The position numbers and the translations under genes were made by a program. The notes below the pieces were generated by a model. That model did not search any database. It saw only the letters and a program-made list of their open reading frames with translations, and was not told the DNA's origin. From Spirochaetia bacterium (GTDB lineage Bacteria > Spirochaetota > Spirochaetia > DSM-16054 > Sediminispirochaetaceae), in assembly GCA_034520965.1 (NCBI GenBank), contig JAXHMY010000003.1, forward strand, positions 576,001 to 640,000: a DNA stretch of 64,000 bases, written 5' to 3'. Numbering within the stretch: the stretch's first letter is position 1; every line of letters begins with the position of its first letter. Shown one piece after another: positions 1 to 64,000 of the stretch.

Positions 1-881
1 GCCTGGTCCAAATCGTCAATGTTAATCTCTACCCCTTCCTCTCGAATATCATGGATAAGAGACTCCTCCGATACATAGCTCTCCAGGCATCCGCGGTGGC
101 CGCACTCACACTGTCTGCCGTTGATATCGATTGACATGTGCCCAATTTCCAGGGTGGTCTTGTTATTTGTCACAAAAATGTGCCCACCATTGATAAACGA
201 ACCACCTACACCGCTTCGTATTAACACGGTAAGCAGGGTACGCTTTCCCTGGGCAACGCCATAACGGTATTCACTCAAGGCCACCACTGTAGCATTGTTG
301 TGTACATATACCGGCAATCCGAAGGCCTCTTCTATCGGAGCTTTGATCGAAAAATTACTCATTCCGCTGATACGGCCGTAATGCACTACCGTGCCGGACT
401 CAATATCCACACGTCCGGGTGCACCAATTCCAATTCCAATTAAGCGTTCAGGCTGTATACCCGATTGCTGCAGAGACTTCTCAATTAGCTCTTTTAAAAC
501 AGTGACTACCTGCTGCGCATTTATAAAGTCGTGTAGTTCAGCCACCTCTTCGTACACCGGCTCGCCGCTAAAGTTTACAATCACTATGGAAGCTGATCTT
601 ACCCAAAAATCTATTCCTATTACAAAACGTGCATCCGATTTGCAGCGGTAATATACAGGCCGGCGCCCCTTGCGCTCACTGGCTTCAACCTTTTTATCGA
701 CCACCCCTATTAAACCGCCCTCCTCCAAGCTCGAGAAAATTCGAAAGACCGTGGGAGGCTTGAGACCGGTCAGGTGTACCACCTCGGACTGGCTAATACC
801 GTCGCTCTTGTGTATAATCCTGAGTACCAGTTTTTCATTTTTCTCGCGGACGTCGTTTCCGCGCAGCGGTTCACCTATCAT
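1..881 (-). CDS. ROK family transcriptional repressor (NagC/XylR-like), 3' end runs off the window
   Basis: Manual translation from ATG at 881 (SD AAAGGAAAG): MIGEPLRGNDVREKNEKLVLRII..., N-terminal HTH, 'KGRRP' linker, 'IGIGIGAPGRVD', 'EIGHMSID..GRQCECGHRGCLE' ROK Zn motif. Absent from ORF track because there is no stop in the window. Confidence 0.9.
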   Translation of the reverse strand, partial: MIGEPLRGNDVREKNEKLVLRIIHKSDGISQSEVVHLTGLKPPTVFRIFSSLEEGGLIGVVDKKVEASERKGRRPVYYRCKSDARFVIGIDFWVRSASIVIVNFSGEPVYEEVAELHDFINAQQVVTVLKELIEKSLQQSGIQPERLIGIGIGAPGRVDIESGTVVHYGRISGMSNFSIKAPIEEAFGLPVYVHNNATVVALSEYRYGVAQGKRTLLTVLIRSGVGGSFINGGHIFVTNNKTTLEIGHMSIDINGRQCECGHRGCLESYVSEESLIHDIREEGVEINIDDLDQ

Positions 882-977
882 ATTCGTTTCTTTCCTTTAA
901 AAAGTACCTCAAGGGCAATAGTACCAGAGGAACCATTCCCTGTACAGAGTTTTTTCAAATTTAGAATTACTGTCCTC

Positions 978-1026
978 TTGCATAATTTGCGGACCTGTTT
1001 TATATTTATTTTCAGGAAGTAAATAA
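978..1026 (+). promoter_or_regulatory. sigma70 promoter (TTGCAT-17-TATATT) with overlapping ROK-type operator TTATTT-N9-AAATAA
   Basis: -35 at 978-983, -10 at 1001-1006, inverted repeat TTATTT/AAATAA at 1006-1026, the NagC/Mlc operator architecture; divergent ROK gene adjacent. Confidence 0.65.
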
Positions 1027-1054
1027 TATATTCTCACGCATAAAGGAGTCAGCT

Positions 1055-1886
1055 ATGGATGAAAACACCTTGCAGGAGCTTAAAGATACCGCAAGGAGAA
1101 TCCGCACTCTCACGATCGACCAAATCGGTTATTTCGGCGTTGGTCACATCGGAGGAGCGTTGTCAATTGTGGAAGCATTGACGATTCTATATTACCGCCA
1201 TATGAACATCGATCCCAAAAATCCGGCCAAGCGCGATCGGGATCAATTTATTCTGTCAAAGGGTCATGCCGGTCCGGCCCTCTACAGCGTATTGGCCGAC
1301 AAGGGCTACTTTCCGATGGAGTGGCTGCACACTCTTAAACGTCGGCGGAACTCGCCTCCCGAGCCATGCCGACATGGTGCGCACCCCCGGAATCGACATG
1401 ACCGCCGGGTCCCTCGGTCAAGGCCTTTCCGCCGGAATTGGTAAGGCCCTTGGTCACCGCATAGACGGAATCGACAGCAAAATCTACGTTATTATCGGCG
1501 ATGGAGAAAGTAATGAAGGCCAGGTATGGGAAGCCGCTATGAGCGCCAGCCATTATAAATTGAATAACCTGATTGCCTTCACCGACTACAACAAAATGCA
1601 GATAGACGGCTATACCCAGGACATCATGGACCTGGACGACCTCAATGCAAAATGGGTCGGCTTCGGCTGGAACGTACTTCGGGTTGACGGGCACTGCTTT
1701 CCGGCCCTTAATCGGGCTATCCGTAAGGCAAAAGAGGAAAAATGTCGCCCCACAATGATCATTATGGATACCATCAAGGGCAAGGGGGCCTACTTTGCCG
1801 AAGGTAATCTGGGGAACCACAACATGCCCTTCGACTACGACACCGCCAAAGAGGCAATTACCCGTCTTGAAAAAGGAGCAGTGTAA
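1055..1886 (+). CDS. Transketolase N-terminal (ThDP-binding) subunit, SqwG-like; +1 frameshift at AAA 1337-1339
   Basis: ORFs 1055..1444 and 1266..1886 join into one protein: 'GHIGGALS', 'FILSKGHAGP', 'AGSLGQG', 'GDGESNEGQVWEA', 'TIKGKG'. Removing one A gives ...WLHTLNVGGTRLPSH... Confidence 0.9.
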
Positions 1887-2830
1887 TGGGAAAAGAAAAA
1901 GATATGCGCGCAACCTACAACGACACCCTAATCGATCTGGCATCAAAAGACGAGCGAATTGTGCTTATGGAAGCCGATCTGATGAATGCCAGCGGGACGG
2001 TGACTTTCAAAAATACCTACCCCGAACGATTTTTCGACATGGGCGTGGCGGAAGCTAATATGGCCGGAGTAGCTGCAGGACTCAGCTCGGTCGGAAAAAT
2101 TCCCTTTGCAGCCTCGTTTGCTCCCTTTGCCAGTCGCAAGACCTACGACCAGTTTTTCATCTCCGCAAACTATGCCCACCTGAATGTAAAAATGGTCGGC
2201 ACCGACCCCGGCATTACCGCACAGGTAAACGGAGGGACGCATATGTCCTTCGAAGACGGCGGTCTCATGCGCAACATTCCCGGTCTGGTGGTTTTCGAGC
2301 CCTGCGACAACGTGTCCCTGGAAAAACTGATCCGTAAAGCCGCTGAATACGAAGGCTGTACCTACATGCGCCTGCACCGCAAGGGCGGCAACATCATTTA
2401 CAAAGAAGACGAGGAGTTCGAACTCGGTAAGGGCGTTGTCCTGCGCGACGGCAGCGATGTCACCCTGGTAGCCACGGGCTTGGTGATGGTACAAGAGGCG
2501 CTGGATGCTGCGGATGAACTGAAAAAAGAGGGCATCTCGGCCGCAGTAATCGATATGCACACCATCAAACCGATCGACCGCGAACTGATCGTAAAATACG
2601 CCGAAAAGACCGGTGCTTTCGTGACCTGTGAAAATCATCAGGTAGTCAACTTTCTCGGTTCGGCGGTAGCTGAAGTGCTGGCGGAAGAACACCCCGCCCT
2701 AATGAAAAGGGTCGGCGTACAGGATGCCTTCGGCGAAGTGGGCAAACTCGACTATCTGAAAGAGCGCTATGGTTTGACCGCAGCCAACATCGCAGACAAC
2801 GCTCGGGCTGTACTCAAACAGAAAAAATAA
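1886..2830 (+). CDS. Transketolase C-terminal subunit, SqwH-like
   Basis: 'RFFDMGVAEANM', 'NGGTHMSFED', 'IDMHTIKPID', 'ENHQ...LGSAVAE', 'VGVQDAFGEVG'; start overlaps upstream stop (TAATG). Confidence 0.92.
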   Translation: MGKEKDMRATYNDTLIDLASKDERIVLMEADLMNASGTVTFKNTYPERFFDMGVAEANMAGVAAGLSSVGKIPFAASFAPFASRKTYDQFFISANYAHLNVKMVGTDPGITAQVNGGTHMSFEDGGLMRNIPGLVVFEPCDNVSLEKLIRKAAEYEGCTYMRLHRKGGNIIYKEDEEFELGKGVVLRDGSDVTLVATGLVMVQEALDAADELKKEGISAAVIDMHTIKPIDRELIVKYAEKTGAFVTCENHQVVNFLGSAVAEVLAEEHPALMKRVGVQDAFGEVGKLDYLKERYGLTAANIADNARAVLKQKK

Positions 2831-2845
2831 TAAGGAGAAGAAACT

Positions 2846-3319
2846 ATGAAACTGGCAATAGCATCGGATTTATCCGGATTTCCCCTGAAACAGGCGGTGG
2901 TTGCACATTTGAAGGACCGCGATGACATCGAAATTATCGATTTCGGCATTGAATCTGAAGATAAGCCGAAACCCTATGTCGAGCAGGCCCCCAAGGTAGC
3001 CAAAGCAATTCAGAAGGGCGAAGCCGATAAGGGAATCTTGATCTGCGGCACCGCACAGGGCATGGCCATTGTGGCCAACAAATTCAAAGGCATATATGCC
3101 GCCGTGGCCGACGGATTATTCTCCGCGGAGCGCGGAAAAATTATCAATAACGCCAATGTCATTACCATGGGCGGCTGGATAACAGCCCCCTTTCTCGGTA
3201 CCCAGATTGTCGACGCCTGGCTCTCGATGGCATTCACCCAGAAGATGGAGTTCAAAAAGGATTTTCTCACCAACGCCTTTCAACAGGTACAGGAAATAGA
3301 AAAAGAAAACTTCAAATAG
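2846..3319 (+). CDS. RpiB/LacA/LacB family sugar isomerase, possibly 4-deoxy-4-sulfoerythrose isomerase (SqwI-like)
   Basis: 'MKLAIASD..GFPLK', 'GILICGTAQGMAIVANKFKGIYAA', 'NNANVITMG'; SD TAAGGAG. Confidence 0.88.
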   Translation: MKLAIASDLSGFPLKQAVVAHLKDRDDIEIIDFGIESEDKPKPYVEQAPKVAKAIQKGEADKGILICGTAQGMAIVANKFKGIYAAVADGLFSAERGKIINNANVITMGGWITAPFLGTQIVDAWLSMAFTQKMEFKKDFLTNAFQQVQEIEKENFK

Positions 3320-3451
3320 AATCACTACGGCAGGCCCAGGATGATCCGCGGCAGCTGCAAAGCTGTACGCGGACAATTCTGGGCCTGTTCTTTTATATTT
3401 CAAGGGCCGGCCTTGAGCGGCCTCGCCTAATTAAAAGCAAAGGAGCAGAGT

Positions 3452-4909
3452 ATGGCAGTAAGCGAACAGGATGTACAAAATATTGCAAAACTGGTAGCCC
3501 GCGCACGCAAGGCCCAGGCTGTGGCCGACCGGTATACCCAGCAGCAAATTGACGATGCCTGTCTGGCCGTCGGCTGGGAGGTCTACGAGGACAACAATAT
3601 CAAAAAACTGGCCGAAGCAGCGGTCGCCGAAACCGGAATGGGCAATGTCGAGGATAAAATCAAAAAGCACAAGGGCAAGGTGTTGGGTGTTATCCGCGAT
3701 ATTAAAGGTGCTAAATCGGTTGGATTGATTGAAGAAGACAAAGAAAACAAGATCAAGAAATATGCGAAGCCGGTTGGAGTGGTCGGTGCCCTTACCCCTG
3801 TGACCAATCCCACTGCCACCCCCGCCAGTAACGGTGTTACCATCCTGAAGGGCCGCAATGCCGTCATCTTTGCTCCCCACCCTACGGCAAAAAAGTCCTC
3901 CAAGCTGGCGGTAGACTTTATGCGGGCCGGTTTGCGGAAGGTTGGTGCCCCCGAAGATCTGATCCAAATTATCGAGGAGCCCTCTATCGAATTGACCGGT
4001 GAGCTAATGCGGCAGGTGGACATGGTGATGGCCACCGGCGGCGGCCCGATGGTAAAGGCCGCCTACTCCAGCGGGACCCCCGCCTACGGAGTAGGCCCTG
4101 GTAATTCGGTCCAGATGATTGCCGAAGATGCCGACATCGCCGATGCCGCCCAAAAGGTTACTGTGAGTAAAATTTTCGATTACTCCACCAGCTGCTCCAG
4201 TGAAAACTCGGTCATTATTCAACAGAGTGTGTACGATCAGGCGGTTGAAGAGTTCAAGAAACAGGGAGGCTACCTCTGCTCTTCCGATGAAAAAGCCAAA
4301 CTGGTCGACTGGATGTGGCGGCCCAATAAAAAGGGAAAAATCGGCATTAATCCAAAGATTATTGCCCAGTCCGCAGAAAAAATCGCCGCCGATGCCGGCC
4401 TCAGCGTACCTAAAGGCACGGTCATGCTGATGGTCGAAGGCAGCCGGCCGGTGGAAGAAGACCTCTTTACCGGAGAAAAACTCTCCCCGGTACTCGCCCT
4501 GTGGAAATACGACAGCTACCGTGAAGGCTTGGACCTGCTGAAGGCTATTACCGACCACGCCGGCCGGGGCCACTCCTGCGGAATCCATACCTATAATCAG
4601 GAATACATCGAGCAGATGAGCCTGGAGATGCACACCAGCCGCATTATGGTCCGTCAGCCCCAGGCCCCGGCCAACGGCGGCAACTTTTTCAACGGCATGC
4701 CCTCCACCGTAACCCTCGGCTGCGGCACCTGGGGCGGCAACGTCACCACCGAAAACATCTACTACAAGCACTTCCTCAATATCACCTGGGTCTCCGAACC
4801 CTTTCCGCCCCAAAAGCCCAGCGACGAAGATATGTGGGGCGATTTCTGGACACGCCACGGCGGCCCCGACAGCAGCACACCTCAAGAAACTTCCGGCGGA
4901 GGAGCATAA
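3452..4909 (+). CDS. CoA-acylating aldehyde dehydrogenase, sulfoacetaldehyde dehydrogenase SauS/SqwD-like
   Basis: 'ETGMGNVEDK', 'TPVTNPTATP', 'ATGG..MVKAAYSSGTPAYGVGPGN', 'SKIFDYSTSCSSENSV', 'GEKLSPVL', 'GCGTWGGN'; the 'TSCSSENS' motif and C-terminus ('NITWVSEP..SDEDMWGDF') resemble SauS rather than AdhE/EutE. Confidence 0.85.
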   Translation: MAVSEQDVQNIAKLVARARKAQAVADRYTQQQIDDACLAVGWEVYEDNNIKKLAEAAVAETGMGNVEDKIKKHKGKVLGVIRDIKGAKSVGLIEEDKENKIKKYAKPVGVVGALTPVTNPTATPASNGVTILKGRNAVIFAPHPTAKKSSKLAVDFMRAGLRKVGAPEDLIQIIEEPSIELTGELMRQVDMVMATGGGPMVKAAYSSGTPAYGVGPGNSVQMIAEDADIADAAQKVTVSKIFDYSTSCSSENSVIIQQSVYDQAVEEFKKQGGYLCSSDEKAKLVDWMWRPNKKGKIGINPKIIAQSAEKIAADAGLSVPKGTVMLMVEGSRPVEEDLFTGEKLSPVLALWKYDSYREGLDLLKAITDHAGRGHSCGIHTYNQEYIEQMSLEMHTSRIMVRQPQAPANGGNFFNGMPSTVTLGCGTWGGNVTTENIYYKHFLNITWVSEPFPPQKPSDEDMWGDFWTRHGGPDSSTPQETSGGGA

Positions 4910-4911
4910 GC

Positions 4912-6066
4912 ATGAAACTATTCGAATACCAGGCCAAAGAGGTGTTCAAAAACAGCGGCATCCCCGTACCCGACAGCCGCCTTGTCCATAACCGCAGCGA
5001 GGCGGCCGCCGCAGTGGATGCGGTGGGAACCCCCTGCGCCGTAAAGTCGCAGCTGCTGATGGGCGGCCGCGGCAAGGCCGGGCTCATTAAACTGGCCAAA
5101 AACAAAGACCAGGCCCTGCAGATAGCAGAGGAACTGTTCTCCCGCCCCGAGGGCGTGCAAAAACTCCTCATCGAAGAGGCGGTGGACATCGAAAAAGAGC
5201 TGTACCTCTCCATCACCCTCGATCCGGTGAAGGCCGAAGGGCTGGTGATCGCCTGTGCCGAAGGCGGGGTTGAAATAGAAACCCTGGCCAAGGAGCGGCC
5301 CGAAGCCATTGTCCGTAAAAACTTCGACCTGACCCGCGGTCTGCAGGCTTATCAGGCCAGGGCAGCGGTCTACGACATGGGGCTCAGCGGCGATGCGGCC
5401 AAACAGGCCGTTAAAATCCTGATGGGCCTGTACAAAGCCTTCACCACCTACGACGCCGAGCTCATCGAAATAAACCCGCTCTTTCTAACCAAGTCCGGGA
5501 TTATCAAGGACGGACCGAACAAAGAGGGGCAACTAATCGCCGGCGACGGTAAGCTATCGATCGACGACAACGCCGCCCACCGCCAGCAGGAGTACAGCAT
5601 TACCCGGGAGCACTTCTCCAGCGATATGGAGTACGAAGCAGCCATGGACGGAATTCCCTACCTGCAGTTCGACGGTGATATCAGCCTGATGTGTGCCGGT
5701 GCCGGTCTGACCACTACCGTCTACGACCTGATCAACTACGAAGGTGGCAGCGTGGCCAACTACCTGGAGTTCGGAGGGCCGAACTACCGCCGGGCCATGC
5801 GGGCCATGGAACTCTGCCTGCAGAACCCCTCCAAGGTCATTCTAATAGTCACCTTCGGCACCATCGCCCGGGCCGACGTAATGGCCGAGGGGGTGGTCGA
5901 GGCGATCAAGAAACTCAATCCGAACCGCCCCATCGTCACCTGCATTCGCGGAACTAACGAGGAAGATGCGGTGAAAATTCTAGAAGGCGCAGGATTAACA
6001 CCAATCTTCGACACGGAAGAGGCGGTCCGCACCGCCGTCAAAATCGCAAAAGGAGGGGCGGCATGA
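4912..6066 (+). CDS. ADP-forming acid-CoA ligase beta subunit (SucC family; probable sulfoacetate-CoA ligase)
   Basis: Start MKLFEYQAKEVF after SD GGAGGAG; 'VKSQLLMGGRGKAG', 'ELYLSITLD', 'GGVEIE', 'LIEINPL'; acid-binding loops diverged. Confidence 0.88.
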   Translation: MKLFEYQAKEVFKNSGIPVPDSRLVHNRSEAAAAVDAVGTPCAVKSQLLMGGRGKAGLIKLAKNKDQALQIAEELFSRPEGVQKLLIEEAVDIEKELYLSITLDPVKAEGLVIACAEGGVEIETLAKERPEAIVRKNFDLTRGLQAYQARAAVYDMGLSGDAAKQAVKILMGLYKAFTTYDAELIEINPLFLTKSGIIKDGPNKEGQLIAGDGKLSIDDNAAHRQQEYSITREHFSSDMEYEAAMDGIPYLQFDGDISLMCAGAGLTTTVYDLINYEGGSVANYLEFGGPNYRRAMRAMELCLQNPSKVILIVTFGTIARADVMAEGVVEAIKKLNPNRPIVTCIRGTNEEDAVKILEGAGLTPIFDTEEAVRTAVKIAKGGAA

Positions 6067-7001
6067 GCATATTTATCGACGAACAGACCCGCGTACTCAT
6101 CCAGGGTATCACCGGTAAAGAGGGTGCCTACTGGACTAAGCACATGCAGGAGATGGGCACCACCATCGTGGCCGGAGTTACCCCCGGTAAGGAAGGCCAG
6201 CAGGTAGACGGAATCCCGGTGTATCACAGCGTAGAACGGGCAACCCGAAACCATCAGCTGGATGCGGCCATGCTCTTTGTCCCGCCCCGCTTTACCAAAG
6301 ATGCCGTCTTCGAGGCCCTGGAAGGGGGAATTAAAAAAATCGTGACCGTCGCCGACGGAATCCCCGTGCACGATGCGGTGCAGATCCGCAAAGCCGCCCT
6401 TGAGGCGGGAGCCCTGGTAGTCGGGGGAAACACATCCGGGGTAATCTCGCCGGGAAAAGCGATGATGGGCTTTTTCCCCTACTGGATCAAACGGGTCTAT
6501 ACCCCCGGCCGCATCGGCGTGATGACCCGCAGCGGATCCCTTACCAACGAGGTAACCTCCATGGTGGTTGAAGCCGGATTCGGTGTTTCGACCCTCATTG
6601 GCGTCGGCGGCGACCCGGTCCCGGGAACCCGCTTTGCCGAAATGCTGCCTGCCTATCAACAGGACCCCGAAACCGACGCGGTAGTAATCATCGGCGAACT
6701 GGGGGGCACCATGGAAGAGGAAGTGGCCGCCGCCTTAGCCAACGACTCCTTTACGAAACCCCTGGTCGCCTTCCTGGGCGGACGCACCGCCCCAGCCGGG
6801 AAAAAAATGGGCCACGCCGGGGCCATCGTCACCGGCGGCACCGGCTCGGTAGAAGACAAAGTGGCCGCCCTGGAAAAGGCCGGCGCCTCGGTAGCCGCCC
6901 GCCCACGCCAGGTTGGCCAGCTGCTGCGCCAAGCCCTTGAAGAAACTAAAAAATCTAAAGGAACCGGTGAGGGCGATGAGCGCAAGGGAGCTGCAAAATG
7001 A
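6063..7001 (+). CDS. ADP-forming acid-CoA ligase alpha subunit (SucD family)
   Basis: 'TRVLIQGITGKEG', 'VAGVTPGK', 'RSGSLTNE', 'IGVGGDP', 'IGELGG', phospho-His motif 'MGHAGA'. Confidence 0.9.
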   Translation: MSIFIDEQTRVLIQGITGKEGAYWTKHMQEMGTTIVAGVTPGKEGQQVDGIPVYHSVERATRNHQLDAAMLFVPPRFTKDAVFEALEGGIKKIVTVADGIPVHDAVQIRKAALEAGALVVGGNTSGVISPGKAMMGFFPYWIKRVYTPGRIGVMTRSGSLTNEVTSMVVEAGFGVSTLIGVGGDPVPGTRFAEMLPAYQQDPETDAVVIIGELGGTMEEEVAAALANDSFTKPLVAFLGGRTAPAGKKMGHAGAIVTGGTGSVEDKVAALEKAGASVAARPRQVGQLLRQALEETKKSKGTGEGDERKGAAK

Positions 7002-8602
7002 GCGGCCCAAATCAGAACGGCCAAAAGGGCCCAAACCAAAGCAAATCCGCCGGCCCCCAAAACACTACCAACGGCCAGCCCCCACAATCGGCCGCCGGCG
7101 GCAACAGTCAAAACACAGCCGGCCCGGGCGGCCCAAAACCCAAACCCCTCGGCTCCGGCTCCTCCCCCACAATGCGCCTGGTCTACCTGGTCCTGGCCTT
7201 TGCCGCCGCCGGGCTCTTCGCCCTCTTCCCGCTGCCCGAGGCCACCCGCACCGTCGGCGAGGCCACCCTCAGCCCCGCCGGGCAAACCGCCATGGGCATC
7301 CTGCTCTTCGCCCTCATCCTCTGGATGACCGAAGCAGTTCCCTTCCACATTACCGGACTGCTCAGCATCTTCATGCTGAGCCTGCTGCAGGTGGGCAGCT
7401 TCAAGGACATTGTATCAATCGGTTTCGGCAACCACATCATCGTCTTTTTTATCGGGGTACTGACCCTCAGCTCCTTTATCACCCACTCGGGGCTCGGCAA
7501 CCGTATCTCCGTCTATCTGCTGTCTAAAACCGGCAACCGCACCAGCATAATCATTCTGGGCTTTCTGGTAGTCGGTGCCCTGCTCTCTATGTGGATCACC
7601 AACACCGCCGTAGCGGCCATGCTGATGCCCCTGGGCGTCTCCATCCTCAAGGAGGAGGGGGTCATCCCGCTCAAGAGCAACTTCGGCAAGGCCCTGATGA
7701 TCGCCGCCGCCTGGGGCCCCATCATCGGCGGCATCACCGCCCCCTCCGGGGCCGGTCCAAACCCGTTAGCCATCGGCTTTCTCAAGGAAATGGCCGGGGT
7801 CGACCTCAGCTTCGCCGGCTGGATGATGTACGGAGTGCCCGCGGGCTTCCTCCTGCTGCTGCCCACCTGGGGCATCATCCTGCTCTTCTTCAAACCGGAA
7901 ATGACGCACCTCAAAAAAACCAAAGACGAACTCCGCGCCGAGTACTCCGAACTGCCCAGGATGGGCCGGGAAGAAAAGGTCACCCTGGTCATCTTTCTGC
8001 TGACCGTCTTCCTGTGGCTCACCACCCCCCTCTTTGAAAACTGGCTCGGCATCGCCATCCCCATCTCTATGCCGGTCATCTTCACCGCCTCGCTCTTTTT
8101 CTTCCCCAAGGTCAGCACCATCAAGTGGAGCGAAGTAGAAAAAGAGATCTCCTGGAGCAGCATTCTGCTCATCGTCAGCGGAATCTCAATCGGCATGATG
8201 CTCTACCAAACCGGCGCCGCCGAATGGCTGGCGGTGGTCTTCCTGGGAGGCATCGGCGGCATCCACCCCTTTATGCAGGTCTTCCTGGTGGTCCTGATCA
8301 TCTCCTTCCTCAAAATCGGCTTCTCCAGCAACACCGTCACCGCCACCATCATCATCCCCATCATGATCACCCTCGCCCAGAGCCTCGGCATCGACGCCCT
8401 CAGCATCTCCATGCCCGCGGCCCTCACCACCAGCATGGCCTTCATCCTGGTCACCAGCACCCCCACCAACGTCATCCCCTACTCCGCCGGCTACTTCTCC
8501 ATCAAGGACATGGCCGTGGCCGGAGTCTTCATGACCATCATCGCCAGCATCATCGTCTCGGGCTCCATCTTTGTAATCGGCAGCTTCACCGGTCTGTATT
8601 AA
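6998..8602 (+). CDS. SLC13/DASS family anion transporter
   Basis: Multiple TM helices; 'LWMTEAVP', 'LSMWITNTA', 'SSNTVTA', 'AFILVTSTPTN'; ~58-aa low-complexity N-terminal extension (real start could be the downstream MRLVYL). Confidence 0.88.
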   Translation: MSGPNQNGQKGPNQSKSAGPQNTTNGQPPQSAAGGNSQNTAGPGGPKPKPLGSGSSPTMRLVYLVLAFAAAGLFALFPLPEATRTVGEATLSPAGQTAMGILLFALILWMTEAVPFHITGLLSIFMLSLLQVGSFKDIVSIGFGNHIIVFFIGVLTLSSFITHSGLGNRISVYLLSKTGNRTSIIILGFLVVGALLSMWITNTAVAAMLMPLGVSILKEEGVIPLKSNFGKALMIAAAWGPIIGGITAPSGAGPNPLAIGFLKEMAGVDLSFAGWMMYGVPAGFLLLLPTWGIILLFFKPEMTHLKKTKDELRAEYSELPRMGREEKVTLVIFLLTVFLWLTTPLFENWLGIAIPISMPVIFTASLFFFPKVSTIKWSEVEKEISWSSILLIVSGISIGMMLYQTGAAEWLAVVFLGGIGGIHPFMQVFLVVLIISFLKIGFSSNTVTATIIIPIMITLAQSLGIDALSISMPAALTTSMAFILVTSTPTNVIPYSAGYFSIKDMAVAGVFMTIIASIIVSGSIFVIGSFTGLY

Positions 8603-8831
8603 TTCCGGCCGCGCCCCGCCCCTGGCCGCTCAAGGCGGCCGGGCCGGGGCCGCGCTTTCCGCTCCAACGCTTCGCCCGCCCCGGCATCCGCCGGCGCGGG
8701 CTGCAGGGTTTCCGCTGCAATCGCTCGCGGATAGCATCAGCAGTGCTGCACGTACACCATGAACCGCTTCCCATACAATTAATGTAAATTTTTATTTGAA
8801 TTTTTGTATAAAAAAACATATAACTTCTATT

Positions 8832-9068
8832 ATGAAAAACCTGCAGATCGGTCTGGACGACAAAGTTGTCTCCTTTCTTGACCACATTGCCTCGGATCAG
8901 CACAAAACCCGTTCCGCCGTCATCCGCGATGCAATATACCACTGGATCAAACAGAGCGCCGCCGAGCGTTTCGAATCGGATTGGATTGCAGCGTTAAAAT
9001 CGGATACAACGGAATACTCCGACGACACCGAACTCTGGATGGCCGCCGAAGCCTGGGACGAAGAATGA
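8832..9068 (+). CDS. Ribbon-helix-helix (CopG/MazE-like) antitoxin
   Basis: MKNLQIGLDD..LDHIA..HKTRSAVIRDAI RHH pattern, acidic C-terminus, ATGA overlap with toxin. Confidence 0.8.
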   Translation: MKNLQIGLDDKVVSFLDHIASDQHKTRSAVIRDAIYHWIKQSAAERFESDWIAALKSDTTEYSDDTELWMAAEAWDEE

Positions 9069-9388
9069 GAAAAATGAACCGCGACGACATCTGGTATGTC
9101 GATCTCGGCGGCCATGCAGGAAGGCGTCCGGTAGTAATTCTTACCCGGCAGGCGGTACTGCAGCACCTGAACAAGGTTACCGTGGCCGAAGTCTCCACCC
9201 GGGACAAGGGGTATCCCACAGAGGTTTTTATTGGTGATATGGCTAATCTTCCCTCACCCTCCTTCGTACAGGCGGACAACCTACACACCGTACCAAAACA
9301 GCGGCTGGTAAAATACTCCGGCACCCTGGACGAGGCAACCATGAGGAAGACCTCGCGAAAAGTTGTCTTGGCGTTGGGGCTTGAATAA
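9065..9388 (+). CDS. mazF: PemK/MazF family endoribonuclease toxin
   Basis: 'MNRDDIWYVDLGG..GRRPVVILTR...VTVAEVST...SFVQADNLHTVPKQRL..YSGTL'. Confidence 0.88.
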   Translation: MRKMNRDDIWYVDLGGHAGRRPVVILTRQAVLQHLNKVTVAEVSTRDKGYPTEVFIGDMANLPSPSFVQADNLHTVPKQRLVKYSGTLDEATMRKTSRKVVLALGLE

Positions 9389-9428
9389 TAAAACCACATC
9401 TGCCGATTGACTGCGGGGATGAACCAGT

Positions 9429-9995
9429 TCAACCCTTTGCCCGAAAAGTCTCCGACAGGTCCAGCTCGAACCCCTGTAGGGCCGCCACCCCCGGCCGGTC
9501 TTCGGGACCGTACGCGCCCATGCGTTCGAAACGCTCTCCGTTATGGCGGTAGATTTCCACCACCTGCTCGTCCGGATCGACAATCCAGTATTCGCGTACC
9601 CCGTACCTCTCGTAAAGAGCAAACTTCTGCTTTCTGTCCTTTCTTCCTGAAGCAGGAGAGACTATCTCGACTATTAGGTCCGGCGCTCCCTGCATACCCC
9701 ACTCAGTGAGCTTGTCCCCGTCACAGCAGAGGACCACATCCGGCTGTACCACCGTTGGTGCGTCATCTTCATCCTCTTCGGTTAGTTTCACATCAAAGGG
9801 TGCGGCAAATACCTCGCAGCCGGAATCTTTGCTTGCATTTGCAAATTGCCGTACGAATTCCACCAGTATCTGCTGGTGATTTCGTGAAGGGGCGGGACTC
9901 ATGTCCCAGGCCACTCCATCGATGAGTTCCCACCGCTCTTCTTCCGGCCATGAGCGATAATCTTCCCAACTGTATCGTTCTATAATGCCCCCCAC
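9429..9995 (-). CDS. Uma2 family (DUF820) PD-(D/E)XK endonuclease-like protein
   Basis: 'RWELIDG..MSPAPSRNHQ', 'VVQPDV', 'GAPDLIVEIVSP', 'KFALYERYGVREYWIVDP'. Confidence 0.92.
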   Translation of the reverse strand: MGGIIERYSWEDYRSWPEEERWELIDGVAWDMSPAPSRNHQQILVEFVRQFANASKDSGCEVFAAPFDVKLTEEDEDDAPTVVQPDVVLCCDGDKLTEWGMQGAPDLIVEIVSPASGRKDRKQKFALYERYGVREYWIVDPDEQVVEIYRHNGERFERMGAYGPEDRPGVAALQGFELDLSETFRAKG

Positions 9996-10075
9996 TTATA
10001 GTAGAGTATATCAGAAAACTCCTGTCGGCGGTAGGCTGAGAACCTGATATGATCAGCAATTCAATCTTGCCTTAG

Positions 10076-10993
10076 CTACCCGGCCATCCACGTCACCCAC
10101 AGGGGCAGGGTAAGCAGGGATGCTATCGAAGAAATAAATATCACCGTAACAGTCAAGGAGCGGTCCAGGGGATACATCGAGCTCAGGGCAAAGGGCGTTA
10201 CCGCCAAGGGCATCGCCGCCTCAAGCACCGTCACCTGGTACATTTCAATACTGTTCAGCCTCCAGGCTACCAGATAAAAAAGTGCCGGTACAATAAACAG
10301 CCGCACCGCCGATACCGCCAGGGCGGGCCTCCAAATTGAACGCAGTGGGATTTTTCGGGCCAGAAACACCCCCAAACTCACCAGCACTACCGGCGAGGCC
10401 GACTGGGAAATCATATCCAGGGCTGCGTGCACTGCAGCGGGAACCTCCCAGCCCAGGGCAAACACAAGCACGCCCAATACAATGGCTACGATAAAAGGGT
10501 TGCGCAGAATACCGTAGGCAATCTGCAGCAGAGACTCGCGCTGATGCCGCCGTACCTCCAAAAGCAAAATCCCCAGCGAAAACAACACCAGCACATAGAT
10601 CGAAATAATAATGGTCGTCTCCGGCCCCTTCCCCGGATACACCCTGCTAATCAAGGGATAGCCCAGGTAGGCTACATTCCCGAAGATAGCCGCCACCATA
10701 ATTGCATTCGCCCGCTCACGGGGCAGTTTCAACAGAATAGACACCCCTAACGCCCCCAGCATAATCAGAACCAGCAAAAGTCCGTTCACAAGAAACACTT
10801 CCGCCTTTTCCGCCACATCCTCGGGAACCAGACTAATCAAATTCAGGAAGATAAGTGAGGGAAATCCGATATACAGGCCGTAGCGGTTCAGCACTTCCAC
10901 CCAGGTATCATCGGCAACCTTCGTGATCTTTAAGACAGATCCAACTCCAATCAACAGAAAAATGGGCACAATCAGTTTAAATATTTCAAGCAT
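10076..10993 (-). CDS. AEC (auxin efflux carrier) family transporter
   Basis: 'IVPIFLLIGVG', 'FPSLIF', 'FGNVAYLGYPL', 'LRNPFI', 'LEAAMP', 'SLLTLPLW'. Confidence 0.88.
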   Translation of the reverse strand: MLEIFKLIVPIFLLIGVGSVLKITKVADDTWVEVLNRYGLYIGFPSLIFLNLISLVPEDVAEKAEVFLVNGLLLVLIMLGALGVSILLKLPRERANAIMVAAIFGNVAYLGYPLISRVYPGKGPETTIIISIYVLVLFSLGILLLEVRRHQRESLLQIAYGILRNPFIVAIVLGVLVFALGWEVPAAVHAALDMISQSASPVVLVSLGVFLARKIPLRSIWRPALAVSAVRLFIVPALFYLVAWRLNSIEMYQVTVLEAAMPLAVTPFALSSMYPLDRSLTVTVIFISSIASLLTLPLWVTWMAG

Positions 10994-11131
10994 AACCCCA
11001 CTACTATATGTCCTCTTGCGGGTAAGGTAAAGCGGTATCTTTCAACGCGGTACCTTTCAATTAAAGATAGATTGCTTTTAGCCAAATATGGGGTACAATA
11101 ATTATATAGATTAACGTAAGGAGGAACATCA

Positions 11132-11605
11132 ATGAAGTTGGAAGATTCGTCAGGAACAGTCACCGAGGCAAGGAGTCCAAAGGATATCGAGAGCCTTATC
11201 GACAAAGTAGGAAAAGGGATAGACCACTGTATTCTCAGCGATGGCGATGCCTATATACAGACAGCCGCCTCCGGATCCGGCCTGCTGGTCCAATACGGTG
11301 ATTCCTCGGGAAATTACGAGGGTATAGACCCCAGCCTTCCTCCCCAGACCGTAAAGAAGATGTTCACCGCCTTCTTTCAACATGACGAGTCCTGGAAGAC
11401 ACACACAGCCTTCTCGCAGATAGGCGAGGCAAAGCCTGCTTCTGCAGCTTCCTCTCCGGCCGGAGCATCCCAAGCTGCCGAATCTCCCGGAAGCAGAGAG
11501 GACCTTAAAAATAGCGTGATAAATTCGGTAAAGCGGGAAGCCCAAACCTCCTTTTCATATATGATTCGACGTGTCCTGCGCAGGTTTATCCGAAGAATAT
11601 TTTAG
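11132..11605 (+). CDS. Hypothetical protein
   Basis: 157-aa ORF with strong SD (AAGGAGG); no recognised motif. Confidence 0.7.
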   Translation: MKLEDSSGTVTEARSPKDIESLIDKVGKGIDHCILSDGDAYIQTAASGSGLLVQYGDSSGNYEGIDPSLPPQTVKKMFTAFFQHDESWKTHTAFSQIGEAKPASAASSPAGASQAAESPGSREDLKNSVINSVKREAQTSFSYMIRRVLRRFIRRIF

Positions 11606-11615
11606 GAGTTCGAAT

Positions 11616-12722
11616 ATGAGTAAGTTACACATCCGCAGTACTCTCCTGCCTGTGTTGATGCTGCTGCTTCTATCCATTTCTCTCCCGAACATCTCCGCCC
11701 AGGAGCAGCTTTCGGATGGCTGGCTGCGCTTCACCCTCACAGGCCGAACATCCAAGCCCGACTGGACAGCCTCCTCGGTATTGGAATCGGATCAGCTGTA
11801 TCGGGACTCGCGCTACGGACCGGAAAAGGCACTGGACGGCGACCCTGCCACTGCCTGGGTAGAGGGGGTCCCCGGTCCGGGCCTCGGCGAGAGCTATGTA
11901 ATTGGTCTGCCCCACTATCCCGAAGCTATGGGATTCATAAACGGCTATGCAAAAAACCGGGGCCTCTTTGAAAAAAACTACCGGGTAAAAGAGCTAAGGG
12001 TGCAGGTTTTCGCAGGCCTCTCCGTCAGTGCTTTTGCAACCGAAATAGCCCAGTTTTTCGATGCCCGCCCGATAAGTGATTCACAGACTATCAAGCTTGC
12101 CGACATAATGGAAGCTCAGCGAACCGAACTGCCCTTCGATCGCAGCCGCATACTCGCCCGTATGCGTGAGTTCCGCAACTCCGAGGAAGTACGTTCGTGG
12201 GACTTCCCCCAAGCCGCAGAAATGGGGGCCGACGGCAGCGAAGGACTGTCAGTCTCTTTTCGCTACCTTATCCGTTTAGAGATAGCCGACACCTACCCCG
12301 GATCCAAGTGGGAGGACACCTGCATCGCAGAACTCTGGCCGGATTACGGCAGGGCCTCGAAAGCCTCCGTATCGCAGGACGACAAGAGCCTTGTTATTAC
12401 CGATGGTGCGGGTGAACAGATCCCCACCTACTCCGACTTTGAATACGTACTTACCCTGGTAGAGACGAGCCGCAACAAGGAGTGGGCGATAGTAATTAAG
12501 GAGCCCGCCTATGCTGATGAGGGCCGGATATCCAGCACCTACGCAGTAATCCACACTCCCACCGGACGGGATATGAGCCAACGCATCTTTGGCCCCTCCG
12601 CCGAAAAGCTCGGCGCCGGCCTACTGCCCACCGGCTTCACCCGGGAGCAGGGCACCACTTACTTGGAGTATGAGGATTTCGAACAGGGCGAAACTAAACA
12701 GACTCCACTTAGTCTTTATTGA
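11616..12722 (+). CDS. Secreted protein with discoidin-like (NADase-type glycan-binding) domain
   Basis: Signal peptide from MSKLHIRS (SD AGGAG); 'ASSVL..YGPEKALDGDPATAWVEGVPGPGLGE', 'INGYAKN..FEKNYRVKEL', 'YPGSKWEDTCIAEL'. Confidence 0.7.
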   Translation: MSKLHIRSTLLPVLMLLLLSISLPNISAQEQLSDGWLRFTLTGRTSKPDWTASSVLESDQLYRDSRYGPEKALDGDPATAWVEGVPGPGLGESYVIGLPHYPEAMGFINGYAKNRGLFEKNYRVKELRVQVFAGLSVSAFATEIAQFFDARPISDSQTIKLADIMEAQRTELPFDRSRILARMREFRNSEEVRSWDFPQAAEMGADGSEGLSVSFRYLIRLEIADTYPGSKWEDTCIAELWPDYGRASKASVSQDDKSLVITDGAGEQIPTYSDFEYVLTLVETSRNKEWAIVIKEPAYADEGRISSTYAVIHTPTGRDMSQRIFGPSAEKLGAGLLPTGFTREQGTTYLEYEDFEQGETKQTPLSLY

Positions 12723-13883
12723 AGTCTCGCTTTACCTGCATTTGGAACTCCTCATCCAGGAAAAAATCCACTGCTGTAGCAGCCATCGCTTTAGCGGCAA
12801 GGATCATAGTGCGGTGCCCCTGCTCGGATACAGCCGCATCGGCAAACTTCCGGGAATGATAGATGAGGGAGCTGTCCCCAATTTCCAGATAGGGATGAAT
12901 GGAAGGGGTAATGTGGCTCACATTTCCCATATCAGTGAATCCGATGTCATCCATCGGCTCGTTCTCTTTAAAGACCACTCCTAAGGATTCAATGTTCCGC
13001 TGAAAAGATTCTGTGAGAGGCCGGTTTGTCTTGAGTGTTTTATACGCACCGCCGCGCTCGTGAAAATTAAGGATAGCCCCGGTTGCAGAGGCTGCACCGG
13101 CGGCACAATCCCTTACCTTCTTTACCATCTGCGTGCAGTACTCATCATCAAGGGAGCGCACATAAAAAAGTGCTGATGAGTGATCCGGCACTATATTTGG
13201 GGCTTTGCCCCCATCAGTATTATGCCGTGGACTCGGACATCTGTGCGCATATGCTGGCGAAGGGCGTTGATATTATTGAAAGTCTGGATAGCCGCATCCA
13301 GCGCGTTAATCCCCTTCTCCGGCGAACTGGCGGCATGGGCGGCTTTCCCAATAAACTCTATCTCCACAATCCGGCTTGCCATTGCGTACTTCCAGAGTTG
13401 GTTTTGCGGGGATGGATGAAACATCATCGCCGCATCAACCTCGTCAAACACCCCCCGGTCGGCCAGCAGTATTTTTCCGCCGCCCCCCTCTTCTGCCGGG
13501 GTGCCTATAAGCTCTACGATACCCGGCAGAGTCTCAAATGCAGTGGCAATCGCTAGTGCCGCACCTAGTCCGGCGGTACCTATTAGGTTGTGACCACAGG
13601 CGTGGCCAACCTCAGGCAGGGCGTCGTATTCCGATAAGAAAGCTAACACCGGTCCATTGTGTTTACCTCGGTACACCGCCTTGAAGGCTGTATCCACATC
13701 TGAAATCTGTCTAGTTATCTCAAACCCGAACTCCTCCGCAGTTCCAGACAACAAATTAGATGCAAAATACTCTTCAAAATTAGTTTCAGGATGAGCATGG
13801 ATCTGTGTGGATATGTCTATCAGCCGCGGGGTCAACTCATCAATCGCCATATACACAGACTGTTTCTGATCTTCAACCTTCAT
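12709..13883 (-). CDS. M20D amidohydrolase (ACY1L2/AbgB/HmrA-like); -1 frameshift near 13218
   Basis: 'IHAHPETNFEE', 'SEYDALPEVGHACGHNLIG', 'GTPAEEGGGGK', 'GKAAHAA..PEKGINALDA'; adding one base restores 'GII(T)DGGKAPNIVPD' joining ORF 13191..13883 to 12709..13191 ('TDMGNVSH..PSIHP'). Confidence 0.88.
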
Positions 13884-13908
13884 CTAAGTAATAGCCTCCC
13901 TCAAGCCT

Positions 13909-14887
13909 TTACACATACAAATGGCACTTCACCACAGAACCGTCGGAAGTCTCTACACTGGGCGGTTCTGTTTCCTCGCATATTTTTCCAATTTTACGAG
14001 GACAACGAGGATGGAATCTACAGCCATGTGGCGGGTTGATCGGGCTCGGCACTTCTCCATGCAACACTTTTCTCTTCGGACCCTCCGGTTCCAATCGAGG
14101 TATCGAATCCAACAGGGCTTTGGTATAGGGGTGTTTGGGATTGGAAAAAAGAGTTTTTGTGTCGGCATTTTCCATAATCCAGCCCAGGTACATTACAGCT
14201 ACCCTATCGCTCACATGTTTCACCACACTCAAATCGTGGGCAATAAAAAGGTATGAAAGGTTAAGTTTCTCCTGTAAGGATAACAGTAAATTTATAATTT
14301 GAGCCTGTATGCTCACATCCAAAGCCGTTACCGGTTCATCACAGATAATAAACTCAGGGTCCACCGAGAGGGCGCGTGCAATGCCAACCCGCTGCCGCTG
14401 TCCTCCGGAAAGCTCGTGGGGATAGCGGTTGATGAAGCGTTTGGGTATGCCGGTCATATCCATTACTTCCAGCAAGCGGTCCTCGTAGTCTTTCCGATAA
14501 AGATACTTGTGAATATGAAAGGGCTCGCTGATGATCTGCCCGACAGTCTTTCGACGGTTGAGGGAAGTGCTGGGATCCTGAAAGATCATCTGAATACTGC
14601 GTCGAAGCACTTTCTCATTCTTGCGGTTTACTCCAAATACAGTTTTGTTCTTATATAGCACTTGTCCCTCGGTGGGCTGCAGTCAAATTTGCGATGAGCC
14701 TCCCAACAGTAGACTTGCCTGAACCCGACTCCCCCACCAGGCCGAGGGTCTGGCCGCGTCCAAGAGAAAAACTCACCGAATCTACGGCCTGCACACTCCT
14801 GCGATCAAAAATCTGGGAAAACCAATCTCCCCCTACGGGAAAATGTTTTTTCAAATCTCTTACCGACAATAGTTGTTCATTCGGCAT
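13909..14887 (-). CDS. Oligopeptide/dipeptide ABC ATP-binding protein (OppF-like); +1 frameshift near 14683
   Basis: Walker A 'GESGSGKST' in 14651..14887; 'IFQDP', 'ELSGGQRQR', 'ICDEPV', 'HPYT', 'GCRFHPRC' in 13909..14661; removing one base gives '[13 protein letters not shown]'. Confidence 0.88.
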
Positions 14888-15864
14888 AATCGAGCTCCCT
14901 TGCGCGGATACAGGCTACCTTATGTGATGCATACAGCTTCCTCCAAACCGGGATCGGTTCCATTACACTCGTCCTTGGCATACACACAACGAGGTGCAAA
15001 ATTGCATCCCGGAGGAAGATTTATCAGGTCGGGCACTTCACCCTTAATCGAGAAGAGATTATCAGTAACCGCCTCATCAATACGCGGAATCGAGCGCATG
15101 AGGCCACGTGTGTAGGGATGCAGCTGTCGCTTAAACACATCTTTTACCGTTCCCTGTTCAATTATTCTTCCCGAATACATCACCGCTATTTTATCGCAGC
15201 TATTAGCCACTACTGACAAATCGTGGGTTATGAGTATAATGCCCATGTCCAGTTCATGTTTAAGTGAATCGATCAGTTCAAATATCTGCGCCTCAATGGT
15301 CACATCCAGAGCAGTGGTTGGCTCATCGAGGATCAGCAGTTTCGGGTTGGCGCTGATAGCCATGGCAATTAACACCCGCTGTCGCATTCCACCGCTAAAC
15401 TCATGCGGATAGTTCCCGTAGCGTTTATGGGGTTCGGGAATTCCCACCAATTCAAGCAGCTCTATTACTCGTTTTTTCAGCTGCTCCTTCGTTAACTTGG
15501 TATGATAGCGCAAAACCCGGCGTATCTGGTCACCAACAGTAATAGTAGGATTAAGCGAGCTGAGGCTGTCCTGAAAGACCATGGCAATACTGCCCCCTCG
15601 AATGGAAGTCATTTCGTTTTCGCTCTTTTTCAGTAAATCCTCATCCTCGAAAAAGATGCTTCCGCTCTCGATTCTACCAGGATTCTCGACCATCCCCATT
15701 ATTGTCATTGCCGTGACTGTCTTTCCGGAACCGGATTCTCCCACAATACCAAGGGTCTCTCCCTTCTTTAGTGTGAGGGTTGTTCCGTCCACCGCTCGCA
15801 CCACACCATATTCCGTATAAAATCGAGTAAACAGGTTTTCCATATGCAACAAATTTTCACTCAT
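14877..15864 (-). CDS. Oligopeptide/dipeptide ABC ATP-binding protein (OppD-like); probable +1 frameshift near 14937 truncating the C-terminus
   Basis: Start MSENLL; 'GESGSGKT', 'EFSGGMRQR', 'LDEPTTALD', 'GCNFAPRC'; ORF stops at 14920 but the alternative frame gives the typical tail '[15 protein letters not shown]' ending at 14877. Confidence 0.88.
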
Positions 15865-15877
15865 GCTTCCATCCTGC

Positions 15878-16843
15878 TCATTGCTGAATTCTACGGGATT
15901 GCCGCGGATCCAAAGAATCCCGCAGCCCATCTCCCAGAAAGTTAAATCCGAGAATAGCTGTCGAGATAAAGAGCCCCGGCACCACTGCATACCACCAACT
16001 TCCACTAAAGAGAAAATCCCGGGATTCGTTCAACATAACCCCCAAACTCGCATGCGGGGGCTGCAGCCCCAATCCAAGAAAACTAAGTGAAGCGCTTATC
16101 AATACCGTTTCAGCCATCATTAATGAGGCCTGGACCAAAATCGGGGGGATTGTATTTATAAAAATTTCTTTGACGATTATTCGAGTATCCGAGGCCCCGA
16201 TCACCTTGGCCGCAGCCACATAATCTTCGCTCACCTCCTGCAACACTACACTCCGCATTACCCGTGCAAAGCGGGGGGAGTAGGTAATAGCGATTACCAT
16301 CATGATTTTGAACATGTTCGAAACGGAAACCCCGAAAATAACCGTTTCCCCTATGCCGAAGGCTCCGATCAATGCAATCGCCAGCACTATCGCCGGAAAG
16401 GAGAGCATTATATCCACCACCCGCATAATAAGCTCGTCTATCCAGGTACCGCGGTGGTATCCTGCCAGAGCGCCCATCACCACTCCCAAAAGAAAAGAAA
16501 TTCCGATTGCTCCCACCGCCAGATTTAGCATTGACCTGGTTCCGTAGAAAGCCCTGGACAAAATATCGCGGCCATATCTGTCGGAGCCCAGTAGAAACAA
16601 GTGACCATCTTCGCTTCTCTCCAGAGGAGGCAAAGGATTATGCTCTCCCGCGGGAGCTTTAAACTGCTCTACCGGATTTACCGGAGACAGCAGGGGTGCA
16701 AACAGAGCGATAATAATAAACACCAGTACAATGCTTCCGCCTATTACCGAGAGCCTGTTTTTACTGAAATTTTTCCAGATTTCCTTGACGACTCCACGGT
16801 GGCGGGCAGCGGTCAACTGGACAGTTGCTTTTGCTTGATTCAT
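15878..16843 (-). CDS. Peptide ABC transporter permease (OppC/DppC-like)
   Basis: 'LGSDRYGRDILSR', 'DYVAAAKVIGAS', 'LSFLGLG', 'NFLGDGLRDSLDPR'. Confidence 0.92.
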   Translation of the reverse strand: MNQAKATVQLTAARHRGVVKEIWKNFSKNRLSVIGGSIVLVFIIIALFAPLLSPVNPVEQFKAPAGEHNPLPPLERSEDGHLFLLGSDRYGRDILSRAFYGTRSMLNLAVGAIGISFLLGVVMGALAGYHRGTWIDELIMRVVDIMLSFPAIVLAIALIGAFGIGETVIFGVSVSNMFKIMMVIAITYSPRFARVMRSVVLQEVSEDYVAAAKVIGASDTRIIVKEIFINTIPPILVQASLMMAETVLISASLSFLGLGLQPPHASLGVMLNESRDFLFSGSWWYAVVPGLFISTAILGFNFLGDGLRDSLDPRQSRRIQQ

Positions 16844-16855
16844 TTCACTATTCTC

Positions 16856-17818
16856 CTACTCAGAACTGGTGTACTGGATCCGCGGGTCGAGTTTTGCATA
16901 AGTAAGATCCACTCCGAGGTTCACCACTATTCTCACCAGTACAATGATGAGTACCACCGCCTGTATCACCGGAAAGTCTCGTCGAAATACCGCGTTCAAC
17001 ACTAAATTACCGATTCCAGGTAGCCGAAACACACTCTCGGTTACTACTGAGCCCCCCAATAAATATCCGATCGAGTTGCCTATTACAGTAACCACCGGTA
17101 TCAGTGCATTCTTCACGATATCCCGGACAACCACGTCCGACCTTTTAATGCCCATCGCACGGGAAGTACGCACATAATCCTTACTCATCACATCGAGCAT
17201 CGACGAGCGCATCATTCGCATAACAATTGCCGAGTATGATGAGCCGAGGGCGAGGCCCGGCAGCAGCATCCTTTGTAAATTCGGGCCCAGCCCATCGCTT
17301 AGAGGAACAAAACCTCCGGCTCCCCAACTTTTCATGAATATCACACCAAACAGGAGGATTAATAAAATACCCTTGAAAAAATTTGGTATCGATATGCCTA
17401 CCAAGGCGAAGACCCTGGCTGCATGATCGATGGGTTTGTTTTGTTTAAGAGCCGAGATAATGCCGGTGGGAATTGCAATCAGCAGGGCCACCACCATTGC
17501 AAAGACTACCAGCTCCAGGGTAACCGTGAAGCGCTCGGCAATCAGATTCGCCACCGGAGCTCCTCTTTGAACACTAATTGACATCCCGAAATCACCGCGC
17601 AGTACATTTCCAAGCCACATAAAATATTGCTCGTGCAGTGGCAGGTCGAGTCCCAACCGTTGCTGCATCTTTTCAACTAAGGCTTGGTCTTGAATCGGAC
17701 CCAACATAACGCGGACGGGATCTCCCGGGGCAATATGCACCAATAAGAAGATGATAATACTGGCGACGATGAGGGTCGGAATTGCCATCATAAATCTTTT
17801 TAAAATATAGATGCTCAC
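16856..17818 (-). CDS. Peptide ABC transporter permease (OppB/DppB-like)
   Basis: Probable GTG start after SD AAGGAG; 'PGDPV', 'LGLDLPLHEQY', 'GDFGMS', 'DYVRTSRAMG', 'RDFPVIQ', 'LDPRI'. Confidence 0.92.
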   Translation of the reverse strand: MSIYILKRFMMAIPTLIVASIIIFLLVHIAPGDPVRVMLGPIQDQALVEKMQQRLGLDLPLHEQYFMWLGNVLRGDFGMSISVQRGAPVANLIAERFTVTLELVVFAMVVALLIAIPTGIISALKQNKPIDHAARVFALVGISIPNFFKGILLILLFGVIFMKSWGAGGFVPLSDGLGPNLQRMLLPGLALGSSYSAIVMRMMRSSMLDVMSKDYVRTSRAMGIKRSDVVVRDIVKNALIPVVTVIGNSIGYLLGGSVVTESVFRLPGIGNLVLNAVFRRDFPVIQAVVLIIVLVRIVVNLGVDLTYAKLDPRIQYTSSE

Positions 17819-17834
17819 CAATAACTCCTTTGAA

Positions 17835-17867
17835 GGCTGAGACGGGAACATATTCCCCGTCTCAGCC
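17835..17867 (-). promoter_or_regulatory. Intercistronic stem-loop after the substrate-binding protein gene (mRNA stabiliser or partial terminator)
   Basis: GGCTGAGACGGG...CCCGTCTCAGCC perfect 12-bp stem. Confidence 0.6.
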
Positions 17868-17881
17868 GCTGCGTATTGCTT

Positions 17882-19570
17882 TTATTCGGAAAAGTTGTTG
17901 ATATGACGAAGATTCACAATACCGATTGAACTTAGGCCGTCACCATAGCCTTTTAAGTCTTGGTCCCATGCAAACAGGCTGTCTACTATCATCAGGTCAA
18001 TTCCGACTACCTTTTCAACAACCATTTCCTGCAGTTCCCACACCATCTCTTTACGCTTCTCTGGGTCGGTTTCCTTGATGGCCTGCTTATGCAGCTCAAC
18101 CCACTCCTCGTGGCCAGGAACACTTTCGTGATACAGGTCACGTAGATCTGGGGCGGCATGGTGCCAATGGTTCGGGCTCCAGTTGTTCCAAGGGTAGTTA
18201 AATCCCAAATAGGACAGTACCGAGAAATCACTGAATACCCAGTCTTCAACCAGAATGTCCCAGTCGTTGCTCTCGTACATGGTGTCAAACAGGGTGGCTT
18301 TATCCACCGGAACTACCTCGGACTCGACACCGTATTTGCGCAGCTGCTCTTGTATAATGGTAGCCATATCGACAAACCATTGGGCATTAGTAGCCTGCAT
18401 CTCAAAACTCAAACCTCCATCTGCAAATCCGGCCTTCGCCAGATGCTCCTTTGCCAATTCCGGATCATAGGGTTTCATTTTTTTCAATTTTGGAGAGGTC
18501 CACTCACTATCAGGGTACCAGGGTCCCTTGGCAATAGTTGCCATGCCGTAGAAAAGCTGGTCGGCAATCGCCTCTCGATTGATGGCATGATAGAGAAACT
18601 TCCTTACGTGATACGCCCTTTCTATCTCCTCCTCATCACCAATTTGGTCTTCGGAAATTCCGATCGGCGGATTGCTCAGGTTAAGATAGAGTATCTGCAG
18701 CGCGGTTCCCGGCATTCTTTTGGTTTCAATGTCGGGCATATTCTTTATCGTTTCATAATCTCTGAAAGGGACCTTATCAATTATATCAACCGAGCCTGAA
18801 ATCAAAGCCGAAAGCTTGGCCGAAGGATCGCCTATAAACTCAAAAATCACCTGATCCGCCTGCTGCACATCCTCGTCCCAGTAGTTTTCGTTTTTCTCCA
18901 GAACAATTCTAGAGCCGCTTCGCCAGCTGGCAAACTTATAGGGTCCGGTTCCAATTGGAGCTCTGGTTAAGTCGGTTCCCGGCTTTCCACCTACCCCCTT
19001 TTCCTCGGTGCGTTTACCATGGGAGCCCTCCGGCACAACTCCGAACATAGAAGTTCCCGCCCACATTGCCAGTGCGTGGGGTGTAGGACTCTCGAAGGTA
19101 ACTTCAAGGGTATAATCGTCCAGTATGTTTATATCGCTTACCGGACCGATCTGCCCCTTCCACGGAGCATCGTTATCCTCATTAAGCTGCCACTCCAGGT
19201 TATACTTTACATCCGCCGCGGTAAAATCACTACCGTCGTGGAACTTTACCCCCTCACGCAAGTACAAAATAAGAGTCTTGTTTTCGTTTTTCCATTCGTA
19301 CTCCTTTGTAAGCGAGCCTTCCGTAGTCAATTGATTCTCTTCGTTGTACTCGATTATCGGGTCGTAGATATTTTTGAGCAGATGGTACGAGCCGGTATCT
19401 GTCGCAGTAGCGGGGTCTAGATCCCAGGGCTCAGTAGAAATTCCTACCTTCAGTTCCGTCAACTCGTCTTGCCCCTCAGCTGTGCCGCTTGCTTCGCCTT
19501 GCCCCCCGGCAAAGCTGAAAGCAAGCACACCCAATGACAGAATAAGGATACTCACAACTCTTCTTAACAT
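17882..19570 (-). CDS. Peptide/nickel ABC transporter substrate-binding protein (family 5)
   Basis: Signal peptide then 'AGGQGE'; 'LREGVKFHDGSDFTAADVKY', 'PIGTGPYKF', 'LEKNENYW'. Confidence 0.92.
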   Translation of the reverse strand: MLRRVVSILILSLGVLAFSFAGGQGEASGTAEGQDELTELKVGISTEPWDLDPATATDTGSYHLLKNIYDPIIEYNEENQLTTEGSLTKEYEWKNENKTLILYLREGVKFHDGSDFTAADVKYNLEWQLNEDNDAPWKGQIGPVSDINILDDYTLEVTFESPTPHALAMWAGTSMFGVVPEGSHGKRTEEKGVGGKPGTDLTRAPIGTGPYKFASWRSGSRIVLEKNENYWDEDVQQADQVIFEFIGDPSAKLSALISGSVDIIDKVPFRDYETIKNMPDIETKRMPGTALQILYLNLSNPPIGISEDQIGDEEEIERAYHVRKFLYHAINREAIADQLFYGMATIAKGPWYPDSEWTSPKLKKMKPYDPELAKEHLAKAGFADGGLSFEMQATNAQWFVDMATIIQEQLRKYGVESEVVPVDKATLFDTMYESNDWDILVEDWVFSDFSVLSYLGFNYPWNNWSPNHWHHAAPDLRDLYHESVPGHEEWVELHKQAIKETDPEKRKEMVWELQEMVVEKVVGIDLMIVDSLFAWDQDLKGYGDGLSSIGIVNLRHINNFSE

Positions 19571-19596
19571 TTCACATCCCTCCTTTTTATTTTAAT

Positions 19597-20349
19597 CTAC
19601 TTCCTGTCTTGAGATTCACTCATAGCTTCATCATAGGAAGTAGTAAACCACTCAGTCTCCGGATCCCTTTTTTTAAGGAAATCCGCTGCATGCTCCTTTC
19701 CTCGATACAGCTCTTTCTCCAGCACCAATAAAGCTGTTTCCAGATCTCTACTCGAAATTGCGTCAAAGAGCTCCGTCAGCTCTTTATGGGTAATAACCGA
19801 ATCGTCCCGGTATTTAAGGGATATCATTCCCAGCTTAAGGAACCTATCCATGTAATTCTCCAGGAGCGAATACAAATGAGTATTTCCGGAGATACGGGGA
19901 AAAAACAGGTGAATACTTTTTTCAAGCTCTAGAAAATTACGCTTGTCGCTCTCCCAATTCCTGAATTGAATTGCCTGTGCGTACTTTCCCATCTGGTTGA
20001 GTCGTTTTTTCATATCCCTTAAATACTTGTCCGTAATCAGTGGTAAGGCCAATTTAATAGCCAGTTTTTCATTTTCCAGACGTACCGGCAACAATTCGAG
20101 GTACTCCTCGTAGGAGATATAATTTACCCGAACGGACTTGCCGGCTTTCGCAACCCAACCGTCTCTGAGCAGCAGCTCAAGCGCCTGTCGTACGGGAGTT
20201 CTACTGACCGTCAGCATTCCCGCCAATTTTCTCTCATTTAGAACCTCACCCTGTTCAAGCTGATCGAACAGAATTGCATTTTTAATTTTCTTGTAAACCG
20301 CATACTTGATTGGTTCCGGCCGTTTAATAGCAAAATCTTCAAAGTCCAC
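19597..20349 (-). CDS. GntR (FadR/FCD subfamily) transcriptional regulator
   Basis: 'VYKKIKNAI..GEVLNERKLAGMLTVSRTPVRQALELL' winged HTH; FCD-like C-domain with 'SGNTHL'. Confidence 0.88.
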   Translation of the reverse strand: MDFEDFAIKRPEPIKYAVYKKIKNAILFDQLEQGEVLNERKLAGMLTVSRTPVRQALELLLRDGWVAKAGKSVRVNYISYEEYLELLPVRLENEKLAIKLALPLITDKYLRDMKKRLNQMGKYAQAIQFRNWESDKRNFLELEKSIHLFFPRISGNTHLYSLLENYMDRFLKLGMISLKYRDDSVITHKELTELFDAISSRDLETALLVLEKELYRGKEHAADFLKKRDPETEWFTTSYDEAMSESQDRK

Positions 20350-20380
20350 GCTTCTATCCTATTTTTAGTAGTCTCTGCTT

Positions 20381-20439
20381 ATGGGTTTTGGGATCCCAGA
20401 ACCCATATACAATTGTACACCCTATTTGACCCAGGTCAA
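20381..20439 (-). promoter_or_regulatory. Promoter (TTGACC-16-TACAAT) and 26-bp palindromic operator upstream of the gntR-ABC-M20 operon
   Basis: ATGGGTTTTGGGATCCCAGAACCCAT at 20381-20406 (one mismatched pair); -35 at 20434-20439. Confidence 0.6.
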
Positions 20440-20440
20440 G

Positions 20441-20485
20441 AAAAAAAAACCGGTACTGCCGCGTTTCCTACACAGCACCACCGGC
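20441..20485 (-). terminator. Probable intrinsic terminator of the Liv-type operon
   Basis: GC-rich imperfect stem CCGGT..GCTGTG / CGCGGCAGTACCGG followed by T9 on minus strand. Confidence 0.55.
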
Positions 20486-20584
20486 AACTTTGTTACAGAT
20501 CCTAAACTATTTTTCTCGGTACTGCCTTTTAAGCTCGCGAGGAAGGCATTCCAACAGCTTATAATTTTTCCCTAAATAGGGAGA

Positions 20585-22354
20585 CTAGGGAGCTTGCCCG
20601 GCAGCATCAAAGTTAACTACCAACCTTTTGAACGCTTCCGGGTCTTCAATTATCAGGGCATGGCCGATATTATCAAAGACCTTTAGTTCGGCCTTTAGAG
20701 CTTCAGCTGTGCGCCGGGCGTGGTCATCACTAATAATCGGATCAAGAGCGCCCCGAATCACTAAAGCTGGGGTGTTAAAACCGGCGGCAGCTTCACTATA
20801 ATCAAACTCGGCCAGAGCAAGGGCATGGTTGAAGTAGGCCTCCCGGTTCATCAGCAGTGCCTCTTTAGTTAAGAGGCTATGCAGGCGTCGATCCTCAGAG
20901 CGGCTGCCCATCACCTTGCCTATGGCGCTCTTCAGTACTCCGTAATGGCGGCGCAAGGCTTCAATACGGGCTTCCGAATCATCCCTTAGGGGCAGGCCGT
21001 CTATCGGTGCCGAATCGATCAGCAGCATCCGGCGGACTTTTTTGGGATACCGTATTGCCAGGGACATAGCAACCGCTCCTCCAAAGGAGTGGCCGGCCAC
21101 ATAACAGGGTCCAAGCCCTAACTGGTCGATGAAAGCGGCCACGTGGTCAGCATAGGTATCGATATCGTCGGTGGTCTCAATGCGGTCGGAACGGCCAAAG
21201 TTCATCAGGTCTATCGCCACAGTGCGGTAGCCGGGCACATCCATAACTTCCCGAAACCACTGGTACGAGCCGGTATTTCCGTGAATGTACAGCAGGACAG
21301 GACCTTCTCCCTGTTCCACATAATACATCTGCTTCCCCTCGATGGTTTCGACAAAGCTGCCCTTTACCGGCTTGAGGCGGTGAAGAAAACGCAGAACCGC
21401 CATATAGGGCACTTGCATCTTGCGGTTCCACATTATGTAAAGCTCGGTAGCAATACCGCTCGGAAGGGCAATCACAAAAATAATAAGCAGTATTCCATAG
21501 ATGAGGGTTAGTGAACCCGGCGGTACTAATTCTTCCAGCACCAGTGCCGGAAGCCCTACAATAATGAAGGATCCAATCAACCCGCCCTCAAGGAGAATCG
21601 CCCCGCCGATGATAATTATCAGCAAGAGGTCGATTGCCGCCATCAGGCCAAAGGTTACCGGTTGAATTACCCCCTGGGTAACCGCATACATCGAGCCGGC
21701 CAGGGCGCAGAAGACGGCACTTACAATAAATGCCTGCAGCTTGTTGGCGGCAAGGTTAGTGCCGTAGGAGCGCGCCGCCACCTGGCTGTCACGAATCATA
21801 CGAAACTTTACCCCGAAGGGCGATTTGAGAATTACCAGCCCGATAGCGTAGAACAACAGAAATAGGACGGTCATGAGAACAAAGGTGGCCACATCTCGAA
21901 TCGGCCCCGACCTCGTAAAGCTAAGGATATGGGGAATGTTGTATACCGGGTTGGGAAAGGGCATGGCACGAATGGCCTGTTCCATACCAACTCCGAATGC
22001 GATGGTGGCGATGGCCAGATAATAGCCGCGCAACCTCAGCGCCGGCAGGCCAATCAGCAGGGCAAACACCGTTGCAATGAGCAGCCCGATGAGAGTTCCC
22101 AACAGCATACCCCCGTATACCCCAGGGAGGAGCTCGGTAAAAATAGCTGTGGAGTAGGCGCCGATAGCCATGAAGGCGGCATGTCCCAGAGAAAGTTGGC
22201 CGGTATTACCGATAATGATCACCATGCCCATACCGGCGATTGCCCAGACTAGCACAAGCGACAAATTTCCCAGAGTATAGGTTCCACCGGTCAGTAGAAA
22301 TGCGAACAGCCCTGCCGTCAGTATCCCGCTCCCAAGTAAGAATATCCGTTTCAC
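20585..22354 (-). CDS. LivM-type ABC permease fused to a C-terminal alpha/beta hydrolase
   Basis: 'GQLSLGHAAFMAIGAY', 'PALRLRGYYLAIAT', 'PSGIA' then 'GEGPVLLYIHGNTGS', nucleophile 'GHSFGG', 'GALDP', 'IGHA'; single uninterrupted 589-aa ORF. Confidence 0.88.
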   Translation of the reverse strand: MKRIFLLGSGILTAGLFAFLLTGGTYTLGNLSLVLVWAIAGMGMVIIIGNTGQLSLGHAAFMAIGAYSTAIFTELLPGVYGGMLLGTLIGLLIATVFALLIGLPALRLRGYYLAIATIAFGVGMEQAIRAMPFPNPVYNIPHILSFTRSGPIRDVATFVLMTVLFLLFYAIGLVILKSPFGVKFRMIRDSQVAARSYGTNLAANKLQAFIVSAVFCALAGSMYAVTQGVIQPVTFGLMAAIDLLLIIIIGGAILLEGGLIGSFIIVGLPALVLEELVPPGSLTLIYGILLIIFVIALPSGIATELYIMWNRKMQVPYMAVLRFLHRLKPVKGSFVETIEGKQMYYVEQGEGPVLLYIHGNTGSYQWFREVMDVPGYRTVAIDLMNFGRSDRIETTDDIDTYADHVAAFIDQLGLGPCYVAGHSFGGAVAMSLAIRYPKKVRRMLLIDSAPIDGLPLRDDSEARIEALRRHYGVLKSAIGKVMGSRSEDRRLHSLLTKEALLMNREAYFNHALALAEFDYSEAAAGFNTPALVIRGALDPIISDDHARRTAEALKAELKVFDNIGHALIIEDPEAFKRLVVNFDAAGQAP

Positions 22355-23280
22355 GCCTTCCTCCCGACTTTCCCTGCAAAGAGCCCCATAGGTTTGAATA
22401 CCAGAATCAAAATGATGAGAAAAAAGATTATAGCTGTCTCATATCCATCCAAGGCCGGAACGATATCAATCAGCCGTTCCAGAACACCAATCATGAGTCC
22501 TCCCCAAATCGCTCCGAATAAACTGCTGAAGCCACCCAAAACTGCCGCGGTAATACCCAGCAGCTGTGTGTTCATTAGCATGGTCGGATGCACCCGGGTG
22601 ATAGGGGCAATCAAGATACCGACCACCACCGCCAGGGTAATCGAGAGGCCCCACACAATCGAGTCGACACGATTGGTATTGATGCCCACCGACTGAGCCC
22701 CCACGGGGTCCTGTCCCCGGGCTCGAATTGCCAGACCTATCTTTGTATATTTCATGAGGGCGGCCATGGACACCGAAATTACCAGGGCAATCAGCATCAC
22801 CGCAATATCGTTCCGCCGAAACACAACCCTTATTCCCTCAAACAAACCGGCCCCCTCAAATATAAAGGGAGGCCCCGGCAGGAGCCGTGGAAAGGATTCA
22901 TAATCCGGGCTCCAGATCAGGTTAGCCGCCCCTTCAAATACCAGCAGCAGACCCAGGGTTATCATAAGCATGCTCGCCGGGGAGACGTGCTTCACCCGGC
23001 GCATGAGCAGTAGATCGATTAAAACACCAAATACCGCCCCTGCTATTAGCCCCACCGGTATCGCCGCGAACAGTGCTAACCGGCCATCCAGTAAATTAAG
23101 ACCGATAAATGTCTGCATCGCACTTAAGGTAATCAGTACACTCACCATAGCCGAGTACCCGTGACTGAAGTTCAGGGTACCCGCCGATCGAAAGATCATC
23201 GCAATCCCAAAGCCCATCAACCCGTAGAGTGCACCCTGTGGAATGCCTATTGTTATTGCTTGAAGTAACTCACTCACCAT
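22351..23280 (-). CDS. LivH-type branched-chain amino acid ABC permease
   Basis: 'GALYGLMGFG..IFRSAGTLNFSHG', 'TKIGLAIRA', 'AAVLGGF', 'KPMGLF'. Confidence 0.92.
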   Translation of the reverse strand: MVSELLQAITIGIPQGALYGLMGFGIAMIFRSAGTLNFSHGYSAMVSVLITLSAMQTFIGLNLLDGRLALFAAIPVGLIAGAVFGVLIDLLLMRRVKHVSPASMLMITLGLLLVFEGAANLIWSPDYESFPRLLPGPPFIFEGAGLFEGIRVVFRRNDIAVMLIALVISVSMAALMKYTKIGLAIRARGQDPVGAQSVGINTNRVDSIVWGLSITLAVVVGILIAPITRVHPTMLMNTQLLGITAAVLGGFSSLFGAIWGGLMIGVLERLIDIVPALDGYETAIIFFLIILILVFKPMGLFAGKVGRKA

Positions 23281-23286
23281 CTGCTC

Positions 23287-23988
23287 CTACATGCCCAAAT
23301 ATGCTTTGCGCAGGCTGTCGTCCTTGAGTATCGCATCGGCATTTCCGGAATGGACGATGCTGCCGTTCTGCATAACATACGCCCGGTCGCTAATCGACAG
23401 CGCCTTGGTCGCATTTTGCTCAACCAACAACACCGACATCTTTTCACGCAGGCCCTTAAGAACCCGAAACATCTCATCAACGATCACCGGAGCTAAACCA
23501 AGAGAGGGCTCATCGAGGAGGAGAACCTCAGGCGAGGCTACCAGTGCCCGCCCAACGGCGAGCATCTGCTGCTCTCCACCGGACAAAGAGCCGGCCAGCT
23601 GGCGGCTTCGTTCACGAAGAATCGGAAACAGCTCATATACCGTGTGTACATTCGCCGCAAAATCACCGCGGACGAAGGTTCCCAGCCGCAGGTTCTCCTC
23701 TACGTTAAGCTCGGGAAATATGCGCCGATTTTCCGGACAAAGCACCATCCCTTTGGTGGTGGGCTCCGTAGAGTTCTTCCGTTTGAGGGCTTCCCCCTTA
23801 AGCTCGACAAGTCCACGGCTTTTGACAATTCCCATTAGCCCAAACAGGGTTGAGGTCTTTCCGGCGCCGTTAGCCCCGAGTATGGAAACAATCTCACCCT
23901 TCTCCAGACTGAAGGAAATTCCCTTTACTGCGTGTATCGGCCCATAAGAGACCTTTAAATCTGATACTTTAAGCACTGGTTTCCTCAC
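23287..23988 (-). CDS. LivF-type ABC ATP-binding protein
   Basis: 'GANGAGKTS', 'PENRRIFPELNVEENL', 'LSGGEQQMLA', 'LLDEPSLGLAP', 'VEQNA', 'AYLG'. Confidence 0.93.
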   Translation of the reverse strand: MRKPVLKVSDLKVSYGPIHAVKGISFSLEKGEIVSILGANGAGKTSTLFGLMGIVKSRGLVELKGEALKRKNSTEPTTKGMVLCPENRRIFPELNVEENLRLGTFVRGDFAANVHTVYELFPILRERSRQLAGSLSGGEQQMLAVGRALVASPEVLLLDEPSLGLAPVIVDEMFRVLKGLREKMSVLLVEQNATKALSISDRAYVMQNGSIVHSGNADAILKDDSLRKAYLGM

Positions 23989-24733
23989 CTAAATACACCC
24001 GAATAACCTCCGGATTGTTGGCTATCTCATTCGGAGTTCCCTCCGCGATCTTCTTCCCAAAACTCATCACTGAAATACGATCCGATATTTTCATTACAAT
24101 ATTCATGTCATGCTCAACCAGCAGAATACTCATGCCTTGCTCACGACAGAGATTCGCCAGAATTTCATCCAGCTCTTCGGTCTCCTGATGGGTCAGTCCG
24201 GCCGCCGGTTCATCGAGCAGCAGCATCTCCGGCTCCGAAATAATGGCCCTTCCAATCTCCACCCGCTTCTGCATCCCGTAGGAAAGGTTCTCCGGTATGT
24301 TGAACAGGACCGAAGTAATTCCCATTGTCTCGGCTACCGCCATAATGCGCTCTTCCACTTCCTGGGCAAACTTCTTATGGGCTCCCAAAAAAATAGAAGG
24401 AAAGGCCTTTCGAAAATGAAACGCATACCCGGCATACAGATTTTCATAGACAGTCATCTTGGTAAACAGCTGCAGGTTTTGAAATGTACGTGCGATTCCC
24501 TTATGAATCATTTTATGGTCCGGAAGGCGGGTTATATCTTTCCCCTTAAAAAAAACCTTGCCCTTAGTTCTCGGTCCTATACGCGTAATGGAGTTAAAGA
24601 GGGTAGTTTTCCCGGCCCCGTTCGGTCCTATCAGGGCATGAATTGTTCCCTTTTCGATTATCATCGAAAAATCATCAACCGCAACCAAACCGCCGAATAC
24701 AACCCCGACGTTGGCTATTTCGAGCATTTTCAT
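23969..24733 (-). CDS. LivG-type ABC ATP-binding protein
   Basis: 'FGGLVAV', 'GPNGAGKTT', 'GIARTFQN', 'LSYGMQKRVEI', 'LLDEPAAG', 'VEHDM'. Confidence 0.93.
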   Translation of the reverse strand: MKMLEIANVGVVFGGLVAVDDFSMIIEKGTIHALIGPNGAGKTTLFNSITRIGPRTKGKVFFKGKDITRLPDHKMIHKGIARTFQNLQLFTKMTVYENLYAGYAFHFRKAFPSIFLGAHKKFAQEVEERIMAVAETMGITSVLFNIPENLSYGMQKRVEIGRAIISEPEMLLLDEPAAGLTHQETEELDEILANLCREQGMSILLVEHDMNIVMKISDRISVMSFGKKIAEGTPNEIANNPEVIRVYLGEETSA

Positions 24734-24761
24734 ACTTTATTGCCTCGTATTTTTATAAAGT

Positions 24762-24788
24762 GCGGGGTGCGAACACGCCGCACCCCGC
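24762..24788 (-). promoter_or_regulatory. Intercistronic stem-loop downstream of the binding-protein gene
   Basis: GCGGGGTGCG...CGCACCCCGC 10-bp stem. Confidence 0.55.
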
Positions 24789-24830
24789 CCAATTTCGCTC
24801 TTCAAATTCCGCAACACAAATCCAAACTTA

Positions 24831-26048
24831 TCAGTTTGGGTCTTTATACTCGATCCACTCACTAACCGGAAACCATTCGCCCTTTTGAACTTCCATAACG
24901 TACATACTCTGCTTACCAAGTCGGCAGGTGGTATCTTCAGGATCATGCTCACTATAGGTAACACCCAGTGCAAGATATCCGTCCCACCCATTCATACTCT
25001 CGAGGGCGTCTACCAGAGCTTCCCGGGTTAAATCTTCACCTGCACGTCTTGCTGCTTCGGTAAAAATTTCGGCGGCAACCATACCTGCTACACCATAGGC
25101 ATTCGGCACAGCCCCTTCTTCGCCAACATAGTCGGCGTACCACTGCCAGGGCGGGAAATCCGGGTTGTCAAAGTCGGCCAGTACCCATGCCATGGACTGA
25201 ACATTTTCCATTACCTCGGCTCCCAGCGCATCTATAAGCGTTTGGTCGGCGTTGGCGTAGGTTAACAGTTTGGTCGGTTTGGTCAAACCAAACTCATATG
25301 CCTGTTCAAGAAATTGGTCACTCTGAGGGCGAAACAGTACGGTCATGATCCCGTCCACATCGGCACTTTCAAAACGGCTGATAGCCGTTGAAAAATCGGT
25401 ATCTCCGCTTTCAACTGAAATTGCCTCTACGATCTCCGCATCGGGATACATCTCGATGGTTTCCATCATCGAATCGTAGGCATCCTGTCCATCCTCTGCT
25501 GCCCTGTAAAGGACACCGAGACGCTTATGGCCAAGCTCTTCTACCAAGTAGTTGACCATTAGGTTTCCTTCCAAGAGGTAATTAGGCTGGAAGGGAAACA
25601 CATATTCTTTAGGCGGTACTGCAAGTTCGGTAGCTCCTCCGCCCTGGTACACAAAGGGTACCCCCCGATCGTTCAAATAATCCATAACCGCCAATACGTT
25701 GGGCGAACCGAGGCTTCCGACCATTGCGAACACTCCATCGCGTTCCACCATCCGGCGGGTTAATGTAGTGGTGCTCGAAGGATCAAACTGATCGTCCGCC
25801 ACTTGCAGGTTCACCTTGCGTCCGTGAATACCACCCTCTTTATTCACATGGGCAAAATAAGCTTGCATACCCTCTGCCAAGGGAGTTCCAATACTGGCTA
25901 CCGGCCCGGATAGAGCCTGGGTACTTCCAATAAATATCTCATCTTCACTTACTCCCGGCGTACCTTCCTGCTGACCGCCGCCGAATACCGGCAGAAGCAA
26001 GACAAGACAAAAAACTACGCTTAAGAACATCATTTTTCTATTTCTCAT
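24831..26048 (-). CDS. Liv/LIVBP-like ABC substrate-binding protein
   Basis: Signal peptide, 'PGVSEDEIFIG..ALSGP', 'VNKEGGIHGRKV', 'DDQFDP', 'GSLGSP'. Confidence 0.9.
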   Translation of the reverse strand: MRNRKMMFLSVVFCLVLLLPVFGGGQQEGTPGVSEDEIFIGSTQALSGPVASIGTPLAEGMQAYFAHVNKEGGIHGRKVNLQVADDQFDPSSTTTLTRRMVERDGVFAMVGSLGSPNVLAVMDYLNDRGVPFVYQGGGATELAVPPKEYVFPFQPNYLLEGNLMVNYLVEELGHKRLGVLYRAAEDGQDAYDSMMETIEMYPDAEIVEAISVESGDTDFSTAISRFESADVDGIMTVLFRPQSDQFLEQAYEFGLTKPTKLLTYANADQTLIDALGAEVMENVQSMAWVLADFDNPDFPPWQWYADYVGEEGAVPNAYGVAGMVAAEIFTEAARRAGEDLTREALVDALESMNGWDGYLALGVTYSEHDPEDTTCRLGKQSMYVMEVQKGEWFPVSEWIEYKDPN

Positions 26049-26189
26049 ATTCTCTCCTTTTATAAAACTAAAAACTAATAAAAACTCACTGAAACTCGGT
26101 CTTCACCGATTCTTTTTCGATGCACTTTCAAGGTGCAGCCGGAGCCCCGCGGATATCCGCAGGGCAGCCGCCCGCATCATAACACTTTT

Positions 26190-27569
26190 TTAGAAGTTCA
26201 CCTTAACACCAGCAGAAATCTGCTGTTTGGGATCGCCAGATTCTATATCGTTCCAAGAAAACGTGTTCCAGTCAAATTGCCGCGCAATACCAGCATTGTC
26301 TTCATTAAGAAATCCGTATGTAGCATACAGAGTTGCCTGTTCCGTTACAGCGTATTCAACACTCACATCTGCAAAATAGCCGGTTCGCGCCTCACGCATT
26401 ATGGAATCCGTAAAACCATGTACTTCTTCAAGTGCTTTCCTTTTATACTCAAAGAAGTGATACATACCACCGGCCACAATAGCGTTCAGGCCGGGGCTTA
26501 CTTCGTAATTTACCCGCGCAGATGCCAATGCCTGATGGTCATCCTCATAACCTGCCCCACCCATATTAAATACATTGGTCGGGTTTACGGTGTTACGCCC
26601 GGAATTGCCGATCATGCTCGAGAAGGTATCGAACCCCGGCTCTACCAGGGCTCCATTGAATACAAACAGTCCCTGCGCCTCGACAACCAGTACCTGAGGC
26701 TGCAGATCGCTGACCTTAGAAAAATCGAGTGCAGGACGCAGCATCGCTGCAAAGTTGAAAGTGTTCCATAATCCTCCACTTTCTGTATTTATTCCACCGA
26801 AAGTACCATCCTCGTTTAGGTCCCCAAATGTATCACGGTCATTGTCTATGGGGAACATAGTGTGTGCGGCAAACTTAAGGTCGATTGGGCCTGCCGGACC
26901 TTCCATGAAGGGACCAACAATGGCAACACTGTCTAGCAGGAACGGAGGAGTTGCTGTGGCATCGCCGACAAAGTAGCCGCCCAAGAGTCCCCAGAGGATC
27001 TTGCTTTGCAGATTATAGCCTACCGCCGCTGCAGCAAACAGGTGACCGTTACTGGAAACGTCTTCGATTCCAACATCCTGGCGGAGGTCGTACAGGGCTA
27101 ACAGGCTCAGAGGGCCACCGAGAACCTTGTCCAGATCGTACTGGTAGGCAATCCGATCGCGACGGTCGCCGGAGGTAGTAAGGCCGTGGCCCCAATTCGC
27201 TTCTTGGCGGCCTACACTCAATTTTCCACCGAGAAAGGGCATCTCCACATAGCCGATATCAAGGCCGAAATTTTCTGTCGAGGAACTATCATCCCACTCG
27301 GTAACTCCTCCGCCGCCGGGTTTACGGTGGTCACCGCTCCAGTACTGGTCGTAGAGGCGCAGGCCTACATGGACCTTTACATCGCCCCCCAGGTCAAAGG
27401 TCGGTGCGATGCGCAGGCTCTGGTAGAATCCCTGAATATCGTCCGCAGTCTCTCCCTGCATAAAACCCTGCAGCTCATAGGAACCGCTCCAGTCCGCGTC
27501 TATGGCCGATACAGTCATCGGCACAAGCATGGCTATCACGATTGCTGCCACTAATAAACTCTTTTTCAT
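26190..27569 (-). CDS. Probable outer-membrane beta-barrel/porin
   Basis: Signal peptide, alternating amphipathic strands, 'LSVGRQEANWGHGL', C-terminal 'ISAGVKVNF' with terminal Phe (BAM signal). Confidence 0.7.
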   Translation of the reverse strand: MKKSLLVAAIVIAMLVPMTVSAIDADWSGSYELQGFMQGETADDIQGFYQSLRIAPTFDLGGDVKVHVGLRLYDQYWSGDHRKPGGGGVTEWDDSSSTENFGLDIGYVEMPFLGGKLSVGRQEANWGHGLTTSGDRRDRIAYQYDLDKVLGGPLSLLALYDLRQDVGIEDVSSNGHLFAAAAVGYNLQSKILWGLLGGYFVGDATATPPFLLDSVAIVGPFMEGPAGPIDLKFAAHTMFPIDNDRDTFGDLNEDGTFGGINTESGGLWNTFNFAAMLRPALDFSKVSDLQPQVLVVEAQGLFVFNGALVEPGFDTFSSMIGNSGRNTVNPTNVFNMGGAGYEDDHQALASARVNYEVSPGLNAIVAGGMYHFFEYKRKALEEVHGFTDSIMREARTGYFADVSVEYAVTEQATLYATYGFLNEDNAGIARQFDWNTFSWNDIESGDPKQQISAGVKVNF

Positions 27570-27614
27570 CTTAGAAACCTCCTGTAATCTTCATCTTTTA
27601 ATTTTTCTGATATG

Positions 27615-27690
27615 TGAATCTATTCTCACCCTAAGTTTGTAAATCGTCAAGTTTTTTCTATAATTTTTTTGTAACATGAATCATCTCTCA
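27615..27690 (-). promoter_or_regulatory. Two TGAATC-N3-TCTCA operator sites flanking the porin promoter
   Basis: TGAATCTATTCTCA 27615-27628 and TGAATCATCTCTCA 27677-27690; minus-strand TTGACG (-35) lies between them. Confidence 0.7.
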
Positions 27691-27694
27691 CAGT

Positions 27695-28432
27695 TTACAA
27701 AGAAAAACCGCCGTCTACTCGCAGCACCTGGCCTGTTATAAAAGAGGCATCGTCGCTTGCCAGGAAGGTAACTGCATTGGCTACCTCCTGCACTTCCCCC
27801 AAACGCTTCAACGAGGTGCGGGAGGTAAAGTTTTCAATAAGCTTATCCGGTACGGTCTCGATCATGGGAGTGTTGATAAATCCCGGAGCCACCGCATTTG
27901 CCCGTACGGCCGCGCCCTTTCGTGCAAACTCCCTAGCCCAGCTTTTGGCCATCGCGACAACACCGGCTTTAGTTGCGGCGTAATTAGTCTGTCCCATATT
28001 CCCGTCAAGGCCTACGATACTCGAGATATTGACAATAGAACCGCTGCCTTGCTGCATCATGAGGGGACCGATTTCACGGGCCATGTTAAAACTCCCCTTT
28101 AAGTTAATGCTGATTACCGCTTCCCAGGCCTCGTCATCCATTTTATGAATAAGAGAATCCTTGGTTATTCCCGCATTATTGATCAGCACATCAATGCGCC
28201 CGTCACTCTCCGTCACTTCTTTGACGAAGCTGCGTATGGCCTCTGGGTCAGTTACATCAAGTTTTACCCCTTTTAAGCCGCTTCCCTCTTTTTCAACCGC
28301 CTCCAGTGCCGAAGCATCGACATCGCAGGCGTAAACCTTTTCAGCCCCGGCGGCAACAAAGCTTTCGGCAATAGTTCTACCGATTCCCTTAGCTCCACCG
28401 GTGACTACACAAATTTTTCCGTGAAGATCCAT
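27695..28432 (-). CDS. fabG: SDR 3-oxoacyl reductase (FabG/acetoacetyl-CoA reductase PhaB-like)
   Basis: 'VTGGAKGIG', 'NNAGITKD', 'NISSIVG..GNMGQTNYAATKAG', 'VAPGFINT'; 'ACDVD' after beta2 suggests NAD(H) preference. Confidence 0.85.
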   Translation of the reverse strand: MDLHGKICVVTGGAKGIGRTIAESFVAAGAEKVYACDVDASALEAVEKEGSGLKGVKLDVTDPEAIRSFVKEVTESDGRIDVLINNAGITKDSLIHKMDDEAWEAVISINLKGSFNMAREIGPLMMQQGSGSIVNISSIVGLDGNMGQTNYAATKAGVVAMAKSWAREFARKGAAVRANAVAPGFINTPMIETVPDKLIENFTSRTSLKRLGEVQEVANAVTFLASDDASFITGQVLRVDGGFSL

Positions 28433-28464
28433 CCATTTTCCTCCTTTTTTTCTATTAAATCAGA

Positions 28465-29484
28465 TTAGTATTCGGGATAATCTCCCCAATGAACCACGGT
28501 AGAGGCCCATACAAAGCCCAGTCCGGCCCCGACCATAACAATCTTGTCCCCATCGTTTATTTTTCCCTGTTCCACACCCAATTCAATTGAGTGAACCTGA
28601 TCGTTCTGCCCCAAATGACCGTACTCATCCAGATAAGTGGTCTGGCTCGCCTTTAAGTTAAGCTCTTTAAGTACCGCATCATGGGCGGAGCGCTTGAAAT
28701 GCAGAATTGCCAGATAATCGATGTGCTCGTCAGTAAGCCCGCCGGAGCGCTTCAGTGATTCGCGTATCACATGATAAAAGTTAGGCATGGTACGTTCACC
28801 GAGTTTTTTCTTGAAAGACTCCACATCCCTTACCACAAAATGCGCCTTCTCGGCATCTTCCGACTTGGGAGGCCAGGCTTTAGCCCCTAGAACAGGAACC
28901 ACACAATCTTCGGCAAAACTGCCGTCGCCCCGGAAGGATGACCCCAGAACCACATTGTGGTTGTACCCCTTCTCCAGCAAAACCGCCGCCCCGGAGGCAC
29001 CGATATCCGCCATAAAGCTGGTTTCCTTTACGCTTAGATCGATAAGGTCCACGTTGCGATATCCACTTACCAGCAGCACACGGTGTAACTCGTCCTTGGC
29101 AAGGAGCATGGATTTAGCCACATCAAGGCCGGCCATCATAGAACCGCACATCGCCTCCATATCGAAGGACCAGGCATTTTCGGCCCCCAGTTCATGGGCA
29201 ACCTTCAGACCGGCAAGCCAGCAGGGATAATCCTTATGCTGCCCCCCGTTCCAAATAACCAAATCGATATCCCCGGGGTCGATTCCCGCCTGCTCTACCG
29301 CCCTTCTCGCCGCCTGAAGTCCCATATAGCTGGGGGAATCCTCAGGGCCGGGAATCGGCTTTTGCTTCACCCCGAACTTACGGGCAATTACATCCTCGGG
29401 TATACCCGTTTTTTCTCCTATCTCAGCTGCAGTCATTACTCTTGTGGGTAAGTAAGTACCTAAGCCCCGAATGCCTATATTCAT
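28465..29484 (-). CDS. 3-oxoacyl-ACP synthase III-like protein (non-canonical, Cys-His-His)
   Basis: 'GIRGLGTYLP', 'FDMEAMCGS', 'YLAILHFKRSAH', 'YLDEYGHLGQND', 'GAGLGFVWA'. Confidence 0.88.
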   Translation of the reverse strand: MNIGIRGLGTYLPTRVMTAAEIGEKTGIPEDVIARKFGVKQKPIPGPEDSPSYMGLQAARRAVEQAGIDPGDIDLVIWNGGQHKDYPCWLAGLKVAHELGAENAWSFDMEAMCGSMMAGLDVAKSMLLAKDELHRVLLVSGYRNVDLIDLSVKETSFMADIGASGAAVLLEKGYNHNVVLGSSFRGDGSFAEDCVVPVLGAKAWPPKSEDAEKAHFVVRDVESFKKKLGERTMPNFYHVIRESLKRSGGLTDEHIDYLAILHFKRSAHDAVLKELNLKASQTTYLDEYGHLGQNDQVHSIELGVEQGKINDGDKIVMVGAGLGFVWASTVVHWGDYPEY

Positions 29485-29506
29485 GCATCACCTCAAATCT
29501 AAGTGT

Positions 29507-29552
29507 TGAATCATCTCTCAATTAGTATAGAAGCCTTTGTAAAATCGGTCAA
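29507..29552 (-). promoter_or_regulatory. sigma70 promoter TTGACC-17-TATACT with operator TGAATCATCTCTCA over the start site
   Basis: -35 at 29547-29552, -10 at 29524-29529, operator 29507-29520. Confidence 0.78.
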
Positions 29553-29673
29553 GTTTTTTCTTTCATCAATTTTTTCGGCTATTTTGCCCCCTTCTAAGGC
29601 CAAATGTTAGGGGTACCGTACCTATACAAGGCTTGATCCTTTAAAATTACCTGGTTTTAGCGAAAGTTTTTCC

Positions 29674-29727
29674 TTGCCAGGAAACAGAAACAAATTTATA
29701 ATAAATTGTATTATGAATCACTTCTCA
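29674..29727 (+). promoter_or_regulatory. sigma70 promoter TTGCCA-17-TATAAT with operator TGAATCACTTCTCA
   Basis: -35 29674-29679, -10 29697-29702, operator 29714-29727 just before SD GGAGG. Confidence 0.78.
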
Positions 29728-29741
29728 TTATTGGAGGAATT

Positions 29742-30742
29742 GTGGAACATACAGGAATCAAGGGACTGGGGCTTTACGTACCCGGAGAACCTATCGACAA
29801 TACCGAACTGCAGAGGCTTGCCGGTATCGAGTTTAATGTAGACAAAATAGAAAACAAAATCGGTATAAAAAGACGTCATATTGCAAAGCTGCGTAACACC
29901 GGCGAAACTACCGCCGATTTTGCTAGCAATGCCGCCCGGGAGGCCATCGAAGACGCGGGGATCGATCCGCAGGAGGTGGCCTATTTTATCGTCGGAACCG
30001 ATACTCCGGAATACATCTCCCCTTCCACCGCCATGCTCGTCCAAGGCCGCATCCAGGGGGGCCGAAAATATACCGGCTCCTTTGACATAGGCAGCTCGTG
30101 CGCGGGTTTCGTGACCGCCTATGATGCTGCATCCCGAATGCTTGCCGGGATCCCGAGGCTCGTTACGCGGTGGTAGTAGGGGTGTATAACATGCCCGCCT
30201 ATGTGCGTGACGGAGATGCCTTCGGCTATTCTATCTTTTCCGATGGAGCGGCTGCTTTTGTACTGGAAAAGCGTGATACCCAGAGCTATCTGGGAAGCCA
30301 GTTTATTACCGACGGTACGCAGTGGGACTATGTAGGGGTCTACGCCGGCGGAACAAGGATGCCGGTGACCCATAAGAGGCTAGAGGAGGGGGAATACGGC
30401 CTGCAGCTGCTGCAGCGCCTGCCGGGAGACCGCAACGTGAAGCTATGGCCGCCATTGGTCAAGCACCTTTTACAGAAAACCGGGGTAGAGCTCTCTGCGG
30501 TGGATCACCTCATTTTCACCCAGATCAACCGATCGGTTATCGAGCAGGTGATGGATATCCTCGAACTGCCGATGGAAAAGACCACCACCGTTATGGATAA
30601 ATACGGCTACACCGGTTCAGCCTGCGTTCCGATGGCCTTCTACGATGCGGTAAAAGCCGGCCGCATTAAACGGGGCGATACGGTTATGTTTGTGGCCTCC
30701 GGAGCCGGTTTAGCTGTGGGCAGCAATCTGTTTGTATATTAA
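29742..30742 (+). CDS. Second 3-oxoacyl-ACP synthase III-like protein; -1 frameshift at GGG 30147-30149
   Basis: GTG start; 'GIKGLGLYVP', 'IGIKRRH', 'TDTPEYISPST', 'FDIGSSCAGF'; adding one G gives 'AGDPEARYAVVVGVY' joining to 'IFSDGAAA', 'IFTQIN', 'KYGYTGSACVP', 'ASGAG'. Confidence 0.88.
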
Positions 30743-30756
30743 AGGAGTTACAGGTT

Positions 30757-32067
30757 ATGAAAGACTGGAATAAAGATTACCAGCAACGACTCATTACTAC
30801 TGAAGAGGCGGTACGGCATATTAAATCTAATGACGATATTATCGTCGGCCAGTGTGCCTCTGAGCCTCAGGGGCTGATGTCGAAAATTCACACCATGCGT
30901 GACAAGGTGGAAGGGGTCAGAGTGTTTAGTGTGCTCACCCTTCAGGCCTACGATTTCTACATGAAACCTGAAATGGAAGGCCACTTTGAACTGGCAAGCT
31001 GGTTTCACGCTCCCGGTTCCCGCAAAGCCCTCAAGGCCGGACTAAGCACGGTAACTTACGTACCGAACATGCTTCACCGGGCGGCCATGGACCGTATACA
31101 GGCGAGGAGGCCGAATATTTTCTTTGGCACCTGCACCCCGCCGGATTCTAAAGGCTTTGTCTCGCTTTCCCTGGGAATTACCTATGAGAAGGACGTGCTG
31201 GAGGCGGCGGAACTGGTAGTGCTGGAGGTAAACAAGAACCTCCCCCGCACCTACGGGGACACCCATGTACACGTGGACGATGTGGACTACTTTGTCGAAA
31301 ATCATCAGGAACCACCTACCCTGCCCATGCCGGAACCGGACGAGACCGATCAGGCCATTGGAAACTACGTGGCCGAGCTGGTGGATGACGGCTCTACCAT
31401 CCAGCTGGGAATCGGAAACATCCCCAACGCGGCTGCCCTGGCCCTGCAAGGCAAGAAGGATCTGGGAGTACACACCGAAATGGTAGTTGATTCGATGGTA
31501 GATCTCCATGAACGGGGGGTTATTACCAATAAGAAAAAGAGCCTGTTTAAAGACAAATTTGTCTGCACCTTCGCTTTTGGTTCAAAAAAACTGTACGAAT
31601 GGCTCGATGATAACATGGCGGTGGAGTTTCAACGCGGCTCCTGGGTCAACGATCCGGCGGTTATCAGACAAAACTCCAGAATGGTCTCTCTTAACACCTG
31701 TTTAAATGTGGATATGACCGGACAGGTGGCCAGCGAATCAATCGGCACCACCCAGTATTCTGGTACGGGAGGGCAGACAGATACCGCGGTGGGAGCCAAA
31801 GAGGCCTATGACGGACTCGGCAAGTCGATTATTGCCTGCCGTTCAACTGCCAAGAACGGTACGCTCAGCACAATCACTCCCACCCTTCGTGAAGGTACTG
31901 CGGTTACCCTGCATCGGAGCAATGTCGACCATATCGTCACCGAGTACGGAATAGCCTACATGCGAGGACGAACGGTGCGGGAGCGGACAAGAAACCTAAT
32001 TGCCGTAGCCCATCCGGATTTCCGGGAAGAACTGACCCAAGGGGCTAAAAAGCTTGGGTATCTTTAA
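30757..32067 (+). CDS. Acetyl-CoA hydrolase/transferase family (4-hydroxybutyrate CoA-transferase-like)
   Basis: 'EVNKNLPRTYGD', 'DGSTIQLGIGNIP', catalytic 'DLGVHTEM', 'GQVASESIG..QYSGTGGQ', 'IVTEYGIA', 'AHPDFREEL'. Confidence 0.92.
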   Translation: MKDWNKDYQQRLITTEEAVRHIKSNDDIIVGQCASEPQGLMSKIHTMRDKVEGVRVFSVLTLQAYDFYMKPEMEGHFELASWFHAPGSRKALKAGLSTVTYVPNMLHRAAMDRIQARRPNIFFGTCTPPDSKGFVSLSLGITYEKDVLEAAELVVLEVNKNLPRTYGDTHVHVDDVDYFVENHQEPPTLPMPEPDETDQAIGNYVAELVDDGSTIQLGIGNIPNAAALALQGKKDLGVHTEMVVDSMVDLHERGVITNKKKSLFKDKFVCTFAFGSKKLYEWLDDNMAVEFQRGSWVNDPAVIRQNSRMVSLNTCLNVDMTGQVASESIGTTQYSGTGGQTDTAVGAKEAYDGLGKSIIACRSTAKNGTLSTITPTLREGTAVTLHRSNVDHIVTEYGIAYMRGRTVRERTRNLIAVAHPDFREELTQGAKKLGYL

Positions 32068-32115
32068 TATTACAGAAAGCTTTCACATTACATAAGTAAA
32101 GAGAGGTATAACTAT

Positions 32116-33312
32116 ATGAAACGAGTAGCAATTGTGGCCGCCAAACGGACGGCTATCGGCACCTTCGGGGGCATGTTTTCGGGGGTATCGGCGGTTGAGC
32201 TGGGGATCCACTCCCTAAAGGCCGCGCTGCGGGACGCAAAGATCGAGCCCAATCAGATTGAAGAGGTTATCGTCGGTAATATTCTTTCCGCCGGATTGGG
32301 CCAGAACGTGGCCCGCCAGATCGCTGTTGGGGCGGACATACCAGTCCAAGTTCCAAGTTACGGGATAAATAAACTCTGCGGCTCGGGACTCAAATCCATT
32401 ACTCTGGGGGCAACGGAAATTGCCGTGGGCCACTCCGATATTATTGCCGCCGGAGGCACGGAGAACATGACCCAGGCTCCCTATGCCGTACCCAAAGCGC
32501 GTTACGGGGCTAAGATGGGCAACACAGAAATGGTGGATCTTATGCTGCGCGACGGTTTGTATGACGTGTTTAACGAGTATCATATGGGAGTAACCGCCGA
32601 AAACCTGGCCGACCGGTGGAACATCAGCCGGGAAGAGATGGATATCTTTGCCGCCGAGAGCCAGAATAAGACGGAGGCGGCGGTTGATGCCGGGCGTTTT
32701 AAAGCAGAAATCGAACCGATCCAGATCCCCCAACACAAGGGAGAGCCCCTTAACATCGACACCGACGAACATTTCCGGCGCGGGGCAAGCCCGGAGGGGC
32801 TGGCCAAACTGAGACCCGCATTTAAAAAAGACGGAAGGGTCACCGCGGGTAATTCTTCGGGCATCAACGACGGTGCGGCCTTTGTGATTCTCATGTCCGA
32901 GGAGAAGGCGGGCGCCCTTGGGATAGAGCCGCTGGCCTTTATCAGCGGATTCGGCTCCAGTGGGGTTGACCCGGCGTATATGGGCTACGGTCCGGTTCCG
33001 GCCACCACACTTGCTCTAAAGCGGGCCGGATGGACACTTCAAGATATCCAGCTGGCGGAGCTCAATGAGGCCTTTGCCGCCCAGTCATTGGCGGTGCTCA
33101 AGGGAATGGAGCAGGAGCTGGGCGGAATCGACCCCTCAATTGTGAATGTAAACGGCGGTGCCATCGCCCTAGGACATCCGATAGGCGCTTCGGGAGCCCG
33201 CATTTTGGTGACCCTGCTCCATGAAATGGGCTCGCGGGATGTAAAGAAAGGACTCGCTACCCTTTGTATCGGCGGCGGGCAAGGCATAGCTTTACTCGTG
33301 GAACGGCAATAG
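32116..33312 (+). CDS. atoB: Acetyl-CoA C-acetyltransferase (thiolase)
   Basis: 'RTAIG', 'NKLCGSGL', 'HMGVTAE', '[13 protein letters not shown]', 'ELNEAFA', '[17 protein letters not shown]', 'LCIGGGQG'. Confidence 0.93.
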
Positions 33313-33510
33313 GGCTGCACTAAACACCATCCCCGGTACTATCTGCGGCGCATCCGCTCAGTTATACCGGGGGTATGGAAATCACAGCCCTTTCACTCTA
33401 TACTGTGTCTACAATCTGTTAAGAAAATAGCCGAATACGGCTATTTTCGTTGTTTCGGTTGCCGCGAAGCGGCATGCGAAACTATAATAGCAAAAGGGGT
33501 TCTACCGGTC

Positions 33511-34638
33511 ATGGGAAAAACAGCAGGTAAAACGGTCACAAGAGAGAGATTGATTCAATCAGCTATAGACCTGTTTTCCAGTTGCTGGTATGAGACGGTG
33601 TCCATCGCAGAGATTTGCCGCAACGCAGGCCTCTCCAACGGAATTTTCTATAACTATTTTGCTAAAAAAGAAGATATTTTCAAGGAGATTCTCGATCGCT
33701 ATCTCGCTATTTTTTCAGACCGGCTTAACCAGACTGTCGAACCGACCATAGAGGGAGAACTAAACCGTTTCTTGAAGGTGATGTTCGAAGTGGGCCGAGA
33801 GCATCGCAAACTGCTTACGGTCTATCGCGAGGGGCAGTACCGGTTTATACGGTATGAAAAAAAGTTTCGGGAAATATGCATGAGCTATTTTACCCGTATG
33901 TACAATCGAGAGATTAATGAAGCGGAGTATATCTTTTTGATTTCCGCAGCCCGCTTTGTGTTTATCCGTTCAATCTATGAACAAACTGATATTGATCTTG
34001 ATAAGCTGCATGCCCTCCTGCTCTACGGATTCTTTACCGAAGAGATCGGCGACCCGAGCCGCATTCTTACCACCGACCACACCCCCCTCCCACCTCCGGA
34101 GGATAGCTCACGCAGCAAGCTTCTTGAAGCCGGCATCAAGCTCTTCGGAAGACGCGGCTATTATAAAGTCAACGTATATGAGGTCGCAAAACAAGCGGGG
34201 TTTTCGGTGGGAACCTTTTACCTCTATTTCCCTACCAAAGAAAAGTTTCTCGCAGAAATAGTCGATACTATCGGCTCACGTACTCGCCACTTCATCTCTA
34301 CCAATCTGGATACCTCCCTGAACCGTACAGAACAGGAAATTCAAGGGATGTACCTCTTTTACCTACACTTTAGATATCATAAGAGTTATTACTCCATTGT
34401 ACTCGAGGCGGAGTTTGTGGTGAACCAAAAGGCTACCGCCTACTATGATAAGTTTGAACAGGGATACCAGAAGACACTCAATCACATAAAAATTGATGAT
34501 AAAAAACTTGTTGCAAATGCCCTTATGGGAATCTCACACTATTTCGGAATCGAATCTATTTTCAGTAAAAATGTATCCGACATCGAAGCGACAATTCTGC
34601 AAATCGGAGAACTACTGCACAAGGGCCTGCGACAATGA
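33511..34638 (+). CDS. Tandem double-TetR transcriptional regulator
   Basis: Two TetR HTHs: 'LIQSAIDLF..VSIAEICRNAGLSNGIFYNYF' and 'LLEAGIKLF..GYYKVNVYEVAKQAGFSVGTFYLYFPTKE'. Confidence 0.9.
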   Translation: MGKTAGKTVTRERLIQSAIDLFSSCWYETVSIAEICRNAGLSNGIFYNYFAKKEDIFKEILDRYLAIFSDRLNQTVEPTIEGELNRFLKVMFEVGREHRKLLTVYREGQYRFIRYEKKFREICMSYFTRMYNREINEAEYIFLISAARFVFIRSIYEQTDIDLDKLHALLLYGFFTEEIGDPSRILTTDHTPLPPPEDSSRSKLLEAGIKLFGRRGYYKVNVYEVAKQAGFSVGTFYLYFPTKEKFLAEIVDTIGSRTRHFISTNLDTSLNRTEQEIQGMYLFYLHFRYHKSYYSIVLEAEFVVNQKATAYYDKFEQGYQKTLNHIKIDDKKLVANALMGISHYFGIESIFSKNVSDIEATILQIGELLHKGLRQ

Positions 34639-34651
34639 GGAGGGAAGTATA

Positions 34652-35422
34652 ATGAAAACTCAGACGGTCAAGGTAAATGGAATCGATATCGCCTACAACA
34701 CTTCCGGGTCAGGAATGCCTTTGTTGTATATCCACGGAAACACAGGATCTAAGCTATGGTTCGAAAGGGTTATGGAAATCGAAGGGGTGTGCACCTTTGC
34801 CCCGGACATGCCAAACTTTGGAGAATCAGAGCGTCTCTCCACAGCCGATATCGACGAGTACGCCGATTATATGCGTGATTTCATCTTAACTCTTAAACTG
34901 TCCACCCCCCTCCCTGTAGTAGGACACTCACTGGGAGGGGCCGTAGCTATATCCCTGGGGCTGCGTAACCCCGAACTGATCTCCCGGCTTATTCTGGTGG
35001 ACTCCGCACCCATGGACGGCCTAAAAACCCCTGAAGAATACTACCCCGTTATCGAACAATACAAAACCGACCAAAACTTGCTACAGCAGGCACTCCAGGC
35101 AGTTACTCCCACTATGGATGACCCCGGTTTTCTTGAAAAGCTGGCAGAACAGGCGATGAAAATGAACCCGATAGCCTTTGCCGGCAATGCCCGTGCCCTT
35201 GAACGATTTAACTACCAGGGGAAGGGAGCGCAGTTCGACAAACCCGTCCTGGTGATAGTAGGCGAGAAGGATGTTATCATCAGCCGGGATATGGCGAAAG
35301 CGACCGCGGACGCCTTTCCTAAGGGAGAACTTAGAGTGCTTGAAGGCGTCGGCCATTCTGTGATGGTCGAGGATCCGAACACGTTTATCTCCCTTGTCGA
35401 AGAAAATATTCGGGCACGCTGA
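34652..35422 (+). CDS. Alpha/beta fold hydrolase (paralog of the domain fused to LivM)
   Basis: Start MKTQTV after SD GAGGAGG; 'LLYIHGNTGS', 'GHSLGG', 'VGEKD', 'GVGHS'. Confidence 0.9.
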   Translation: MKTQTVKVNGIDIAYNTSGSGMPLLYIHGNTGSKLWFERVMEIEGVCTFAPDMPNFGESERLSTADIDEYADYMRDFILTLKLSTPLPVVGHSLGGAVAISLGLRNPELISRLILVDSAPMDGLKTPEEYYPVIEQYKTDQNLLQQALQAVTPTMDDPGFLEKLAEQAMKMNPIAFAGNARALERFNYQGKGAQFDKPVLVIVGEKDVIISRDMAKATADAFPKGELRVLEGVGHSVMVEDPNTFISLVEENIRAR

Positions 35423-35442
35423 GATTCCTTCGGGATTTGTAA

Positions 35443-35925
35443 ATGAATAAGAAAAAGTCGGCTAAGAAAAGTGTTAAAAAGAGGCTGGGCGCCGGAATCG
35501 CAGTTGCAGTGGCCATCATTCTGCTGTCCACCCGTATGGGCCTTGTATCGATAATTCACCAGGGTGATCCGCCGAAGGCTGCCGAGCTCTGCAGTGAAGC
35601 CATCCCGTGGCGGGAGGTGTGGAACGCGCCCGAGCAGTACCGGGGAGAGGTGGTCGCGGTGAAAGGCACAGTTGCGACCACCGCCTTTATTTCCGGTATG
35701 AAAGGAAAACCGACCTTTATCAACCTCGGCAATCCCCATCCCCGCACACCCCGTTTCGAAATTCTCATTTGGGAAGAAAACCGCCCTTCCTTCCTGGCCG
35801 GCCTGCCCGCGCCCCCCGAACTGCAGTTCGACCAGCAAAGCATCTGTGTGGCGGGAACCGTGGAATTACACGAGGGGGTCCCGCAGATTGAAATCCGGGA
35901 TCCGGTGCAGATAATGCAGCAGTAA
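35443..35925 (+). CDS. Membrane-anchored hypothetical protein, probable OB-fold
   Basis: N-terminal TM; 'GEVVAVKGTV..PTFINLGNPHP..FEILIW..ICVAGTVELHEGVPQIEIRDPVQI'. Confidence 0.65.
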   Translation: MNKKKSAKKSVKKRLGAGIAVAVAIILLSTRMGLVSIIHQGDPPKAAELCSEAIPWREVWNAPEQYRGEVVAVKGTVATTAFISGMKGKPTFINLGNPHPRTPRFEILIWEENRPSFLAGLPAPPELQFDQQSICVAGTVELHEGVPQIEIRDPVQIMQQ

Positions 35926-35970
35926 TGTGGTCTGATAGTTTTCCGTTCAACTTGAAGCTTGCTTCTTATT

Positions 35971-37476
35971 TCATTTAGGGGCTGATGGGGGGTCGGCGGT
36001 ATCTACTTTTTCGATGCGCTTGATGCCCTTGCCGTCAACCACCAAACGCACCCGCTCGATAAAGCTGGTATCATCACCCTGGTACCATACCACCAAATTC
36101 AAATGGTAAATACGCTTTACGGGAATAATCTTTTTTACATACCCCTCGGAAACCAGAGGAACCTCGCGACTCTGCACAGTAAGATAGCGCAACAGCCTTC
36201 GCACACTTATAATATTGATATCCGCAACTCCCTTAATCCGGGAGTGCAGCTTTCTAATTGATGTGGCGTTCAAACGGATATTCTTCTCGTACACAAGCAC
36301 ACTCTCAGAAGCAGTGGTAGCCAGAAAGCGTTCAAAGGAGCCGCGGCTCCTCATTTTGCGAATTTGCAGGGGCAGTTTATTAATATCGCTAAAAGCTACC
36401 CGCTCCTTTATATACGCCATTTTTTGCTTGTGCCGCGGGTCATACACCTTTACTCCCCGGTCATAAAAATGGGCACCGATCGATTTACTAAACAGATCTC
36501 TAAACACGTCCTTTAACCTGTCTTTGAGCATGTAACTTGCTATCAATAGAATAAACAGAGAGGTACTTAAATTACCAAAGGTAGTTTGGCCTAAAAAAGC
36601 TATAGCTGTGGCAAAGAACATAGCAATTCCGGCTGCGATTGCGTAGAGGATATGCTCGACCCGCTTCCCTTGATATTTCCTGCGGACATTAAAAAAGAGG
36701 ACCTCACTGGCATATCTCTTAAGAATTTTTGCTCGATATACATATTCCTCGTAGTCCCGCTGGGACTCGCTGGTCCCGCTGACGGAAGTATACCCGCAGG
36801 CCTTCCGGTACTCCATCTCCTGGTATATCAATTTTTCCAGCAGATGGGCGGTTTCTTCCCCTGAATGCACACGGCTATGCACCAAATCTAACAGCCAGAG
36901 TAAATGTCTCTCCAACTCCAGTGAAATATATTCATCAATCAGCAGAGTATGATAGTGAAAATCTTCCGAAAACTTGGCAGAGGTCTTAGTGAGTTCGTGA
37001 AACTGTTTGACCGGACCGGCCATATCGGCCATCATCGATTCAATTTCAGCCCCCCGGTTTTCAGGCTCTTCCCGCCGCAGTCGCTTACGAATACTGTTGT
37101 AAGAGTCCCGCAACACCGACTTATACACACTTCCGCAAAGCTTTGTCTCATACACGTAGTCCTGCATATCCGGCTCATGGCCCTCTTGCAGCGCCTGTTC
37201 AAGTATCGTCGAACTTTTTACAAAAGGCGAATTCTCCTCGGAGCGCAGCTCTTCGAGGGTAAATACCGGGGTATTAAACCGCAGGTACAGCTTCTGATCC
37301 TCGTAAAAGTGATCCTTTGGGTAACTTGTGGAGTTGATATTAAAGGAGTACGGGAAAAACAGGTAGAACTTGATATTGAAATAGTTTCTTCGTTTCTTAA
37401 CCTGCCGGTGTATGAAATAACGAAACTTTAATTCCACCGAATAACGTCCATGACGCCGAATGATATATCGCTTCAT
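35971..37476 (-). CDS. Conserved hypothetical membrane protein (two central TM helices)
   Basis: 501-aa ORF; 'YAIAAGIAMFFATAIAF' and 'LFILLIASYMLKDRLKD'. Confidence 0.75.
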   Translation of the reverse strand: MKRYIIRRHGRYSVELKFRYFIHRQVKKRRNYFNIKFYLFFPYSFNINSTSYPKDHFYEDQKLYLRFNTPVFTLEELRSEENSPFVKSSTILEQALQEGHEPDMQDYVYETKLCGSVYKSVLRDSYNSIRKRLRREEPENRGAEIESMMADMAGPVKQFHELTKTSAKFSEDFHYHTLLIDEYISLELERHLLWLLDLVHSRVHSGEETAHLLEKLIYQEMEYRKACGYTSVSGTSESQRDYEEYVYRAKILKRYASEVLFFNVRRKYQGKRVEHILYAIAAGIAMFFATAIAFLGQTTFGNLSTSLFILLIASYMLKDRLKDVFRDLFSKSIGAHFYDRGVKVYDPRHKQKMAYIKERVAFSDINKLPLQIRKMRSRGSFERFLATTASESVLVYEKNIRLNATSIRKLHSRIKGVADINIISVRRLLRYLTVQSREVPLVSEGYVKKIIPVKRIYHLNLVVWYQGDDTSFIERVRLVVDGKGIKRIEKVDTADPPSAPK

Positions 37477-37596
37477 AAGCGTGTAGTATACAAATTATCA
37501 CCCAAAGATGCCACTGCTACCAGCTCCAAAAGTTTCTGGGGAGGACTCCGAATGCAGCCGGGAGCTGGAAGTGACCGCCCTCTACTTTGACCTCGA

Positions 37597-38259
37597 TCAG
37601 AATTGAGGCCGCCGCAGCACCACGCTGCGGCCGGAGATAATCTCCACCAGCTCCATCCCCAGCATCTCTGCAAGCACCTGAAAGCTGCGGGGCGAATAAA
37701 AACAGACATGGGTGGGGTCCTGCCGGTACCACCAGCTGCGAAAACGCTCCCGGTCGCAGTAATGCAGCAGGGTCCGCAGCACCAAATACCCGCCGGGTTG
37801 AAGCACCCCCTGCAACCGCCTAAACTCATAGAGGGGCTCGAACAAGTGTTCGGCCACCTCCACCGCGGTCACCGCATCATACTTTTTTCCTTGCCAGGCC
37901 TTGCCCGGAGCAAACAGGGGGTCAAAGATATCGACGGAATAGCCCATCCCCCGCAGCACATCCGCGTACACGGGCTGGGGACCGCTGCCGAAATCCAGCA
38001 CCTTTGCAGGCGGCCCCATGTAGGGCAAAAGGGCCTCCTCGGCAAAACCCCGCAGGTAGGCAAGGTAGCGCGGGTCATCGGGCGAGTTATTGTGTTCCAG
38101 GTAACGGCTCCGCTCCCCCTCGGCATCCGGGCGCTGCCGAGGATCGAGAAAGACAAGGTCGCACTGAGTGCAGCGGTAGTAGCAAGCCGATTCAAGACGC
38201 AGCCACTCTTCACCGCTGTCCGCCAAGCTGCTGCCGCACAGGGGGCACAAAAATAACAT
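37597..38259 (-). CDS. Class I SAM-dependent methyltransferase with N-terminal Zn ribbon
   Basis: 'CPLC..CTQC', 'VLDFGSGP', 'EVAEHL', 'WWYRQDPTHVCFYS'. Confidence 0.9.
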   Translation of the reverse strand: MLFLCPLCGSSLADSGEEWLRLESACYYRCTQCDLVFLDPRQRPDAEGERSRYLEHNNSPDDPRYLAYLRGFAEEALLPYMGPPAKVLDFGSGPQPVYADVLRGMGYSVDIFDPLFAPGKAWQGKKYDAVTAVEVAEHLFEPLYEFRRLQGVLQPGGYLVLRTLLHYCDRERFRSWWYRQDPTHVCFYSPRSFQVLAEMLGMELVEIISGRSVVLRRPQF

Positions 38260-38474
38260 GTAGCCACCCTATCATATGCACATCTCTTATTGAACCAACA
38301 ATTCACAGTTTGGACAGTGCATTGCACTATACAGTTTGACCAGACCGGCTTTTTTGGCTAAAGATAGACATTTCGCGGCTCAATTCACCTTCGCGAAACA
38401 AGAATTCGCCTGAAGTGAAACGTTGATATTTAGTCTCTTTAGAACTCATAACCCCTCACAACTCGCTATGATTC

Positions 38475-38711
38475 TCAGTAACTCAGTTTTTCGTTTTCCA
38501 TCTGCTCAATAAATTTATTCAGCAGATCATTGTCGGCTTCTACTTTGAGAATAGGGTCCAAATTCCTAAATAAAGTGATAATCTTTGCCCCCCGGATGGT
38601 TTCATCTTTCTGTTGAGGTATAAAGATTTTGGATAGATCACGATATTCCCGTTTTATTCGTTCGATTTCAGCCTTGATTTCTGCATTGCTCACCAGTTCA
38701 ATGTACCGCAT
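38475..38711 (-). CDS. Small hypothetical protein
   Basis: ATG at 38711 preceded by SD GGAG; 78 aa, helical and charged. Confidence 0.55.
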   Translation of the reverse strand: MRYIELVSNAEIKAEIERIKREYRDLSKIFIPQQKDETIRGAKIITLFRNLDPILKVEADNDLLNKFIEQMENEKLSY

Positions 38712-38729
38712 TGTGTTCTCCAATCGTTT

Positions 38730-38767
38730 AAAAAGCGAGACCGAGTAATTTTCTACAACTCGGTCTC
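38730..38767 (-). terminator. Intrinsic terminator
   Basis: GAGACCGAGT...ACTCGGTCTC stem followed by GCTTTTT on minus strand, downstream of 38802..39404. Confidence 0.65.
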
Positions 38768-38801
38768 ACTACGCATTTGCTCAGATCAATAGTTCTAAAA
38801 A

Positions 38802-39404
38802 TTATCTGTCGGCATTTGAGGTAGCAGAGGCGCTCCCCCCGGCCGGGCTGTCTTCGACCGCCGAAGCAGCCTTTTCCTCTCCAGCGTCGGCTGCCTTTTT
38901 CTGCTCGGATGCCTGCCTCTTCGCAGCATTGCGGGCTTCGTTGCTGACAGTATTTCGAACGATTTCGCCCAAGTTTTCAGTCTGATCGCCGCTTTTCCAC
39001 TCTTCAATCTGTCCCAGCATAGTGCGGACCGCTTCGAGGGTTGCTTGGGCAACAACTGACTCCTCATAGTTCTCTTCCTCGAGGCGAACTGAGTTTTGCG
39101 CCAGCTCCAGGGCCAACTCTGCCTGCTGACCAGGTTCCAAATCGGCGTTTTCACGGTCTGCATAGGCCAGGGCACGGGCCACTACCTGTGCATCGGCCCC
39201 CTCGGCGGGCTCCCACGAAAATTCACCGGATGCTTCGATTATTGCCTGAACTTCACTCTCGGTGAATTCAGTGTTTTCCAGAGCTGTTTCCAGCCTGTCG
39301 AGGAACGCTTCCTCACTCGTTTCCTGATTTCCTCCGGCAAATACCGCAGGAACAGCAACCAAAGTAACCAGTAGAATTGCAAAAATGAATACATGTTTTT
39401 TCAT
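38802..39404 (-). CDS. Secreted acidic hypothetical protein
   Basis: Signal peptide then 'AGGNQE'; SD AAGGAGG. Confidence 0.75.
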   Translation of the reverse strand: MKKHVFIFAILLVTLVAVPAVFAGGNQETSEEAFLDRLETALENTEFTESEVQAIIEASGEFSWEPAEGADAQVVARALAYADRENADLEPGQQAELALELAQNSVRLEEENYEESVVAQATLEAVRTMLGQIEEWKSGDQTENLGEIVRNTVSNEARNAAKRQASEQKKAADAGEEKAASAVEDSPAGGSASATSNADR

Positions 39405-39495
39405 AGTATTGCCTCCTTCTCTGTTATAGATATACGCACAGTCGCCCGGGAGGTTTCAGAAAAAACGTATTTTTATGCTCCCACATATTTACAGA

Positions 39496-39963
39496 CTAGA
39501 GCTGCTCCAGTAGATCACTCATCTCAAGCACGCTCATGGCCGTATCCCAGCCCTTGTTGCCGGCTTTGGTGCCGGCCCGATCGACCGCCTGCTCGACGGT
39601 GTCGGTAGTAAGAATACCGAAGCCGATAGGGGTACCGGCTGACAGCGAAAGTGAGGCAATGCCCTTGCTCACCTCGGCGGCCACATAGTCGAAATGGGGT
39701 GTCTCGCCCCGGATTACCGCCCCCAGGCAAATGACCGCATCATAATTGCCCGAGGCCACCACTTTTTTGGCCGCGAGCGGTATTTCCCAGGCCCCCGGCA
39801 CGCGGACGGCGGTAATATCATCTTCCTGCACCCCATGGCGCACGAGACAGTCCGCCGCTCCTTCGAGCAGGCGCTCGGTAACAAATGAATTGAACCGACT
39901 CAGAACAACGGCGAATTTTCTCTTCTCCCCGTTCAATTTTCCTTCAATCTGTTTGATTTTCAT
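39496..39963 (-). CDS. ribH: 6,7-dimethyl-8-ribityllumazine synthase
   Basis: '[15 protein letters not shown]', 'VPGAWEIP', '[15 protein letters not shown]', '[10 protein letters not shown]'. Confidence 0.97.
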
Positions 39964-41165
39964 AGGTGAACTCCTTCTAAGGTATGACCGAATTTTTCTA
40001 TTTTAGTGGTAAGGTACCGCAGGTTCTCCGGCCGTACACCAACCACTAGGTTTTCTCTGTTTTCAATGTGGATGCCGATATTTCGCAGGGCTTGCTCTTT
40101 TTCCGGATTATTGGTGAGCAGCCGTACAGAGGAATAGCCGCGCTGCTTGAGCACCGCCGCAGCCGCTCCGAAACGGCGGGCATCGGCGGCATGGCCTAAC
40201 GCCAGGTTGGCCTCGACAGTATCGGCCCCCGCATCCTGCAGCGCGTAGGCCTTGATTTTTTCAGCCAGGCCGATTCCGCGCCCCTCTTGCTTGAGGTACA
40301 CCAGGGCGCCGCCCTCACTGCCGATTCGCGTGAGGGCAGTCTGCAGCTGCGGTCCGCACTCGCAGCGCACGCTTCCAAAAATTTCCCCCGTAGCGCACTC
40401 CGAGTGAATTCGCACCACCGGACTCTTTGTCGGCCGGGTGCTCTCCAGCAGCACCATATCGCCCGACGCCGGGTCCTCGCTGATGTAGGTCATAATGCGA
40501 AACTCACCGTACTCGGTTGGCAGGGCGCTCTCGCTCTGAAGAGTGACTTTTACATCGCCGACAGCATCGCGATAGCGGATCAGCTCCTCGACGGAGACCA
40601 TCAACAGCCCGTGACGTTCGGCAAAACGCTCCAAGTCGGGAACCCGGGCCATGCTGCCGTCATCATTCATTATTTCGCAAATTACGCCGCTCGGGCTGTG
40701 TCCCGACAGGCGGGCCAGGTCGACTGCCGCTTCGGTGTGTCCCTTGCGCTCGAACACCCCGCCGTCTTTGGCAATCAGCGGAAAGATGTGGCCGGGCCGC
40801 TGCAGATCTTTATCTGTGGTTCCCGCTTCGGCCAGGGCATTAACCGTGCGGGCCCGTTCATGGGCTGAAATACCGGTGCTCGAGCTCGTATGGTCAACGC
40901 TCACCGTAAAGGCAGTCCCGTGGGGATCGCTGCTGCGGTCGGTCATCAGCGGAAGTTCAAGCTCAGCAGCCCTTTCGGCGGTGATCGGCTGGCAGATAAG
41001 ACCCCGCCCATAGGTGGCCATAAAATTGATGGTTTCTGAGGTGGCCTTTTCAGCAACCGCAATCAGATCGCCTTCATTTTCCCGCTCGAAATCATCTACT
41101 ACTATTATCATTTCGCCCCGCTCTAAGGCCTCCAGTGCGCGGGTAATCCCTTCAAAATTATTCAT
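39960..41165 (-). CDS. ribBA: Bifunctional DHBP synthase / GTP cyclohydrolase II
   Basis: Start MNNFEG; '[10 protein letters not shown]', 'TAFTVSVD', 'RPGHIFPL', 'GHTEAAVDL', '[16 protein letters not shown]', 'QEGRGIGL', 'LLTNNP'. Confidence 0.96.
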
Positions 41166-41775
41166 GCCGTACTCCTGTGTACTGTTTTTGACTTGTGAGT
41201 AATCGCTCAACGTAACGGGCCATGATATCAACCTCGATGTTTACACGGTCCCCCTGTCGTCTATCTGAAAGTACCGTCTCGCGCCAGGTGGTGGGTATCA
41301 CATTAAGTGTGATGCGGCTGCCCCGCAGCGCTGCAATGGTAAGGCTGATTCCCTCCACCGCAACCGAACCCTCGGAAACGCAGTAGCGCGCCAGTTCCTG
41401 CGGCAGGACCAACTCAACATACACGTTTTCACCTCTGCGCTGCACTGCGGTGATACGCGCCAGCCCGTCTACATGCCCCTGCACTACATGGCCTCCCATG
41501 CGGGCGCCGGCCTGCAGGGCACGCTCCAGATTTACCCGCGAACCGGCTTTCAAACTGCCGAGGCTGGTTTTCTGGAGGGAAACTTCTAAAGTTTCCACTG
41601 AAAAACCGTCGGCATGCAGTTCGGTTACGGTTTGACATACACCGTTCACCGCTACAGAATCGCCGAGTTTTAGGTCGTCCAGCACTTTCTGTGCGTTTAT
41701 CCGCAACAGCTGGTAGACACCCCGGCGGTTGACCCGGCCGACTACCCCCACTTCCTCAACGAGTCCCGTAAACAT
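41158..41775 (-). CDS. ribE: Riboflavin synthase
   Basis: 'MFTGLVEEVG', 'GDSVAVNGVCQTV', 'VNLERAL', 'GGHVVQGHVDG', 'VNIEVD'. Confidence 0.96.
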   Translation of the reverse strand: MFTGLVEEVGVVGRVNRRGVYQLLRINAQKVLDDLKLGDSVAVNGVCQTVTELHADGFSVETLEVSLQKTSLGSLKAGSRVNLERALQAGARMGGHVVQGHVDGLARITAVQRRGENVYVELVLPQELARYCVSEGSVAVEGISLTIAALRGSRITLNVIPTTWRETVLSDRRQGDRVNIEVDIMARYVERLLTSQKQYTGVRHE

Positions 41776-42979
41776 GCAATTCCTCCTTGACCGATCGGCT
41801 CACCGATTCGAACCAGCCGCTTCTAAACCCGCTGATTACCGCCTGTGGGCCGATGCTTCGGGTTTCTACCCGCTCCAGCTGCACTGCTTCGGAGATTCTC
41901 TCCGTGTGTAGAGTGCCCAGTCCGCGACCGTCGCCGCCGATCAGAATCGGTGCAATGTAAAGATTCATGGCGTCCCAGAGTCCTGCGTTTATGAAAGAAG
42001 TGATAACCTGAGCACCGCCTTCCACCATGACCGATTGAATTTTTAATTGATACAGCTCATCCAGAACGTGTATCAGGGAGAGTTGCCGCTTGTTCGCAGC
42101 AGGAACTCTACGGATGTGCACACCGGCAGCAGTAAGCTTGTCTACCCGCTTATGAAATGCTGCGCTTTCTGCATACGAAAGAGAAGCGAGGGCGGTTTCG
42201 TCGGCAACACACAATATGAGATCTTCGGCCCGCAGCTGCACGAGTTTGGATGTGAGGGGTGTCCGTGCCAATGCATCCAGCACCACCGCCTTGGGCTGTT
42301 TAGAGTTTACGGCATCATCCTTGCGTGCAAGTCGCACGTTCAGCAGCGGATCATCAGCATGTACCGTACCAGCGCCGACTAACACGGCGTCGTGATCGGA
42401 GCGCAGGTGGTGGACCTCGCTGCGGGCCTGGGCATCGGTAATCCATTTTGAGTCGCCTTGACCGGTAGCGATCTTGCCGTCGAGGGACTGGGCAAGCTTC
42501 AGTCTCACAAAGGGCCGTTTAAGGGCATGGGCGGTGTTGAAGCGTGCATTCTGATACCACAGGCTCCGTGACAACTCTTCATCCGCAGCAATCTCTACCT
42601 CGATACCGGCACGACGCAGCTGTTCCACTCCGCGGCCGCGTACCCGGCTGTTCGGATCGAGCTGTCCGATAACCACCCGACTTACATCTGCACGTATAAT
42701 TTTGGCAGTGCATGGTTCATTGTGTTTATCCGGCGCAGTGAAGGAACAGGGTTCGAGGGTACAGTAAAGCGTAGAACCCCGCGCCAGCTCACCGGCCCTC
42801 TCAAGGGCCAGCGCTTCGGCATGAGGGCCTCCGTACCTGGCGTGATAACCCTCCGCCACAATTTCCGCCTCCCGGACGAGTACCGCCCCGACCTTCGGAT
42901 TCGGACGGACCGCGCTTCCGCCCAGCTTCAACAGAGAATCTGCAGCAGAAAGAAACAACTGATCTTGATGTGTGAACAT
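41756..42979 (-). CDS. ribD: Bifunctional riboflavin deaminase/reductase
   Basis: Start MFTHQD; 'PNPKVGAV', 'GPHAEA', 'TLEPCS', 'KLAQSLDGKIA', 'SKWIT', 'MVEGG'. Confidence 0.95.
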   Translation of the reverse strand: MFTHQDQLFLSAADSLLKLGGSAVRPNPKVGAVLVREAEIVAEGYHARYGGPHAEALALERAGELARGSTLYCTLEPCSFTAPDKHNEPCTAKIIRADVSRVVIGQLDPNSRVRGRGVEQLRRAGIEVEIAADEELSRSLWYQNARFNTAHALKRPFVRLKLAQSLDGKIATGQGDSKWITDAQARSEVHHLRSDHDAVLVGAGTVHADDPLLNVRLARKDDAVNSKQPKAVVLDALARTPLTSKLVQLRAEDLILCVADETALASLSYAESAAFHKRVDKLTAAGVHIRRVPAANKRQLSLIHVLDELYQLKIQSVMVEGGAQVITSFINAGLWDAMNLYIAPILIGGDGRGLGTLHTERISEAVQLERVETRSIGPQAVISGFRSGWFESVSRSVKEELHVYGTR

Positions 42980-43032
42980 GAACCCCCCTATCGGGGAGGG
43001 AGGATAAGAGAAGCTGGTTTGTATGCAGACAT

Positions 43033-43061
43033 AAAAAAACCCGAGTCGTATAGACCCGGGG
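43033..43061 (-). terminator. Riboswitch expression-platform terminator
   Basis: CCCGGGTC-TATAC-GACTCGGG stem plus T7 on minus strand, between the FMN aptamer and ribD. Confidence 0.8.
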
Positions 43062-43130
43062 CTTGGCTTCACAGCTGCATTAGATACGGAACCATTCCGG
43101 CCGAAAGATCGGTGGTTTGATCCTATCTAT

Positions 43131-43265
43131 AGCTTTCTCTCATCCGGACTGTACCGTCGGTACCGGAATTTCACCGGTTCAACCCTGCATACCGCAAGAT
43201 TCGCGGACTTTCACCGCCGGTCGGGAATTATTTCCACCATGGAAATGCACCCTGCCCCGAAAACT
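43131..43265 (-). ncRNA. FMN riboswitch (RFN element)
   Basis: Minus strand: TTCGGGGCAGGGTG..TTCCCGACCGGCGGT..AGTCCGCGA..GTTGAACCGGTGAAATTCCGGTACCGACGGTACAGTCCGGATGAGAGAA, upstream of ribD. Confidence 0.96.
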
Positions 43266-43319
43266 GTATTAATATAATAACCAATTCTAATAAAAGGGTC
43301 AAGTCAAAGTCCGGCGTCT

Positions 43320-43459
43320 CAGCAATTCTCAGTTTGGCTAGTGCAATGCACTATCCAAACTGAGAATGCCTCCAACTGTATTGATCTACCAATTTTTGCT
43401 AAGAAATGAAGCAAATTCTAAATTTGGAAGTCGGAAGACTTCCAAATTTAGAATTGCTG
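43320..43459. mobile_element. MITE-like element, copy 1 (140 bp)
   Basis: TIR CAGCAATTCT(C/A)A(G/A)TTTGG; exact 9-bp direct repeat CCGGCGTCT at 43311-43319 and 43460-43468; no ORF. Confidence 0.85.
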
Positions 43460-43506
43460 CCGGCGTCTGCAGAATTGAAGCAGACAGCGCTGTGTCTTTC
43501 CCGGGC

Positions 43507-44442
43507 CTACGGCTGCGACAGTTGAGCCGCGTACCCGCTGATGCGGTCCACCACCTCGGCTATTACGTGATCATCCGAACGTTTAATACGTAACAACCGT
43601 CCACGCACATCCGGTGAGAACCAGGCGTGGACCGAGCTGTCTCCGGATCCGCTGCGCATGTGCACCGCCCGTATCCAGCGCCCGTCTATCAGCTGAGCCT
43701 CTTCACCCAGAATTTCCATACCGGCGTACAGCGGGTTCAGCTGGGCCTGGTACTCTTCCTGCCGCAGTTGGTCGAACCACGCCGGAGGGCCGGACTTCGG
43801 GCTGCCGGACTCCCATTCGTTGCCGGAGGCCGGGGCCGAATCGGCCAGCATTTCAGTGTAAAAGGGTTCCCGGGATACCTTCTCACCGGAGGCGTTGTTT
43901 TTCAGCAGAATCTGACGGGGCACCGAATTGAGGTCGGTAAAGTACTCGCAGGTAAAGCTGGTGTCGTCGCTTTTATAGTTGAAACGCCACCAGCGGCCTT
44001 TGCCCGGAACCTCCCGTACAAGGCCGCGGGTAATTTCGGCATGCTGCATTCCCTCCTCGTCGTACACCCCCAGGGTGACGGCGCGTCCGGCCTGGTAAGG
44101 ACCGGACTCCAGCCAGGCCACAGTGGCCAGGCGGTCCTCGAATATTCGGTCGCCCCACAGATAGGACTGCAGGCTCTCGGCCATGGCCGAGTACTCTTGG
44201 AACTGCACCAGGGCTTTGATGAACCCTTCGCGGGTGTATTCGTTTTCAAAAGGAGGCAGGGTATCCGGCTTTTCGGGCCGCAGTACTCCGGCTGTTTTCT
44301 CACCGGCCGGCCGGCCGGCGGCTTCCTCCTTCGGCCCCGGAGCGAGCATCCGTTCAATAGATGCACAGCCGCTGAACAACAGTGTAGCGATGATCAGCAG
44401 CGCCGCAGCGCTGCGCCTGATTGTTTTTCCTGTAGTGACCAT
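43507..44442 (-). CDS. Hypothetical lipoprotein
   Basis: Lipobox 'LFSGC'; SD AGGAGG; no other motif. Confidence 0.75.
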   Translation of the reverse strand: MVTTGKTIRRSAAALLIIATLLFSGCASIERMLAPGPKEEAAGRPAGEKTAGVLRPEKPDTLPPFENEYTREGFIKALVQFQEYSAMAESLQSYLWGDRIFEDRLATVAWLESGPYQAGRAVTLGVYDEEGMQHAEITRGLVREVPGKGRWWRFNYKSDDTSFTCEYFTDLNSVPRQILLKNNASGEKVSREPFYTEMLADSAPASGNEWESGSPKSGPPAWFDQLRQEEYQAQLNPLYAGMEILGEEAQLIDGRWIRAVHMRSGSGDSSVHAWFSPDVRGRLLRIKRSDDHVIAEVVDRISGYAAQLSQP

Positions 44443-44470
44443 AGTGCCGCCTCCTGCGCTTCTGTGCAGC

Positions 44471-46678
44471 TTAACCCGATTTCAGTGAGAGGGCAATCCG
44501 TTTGCGCTCGGTGTCTACCTCAAGCACCCGTACCTGTACGGTCTGCTGCAGTTTGACCACCTCGCCTGGGTCGCGCACAAAGCGGTTGGCCATTTCGCTG
44601 ATATGCACCAGCCCGTCCTGCTTCACCCCCACATCCACAAAGGCGCCGAAGCGGGTAATATTGGTCACGATACCCGGCAGAATCATACCCGTCTGCAGAT
44701 CGTCGATAGTGTGCACCTTTGCATCGAAGCTGAACTCTTCGATTGCTTCACGAGGGTCGCGGCCCGGTTTCTCCAGCTCTGCCATGATATCCCGAAGGGT
44801 GGGAAGGCCGACCGTCTCGTTCACGTACTCCTCCGGCTTGATCGCCGTACGACTCTCGGCGTTTTGCATAAGCTGGACCACGCTGCAGCCCTGGTCGGCA
44901 GCCATCTGGGCGACAATGCCGTACGACTCGGGGTGGACCGCCGAAGCGTCCAGCGGGTTCTTCGCGTCGGGAATGCGTAGGAACCCGGCGGACTGCTGAA
45001 AGGCCTTCGGCCCCAGCCCCGGAACCTTTTTCAGGGCGCTGCGGGAGGGAAACGGGCCTTGGGAAGCCCGGTGCGCGACTACGGCGGCCGCCAGCTTGGA
45101 GCCAAGGCCCGAGACGTACTGCAGCAGCGGGGCGCCGGCGGTGTTCAGGTTTACCCCCACCTGGTTTACGCAAGATTCTACCACTGTATCCAGGCCAGCC
45201 TTCAGCAGCTTCTGGTCCACATCGTGCTGGTACTGTCCTACGCCGATCGACTTGGGGTCTATCTTGACCAGCTCCGAAAGCGGGTCCATCAGGCGGCGCC
45301 CAATGGAAACGGCCCCGCGAACCGTCACATCGTGGCCGGGAAACTCCTTGCGGGCCAGGGCCGAGGCTGAATACACCGAGGCGCCGTCCTCGTTTACCAT
45401 GTACACTTCGGGGCCTGGGCCGTGGCCGTGGTCGGCGTCGGCGGCATATAAGCTGCGGAGCAGCTCTTCGGTCTCTCGGCCGGCGGTACCGTTGCCAATG
45501 GCCACCGCGGCAATACGGTAGTCGCGGATGAGCCGCTTCAGCTGCTGCCCGGCCTCGGAGGTTTTGTTTTGGGGCGGATGGGGGTACATAACCTCGTGAG
45601 TCAGCAGCGAGCCCTGTTCATCAAGGCAGACCAGCTTGCAGCCGGTGCGAAAGCCGGGATCGACGGCCAGAACCCTTTTTGGGCCCAAGGGCGGTGAGAG
45701 CAGCAGCTGGCGCAGGTTCTCGGCGAACACGGCAATCGATTCGCGGTCGGCCGCCTCTTTGGCACCGGCCAAAAACTCATTCTCCAGGGAGGGGGCCAGC
45801 AGCCGCTTGTAGGCATCCTCCACCGCTTGGGCCACCTGCCGGCCGCAGGGGTTGTGCTGCTTCACGTGGCGCTGCTGCAGAAGCTGCAGCGCCCGCTCTT
45901 CTTCCGGAGCTACGCTCAGAGAGAGAAAGCCCTCGCGGGCGCCCCGCTGGAGTGCCAAAAAGCGGTGGGCGGGGCAGCGTTTCAGGGGCTCGCTCCACTC
46001 AAAGTAGTCGCGGTACTTGGCGGCCTGCTCCGGGGCGGCTGCTGCTTTTTCTTTGGCCGCTTTCCCTGTTGCCTGCTTCGAACTTATCACCGCGGCTTTA
46101 ACATAATGAGCACGCAGTTGGGCACGGCTTATGCTGTCCTCGTTTACTAACTCGGCAATGATATCCCGGGCTCCCGCCAGGGCGCTGTCGGTGTCGCTAA
46201 TTTTTTCCGATAAAAATTCCCGGGCAAGTTCATGAGGATCAGCCTGGGTTTGTTCCAGCAGCTTCGTGGCCAGAGGCTCCAGGCCGTGTTCGCGGGCAAT
46301 GGTACCGCGGGTGCGGCGTTTTGGCTTGAAGGGAAGGTAGATGTCCTCCAGCTCGCGGGGATCGAAGCTGGCGCGGATGCGTGCGGCCAGCTGATCGGTG
46401 AGCTTGCCCTGATCGGCAATGGTCTCAAGAATGGTGCTGCGGCGCTTCTCGAGGGCTTCAAGCTTTTCCAGTCGCTCCTTGATAGCGGCGATGGCTACCT
46501 CGTCCAGGTTGCCCGTGGCCTCTTTGCGGTAGCGGCTTATAAAAGGGACGGTGGCCTGGTCGGCCAGCAGCTCCCCGGTGCGCTGCACCTGTGCCGGTCG
46601 TATGTTAAGCTCGCCGGCCACCAGTTCGATGTGCGTCGGCAGGGCGTAGATCTGTGTGCGGTCGGTTTTATGTTCCAT
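44471..46678 (-). CDS. tex: Tex family RNA-binding transcriptional accessory protein
   Basis: Start MEHKTD; 'TVPFISRYRKEATG', 'LEDIYLPFKPKRRT', 'DPGFRTGCK', 'IGNGTAGRET', 'DPKSIGVGQYQHD', C-terminal S1 domain. Confidence 0.96.
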   Translation of the reverse strand: MEHKTDRTQIYALPTHIELVAGELNIRPAQVQRTGELLADQATVPFISRYRKEATGNLDEVAIAAIKERLEKLEALEKRRSTILETIADQGKLTDQLAARIRASFDPRELEDIYLPFKPKRRTRGTIAREHGLEPLATKLLEQTQADPHELAREFLSEKISDTDSALAGARDIIAELVNEDSISRAQLRAHYVKAAVISSKQATGKAAKEKAAAAPEQAAKYRDYFEWSEPLKRCPAHRFLALQRGAREGFLSLSVAPEEERALQLLQQRHVKQHNPCGRQVAQAVEDAYKRLLAPSLENEFLAGAKEAADRESIAVFAENLRQLLLSPPLGPKRVLAVDPGFRTGCKLVCLDEQGSLLTHEVMYPHPPQNKTSEAGQQLKRLIRDYRIAAVAIGNGTAGRETEELLRSLYAADADHGHGPGPEVYMVNEDGASVYSASALARKEFPGHDVTVRGAVSIGRRLMDPLSELVKIDPKSIGVGQYQHDVDQKLLKAGLDTVVESCVNQVGVNLNTAGAPLLQYVSGLGSKLAAAVVAHRASQGPFPSRSALKKVPGLGPKAFQQSAGFLRIPDAKNPLDASAVHPESYGIVAQMAADQGCSVVQLMQNAESRTAIKPEEYVNETVGLPTLRDIMAELEKPGRDPREAIEEFSFDAKVHTIDDLQTGMILPGIVTNITRFGAFVDVGVKQDGLVHISEMANRFVRDPGEVVKLQQTVQVRVLEVDTERKRIALSLKSG

Positions 46679-46798
46679 AGGGCTACTATACCCGTGGTGG
46701 GGCGGCTGGTAAATGGGTGGAGCCCAGGTGGAGCCCAGGCGAGGCGGCCATAGGCTTTGCTCAAGATTGGGCTCCAGGCTCGGTGGAGACCAAAAACA

Positions 46799-46867
46799 CT
46801 GTACCTCGATACCGATAGTCAATCAAATTGTGACAAAAAAACGATGACTTTCGGCATCGGGGTACAG
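46799..46867. repeat. Dispersed ~69-bp palindromic element, copy 1
   Basis: CTGTACCTCGATACCGATAGTCA...TGACTTTCGGCATCGGGGTACAG; second copy at 58677. Confidence 0.75.
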
Positions 46868-47043
46868 CGCTTGGATACAGGCCTGTTGACCTGTTCTGAG
46901 TATCGGAGGATTAATTGGAGGATTAATTGCCGGAATTATCGGCGGCTCGGGGTAGGGTTGGATGTCTTCCACCATGGATGTCTCCCCCCGGCCGTTGACA
47001 CGTAGAAAGCATTATGCTATTTTTTATCTCGCATATTATGCTA

Positions 47044-47117
47044 CGGGCTGTAGCGCAGTGGTTTAGCGTACATGTCTGGGGGACATGGGGTCGGCGGTTC
47101 AAATCCGCCCAGCCCGA
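47044..47117 (+). tRNA. tRNA-Pro (GGG)
   Basis: Acceptor CGGGCTG/CAGCCCG, D-arm, anticodon stem CATGT-CTGGGGG-ACATG, T-loop GGTTCAAATCC; no encoded CCA; TTGACA promoter at 46995. Confidence 0.97.
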
Positions 47118-47121
47118 TAAG

Positions 47122-47152
47122 AAAAAAGCACGCCGATAGGTGTGCTTTTTTT
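47122..47152 (+). terminator. Intrinsic terminator after tRNA (potentially bidirectional)
   Basis: AAAAAAGCACGCC-GATA-GGTGTGCTTTTTTT. Confidence 0.8.
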
Positions 47153-47319
47153 GTTGTGCTTCGAAGAGACGAATTTGAACTTTAGTCCGAGCGGTTTGCG
47201 CAGCAACTGCGCATTTCGTTTACACGGTACAAACAGCCTCCATGCGACAGGATCTATTGACCAGGAGTACTATGGTACTCCAGTGGATTCTAGTTTAGTT
47301 AGACTTTCCTCTCGAAAAA

Positions 47320-47628
47320 CTATTTCTTCTGGTACACCGTTGTTTCATCAAAAGAAATCAATTTATCTCCATCTCGAGTGAAGTTAAGATCAAAATGCTC
47401 CAGTTCGAGGATCACTTTGTCTCCCTCCATTTTATAGGTTCCCTCATGGTTAATCGGATTCATGACTGCAGTTCCGTCCTTGTTCAATTCCAGAGAAACC
47501 TTCCCGACCATATCTTCGCTAAAATGTTCAATGCAGTCGTATTTTCCGCTGAGATCATTTGAAGGTCCGCAAGAGATAAGGAAAACAATCAATACCGCAA
47601 CAGTGAAAAGCAATAAAACATTTTTCAT
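47320..47628 (-). CDS. Small hypothetical lipoprotein
   Basis: Lipobox 'LISC'; 'LSGKY..LELNKDGT..EGTYKMEGDKV' lipocalin-like strand pattern; SD AGGAGG. Confidence 0.75.
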   Translation of the reverse strand: MKNVLLLFTVAVLIVFLISCGPSNDLSGKYDCIEHFSEDMVGKVSLELNKDGTAVMNPINHEGTYKMEGDKVILELEHFDLNFTRDGDKLISFDETTVYQKK

Positions 47629-47742
47629 GATATCCTCCTGACATTATATTATGTGATTAAAGTCGAGATATTTCAAGAAAATTTAACGCTATTTTTCTGT
47701 ACGCTATTTTTCTGTACGAAAAAGGCTCGGAAGAATCTCAAC

Positions 47743-48834
47743 TTATTTGATTTTTATGGCGTACACACTTTTGTCGTTTGAACCGACATAAAGGATCCCG
47801 TCAGCAATGACCGGAGTGGATTCCACATCCGCAGCTGTGCGATATTTCTGTAACAAACTACCGTCCGCAACTTTAAGGGCATAGAGATGAACGCTGGAAC
47901 CTGCGTAGACCACACCATCAAAAATCACAGGGGTGGCTTCCACGAACTCTCCGGTTCTGTATTTCCACCTGAGTGTGCCATTATCAGCTGAAACAGAGTA
48001 GATGGAGGTGCTTGAACCGAAATATACGGTATTATCTACCACGGCAGGACCGGATTTTAGCCAGCTGTCGGCCTTGAATTTCCACTTTAGTGAACCGCTT
48101 TTCGTGTGAAAGGCGTAGAGATGCTCATCTGAACAAAAATAGACTGTCTCCTTCATTACAACCGGATCACTGAGATGACTGGGGGCTTTGTATTTCCATT
48201 TCAGGCTTCCGTCTTTCGCATCCAGAACGTATATGAAGTTATCGCCGGAGCAGCAATACAAAACACCGTCCATCACTATGGGTTTGGATCTGACACTGTA
48301 TCGCGTTTTATATCGCCATATCAACGCACCTGTATCATAGTCCAGGGCATACACATGGTAATCATCCGAACCGAAAAACAGGACGTCATTCGCGACCACC
48401 GGACTGGATCTTACCCGGTCGCCTGTTTCAAATTTCCACTTCAGTGTACCGCTTTCTGCATCAATCGCGTAAAGATGCCGATCCCATGAACCTATATAGA
48501 GAATACCCCTGTGCAACGCCGGACTCGAATCTATGAGGCTTCCTGTTTTGTACTTCCATTTCAGGCTCCCGTCTTTAATGTTGACGGCATAGATGTAATT
48601 GTCGTATGACCCAAAGTAAACCGCGCCGGCCCCTGTCGCAGGCCCAGACATCACAGCCCCATTAGTCCTATATTTCCACATTAGATGCTCTCTCATTGAA
48701 CAGGCTGTAATAGACAACAGTACACTGCACAACAAAAAACATAAAATGAACCTGTTTCGAATTTTAGAAAGATTCTTCAAGTAGAGAACCACAGGTAAGA
48801 CATAAAGCGCTGTTAAAACTGAAATATATTTCAT
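47743..48834 (-). CDS. PQQ-binding-like (BamB-type) beta-propeller repeat protein
   Basis: Repeated 'SSP.V..GV.YFGS.D..LYA.D..G.LKWKY.T' units; start uncertain. Confidence 0.88.
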   Translation of the reverse strand: MKYISVLTALYVLPVVLYLKNLSKIRNRFILCFLLCSVLLSITACSMREHLMWKYRTNGAVMSGPATGAGAVYFGSYDNYIYAVNIKDGSLKWKYKTGSLIDSSPALHRGILYIGSWDRHLYAIDAESGTLKWKFETGDRVRSSPVVANDVLFFGSDDYHVYALDYDTGALIWRYKTRYSVRSKPIVMDGVLYCCSGDNFIYVLDAKDGSLKWKYKAPSHLSDPVVMKETVYFCSDEHLYAFHTKSGSLKWKFKADSWLKSGPAVVDNTVYFGSSTSIYSVSADNGTLRWKYRTGEFVEATPVIFDGVVYAGSSVHLYALKVADGSLLQKYRTAADVESTPVIADGILYVGSNDKSVYAIKIK

Positions 48835-48926
48835 CAGGTCCATTATCTCGGGTATCCGTTTTGAAGTCAATCTAATCCATAAATATGCAGTAACTGCTTT
48901 CAAAATGTGATAGAATCTGTACGCAT

Positions 48927-49634
48927 ATGCCGAATAGCAAGAAGAAGTTCAAACCAGTCCCCAAAAGATTTCACCCAAAAGGCTTGAACATCATTTTTGA
49001 GGACCACTACATCGTTGTGGTGGATAAAAGCAGCGGTCTTCTCACGGTAAGCAACGAAAAGGTCAAAGAGAAGACAGCCTATTTTCTGTTGAATGAATAT
49101 GTCAAAAAGGGAAATCAGAAGTCCCGGAACCGGGTTTTCGTTGTGCATCGCCTCGACCGGGATACTTCGGGGCTGCTCGTTTTTGCAAAAACCGAACCGG
49201 CCAAACAGTATCTTCAGAGTGAATGGAAGCACTTTGAAAAAAAATACTACGCCCTTGTGCATGGACAGCTGCCGGAAAAAGGGGGGCTAATTAGCTCATA
49301 TCTCGCTGAGAACAGTATGCACAAAATGTATTCTGTAACTGATCCGAATAAAGGCAAACTGGCAGAGACCGGCTATAAGGTGATTCGCGAATCGAAAAAC
49401 TACAGTCTGCTGCTGATAGACCTGCTTACCGGCAAAAAAAACCAGATACGCGTTCATTTTTCGGAAAAGGGGCATCCGGTGGCGGGAGACAGGACTTACG
49501 GTACCCAAGAAAATGATAAAAACATACACAGACTGGCTCTGCATTCCTGTTTTTTGAAGATCAGGCACCCCTTTACAAAGGAAGAGATGATCTTTGAATC
49601 ACCCCTTCCCGATTATTTCAAGTCGCTGCGCTAA
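48927..49634 (+). CDS. RluA family pseudouridine synthase
   Basis: 'VVDKSSGLL', catalytic 'VHRLDRDTSG', 'TGKKNQIRVH', 'GHPVAGD', 'LALH'. Confidence 0.93.
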   Translation: MPNSKKKFKPVPKRFHPKGLNIIFEDHYIVVVDKSSGLLTVSNEKVKEKTAYFLLNEYVKKGNQKSRNRVFVVHRLDRDTSGLLVFAKTEPAKQYLQSEWKHFEKKYYALVHGQLPEKGGLISSYLAENSMHKMYSVTDPNKGKLAETGYKVIRESKNYSLLLIDLLTGKKNQIRVHFSEKGHPVAGDRTYGTQENDKNIHRLALHSCFLKIRHPFTKEEMIFESPLPDYFKSLR

Positions 49635-49653
49635 TTCTCTGCGGTTAATTCTT

Positions 49654-50847
49654 CTATGAATTCTTCGATTTGTCTTTCAAGAGTTCCGCAAAGGGGTTAT
49701 ATGTGTCTGATTCGGATTCAGATTCAGACTCGGGTTCCAGATACTTTTGATAATCTTTATCCTCCTGCTCTGATGAACCCCGTTTCAATGAAATCCTTTT
49801 CCTCTCGGTGTCTACACTCTTGATTTCAACGGTAATTTTTTGTCCCTTCTTCAAAGTATCGCTCGGGTTATTCTGCCATGTATCGCCTTTTAATTCAGAG
49901 ATATGCAGCAGTCCGTCCAAACCCGGTTCCAGTGACACAAAGGCACCGAAATTGGTAATTCGCACAACTTCTCCCGTGTGCTTTGAACCAACTGGATATT
50001 TTGAAGGGGCTTCATCCCATGGGTCGGGTAGCAGGGCCTTCATACTCAGGGTGATGCGCTCATTTTGCCAGTCGAGTTTGATAATCGAAACCTCGATTTC
50101 CTGACCTTCTGAAAATACTGCATGGATATCATCCACGCGGCTTCTGCTGATCTCTGAGATCGGAAGCAGAGCCTGCACACCGCCCAGATCAACAAAGGCA
50201 CCGAAATCCTGAATTGATTTTATGGTGCCGGTGACAACCGTGTTTTCCTTTAATGTCTTTTTTAGCTCTTCTACTCGCTGCTTCTGCTCTTCTTCCAGAA
50301 TTACCCGGTTGGAAACCAGGATATTGCGGCCGTTTTCGCTATACTCTAAAATCTTAAAGGTAAGCTGTTTTCCAATATACTCTTGAGGATTTTCTATCCG
50401 CCTTAGGCCCATCTGGGAATAGGGGCAGAAAGCCCGGGTCTCACCTATTTTGATTTCAAAACCGCCCTTAATCTCTTTTTCAACAAGCCCTTCAACAGGG
50501 ATTTTGCTCTCAAAGGCTTGTTCTAAGACCGCATTACCGGCTTTGTCCCCGCTAATTTTGGTTGTAAAATGCATCTCTCCGTTTTTTGAATACAGGAAAA
50601 ACGCTTTTATTTTATCACCCTCTTTCACTGAAATTTTATCATCGGCGTCAGTCAGCTCGGCCCTGTCCAGGATGCCCTCACTTTTACCGCTCAACTCCAG
50701 GAAAATGGAGTCCCCCGAAATGGAAACTATGATAGTCTCTATTTGTTGTCCAGGCTCCAATGAATCCATCGCGGAAAGACTTTCTTCATAAAGCGTTGCA
50801 AAATCCGCTTTGTTTTCTTTGTTTTCTTCAAAATTATCTTTAGCCAT
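49654..50847 (-). CDS. rpsA: Ribosomal protein S1-like protein (four S1 domains)
   Basis: 'GKSEGI', 'KGGFEI..RAFCPYSQM', 'FGAFVDLGGVQALLPISEI', 'FGAFVSLEPGLDGLLHISE'. Confidence 0.8.
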   Translation of the reverse strand: MAKDNFEENKENKADFATLYEESLSAMDSLEPGQQIETIIVSISGDSIFLELSGKSEGILDRAELTDADDKISVKEGDKIKAFFLYSKNGEMHFTTKISGDKAGNAVLEQAFESKIPVEGLVEKEIKGGFEIKIGETRAFCPYSQMGLRRIENPQEYIGKQLTFKILEYSENGRNILVSNRVILEEEQKQRVEELKKTLKENTVVTGTIKSIQDFGAFVDLGGVQALLPISEISRSRVDDIHAVFSEGQEIEVSIIKLDWQNERITLSMKALLPDPWDEAPSKYPVGSKHTGEVVRITNFGAFVSLEPGLDGLLHISELKGDTWQNNPSDTLKKGQKITVEIKSVDTERKRISLKRGSSEQEDKDYQKYLEPESESESESDTYNPFAELLKDKSKNS

Positions 50848-50933
50848 TTATCATATTACTCCAAAATTAAGTTGTCATTGTTTCAATGCTTCGATTTTAA
50901 AGTATATCAGAAAGTGTTTGTTTTGGATATTGC

Positions 50934-53204
50934 CTAGATTGAGACTCCCACCGAATACGCCGAACGGCTGGCCTCCAGGACCTTGCCCAGTTCAAAGGAG
51001 TCACCGATTACTCTTATATCGGGAGCAGCATTGGAGTGTATCAGTTCCCGGTACAAGCCATCTTCAGGATGTGCACCGGCGGCCAAAATCACTATATCTG
51101 CCGGCATTGTCTCATCCTGCGGTTCTTCCTTGATTTTCTTGGCAAAGGGGTTTTCAATGTTCTCCGGCAGGAGAGGAGCCCAGGTCACGTACGGATCGGG
51201 AACAGTCTTGGAGATATTCCGGCTCAGCAGAACATCCTTCTCGCGGACCTCCTTCAGACGGGTACAGTTGAGCAAAGGCACCTTCTGCTTCTCCAAATAG
51301 TGAATAAGCCATCCCCGGTTGGCCGTGCAGACCCCGGGCATTATGTGGGGCAGCATTTCTACCACACTCACATTCCGTCCCTTTTCGTGGGACAGGAAGT
51401 ACGCAGTTTCGCAGCCCACTACCCCGCCGCCGACTACCACAATATTTTGTGATTCTCCGATAATGGCGGGATCCCGCAATACATCTACCGCGAACACCAC
51501 ATTATCGGCATCGATTCCGGGTACCGGCGGGCGGCTCTGCTGTGAGCCGACAGCATGAAGGATTACCTCATAGTTTTCCTTTTTCAGCTCTTCCACACCG
51601 GGAGCGGTAGAGGTACGCAGTATGAAACCACACTCTCTCTTTGCCTTTTCGACTTCCTTTCTAAGATACTCCAGATAGTTGATAATATCGAATTTGATCG
51701 CCGGCTGCGAACCGGGAATCAACATTCCGCCAATGTTCTCCCGGGCCTCATAAAGTGTAACCTGGTGTCCTCGCTGGGCAGCAGTGAGAGCACTGATAAT
51801 TCCCGCCGGACCGCCGCCGACAACGGCCACTTTCTTGACCTTCCTGGCCGGCGCCATTTCGCTGCCGTCGTATAGATCTTCGAACCCGGTTTTGGGATTT
51901 ACCGCACACTGCGGATGCCCCCCTTCAACAAACTCGTTGATGCAGCCCTCTTGGCAGCCGATGCAGGGGGTAATGTCCTTGACCCTGCCGGCGAAGGCTT
52001 TGTTGGGCCATTCAGGATCGGCCAGCAAGGGGCGTCCGAGCATTACCATGTCGCATTTCTTATCGCGCAGGGCCTGTTCGGCCAGATCGGGGTAACCCAG
52101 TTTACCCACCGCAACCACCGGAACCTCTTGGCCGGCATTGGACTTGATACTGCGGGAGGCAAAGTGTTCTTTCACCAGCTGGGCCACATCGAGGTAACAG
52201 CCGGGCGCCATTGAACCCGGAGGATGGGGCAGCCACCAATTATCGTAACAACCTACATCAACGTCAAACATATCGACCCCGGCCCGTACCAATGCCTCCA
52301 TGTAATCCAGGGTCTGCTCTACAGTGCGCTCGTTCCTGAACTTCTTCAGGCTTTTGATTTTTGGCAGCTTTTCTCCATAGGTTTCATTCAACAGCAGGGA
52401 AAGATCGATCCGGTACATGATCGGGTATGAGTCACAGGTTCTTCTTCTGATCTCCCTTACCATATCGGTACCGAAACGCTTCCAATCCGAATACGCACCT
52501 ATTTTTCTGCGGTTGAAAGCGGGGTTGGTCATCTGCTCAAGCAGATAGCCCTCGTGCCCGTGCAGATACACGCCGTCAATGGTCATAGCCTTTGCGTCCG
52601 CCGCAGCCTGGCCGGCGTTTTTGATAATCTTCTTCGCCTGTCGGCCTGAAAGGGGGCGGCAGGGAATTGCGGGAATGTAGAAGTTCGGGTTCCACGAAGC
52701 CGATACGGGCATTTTAAGTTTGTTCACCATACATTCAGGAGACCCGACCCGTCCGAGTCCGGGGGTAAGCTGGATAAAGAAGCGTGCCCCGTGGGCATGA
52801 CAACGCTCTGCCAGGTCGCGCCACCCGGCCAGGTTGGAACGGCTGCGGTCTATCCGCGGGAAATAGGTCAGCTTGTCGAGTTCGGTCACCGAAGGATCTA
52901 TCCCGTGACTCACCGGTACCAGTCCCGATGTAATCAAGCCGACCCCGCCTTTCGCCCGGGCGGTGAAGTATTCGATCATTTTTGAATTGGGCCGGCCGGT
53001 CTCTTCGGCCATGTTGATATTGCCCATGGGGGCCATCACCAGCCTGTTTTTTATTGTGAGGCGGTTTATCTGTATCGGCGAAAACATCGCAGTATAAGGG
53101 TGCAGATCGGCTGTCATTTTGCCCGATTTTAATTTCTCTTCATCCTCATACCAGGTTCCAAAGCTATCGGAAAGCTCTTGAATTTTCTGCTGGTTTCTAC
53201 TCAT
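50934..53204 (-). CDS. Old-yellow-enzyme family 2-enoate reductase-like flavo/Fe-S oxidoreductase
   Basis: Start MSRNQQ (SD AAGGAG); 'IKNRLVMAPMG', 'RAKGGVGLI', 'LHGHEGYLL', 4Fe-4S 'CIGCQEGC..C', 'VVGGGPAG', 'VVGGGVVGCE'. Confidence 0.9.
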   Translation of the reverse strand: MSRNQQKIQELSDSFGTWYEDEEKLKSGKMTADLHPYTAMFSPIQINRLTIKNRLVMAPMGNINMAEETGRPNSKMIEYFTARAKGGVGLITSGLVPVSHGIDPSVTELDKLTYFPRIDRSRSNLAGWRDLAERCHAHGARFFIQLTPGLGRVGSPECMVNKLKMPVSASWNPNFYIPAIPCRPLSGRQAKKIIKNAGQAAADAKAMTIDGVYLHGHEGYLLEQMTNPAFNRRKIGAYSDWKRFGTDMVREIRRRTCDSYPIMYRIDLSLLLNETYGEKLPKIKSLKKFRNERTVEQTLDYMEALVRAGVDMFDVDVGCYDNWWLPHPPGSMAPGCYLDVAQLVKEHFASRSIKSNAGQEVPVVAVGKLGYPDLAEQALRDKKCDMVMLGRPLLADPEWPNKAFAGRVKDITPCIGCQEGCINEFVEGGHPQCAVNPKTGFEDLYDGSEMAPARKVKKVAVVGGGPAGIISALTAAQRGHQVTLYEARENIGGMLIPGSQPAIKFDIINYLEYLRKEVEKAKRECGFILRTSTAPGVEELKKENYEVILHAVGSQQSRPPVPGIDADNVVFAVDVLRDPAIIGESQNIVVVGGGVVGCETAYFLSHEKGRNVSVVEMLPHIMPGVCTANRGWLIHYLEKQKVPLLNCTRLKEVREKDVLLSRNISKTVPDPYVTWAPLLPENIENPFAKKIKEEPQDETMPADIVILAAGAHPEDGLYRELIHSNAAPDIRVIGDSFELGKVLEASRSAYSVGVSI

Positions 53205-53269
53205 CTTCTGTCTCCTTGTGAAGCAGTAGAAATATAGTATCATGAACACAGTAACGAGACCATTGGAAA

Positions 53270-53411
53270 CAGGAATTCTAATTTTGGAAGTCTTTTGACT
53301 TCCAAAATTAGAATAATTTCAAACCCTTTAAGGTAAATTACTTATCCTAAAAAAAATGTGAGCATTCTAAATTTGAAAATTTTAATAAAATTTTCAAATT
53401 TAGAATCGCTG
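53270..53411. mobile_element. MITE-like element, copy 2 (142 bp)
   Basis: Ends CAGGAATTCTAATTTTGG / TCAAATTTAGAATCGCTG; exact 9-bp direct repeat CATTGGAAA at 53261-53269 and 53412-53420. Confidence 0.85.
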
Positions 53412-53498
53412 CATTGGAAACACAGCGCATTGAAAGTGAGGGAAGAATACAGTACAGTGATGGTATCAAAGACGAAAAAAGATACAGGAGCAGATAAA

Positions 53499-53984
53499 AT
53501 GAGTACACAACAATGGGACAACCCACCGCAGATGCAGATCGATACCGAGGCGCAGCACTTTGCGACTCTCAAAACTAGCAAGGGAGATATAGAGTTGCAG
53601 CTGTTTCCCGAGCACGCACCGAAGACGGTGAACAACTTTGTGTTTCTCGCCGAGCAGGCCTTTTATGACGGGGTCCTTTTTCACCGGGTTATCAACAACT
53701 TTATGGTACAAACCGGAGACCCCACCGGAACCGGACGAGGCGGACCCGGATATCGCTTCGAGGACGAGACGAAGGGCAATCCCCTGAAGCATGAGGCAAA
53801 AGTAGCCTCCATGGCCAACGCCGGACCAAACACCAACGGCAGCCAGTTTTTTATTACCCATGCCCCTCAACCCCATTTGAACGGGAAACACACCGTATTC
53901 GGCAAGGTGACCAAGGGCGCTGAGGTGGTGGATGATATTAAACAGGGCGACAGTATTAAATCGGTGGAGATTCACAAAGCCTAG
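53499..53984 (+). CDS. Cyclophilin-type peptidyl-prolyl cis-trans isomerase
   Basis: Start MSTQQW (SD AGGAG); 'APKTVNNF', '[19 protein letters not shown]', '[17 protein letters not shown]', 'HTVFG'. Confidence 0.95.
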
Positions 53985-53993
53985 TCTGAGAGT

Positions 53994-55051
53994 ATGAACA
54001 GTATACACGATGCATCCCCCGCCGGCGATTTCGACCTTTTGTCTCCGGAGCTTGTTCTGAAGGCGGTGGAAGGAGCCTTTGGCCTTAGTTTGACCGACAA
54101 CATTACCCAGTACAACAGTTACATTAACCGTGTGTACGAACTCCACGGGGAGGGCGACCGGCGGTACATGGCAAAGTTCTACCGCCCCGGCCGTTGGAGC
54201 GAAGAAGCAATCCTGGAGGAACATACCTTCATTCAGGACTGTGTGGAGATGGAGATTCCCACCGTAGCTCCCCTGCCAGACCCGGAGGAGACACCCTCCC
54301 TGTAGTGGAGGTGGTAGATCCGGCCCGGGAAGAATCAGGGACGACCGGAACAAGCACCGCAGCCTCCGAGCCCGCGAACCTGCAGGAGTATCCCTTTGCC
54401 CTCTTTCCAAAAAGGGGCGGTCGCAACTTCGACGCCGAGACCGAGGAGGACTGGCTGCGGCTGGGAGCCCTGGTGGGGCGCATGCACACAGCAGCACTGC
54501 AGCGAGGTGCCGACCGACGGCAGTACTGCCTGCCGTCACCCATTATCAATCAGTGCCTGCAGGAACTTGACGAGGGGAATGCGGTGCACCCCGAGCACCG
54601 GCAGGAGTTTTTTGAACTGGCCACGGAGATTCGCAAGCGTATCGAACCCTTGTTTGAAGGGGTGCCCCTTCAACGGGTGCACGGAGACTGCCACCGGGGC
54701 AACATTCTGGAGCGTCCTGGGGAGGGACTCCTGCTAATCGACTTCGATGATATGATGATAGGTCCTGCCGTCCAGGACCTGTGGCTTCTGCTGCCCTCGC
54801 GGGTAGATAACTGCCCGCAGGAGTTCAACCTGATTGCAGAGGGCTACGAGCAGTTCCGCCCCTTCGACTACTCTCAGAAGCGGCTGATAGAGCCCCTCCG
54901 GGCCATGCGCATGCTCTACTACCTGGCCTGGGAAGCACGGCAGCGCAACGACCGCCGCTTTCGCACCGAACACCCCCACTGGGGCGGCAGCGCCTACTGG
55001 AGCAAGGAGATCGAAGACCTACGCGACCAGCTGCTGTATTGCAGCGAGTAA
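53994..55051 (+). CDS. srkA: Stress-response Ser/Thr kinase SrkA/RdoA; -1 frameshift at GG 54287-54288
   Basis: 'NSYINRVY', 'AKFYRPGRWS..AILEEH' in 53994..54305; 'VHGDCHRGNIL', 'IDFDD', 'GPAVQDLW', 'LIEPLR' in 54194..55051; adding one G gives 'PDPEGDTLPV'. Confidence 0.9.
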
Positions 55052-55107
55052 AGGTTTACAGATAGCAATAGGAAACTTTTTTTGTTATACTACGGACGGA
55101 GGTTTAG

Positions 55108-55359
55108 ATGCCTAAAGTTACTGTAGATATGTCTATTGAGGACATTGCAGAGTCTATTTCCCGTCTTTCTTCTGAAGAACGGGAAACTTTATTACTTTTG
55201 CTTTCACCGAAAGGTGAAGAATTGAAAACCCGTAAAGAGGAAATTGAGAGTGGAAAGATAACGACCTTATCTCACGAAGAAATGTTTGATGCCTCAACTT
55301 CGTTATCATCCCAAAGTAAAAAAAGATTTAAAGCATTTCGAACCACAACTTTTGAATAA
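55108..55359 (+). CDS. Putative antitoxin of a RelE-type TA pair
   Basis: Small protein with SD GGAGG and 'EIESGK..TLSHEEMF' addiction-module-like motif directly upstream of a RelE-like gene. Confidence 0.65.
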   Translation: MPKVTVDMSIEDIAESISRLSSEERETLLLLLSPKGEELKTRKEEIESGKITTLSHEEMFDASTSLSSQSKKRFKAFRTTTFE

Positions 55360-55576
55360 AATCCGTGATGAGTATCTTGCAGTTATTAAAGAAAATCCAA
55401 CCAAAGGGAAAGCTTTGAGAGGCTATCTACATGGGATCCTCTCGTATCATTTCAAGTTTCAAAAGTTCCAATATCGAATTGCCTATATGTATTCCAAGCA
55501 GGATCAAATTATTACTGTTTTAATGATCGGGAAGCGGGAGAACTTTTATAGCATACTTTCTAGACGTGTTTCATAG
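55289..55576 (+). CDS. RelE/ParE family toxin
   Basis: 'LRYHPKVKKDLK', 'IKENPTKGKALRGYL', 'QYRIAY', 'VLMIGKRENFY'; AT-rich. Confidence 0.85.
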   Translation: MPQLRYHPKVKKDLKHFEPQLLNKIRDEYLAVIKENPTKGKALRGYLHGILSYHFKFQKFQYRIAYMYSKQDQIITVLMIGKRENFYSILSRRVS

Positions 55577-55672
55577 TCACCCACATCAATACTACACATG
55601 CATTTTTTCCTACCAATTAAATCTAAATACTACTACAATTAAGACATAAAAAAATTGATAAGGAGCGAGTGT

Positions 55673-56053
55673 ATGGGTTTAGTATCGAGTCTGATGGGCA
55701 ATGCCGGTGCGGTAGAACCTTCGAAACTGCAGGAGCAGTATGGCAAACTGTTTACAGAGGGCGAAGAGGTCGAATTAGGCTTCAAGCTGGTACGGGATGT
55801 GTTTATATTCACCAACCGCCGGCTCATTTTGGTAGATGTACAGGGTATCACTGGTAAAAAAACTTCTTATCTCTCAGTGGGCTATAAGAGCATTAGCCGT
55901 TTCAGTCTGGAGACTTCCGGTCATTTCGACCTCGATGCTGAGTTGAAGATATGGCTCTCCGGAGAAAACTCCCCCACTATCGATAAGCAGTTTAACAAGA
56001 AAGTAGATGTGTACGCGCTGCAGAAACTGCTTGCATCGCATGTGATGGGCTAA
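55673..56053 (+). CDS. Bacterial PH-domain protein (YvbH/DUF1696-like)
   Basis: Start MGLVSSLMGNA (SD AAGGAG); 'FKLVRDVFIFTNRRLILVDVQGITGKK', 'ETSGHFDLDAELKIW'. Confidence 0.9.
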   Translation: MGLVSSLMGNAGAVEPSKLQEQYGKLFTEGEEVELGFKLVRDVFIFTNRRLILVDVQGITGKKTSYLSVGYKSISRFSLETSGHFDLDAELKIWLSGENSPTIDKQFNKKVDVYALQKLLASHVMG

Positions 56054-56133
56054 AAACAGCACGAGCTACGATTTTGACGAGCTCAAGCAGCGCCTGGAGT
56101 AGCTCGACCTCAGTTTGGCCTGATTTACCCTTT

Positions 56134-56163
56134 AAAAAGCAAAAGCCCCCGGTAATGGGGGCT
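56134..56163 (-). terminator. Intrinsic terminator
   Basis: AGCCCCC-N6-GGGGGCT followed by TTTGCTTTTT on minus strand. Confidence 0.65.
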
Positions 56164-56214
56164 ATATTGATGTAAAGCTTAAGTTGTTTCTCTATTATAT
56201 TCATATGATTTATT

Positions 56215-56610
56215 TTAATCAATAGGTTTTATAAATTCATTTCCATAGACAGCCGGGCAGCACCAGGCATCATCATTCATGTCGGCCCCGCGCTTTTCCA
56301 ACTCGGTACCGGTTGCTCCGTCGATTATCACCACCCCGCTGCCCGGCTGCACTGGATACCCTTCTGTTTTTATATTGGTAGGATGGCCGCGCCACTCTTT
56401 AGATGTTCCAGTGATATTCATCCCGCATGAGGGACTGCCGTCCAGGCCAATCACCAGCAGTTTATAATTATACGAGGGATACTGCTGCAGTTGGTCGAGC
56501 ACCATAACCGATAGGTCGCGGCAGTGCTGCCGGTACTTGGGAGTGTCATACTGATCAATAACGGCGGAAAAGCGGTTCAAGCCGGTAAAAGAGCACTCCG
56601 AGAGGGGCGG
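56215..56610 (-). pseudogene. Chimeric remnant: central/C-terminal part of a DUF523/TudS-related (CD3072-like) protein fused to the N-terminus of a homocysteine S-methyltransferase
   Basis: 'ECSFTGLNR..DQYDTPKYRQHCR..IGLDGSPSCG..GSGV' then in frame 'VIIDGATGTELEKRGADMNDDAWC'; no start or RBS, both parts truncated. Confidence 0.65.
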
Positions 56611-56630
56611 GCCGGGAGGCGCCCAGAAAA

Positions 56631-57954
56631 TCACTCCGGAGGAGATAGGGGAGATGAGGGAGCTTGGGGTACTGAAGTGCGCCGCTTGACTTTCAGGGGG
56701 CGGCCCACCTTGCGCAGCAGATGAAATGCCGCCGCAGAGGTTCGGGGATACACACGAAAGGAGCTTTTGCGAAACCGGGGCAGCCGGGGCACAAGGCGCA
56801 CCCGCAGCAGAGCAAACAGAATGTAGAGCCCCAGGGGCAGGGCCATCGAGTAAAACAGCCCCGCCGGACCTAACCTGGACATAAACAGCCCCCCTAACAG
56901 CGGCCCCGCCGCCGAACCTATTCCGTAATATACAATGATAGCGCCGGCGGCATGTACCATCTCGTCCGGGTTCAGCTGATCGTTCATCAGGGCAATACAC
57001 AGCGAATACATGGGCATTGCAAAGCCGCCGAACAGCAGAACAAGGGGATACAGCATCAGGCCACTCGCCTTGGTCACCGCAATCATCAGGGCCGCCGCGA
57101 TTCCAACTATCGCACTCAGCAGAATCGCTTTTCTACGGTCGCGTCGGTCGGAAATCAGGCCCAAAGGCCACTGGAAGGCCAGAGTTCCCAGGGAAACCAA
57201 CAGCATCAGAAAACCGATCTGCGCCTCAGCTACCCCTACCTGCTGCCCGTAGCGCGGGACCAGACTCCAACTGGCTCCAAATATGAGCCCGCTTAACATT
57301 ATCCCGCTTCCGGCCAAGGGCGAACGCATAAAGGTCTGCACCAGCAGAGCCTTCTGCTTGCGTACCTGGGGCATCCCCGTTACCTTGGTCAGCGCCAGGG
57401 GTACCAAACAGAGGGAGATCAGCACCGTGGTAATTCCGAATATTTCAAAATTTGCCGGAGAGAAAACCCCGATAAGCGGCTGTCCAAGTCCCAGCGAAAC
57501 ATGATAGACCATACCATACACACTGAGCACCCGCCCGCGATTCCGGCTAGTTGAAGAGACATTCAGCCAGCTCTCTACCACCACCAGCATCACCGACAGA
57601 CACAGGCCGTGCATCAGGCGCAGCACGATCCAGGCATAGGGGTTACATGAGGATAACATGGAAAATCGCCGAGGCCGAGGCGATTGAGGCAAAGGCGGCA
57701 AAGGACCGCACATAGCCTACGGTGCGGATAACCGGTGCGGCAATAAAGACGCCGACGGCTAATCCGGCGTAGTACACCGACATAATCACACCGATGAGCG
57801 GCTCGGGGAAGCCCTCGATACCTGCACGAATCGCCAGCGCCGTTCCCTGCAGGGCCGATCCGACCCCCATAAGCAGCACCGCCACCATAATGGCCGTGAT
57901 GGTGGTAAGCGGGCGGTTTTCTTCCTGATAACTTAACTCTTGTGTTTCCGACAT
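56631..57954 (-). CDS. MFS transporter (YcaD-like); +1 frameshift near 57645
   Basis: 57643..57954 ('VGYVRSFAAFASI') joins 56631..57713 ('VVVESWLN..NRGRVLSVY', 'QWPLGLISDRRDRR', 'GSAAGPLLGG'). Confidence 0.88.
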
Positions 57955-58042
57955 ATCTCTATTTGTAACGGAAATACACTGCTATAGCAAGCTATGCGCA
58001 GATGGCTGGGCCCGAAGGCCCGAGCCAGGGGCTGGGACAGTT

Positions 58043-58504
58043 TTAGTACTTACAGTTGGGGCAGCTGCTGGTGTCCACCAGATCATACCGCGCAAGCAAA
58101 CCGAAAATCTTACACCCGGCGCAATAGCGAAGGAAGCACTCCAGAAAGGAGAATGTGCCCAAAAGCAGGAGCGTTGCCGCTGCATAATTCGGCAATTCCA
58201 CTGAGCTTAAAATTGCAGCAATACCGGACAGGAGCAAACCTATCCTTGCCGCAAAACGTTTTGGAGTAAAAAATATCTGCTTATCCTTTGCCGTAAAAAG
58301 ACGGGAACTTGCTGTTTTTGACAACCAAGCAAGGGGGCTGAATTTTGGATGTATGAACCCGCGGATAAAGAAATCCGCCGCAAGCAGCAGGGGTATCCAC
58401 ATCCCCCCAAAATACACTCCGGAAAGACTCAGCAGGATCACCCACAAGGCCACCCCGCGGACTACAGATTCTTGTACTATCTTTGGATATTCTATACGTT
58501 TCAT
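58043..58504 (-). CDS. DUF4395 family membrane protein
   Basis: 'ADFFIRGF..KFSPLA', 'PKRFAARIG', 'LECFLRYCAGCKIF'. Confidence 0.85.
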   Translation of the reverse strand: MKRIEYPKIVQESVVRGVALWVILLSLSGVYFGGMWIPLLLAADFFIRGFIHPKFSPLAWLSKTASSRLFTAKDKQIFFTPKRFAARIGLLLSGIAAILSSVELPNYAAATLLLLGTFSFLECFLRYCAGCKIFGLLARYDLVDTSSCPNCKY

Positions 58505-58676
58505 AGTATTAGTATACTAATTATTATTATTTTTGTCAGCTTTTACAGCACACATTCCAAAAGTGGAGAGTCCGCGAATGCTGCGTGGGGCTGCCGCATG
58601 CCTTGTCGCTGCCTTGTCGCTGGCATGTCGCTGGCCCCTGGAACAGTGGAAGCGGTCCCCCACCCATCCCACTAGG

Positions 58677-58746
58677 CTGTACCTCGATGCCGTTAGTCAA
58701 TGAAATTCAGACGTGAAAAACGATGACTAACGGCATCGGGCTCAAG
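58677..58746. repeat. Dispersed palindromic element, copy 2
   Basis: CTGTACCTCGATGCCGTTAGTCA...TGACTAACGGCATCGGG, homologous to 46799..46867. Confidence 0.75.
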
Positions 58747-58834
58747 GGGTAAAGGGCAGGGCACAGGGGTAAAGCTGCGTCCCGGGATCCCTCGCCGGGG
58801 ACCTGCGGCGGACCCGGCCCGGCCCGGCCACCAT

Positions 58835-60214
58835 CTAGGGCTTCCCGCTCCTGTACAGGTACCCGCCGCTGCCCCTCTCGCCGGTAAACTCACCCTGCTC
58901 CACCACCGGGGTTCCGCGAACTATGGTGCTCTCTACGGCTCCGGTTAACTCCAGCCCCTCATAGGGGGTCCAGCCGCAGGCCTCGTGCAGCCCCTCGGCG
59001 GTAATAGTGTGGCGGGCCGTGGGGTCAAACACAACCAGGTCCGCATCGTAGCCCGGGGCAATCACCCCTTTCTGCGCAAAGCCGTGGAGCCGGGCCGGAA
59101 AAGTCGAGCACAGCTCCACCCAGCGGTTCTCCGAAAAGCGGCCCTTTGCCACCCCTTCACTGTACAGGGCGGCCATCCGCATCTCCAGGGAAGGCACCCC
59201 CCCGGGAATCTTATGAAAACCCCGCTGCAGCCCGGCCTGCTTTTGCTCCTTGGTAAAAGGACAGTGATCGGTAGAGACAATCTGCAGATCGTCCCGGGAC
59301 AGGGCCTGCCACATACCCAGCCGGTCCTGCTCGCTGCGCAGGGGAGGCGCGCACACCGCATACGCCGCCTCGATCCCCTCCCGCTCAAAGGCCCCATTGT
59401 TCAGAAACAGGTATTGGGGACAGGTCTCGCCGTACACCGGTGCTCCCTCCCGGCGGGCGCGGCGTATCTGGGCCACCACCTCACGGGTGCCCACATGAAA
59501 AATCTCCACCGGCAGGCCGACCCAGCGGGCAATGGCAATCACCCGCGCCGCCGCTTCAGCTTCAAACTCCGCCGGACGGGTTTTTCCGTGCCAGCGCGGA
59601 TGGCGGTGCCCCGCATCAACCGCCCGCTGCACCAGGTGCGACAAAAGCTCCCAATTTTCCGCATGCACCACCGCAAGTCCCCCTACCCCGGCAATCGCCT
59701 CCATCGCCTGCAGCAACTGCGCATCGTTCAGCCGATACCCGTAGGCCATATACAGTTTATAAGTGGAAATCCCGAGGGCCGCCGTCTCCTCCACAAAACT
59801 CTGCACCCCGCCGGGGCGCCGGAAAGCCTCGGGGCCGATATTCATATGCCATCCGTAATCTACCACCGCCTGTCCCACAGCCTCCCGCTGCCGCCGGTCA
59901 AAGGCCTGGGCCGCCGATTCACCCTCCTCCGGATGAATAAAAGGAACTACCGTAGTCGTCCCCCCGAAAGCCGCCGCGCGGGTCCCGGTAAAAAAGTCGT
60001 CAGTCGACACTAGGTCACCCCCCAGGTCAAGGGTAAAATGCAAATGTGTATCCACCCCGCCGGGTATCACCAGCTTACCCGCCGCCTCTATCTCGCGCTC
60101 TCCGGCCAGGTCCGCTCCCACCGCAGCAATCTTTCCGTCCTCTACCGCTACATCCGCCGTAAACGACGCATCACTATTTATTACTCTGCCCTTCTTAATT
60201 ACTAGGTCATACAT
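58835..60214 (-). CDS. hydA: Dihydropyrimidinase / D-hydantoinase
   Basis: 'PGGVDTHLH', 'TGTRAAAFGGTTT', 'YKLYMAY', 'VHAEN', 'ETCPQYL', 'PPLR', 'STDHCPF', 'IAPGYDADLV'. Confidence 0.93.
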   Translation of the reverse strand: MYDLVIKKGRVINSDASFTADVAVEDGKIAAVGADLAGEREIEAAGKLVIPGGVDTHLHFTLDLGGDLVSTDDFFTGTRAAAFGGTTTVVPFIHPEEGESAAQAFDRRQREAVGQAVVDYGWHMNIGPEAFRRPGGVQSFVEETAALGISTYKLYMAYGYRLNDAQLLQAMEAIAGVGGLAVVHAENWELLSHLVQRAVDAGHRHPRWHGKTRPAEFEAEAAARVIAIARWVGLPVEIFHVGTREVVAQIRRARREGAPVYGETCPQYLFLNNGAFEREGIEAAYAVCAPPLRSEQDRLGMWQALSRDDLQIVSTDHCPFTKEQKQAGLQRGFHKIPGGVPSLEMRMAALYSEGVAKGRFSENRWVELCSTFPARLHGFAQKGVIAPGYDADLVVFDPTARHTITAEGLHEACGWTPYEGLELTGAVESTIVRGTPVVEQGEFTGERGSGGYLYRSGKP

Positions 60215-60382
60215 AAATCTCAGCTCCTCTTTAGTATGTAATGTAGGCTGACTCTCCCGAAATTGTCAAAAATTAAAAAAATGCTCTTCCCGTAGATGGC
60301 CTACACCCACGGGCATCTTGCCCGTTCAGCCGGTAGATGACTCCTTGAAGTTCCGCCCATTTCCATTTATCATTCAGCACTT

Positions 60383-61945
60383 ATGAAACACATACCATTA
60401 CTACCCTCACTCATATTAGGAGCCCTTGTCCTGGCTGCCGTTATACCCGCAGCCTATTATGGCTCTCAGGCCCTGCAGCCGGTCCGAATCTCCGCAGAAC
60501 TCTCTCAAGCCGCCCCGCTCAGCGCACTGGCACAGGTAAAAACCCGTCGCCCCTCCCGGGTCAGCCTGCGGATACGGGGCCGCGACGATAACGACCTGCA
60601 GGTAGATTTTCCAGAGACCTCCCGCCGGCACCAGATCCCGGTGCTCGGGCTGTATCCGGACTACCAGAACCGGGTTGAGTTCCGCATCACCACCGACAAG
60701 GGCCGAGTTTTCGAGCGCAGCCTGACCCTCACCACCCAGGCTCTGCCGGAAGCTTATCCGGATATCCGGGTAAAACGCCTTCAGCCGGAGAAAATCGCCC
60801 CCGGCCTTATCTACCTGCATCTGGGCCACTACGACGCCGAGGGCAACTTTCACTCCTTTCCCTCGGCTATTGACGAATACGGACGGGTCCGCTGGTTCTA
60901 TACCGGAGAAATTGGCCACGTGCTCACACGCCTGGAGAACGGTAACTTCCTCATTCACCGCAAGGGCGACGAAGACGGCCGGGCCCGGGGCGAGACCACC
61001 GGTTCTCCCAACAACGACCACTTGCTGGAAATAGACCCTCTCGGCCGCCGGGTGGCACTCCGAGGCGAGGTGCAAACCGGTATCCACCACGATGCGGTTC
61101 CCATGCCCAACGGCAACATTCTGGCCCTCACCAGCGCCCTCGGTTCCTACGACGACGGGGTGGTGGAAATCGACGGGAACAGCGGAGAAGTACTCCGGGG
61201 CTGGGACCTGCGGAATATACTCCAGCCCGAGCGGCCGCCCCAGCCCCGCAACCTCGAGAAAGGGGACTGGCTGCACCTCAACGGCATCGACTACAACCCC
61301 TCCGACGACAGCTTTATCCTCTCCGGCCGCGACCAGAGCGCGGTGGTAAAAGTGCAGCGTGAGTCCGGCCAACTGCAGTGGATCCTGGGCAACCACGAGC
61401 ATTGGTCCGAGCCCTTCCGGCAGTACCTCCTCCAGCCCAGCTCCGGGCAAGGCAGCTCTTTTGAGTGGCAGTGGGGCCAACACGCCCCCATGTTTCACCC
61501 GGACAACCCCCGGCGGCTGCTGGTCTTCGACAACGGCAACCGGCGCTCCTACGACAATCCCCTGCCGGCTACAAAAAACTACTCCCGGGCGGTGGAGTAC
61601 GAAATAGACCCCTCCAGCATGGAGGTCCGCCAAATATGGGAATTCGGCCGCCGCTACGGCTCAGAGCTCTACACTCCCTTCATAGGCGATGCGAACTACC
61701 TGTCCAACGGTAACCGCCTGGTCTGTTTCGGGGGCATCACCCGTTCCCTTGAAGGCGAGGCAATCGAAATATTCGACTTCGAGAACAACAGCATCAACCC
61801 CATGAAGGTCGAGGCCCGAATTATCGAGGTTACCCCAGAACAACCGGCCCAGGAGGTACTCAGCATCACCATCGCCGACCCAGACCCCGACAGTCACCGT
61901 GGCTATCGCAGCTACCGTGCGGTAAAGATGCCGCTCTACCCCTGA
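60383..61945 (+). CDS. Aryl-sulfate sulfotransferase (ASST), exported
   Basis: N-terminal signal/anchor, Ig-like domain 'HQIPVLGLYP..N.V', 'IHHD..MPNGN', 'DWLHLN', 'LSGRDQS', 'WGQH', 'FDNG', 'YSRAVEYEID', 'YRA'. Confidence 0.9.
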   Translation: MKHIPLLPSLILGALVLAAVIPAAYYGSQALQPVRISAELSQAAPLSALAQVKTRRPSRVSLRIRGRDDNDLQVDFPETSRRHQIPVLGLYPDYQNRVEFRITTDKGRVFERSLTLTTQALPEAYPDIRVKRLQPEKIAPGLIYLHLGHYDAEGNFHSFPSAIDEYGRVRWFYTGEIGHVLTRLENGNFLIHRKGDEDGRARGETTGSPNNDHLLEIDPLGRRVALRGEVQTGIHHDAVPMPNGNILALTSALGSYDDGVVEIDGNSGEVLRGWDLRNILQPERPPQPRNLEKGDWLHLNGIDYNPSDDSFILSGRDQSAVVKVQRESGQLQWILGNHEHWSEPFRQYLLQPSSGQGSSFEWQWGQHAPMFHPDNPRRLLVFDNGNRRSYDNPLPATKNYSRAVEYEIDPSSMEVRQIWEFGRRYGSELYTPFIGDANYLSNGNRLVCFGGITRSLEGEAIEIFDFENNSINPMKVEARIIEVTPEQPAQEVLSITIADPDPDSHRGYRSYRAVKMPLYP

Positions 61946-62289
61946 AGCAGATAAAGCCGATATACAGCGACCTTCTGATAGTCGGAGCCGGCCGCTGCAA
62001 CATCAGCCACACCGGCAGCACTATGGAACCCTTGACGGCAGCCGGAAAAAGCTCCTTAAATCGGTACTCTTTGGCTTTCCTCTGGAGCCGTCGCCGGGCG
62101 GTCGGTGGCCGAACTGATTTGAGAAGACAGCCCTCAATTTTACCCCCGTCTCCAGACTTAATTCGATGACAGTTTGCAGCCTTTTTCGCCGATCGCTTTT
62201 TCCACGCTCAATTTATCCGCCCCCTTTATCAAAAAAAGGGTGTCAAAAAAAGGTTTGACAGTGCCGCCGCTTTCACTATACTTACATTT

Positions 62290-64000
62290 GTGACTAATTT
62301 GCATAATAATAGATTTGTTACACTTCCTTTCATCCCACTCCTGCTCATTCTGACCTTCGGTGTGGTAAGTGGGGTGAGCGGTGAAAACGCCGACAGCAAC
62401 CCTAAGCGAATACTCATGCTCTCCTCATACCACCCGGCCTTTCCTACCTACCGGCAGCAGGTGGACGGGGTACGGGATACCTTTGCAGGTCGGGATGTGC
62501 TGCTCGATGTAGAGTTTATGGATAGCAAGCGCTTTATAGAAGAAGAGTTCCGTCTGCAGTTCCTGGACATGCTCAGTACAAAGCTCTCACAACTGCCGCC
62601 CTACGATGGAGTTATTACCGCCAACGACAACGCCCTCTCCTTTGCCCTTGCCCATCAAAAGGAACTTTTTCCATCTATTCCCATCACCTTTTTCGGGATA
62701 AACAACCGTAAGCTGGCCCTTGCCCAGAACAGGAACCCCCAAGTTACCGGAGTTGTAGAGGCAGTGTCTATGGAGGCAACCCTGCAGATGGCCATGGAGC
62801 TGTTTCCCCAAACCTCCACAATCTATGCCATAGTCGACCGTACCCCGACAGGCCAAGAGGACCTGGCCACATTTTACAGTTACAGCAGCCGCTTCCCCTT
62901 GGACGAGCTCTCCCTAGAGAGACTCAGCTTTGACGAGCTGGAAGCGCGGCTCCGCGGCCTCAATGAAAATTCGGTAGTTCTTCTAATTTCCGCCTACCAT
63001 GACCGTACCGGAGACAGACTCACCTTCGAGGAAAGCCTTTCGCGAATTACTGCGAACAGTTCCGTACCAATCTTTCACCTGTATCACCACGGTATGGGTA
63101 AGGGCATCTTTGGGGGAAAGTTAATTTCCCATTACCAGCAAGCCCTTACCGCCGCCGCCATAATGGAGGAGATACTCTTCTCGGAGACAACAGTGGACGA
63201 GTTTTCAGTGGTTGAGGAAAGTCCCAATATCTACATGGCCGATTATGTACAAATGGAAAAGTACGGCATACGGGAACAAGACCTCCCGGAGGGCACTCAG
63301 GTAATGAACCGTCCCGAGTCCTTTTACCGTGAAAACTGGGTTCAAATATGGTCCCTGATGGTGGTAATTTTTCTGGAGGGGGCCCTTATCCTGCTTTTGA
63401 TATTCAACATCCAGCGCAAGAAAAGTATGGCCCGGCGCTTGATGGCAAGTGAGCAGCGCTTCCGGGATCTGTTCGAATATGCGCCGGTCGCGCTTCTTGA
63501 AGAAGATTACTCCGAGGTAAAGCGCTATTTAGACTTCCAGCTTATCCCAGGTGGACAGAGCTTAGAGAGCTTCTTACAGGAAAACCCCCGGGAGGTAGAG
63601 AAGTGTGCCGGCATGGTCCGAATTCTCGATGCAAACCAGCAGGCATTGTCACTTTTCAAAGTACCTAGCAAAGCTCCCCTTTTAACAGGTCTTTCCAGGC
63701 GGTTCTCGGAAAAAACCCTGGAGGTATTCACCCAGGAGCTTCTCAGTTTTTATAGGGGCGAGACAAAGTTTTCTGCCCCATCACAGATGAAGACACATCT
63801 TCAGGACCCGATATGGACCAATTTGCACTTGGTCGTTGCCCCGCACAACGAAAAAGAATGGGACCGAGTGTACGAAGGTATCGAGAATATCACTCGGACG
63901 GTACACTTTCAAAATCAGCTGGAAAACACAATCCGCGAGAAGGATATTCTGCTCGGTGAAATACATCACCGGGTAAATAATAACCTGGCCCTCATCTCCT
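62290..64000 (+). CDS. Membrane sensor histidine kinase (periplasmic ABC-binding-like sensor, PAS, HisKA_2/HWE-type), 3' end runs off the window
   Basis: Open frame from GTG 62290 to window end: signal/TM, 'RILMLSSYHP', 'VEFMDSKR', second TM, 'SEQRFRDLFEYAPV', H-box 'EIHHRVNNNLALIS'. Confidence 0.85.
   Translation, partial: MTNLHNNRFVTLPFIPLLLILTFGVVSGVSGENADSNPKRILMLSSYHPAFPTYRQQVDGVRDTFAGRDVLLDVEFMDSKRFIEEEFRLQFLDMLSTKLSQLPPYDGVITANDNALSFALAHQKELFPSIPITFFGINNRKLALAQNRNPQVTGVVEAVSMEATLQMAMELFPQTSTIYAIVDRTPTGQEDLATFYSYSSRFPLDELSLERLSFDELEARLRGLNENSVVLLISAYHDRTGDRLTFEESLSRITANSSVPIFHLYHHGMGKGIFGGKLISHYQQALTAAAIMEEILFSETTVDEFSVVEESPNIYMADYVQMEKYGIREQDLPEGTQVMNRPESFYRENWVQIWSLMVVIFLEGALILLLIFNIQRKKSMARRLMASEQRFRDLFEYAPVALLEEDYSEVKRYLDFQLIPGGQSLESFLQENPREVEKCAGMVRILDANQQALSLFKVPSKAPLLTGLSRRFSEKTLEVFTQELLSFYRGETKFSAPSQMKTHLQDPIWTNLHLVVAPHNEKEWDRVYEGIENITRTVHFQNQLENTIREKDILLGEIHHRVNNNLALIS

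Follow-up and report, generated by a model that had tools for sequence, protein, structure and literature searches.

Among proteins of the KAS III fold, FabH is marked by a Cys-His-Asn triad, and in one report (PMC9573744) two others, CerJ and ChlB3, are described as biosynthetic enzymes that form esters or thioesters, the triad of ChlB3 being Cys113/His296/Asp301. For PHB, a CoA-dependent thiolysis has precedent in PhaZa1 of Cupriavidus, according to PMC7147478. The KAS III-fold family PRK06840 bears a name that is an annotation, and our literature searches returned no functional study of it. Here we describe a cluster, found in a 64,000-nucleotide stretch (the window) of the genome of a fermenting Spirochaetia bacterium, that joins a member of this family to a Liv-type importer, two serine hydrolases and enzymes of CoA-dependent acyl metabolism. 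The cluster is real, and its gene set is conserved in several bacterial phyla as well as in haloarchaea. We see about an even chance that it imports small (R)-3-hydroxyacyl esters, probably 3-hydroxybutyrate (3HB) oligomers from other organisms, and oxidises them to acetyl-CoA.

Layout and operator-like boxes of the cluster

All the genes named in the original prediction were present in 20585..35422, in two divergent arms, as judged by open reading frames (ORFs) and family profile matches (Table 1), and no gene for ACP, FabD (malonyl transacylase) or a dehydratase was recognised among the ORFs of this region. The KAS III-like gene of the right arm, KAS2, was there as foreseen, but a single-base frameshift near 30146 breaks it in two. 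Its reading frame is intact in 40 relatives, and the contigs of related strains carry one extra G at this site; the frameshift is probably an assembly error. The run that best matched the cluster sequence (X1) yielded no contig spanning the site, and there was no RNA run among the sequencing runs listed as carrying the cluster sequence. A GntR gene and a 501-aa ORF, with no matches in 80 loci, and a 160-aa ORF, matched in one of the 80, were left out of the system for that reason.

Table 1. Features of the cluster, with positions in the window
Feature	Position	Strand	Basis or remark
LivM-type permease with fused C-terminal alpha/beta hydrolase	20585..22354	-	Pfam BPD_transp_2 + Abhydrolase_1
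LivH-type permease	22351..23280	-	family profile matches
LivF-type ATPase	23287..23988	-	family profile match
LivG-type ATPase	23969..24733	-	family profile match
HAAT-family substrate-binding protein, remote from LivJ/LivK	24831..26048	-	Pfam Peripla_BP_6
Signal-peptide protein, Phe as last residue, predicted outer-membrane beta-barrel; accessory	26190..27569	-	
Operator-like box 1	27615..27628	.	overlaps promoter-like -10 of barrel gene
Operator-like box 2	27677..27690	.	
FabG/PhaB-like SDR, NAD-type Asp37; predicted (R)-3-hydroxyacyl-CoA dehydrogenase	27695..28432	-	
KAS1, KAS III-fold, family PRK06840; C113, H262, H290, D295	28465..29484	-	NF005308
Operator-like box 3	29507..29520	.	just downstream of leftward promoter-like site (29552-29524)
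Operator-like box 4	29714..29727	.	just downstream of rightward promoter-like site (29674-29702)
KAS2, second KAS III-fold gene, frameshifted in assembly	29742..30742	+	
Family I CoA-transferase (acetyl-CoA hydrolase/transferase family)	30757..32067	+	
Acetyl-CoA C-acetyltransferase (thiolase)	32116..33312	+	
Terminator-like hairpin between thiolase and tetR	33423..33448	+	
Regulator with two TetR domains	33511..34638	+	two TetR_N stretches (Pfam)
Stand-alone alpha/beta hydrolase (S93/D207/H235)	34652..35422	+	

The single operator that had been proposed for both arms proved wrong: the cluster holds four copies of a box, TGAATC-N3-TCTCA, which make up four of the five matches to this pattern in the whole 3.35-Mb genome. 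One stands at each divergent promoter and two lie ahead of the barrel gene. The co-regulation that the shared operator had implied is nonetheless supported by the shared box, which also lies ahead of KAS1 at 64 of the 75 loci (0.02 expected). The tetR-hydrolase pair has no box ahead of it, and comes after the terminator-like hairpin and its own promoter-like site. Promoter and terminator scans were unenriched overall (20 vs 17.5 and 20 vs 20.0, respectively), and only the position of such sites beside the boxes was used. The double TetR protein is the putative binder of the boxes, through which it likely represses. Five of the next-ranked matrix matches in the genome were retrieved and all lay inside ORFs, so that no wider regulon was found.

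Conservation and exchange of parts among relatives

Of 80 loci with a KAS1 gene, 34 were fully flanked, having at least 7.5 kb on either side of it. In these the linkage with KAS1 held: the double TetR gene was a neighbour in all 34, the Liv importer in 33, a hydrolase in 32, the CoA-transferase in 31, the thiolase in 27, the SDR in 26 and KAS2 in 24. The thiolases were of two non-orthologous types, never both in one locus. Linkage, boxes and gene content together support the central proposal of the original prediction, a conserved and co-regulated system for import and CoA-dependent catabolism. Its distribution is patchy, the KAS1-type module occurring in 28 of 231 genomes of the spirochaete class; it was also carried by 31 of 401 Bacillota genomes sampled, and by Thermotogota, Holophagaceae and haloarchaeal plasmids. 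Salinispira, Marinitoga, Mesotoga and Oceanotoga are among its carriers in culture, none of these being a pathogen.

In distant lineages, parts of the module are exchanged for analogues: ligase for CoA-transferase, MaoC for SDR, and symporter for ABC importer. Among 32 Bacillota loci, 30 had an acid-activating enzyme (22 a CoA-transferase and 8 a ligase, never both) and 29 a transporter (Liv in 23, a Na+ symporter in 6). An SDR or MaoC was present in 18 of these loci, both in one, and missing from 14, and a hydrolase was likewise missing from 14. Three Holophagaceae loci have MaoC without the SDR, and MaoC is also found in Salarchaeum. FabG/PhaB and MaoC are both R-specific, and their exchange between loci thus lends support to an (R)-3-hydroxyacyl-CoA intermediate. 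In one locus (L114) the module is joined to crt-bcd-etf-hbd-thl.

A scan of 60 proteins from 124 neighbour groups, in addition to 20 scanned earlier, turned up neither a PHA gene nor a glycerol enzyme, nor any further clue to the substrate that recurred. Our literature searches, which covered few subscription papers, found no account of the cluster, in line with the original prediction; the accessible parts of PMC5674127, PMC7236355, PMC9971093 and 10.1101/2025.02.21.639450 hold nothing on it.

Active sites and the proposed pathway

KAS1 scored 441 bits on NF005308 (PRK06840; cut-off 315), and its predicted structure (pLDDT 89) has the FabH fold (TM 0.85, Z ~39, 21-24% identity). FabH is nearer to it than CerJ or ChlB3 in overall fold and sequence; FabH entries top the structural match lists, and CerJ and ChlB3 are absent among the best 50 matches listed. 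The Cys-His-Asn triad of FabH is, however, kept by neither protein, KAS1 having C113/H262/H290 and KAS2 Cys/Thr/Tyr; KAS2 retains the Cys, with Thr for the His of FabH and Tyr for its Asn. The Asn is thus replaced in both, and KAS1 instead carries a Cys-His-x4-Asp motif, its GHLGQND aligning with GHLGASD of ChlB3. This His-Asp pair is kept in 80/80 and 38/38 locus proteins, while His262 is variable. The earlier description of these enzymes as non-canonical is therefore borne out, and the motif suggests that KAS1 is an acyltransferase-type KAS III-fold enzyme that may cut ester bonds with CoA.

The SDR has the NAD-type Asp37 in 55/55 and 10/10 cases (65/65), whereas the FAS-linked FabG has SRT at this position. 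Its best PDB matches are 4NBT, 4NBU and 4NBV, the first two listed as NAD-bound. The NAD-type Asp argues for the direction of oxidation, and supports the oxidative role of a 3-hydroxyacyl-CoA dehydrogenase that had been assigned to the SDR. The thiolase is the sole close copy found in the genome, which also encodes AckA, RnfC and FeFe-hydrogenases; no BdhA exceeded the cut-off in the genome.

The LivM-fused hydrolase has the triad S423/D538/H565, and among the 80 loci 18 show the same fusion. In L114 it is the ATPase that is joined to LivM at this end. The hydrolase domain probably lies on the cytoplasmic face. The stand-alone hydrolase is 43% identical to this domain, and both have a lipase box (GHSFGG, GHSLGG) followed by Asp and His, an arrangement general to this fold. 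The top NCBIfam score of both was on the Bacillus PHB depolymerase model NF050089, at 108.5 and 98.6 bits, far below the cut-off of 300; in the PDB search an unrelated carboxylesterase tied with PhaZ. The best PDB match of the binding protein was at E 2e-21. The barrel protein, which had been proposed as the porin of the system, had no Pfam or NCBIfam match, and a single-sequence fold (pLDDT 33) was discarded. It is a predicted barrel, porin-like by its Atlas neighbours alone (porin/alginate-export-like, TM ~0.7), and its occurrence in 4 of 80 loci makes it a local add-on outside the conserved core.

From these parts it can be hypothesized that the barrel and the Liv-type ABC transporter would import the ester, and the permease-fused and free hydrolases would liberate the acid, which the CoA-transferase would activate with acetyl-CoA. 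KAS1 would move an acyl group from the ester to Cys113 and then onto CoA, with KAS2 as its partner or a second transferase. The SDR would convert (R)-3-hydroxybutyryl-CoA to acetoacetyl-CoA, and the thiolase would yield two acetyl-CoA, from which acetate kinase could form ATP with acetate as end product; NADH would be disposed of as H2 through Rnf and the hydrogenases. The genes present, their linkage, the boxes and the active-site motifs are observed, whereas direction, stereochemistry, substrate and thiolysis are inferred from them. We further propose, though only tentatively and with doubt, that PRK06840 proteins are ester thiolases, i.e. catabolic KAS III-fold acyltransferases that cut imported 3HB oligomers with CoA and keep the ester-bond energy as (R)-3-hydroxybutyryl-CoA. 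Thiolysis of an oxygen ester is energetically uphill, and PhaZa1 is, to our knowledge, not a KAS III-fold protein.

Alternative readings and comparison with known systems

The same catabolic logic could serve other substrates, such as non-PHB (R)-3-hydroxy or 3-oxo acyl esters or amides (lipid-derived 3-hydroxyacyl units, acyl-homoserine lactones, 3HB substituents of glycans), or free 3-hydroxybutyrate or acetoacetate; we consider this unlikely, if still a serious contender. The ligase of the Bacillus loci resembles long- and medium-chain acyl-CoA ligases, so that the acid may exceed C4, and the hydrolases match models of enol-lactonases and esterases almost as closely as that of PhaZ. The cluster is also not associated with PHB genes: PhaC occurred in 4 of 31 carriers vs 21 of 370 non-carriers (p 0.12, kin not being independent), the secreted-depolymerase domain PF10503 in none of the 31 carriers and in 1 of 401 genomes overall, and the source genome (86% complete) had no match to PF10503 or to a class III/IV PHA synthase. 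On the other hand, a C4 acid fits a cluster that has a butyryl/4-hydroxybutyryl-type CoA-transferase and an acetyl-CoA thiolase but neither an acyl-CoA dehydrogenase nor a crotonase, while a free monomer would leave the hydrolases and both KAS proteins without a role, and its import by an ABC transporter would cost, by our estimate, about its ATP yield. The closest solved structures to the CoA-transferase are in fact 4-hydroxybutyrate CoA-transferases (E 1e-107), and the hydrolases could open lactones, but use of 4-hydroxybutyrate or gamma-butyrolactone is very improbable, given that the 86%-complete genome had no match to PF03241 (a dehydratase family), crotonase, Hbd or MaoC, and that no PF03241-type dehydratase appeared among the recurring neighbour families scanned.

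The cluster might instead run in the direction of synthesis, with thiolase and SDR making (R)-3-hydroxybutyryl-CoA, the KAS-like acyltransferases esterifying an acceptor (an osmolyte or oligomer) and the ABC transporter serving re-uptake. Forming an ester from a thioester is downhill, the motif relatives CerJ and ChlB3 do form ester or thioester bonds in biosynthesis, and the run best matching the cluster is a salt-pan metagenome, possibly the source sample. The NAD-type SDR, the fusion of a hydrolase to the importer, and the absence of the thiolase from 26 of 32 Bacillota loci, where transporter and activating enzyme yet persist, make biosynthesis improbable. Least of all do we credit the automatic names, by which the FabH fold, FabG-like SDR and Liv-type genes would denote fatty-acid priming and branched-chain amino acid import. 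The genome has a canonical fabH/fabD/fabG locus at another site, neither KAS keeps the FabH triad, the module is patchy within its class, and the binding protein scored far below the LivJ/LivK threshold (77 bits on PRK15404, cut-off 477); with no ACP or FabD nearby, the earlier judgement that fatty-acid synthesis is unlikely is upheld.

Import and oxidation of (R)-3-hydroxyacyl esters would be a function open to test for a widespread family of enzymes that at present go by the name of fatty-acid synthase. With the operator box defined, screening for the inducer is easy. If the substrate is a 3-hydroxybutyrate oligomer, the cluster would point to an uptake system and to secondary consumers in the turnover of PHB, both in anoxic sediments and in digesters, and would show the KAS III fold put to catabolic use. 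Should the PRK06840 proteins be ester thiolases, joined in spirochaetes by KAS2 as their dedicated partner and working beside an importer with its own tethered hydrolase, the cluster would be a widespread and unrecognised route for scavenging PHB fragments, used by fermenters that do not themselves make or depolymerise the polymer.

Compared with described systems, KAS1 and KAS2 share with FabH the fold and the active-site Cys, but differ in the replaced Asn, in scores below the TIGR00747 cut-off and in their surroundings. Like ChlB3 (PDB 7EQI) and CerJ (PDB 3S3L), KAS1 has a nucleophile and His-x4-Asp in place of FabH's Asn; the overall similarity is only E ~1e-11 to 1e-12, KAS1 unlike these two keeps the position of FabH His244, and they serve the synthesis of antibiotics, with carrier proteins or sugars as their substrates, whereas KAS1 stands in a likely catabolic import cluster. 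The PqsBC heterodimer likewise brings together two divergent KAS III-fold proteins, but KAS2 keeps an invariant Cys, and many Thermotogota and Bacillota loci have KAS1 without KAS2; a search of one Thermotogota genome likewise did not find KAS2. With the NADH-dependent FabG homologues (4NBT, 4NBU, 4NBV) the SDR shares its NAD-type Asp. Finally, PHB mobilisation (Bacillus PhaZ, NF050089/PDB 8YNV; PhaB/PhaA, PhaJ) has in common with the cluster the serine hydrolases, a FabG/PhaB-like SDR or MaoC, and a thiolase, and differs in that the hydrolases of the cluster fall far below the PhaZ cut-off and its substrate would be imported from outside.

Layout and conservation of the cluster

The two divergent arms with KAS III-like genes, a Liv importer and hydrolases that the original prediction described were borne out by ORF and domain annotation. 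The window's genome (3.35 Mb, 86% complete) has its nearest relatives in the Spirochaetaceae, and the public run best matching the window is a salt-pan metagenome, possibly the source sample. The GntR regulator beside the cluster has no counterpart in related loci.

Features of the cluster and its surroundings (window positions)
Feature	Position	Strand	Remarks
GntR regulator and peptide-type (SBP_bac_5) ABC operon	13909-20349		neighbouring; same strand
Leftward promoter regions	27615-27690, 29507-29560		near-identical stretch around -35 site and box common to both
TGAATC-N3-TCTCA boxes	27615, 27677, 29507, 29714		
KAS1 (KAS III fold, PRK06840)	28465-29484	-	heads leftward arm; then SDR (FabG/PhaB-like dehydrogenase), 459-aa barrel-like protein, binding protein, two ATPases, LivH, LivM-hydrolase fusion
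KAS2 (second KAS III-fold gene)	29742-30742	+	heads rightward arm; then CoA-transferase, thiolase, double TetR, hydrolase
160-aa ORF	35443-35925	+	right end of cluster; no Pfam match
501-aa ORF	35971-37476	-	right end of cluster; no Pfam match

Relatives of KAS1 occur in 280 stretches, and the best 80 of these (63-96% identity), from Spirochaetota, Thermotogota, Bacillota and Holophagaceae, were examined. The cluster search proposed earlier did find linkage: in the 34 of 80 loci flanked by 7.5 kb or more at both ends, KAS1 is accompanied by TetR in 34, Liv genes in 33, hydrolase in 32, CoA-transferase in 31, thiolase in 27, SDR in 26, KAS2 in 24 and the barrel in 1. Two non-orthologous kinds of thiolase occur, never in the same locus. 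Of 401 Bacillota genomes, 31 also have the family. Among 32 loci taken from 29 such carriers, one overlapping the first set and some ending at a contig edge, 30 include an acid-activating enzyme (CoA-transferase 22, ligase 8), 29 a transporter, 18 SDR or MaoC, 18 a hydrolase, 6 a thiolase and 6 KAS2. In all three haloarchaeal plasmid regions examined, KAS1 comes after a Liv operon, and the Salarchaeum region also has hydrolase, ligase and MaoC. Given these neighbour counts across bacterial and haloarchaeal loci, the stable core is transporter, activation and KAS1, with analogues exchangeable at every other step. The cluster is a real, conserved system and apparently an uncharacterised one; searches of an open-access library gave no description of this importer-linked module or of the role of PRK06840 and KAS2.

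Of the 231 genomes surveyed in the window's class, 28 carry KAS1. KAS2 was detected in 27 of these 28 and in no other genome, and the remaining one has a KAS2 piece at a contig end; in several the two genes are not adjacent. This patchy co-occurrence, in kin that are not independent, suggests that they function jointly in this class. Outside it, KAS1 is frequently found without KAS2. The clusters of L148 and L127 each contain a pair of KAS1 paralogues.

In the window's assembly a frameshift of one base, near 30146, splits KAS2. Since the gene is unbroken in 40 relatives (one 94% identical), contigs of related strains have one extra G at this run, and 7 of 44 target stretches of the assembly looked frameshifted in a rough test (two being the same pyruvate:ferredoxin oxidoreductase-like gene), the split is likely an assembly error. 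Frameshifts are frequent over several contigs of this assembly (G000), where a hydrogenase gene is also in pieces, so its broken genes need cautious reading.

Operator boxes

The box pattern has five matches in the genome, four of which fall in a 2.1-kb part of the cluster. The claim that both arms share one operator held for the box type but not for a single site: two boxes lie directly downstream of divergent promoter-like sites and the other two precede the barrel gene, which looks as if it may have come with a promoter copy. A looser pattern derived from the window stands no more than 450 bp ahead of the KAS1 gene in 64 of the 75 loci whose flank is long enough (five of the 80 being left out for short flank), against 0.02 expected, and a matrix built on 112 distinct sites puts the four cluster boxes at the top of the genome ranking. 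Relocated KAS2 has its own box in locus L143 and none in L146. Because TetR is present in all 34 fully flanked loci, we infer that the double TetR would bind the box; the window's tetR gene has no box in front. Elsewhere TetR is replaced by MalT-like TPR/BTAD or sigma-54 activators (L116, L117, L119, L120, L130; L113, L114, L123, L124), and in L148 several genes each have their own box, with a flavodoxin-like gene close by.

Substrate and pathway

A separate canonical fabH/fabD/fabG locus lies elsewhere in the genome. SDR homologues carry Asp after the second strand (55/55 and 10/10), unlike the genome's FAS-linked FabG, and NAD-bound enzymes are among the best PDB matches; family membership and exchange with MaoC point to a probably R-specific enzyme. 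Both hydrolases have a full triad, and a Bacillus PHB depolymerase model is the top score for both, yet far below cut-off. Some cluster hydrolases (L033, L048, L069, L099, L064) seem to start with a signal-peptide-like or membrane-anchor-like stretch, a hint of exported esterases. A second type (LNGIxMS, GxSYG) stands beside or replaces the HGNTG type in L042, L051, L067, L087 and others.

A catabolic route through (R)-3-hydroxyacyl-CoA is probable, and its lower part is textbook chemistry. That the substrate is 3-hydroxybutyrate (3HB) oligomers can be affirmed or doubted with equal reason. They fit because of the C4-type CoA-transferase, acetyl-CoA thiolase, R-type step, esterases and the link to butyrate genes in L114 (crt-bcd-etf-hbd-thl); the long/medium-chain type of the ligase in Bacillus loci and the 4-hydroxybutyrate enzymes nearest to the CoA-transferase speak against them. 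Oxidation of free 3HB by this route nets roughly one ATP, a gain that ABC import would use up; the importer would pay off with an oligomer, or with thiolytic cleavage, which is an argument and not a result. With the queries used, class III/IV PHA synthase, the secreted-depolymerase domain, PF03241 protein, crotonase, Hbd and MaoC gave no match in the 86%-complete genome. Acetate kinase, RnfC and FeFe-hydrogenases are present, and the route is predicted to end in acetate and H2. In Bacillota genomes PHA synthase is not associated with KAS1 (4/31 carriers vs 21/370 non-carriers), and no secreted depolymerase was found in the 31 carriers; both results also speak against 3HB oligomers. One study places Spirochaetales among the top orders of PHA biofilms, with no link to the cluster (PMC6566015).

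KAS1 and KAS2 beside known enzymes

KAS2 retains the Cys, with Thr at the FabH His position and Tyr at the Asn position. KAS1 scores above the PRK06840 cut-off and has the FabH fold, solved structures all being distant (21-24% identity); in its family Cys or Ser serves as the nucleophile, and the position of His262 is variable. In Bacillales loci (L102:12990-14855, L104, L111, L112) a 620-aa NHL-repeat protein directly follows KAS1, whose nucleophile position is Ser.

The cluster poses one sharp enzymological question. Thiolysis by KAS1, for which a Cupriavidus study offers a PHB precedent (PMC7147478), is a tentative proposal that we lean slightly against. Overall similarity is greater to FabH than to the KS III-like acyltransferase ChlB3, which counts against acyl transfer. 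Where FabH has its catalytic Asn, however, KAS1 carries His290, with Asp295 after it, a pair conserved in 80/80 close proteins, 38/38 distant locus proteins and 80/92 full-length representatives. Because this segment aligns in sequence with that of ChlB3, whose Cys113/His296/Asp301 triad works in acyl transfer (PMC9573744), we infer that KAS1 would perform acyl transfer, as ChlB3 does, rather than Claisen condensation.
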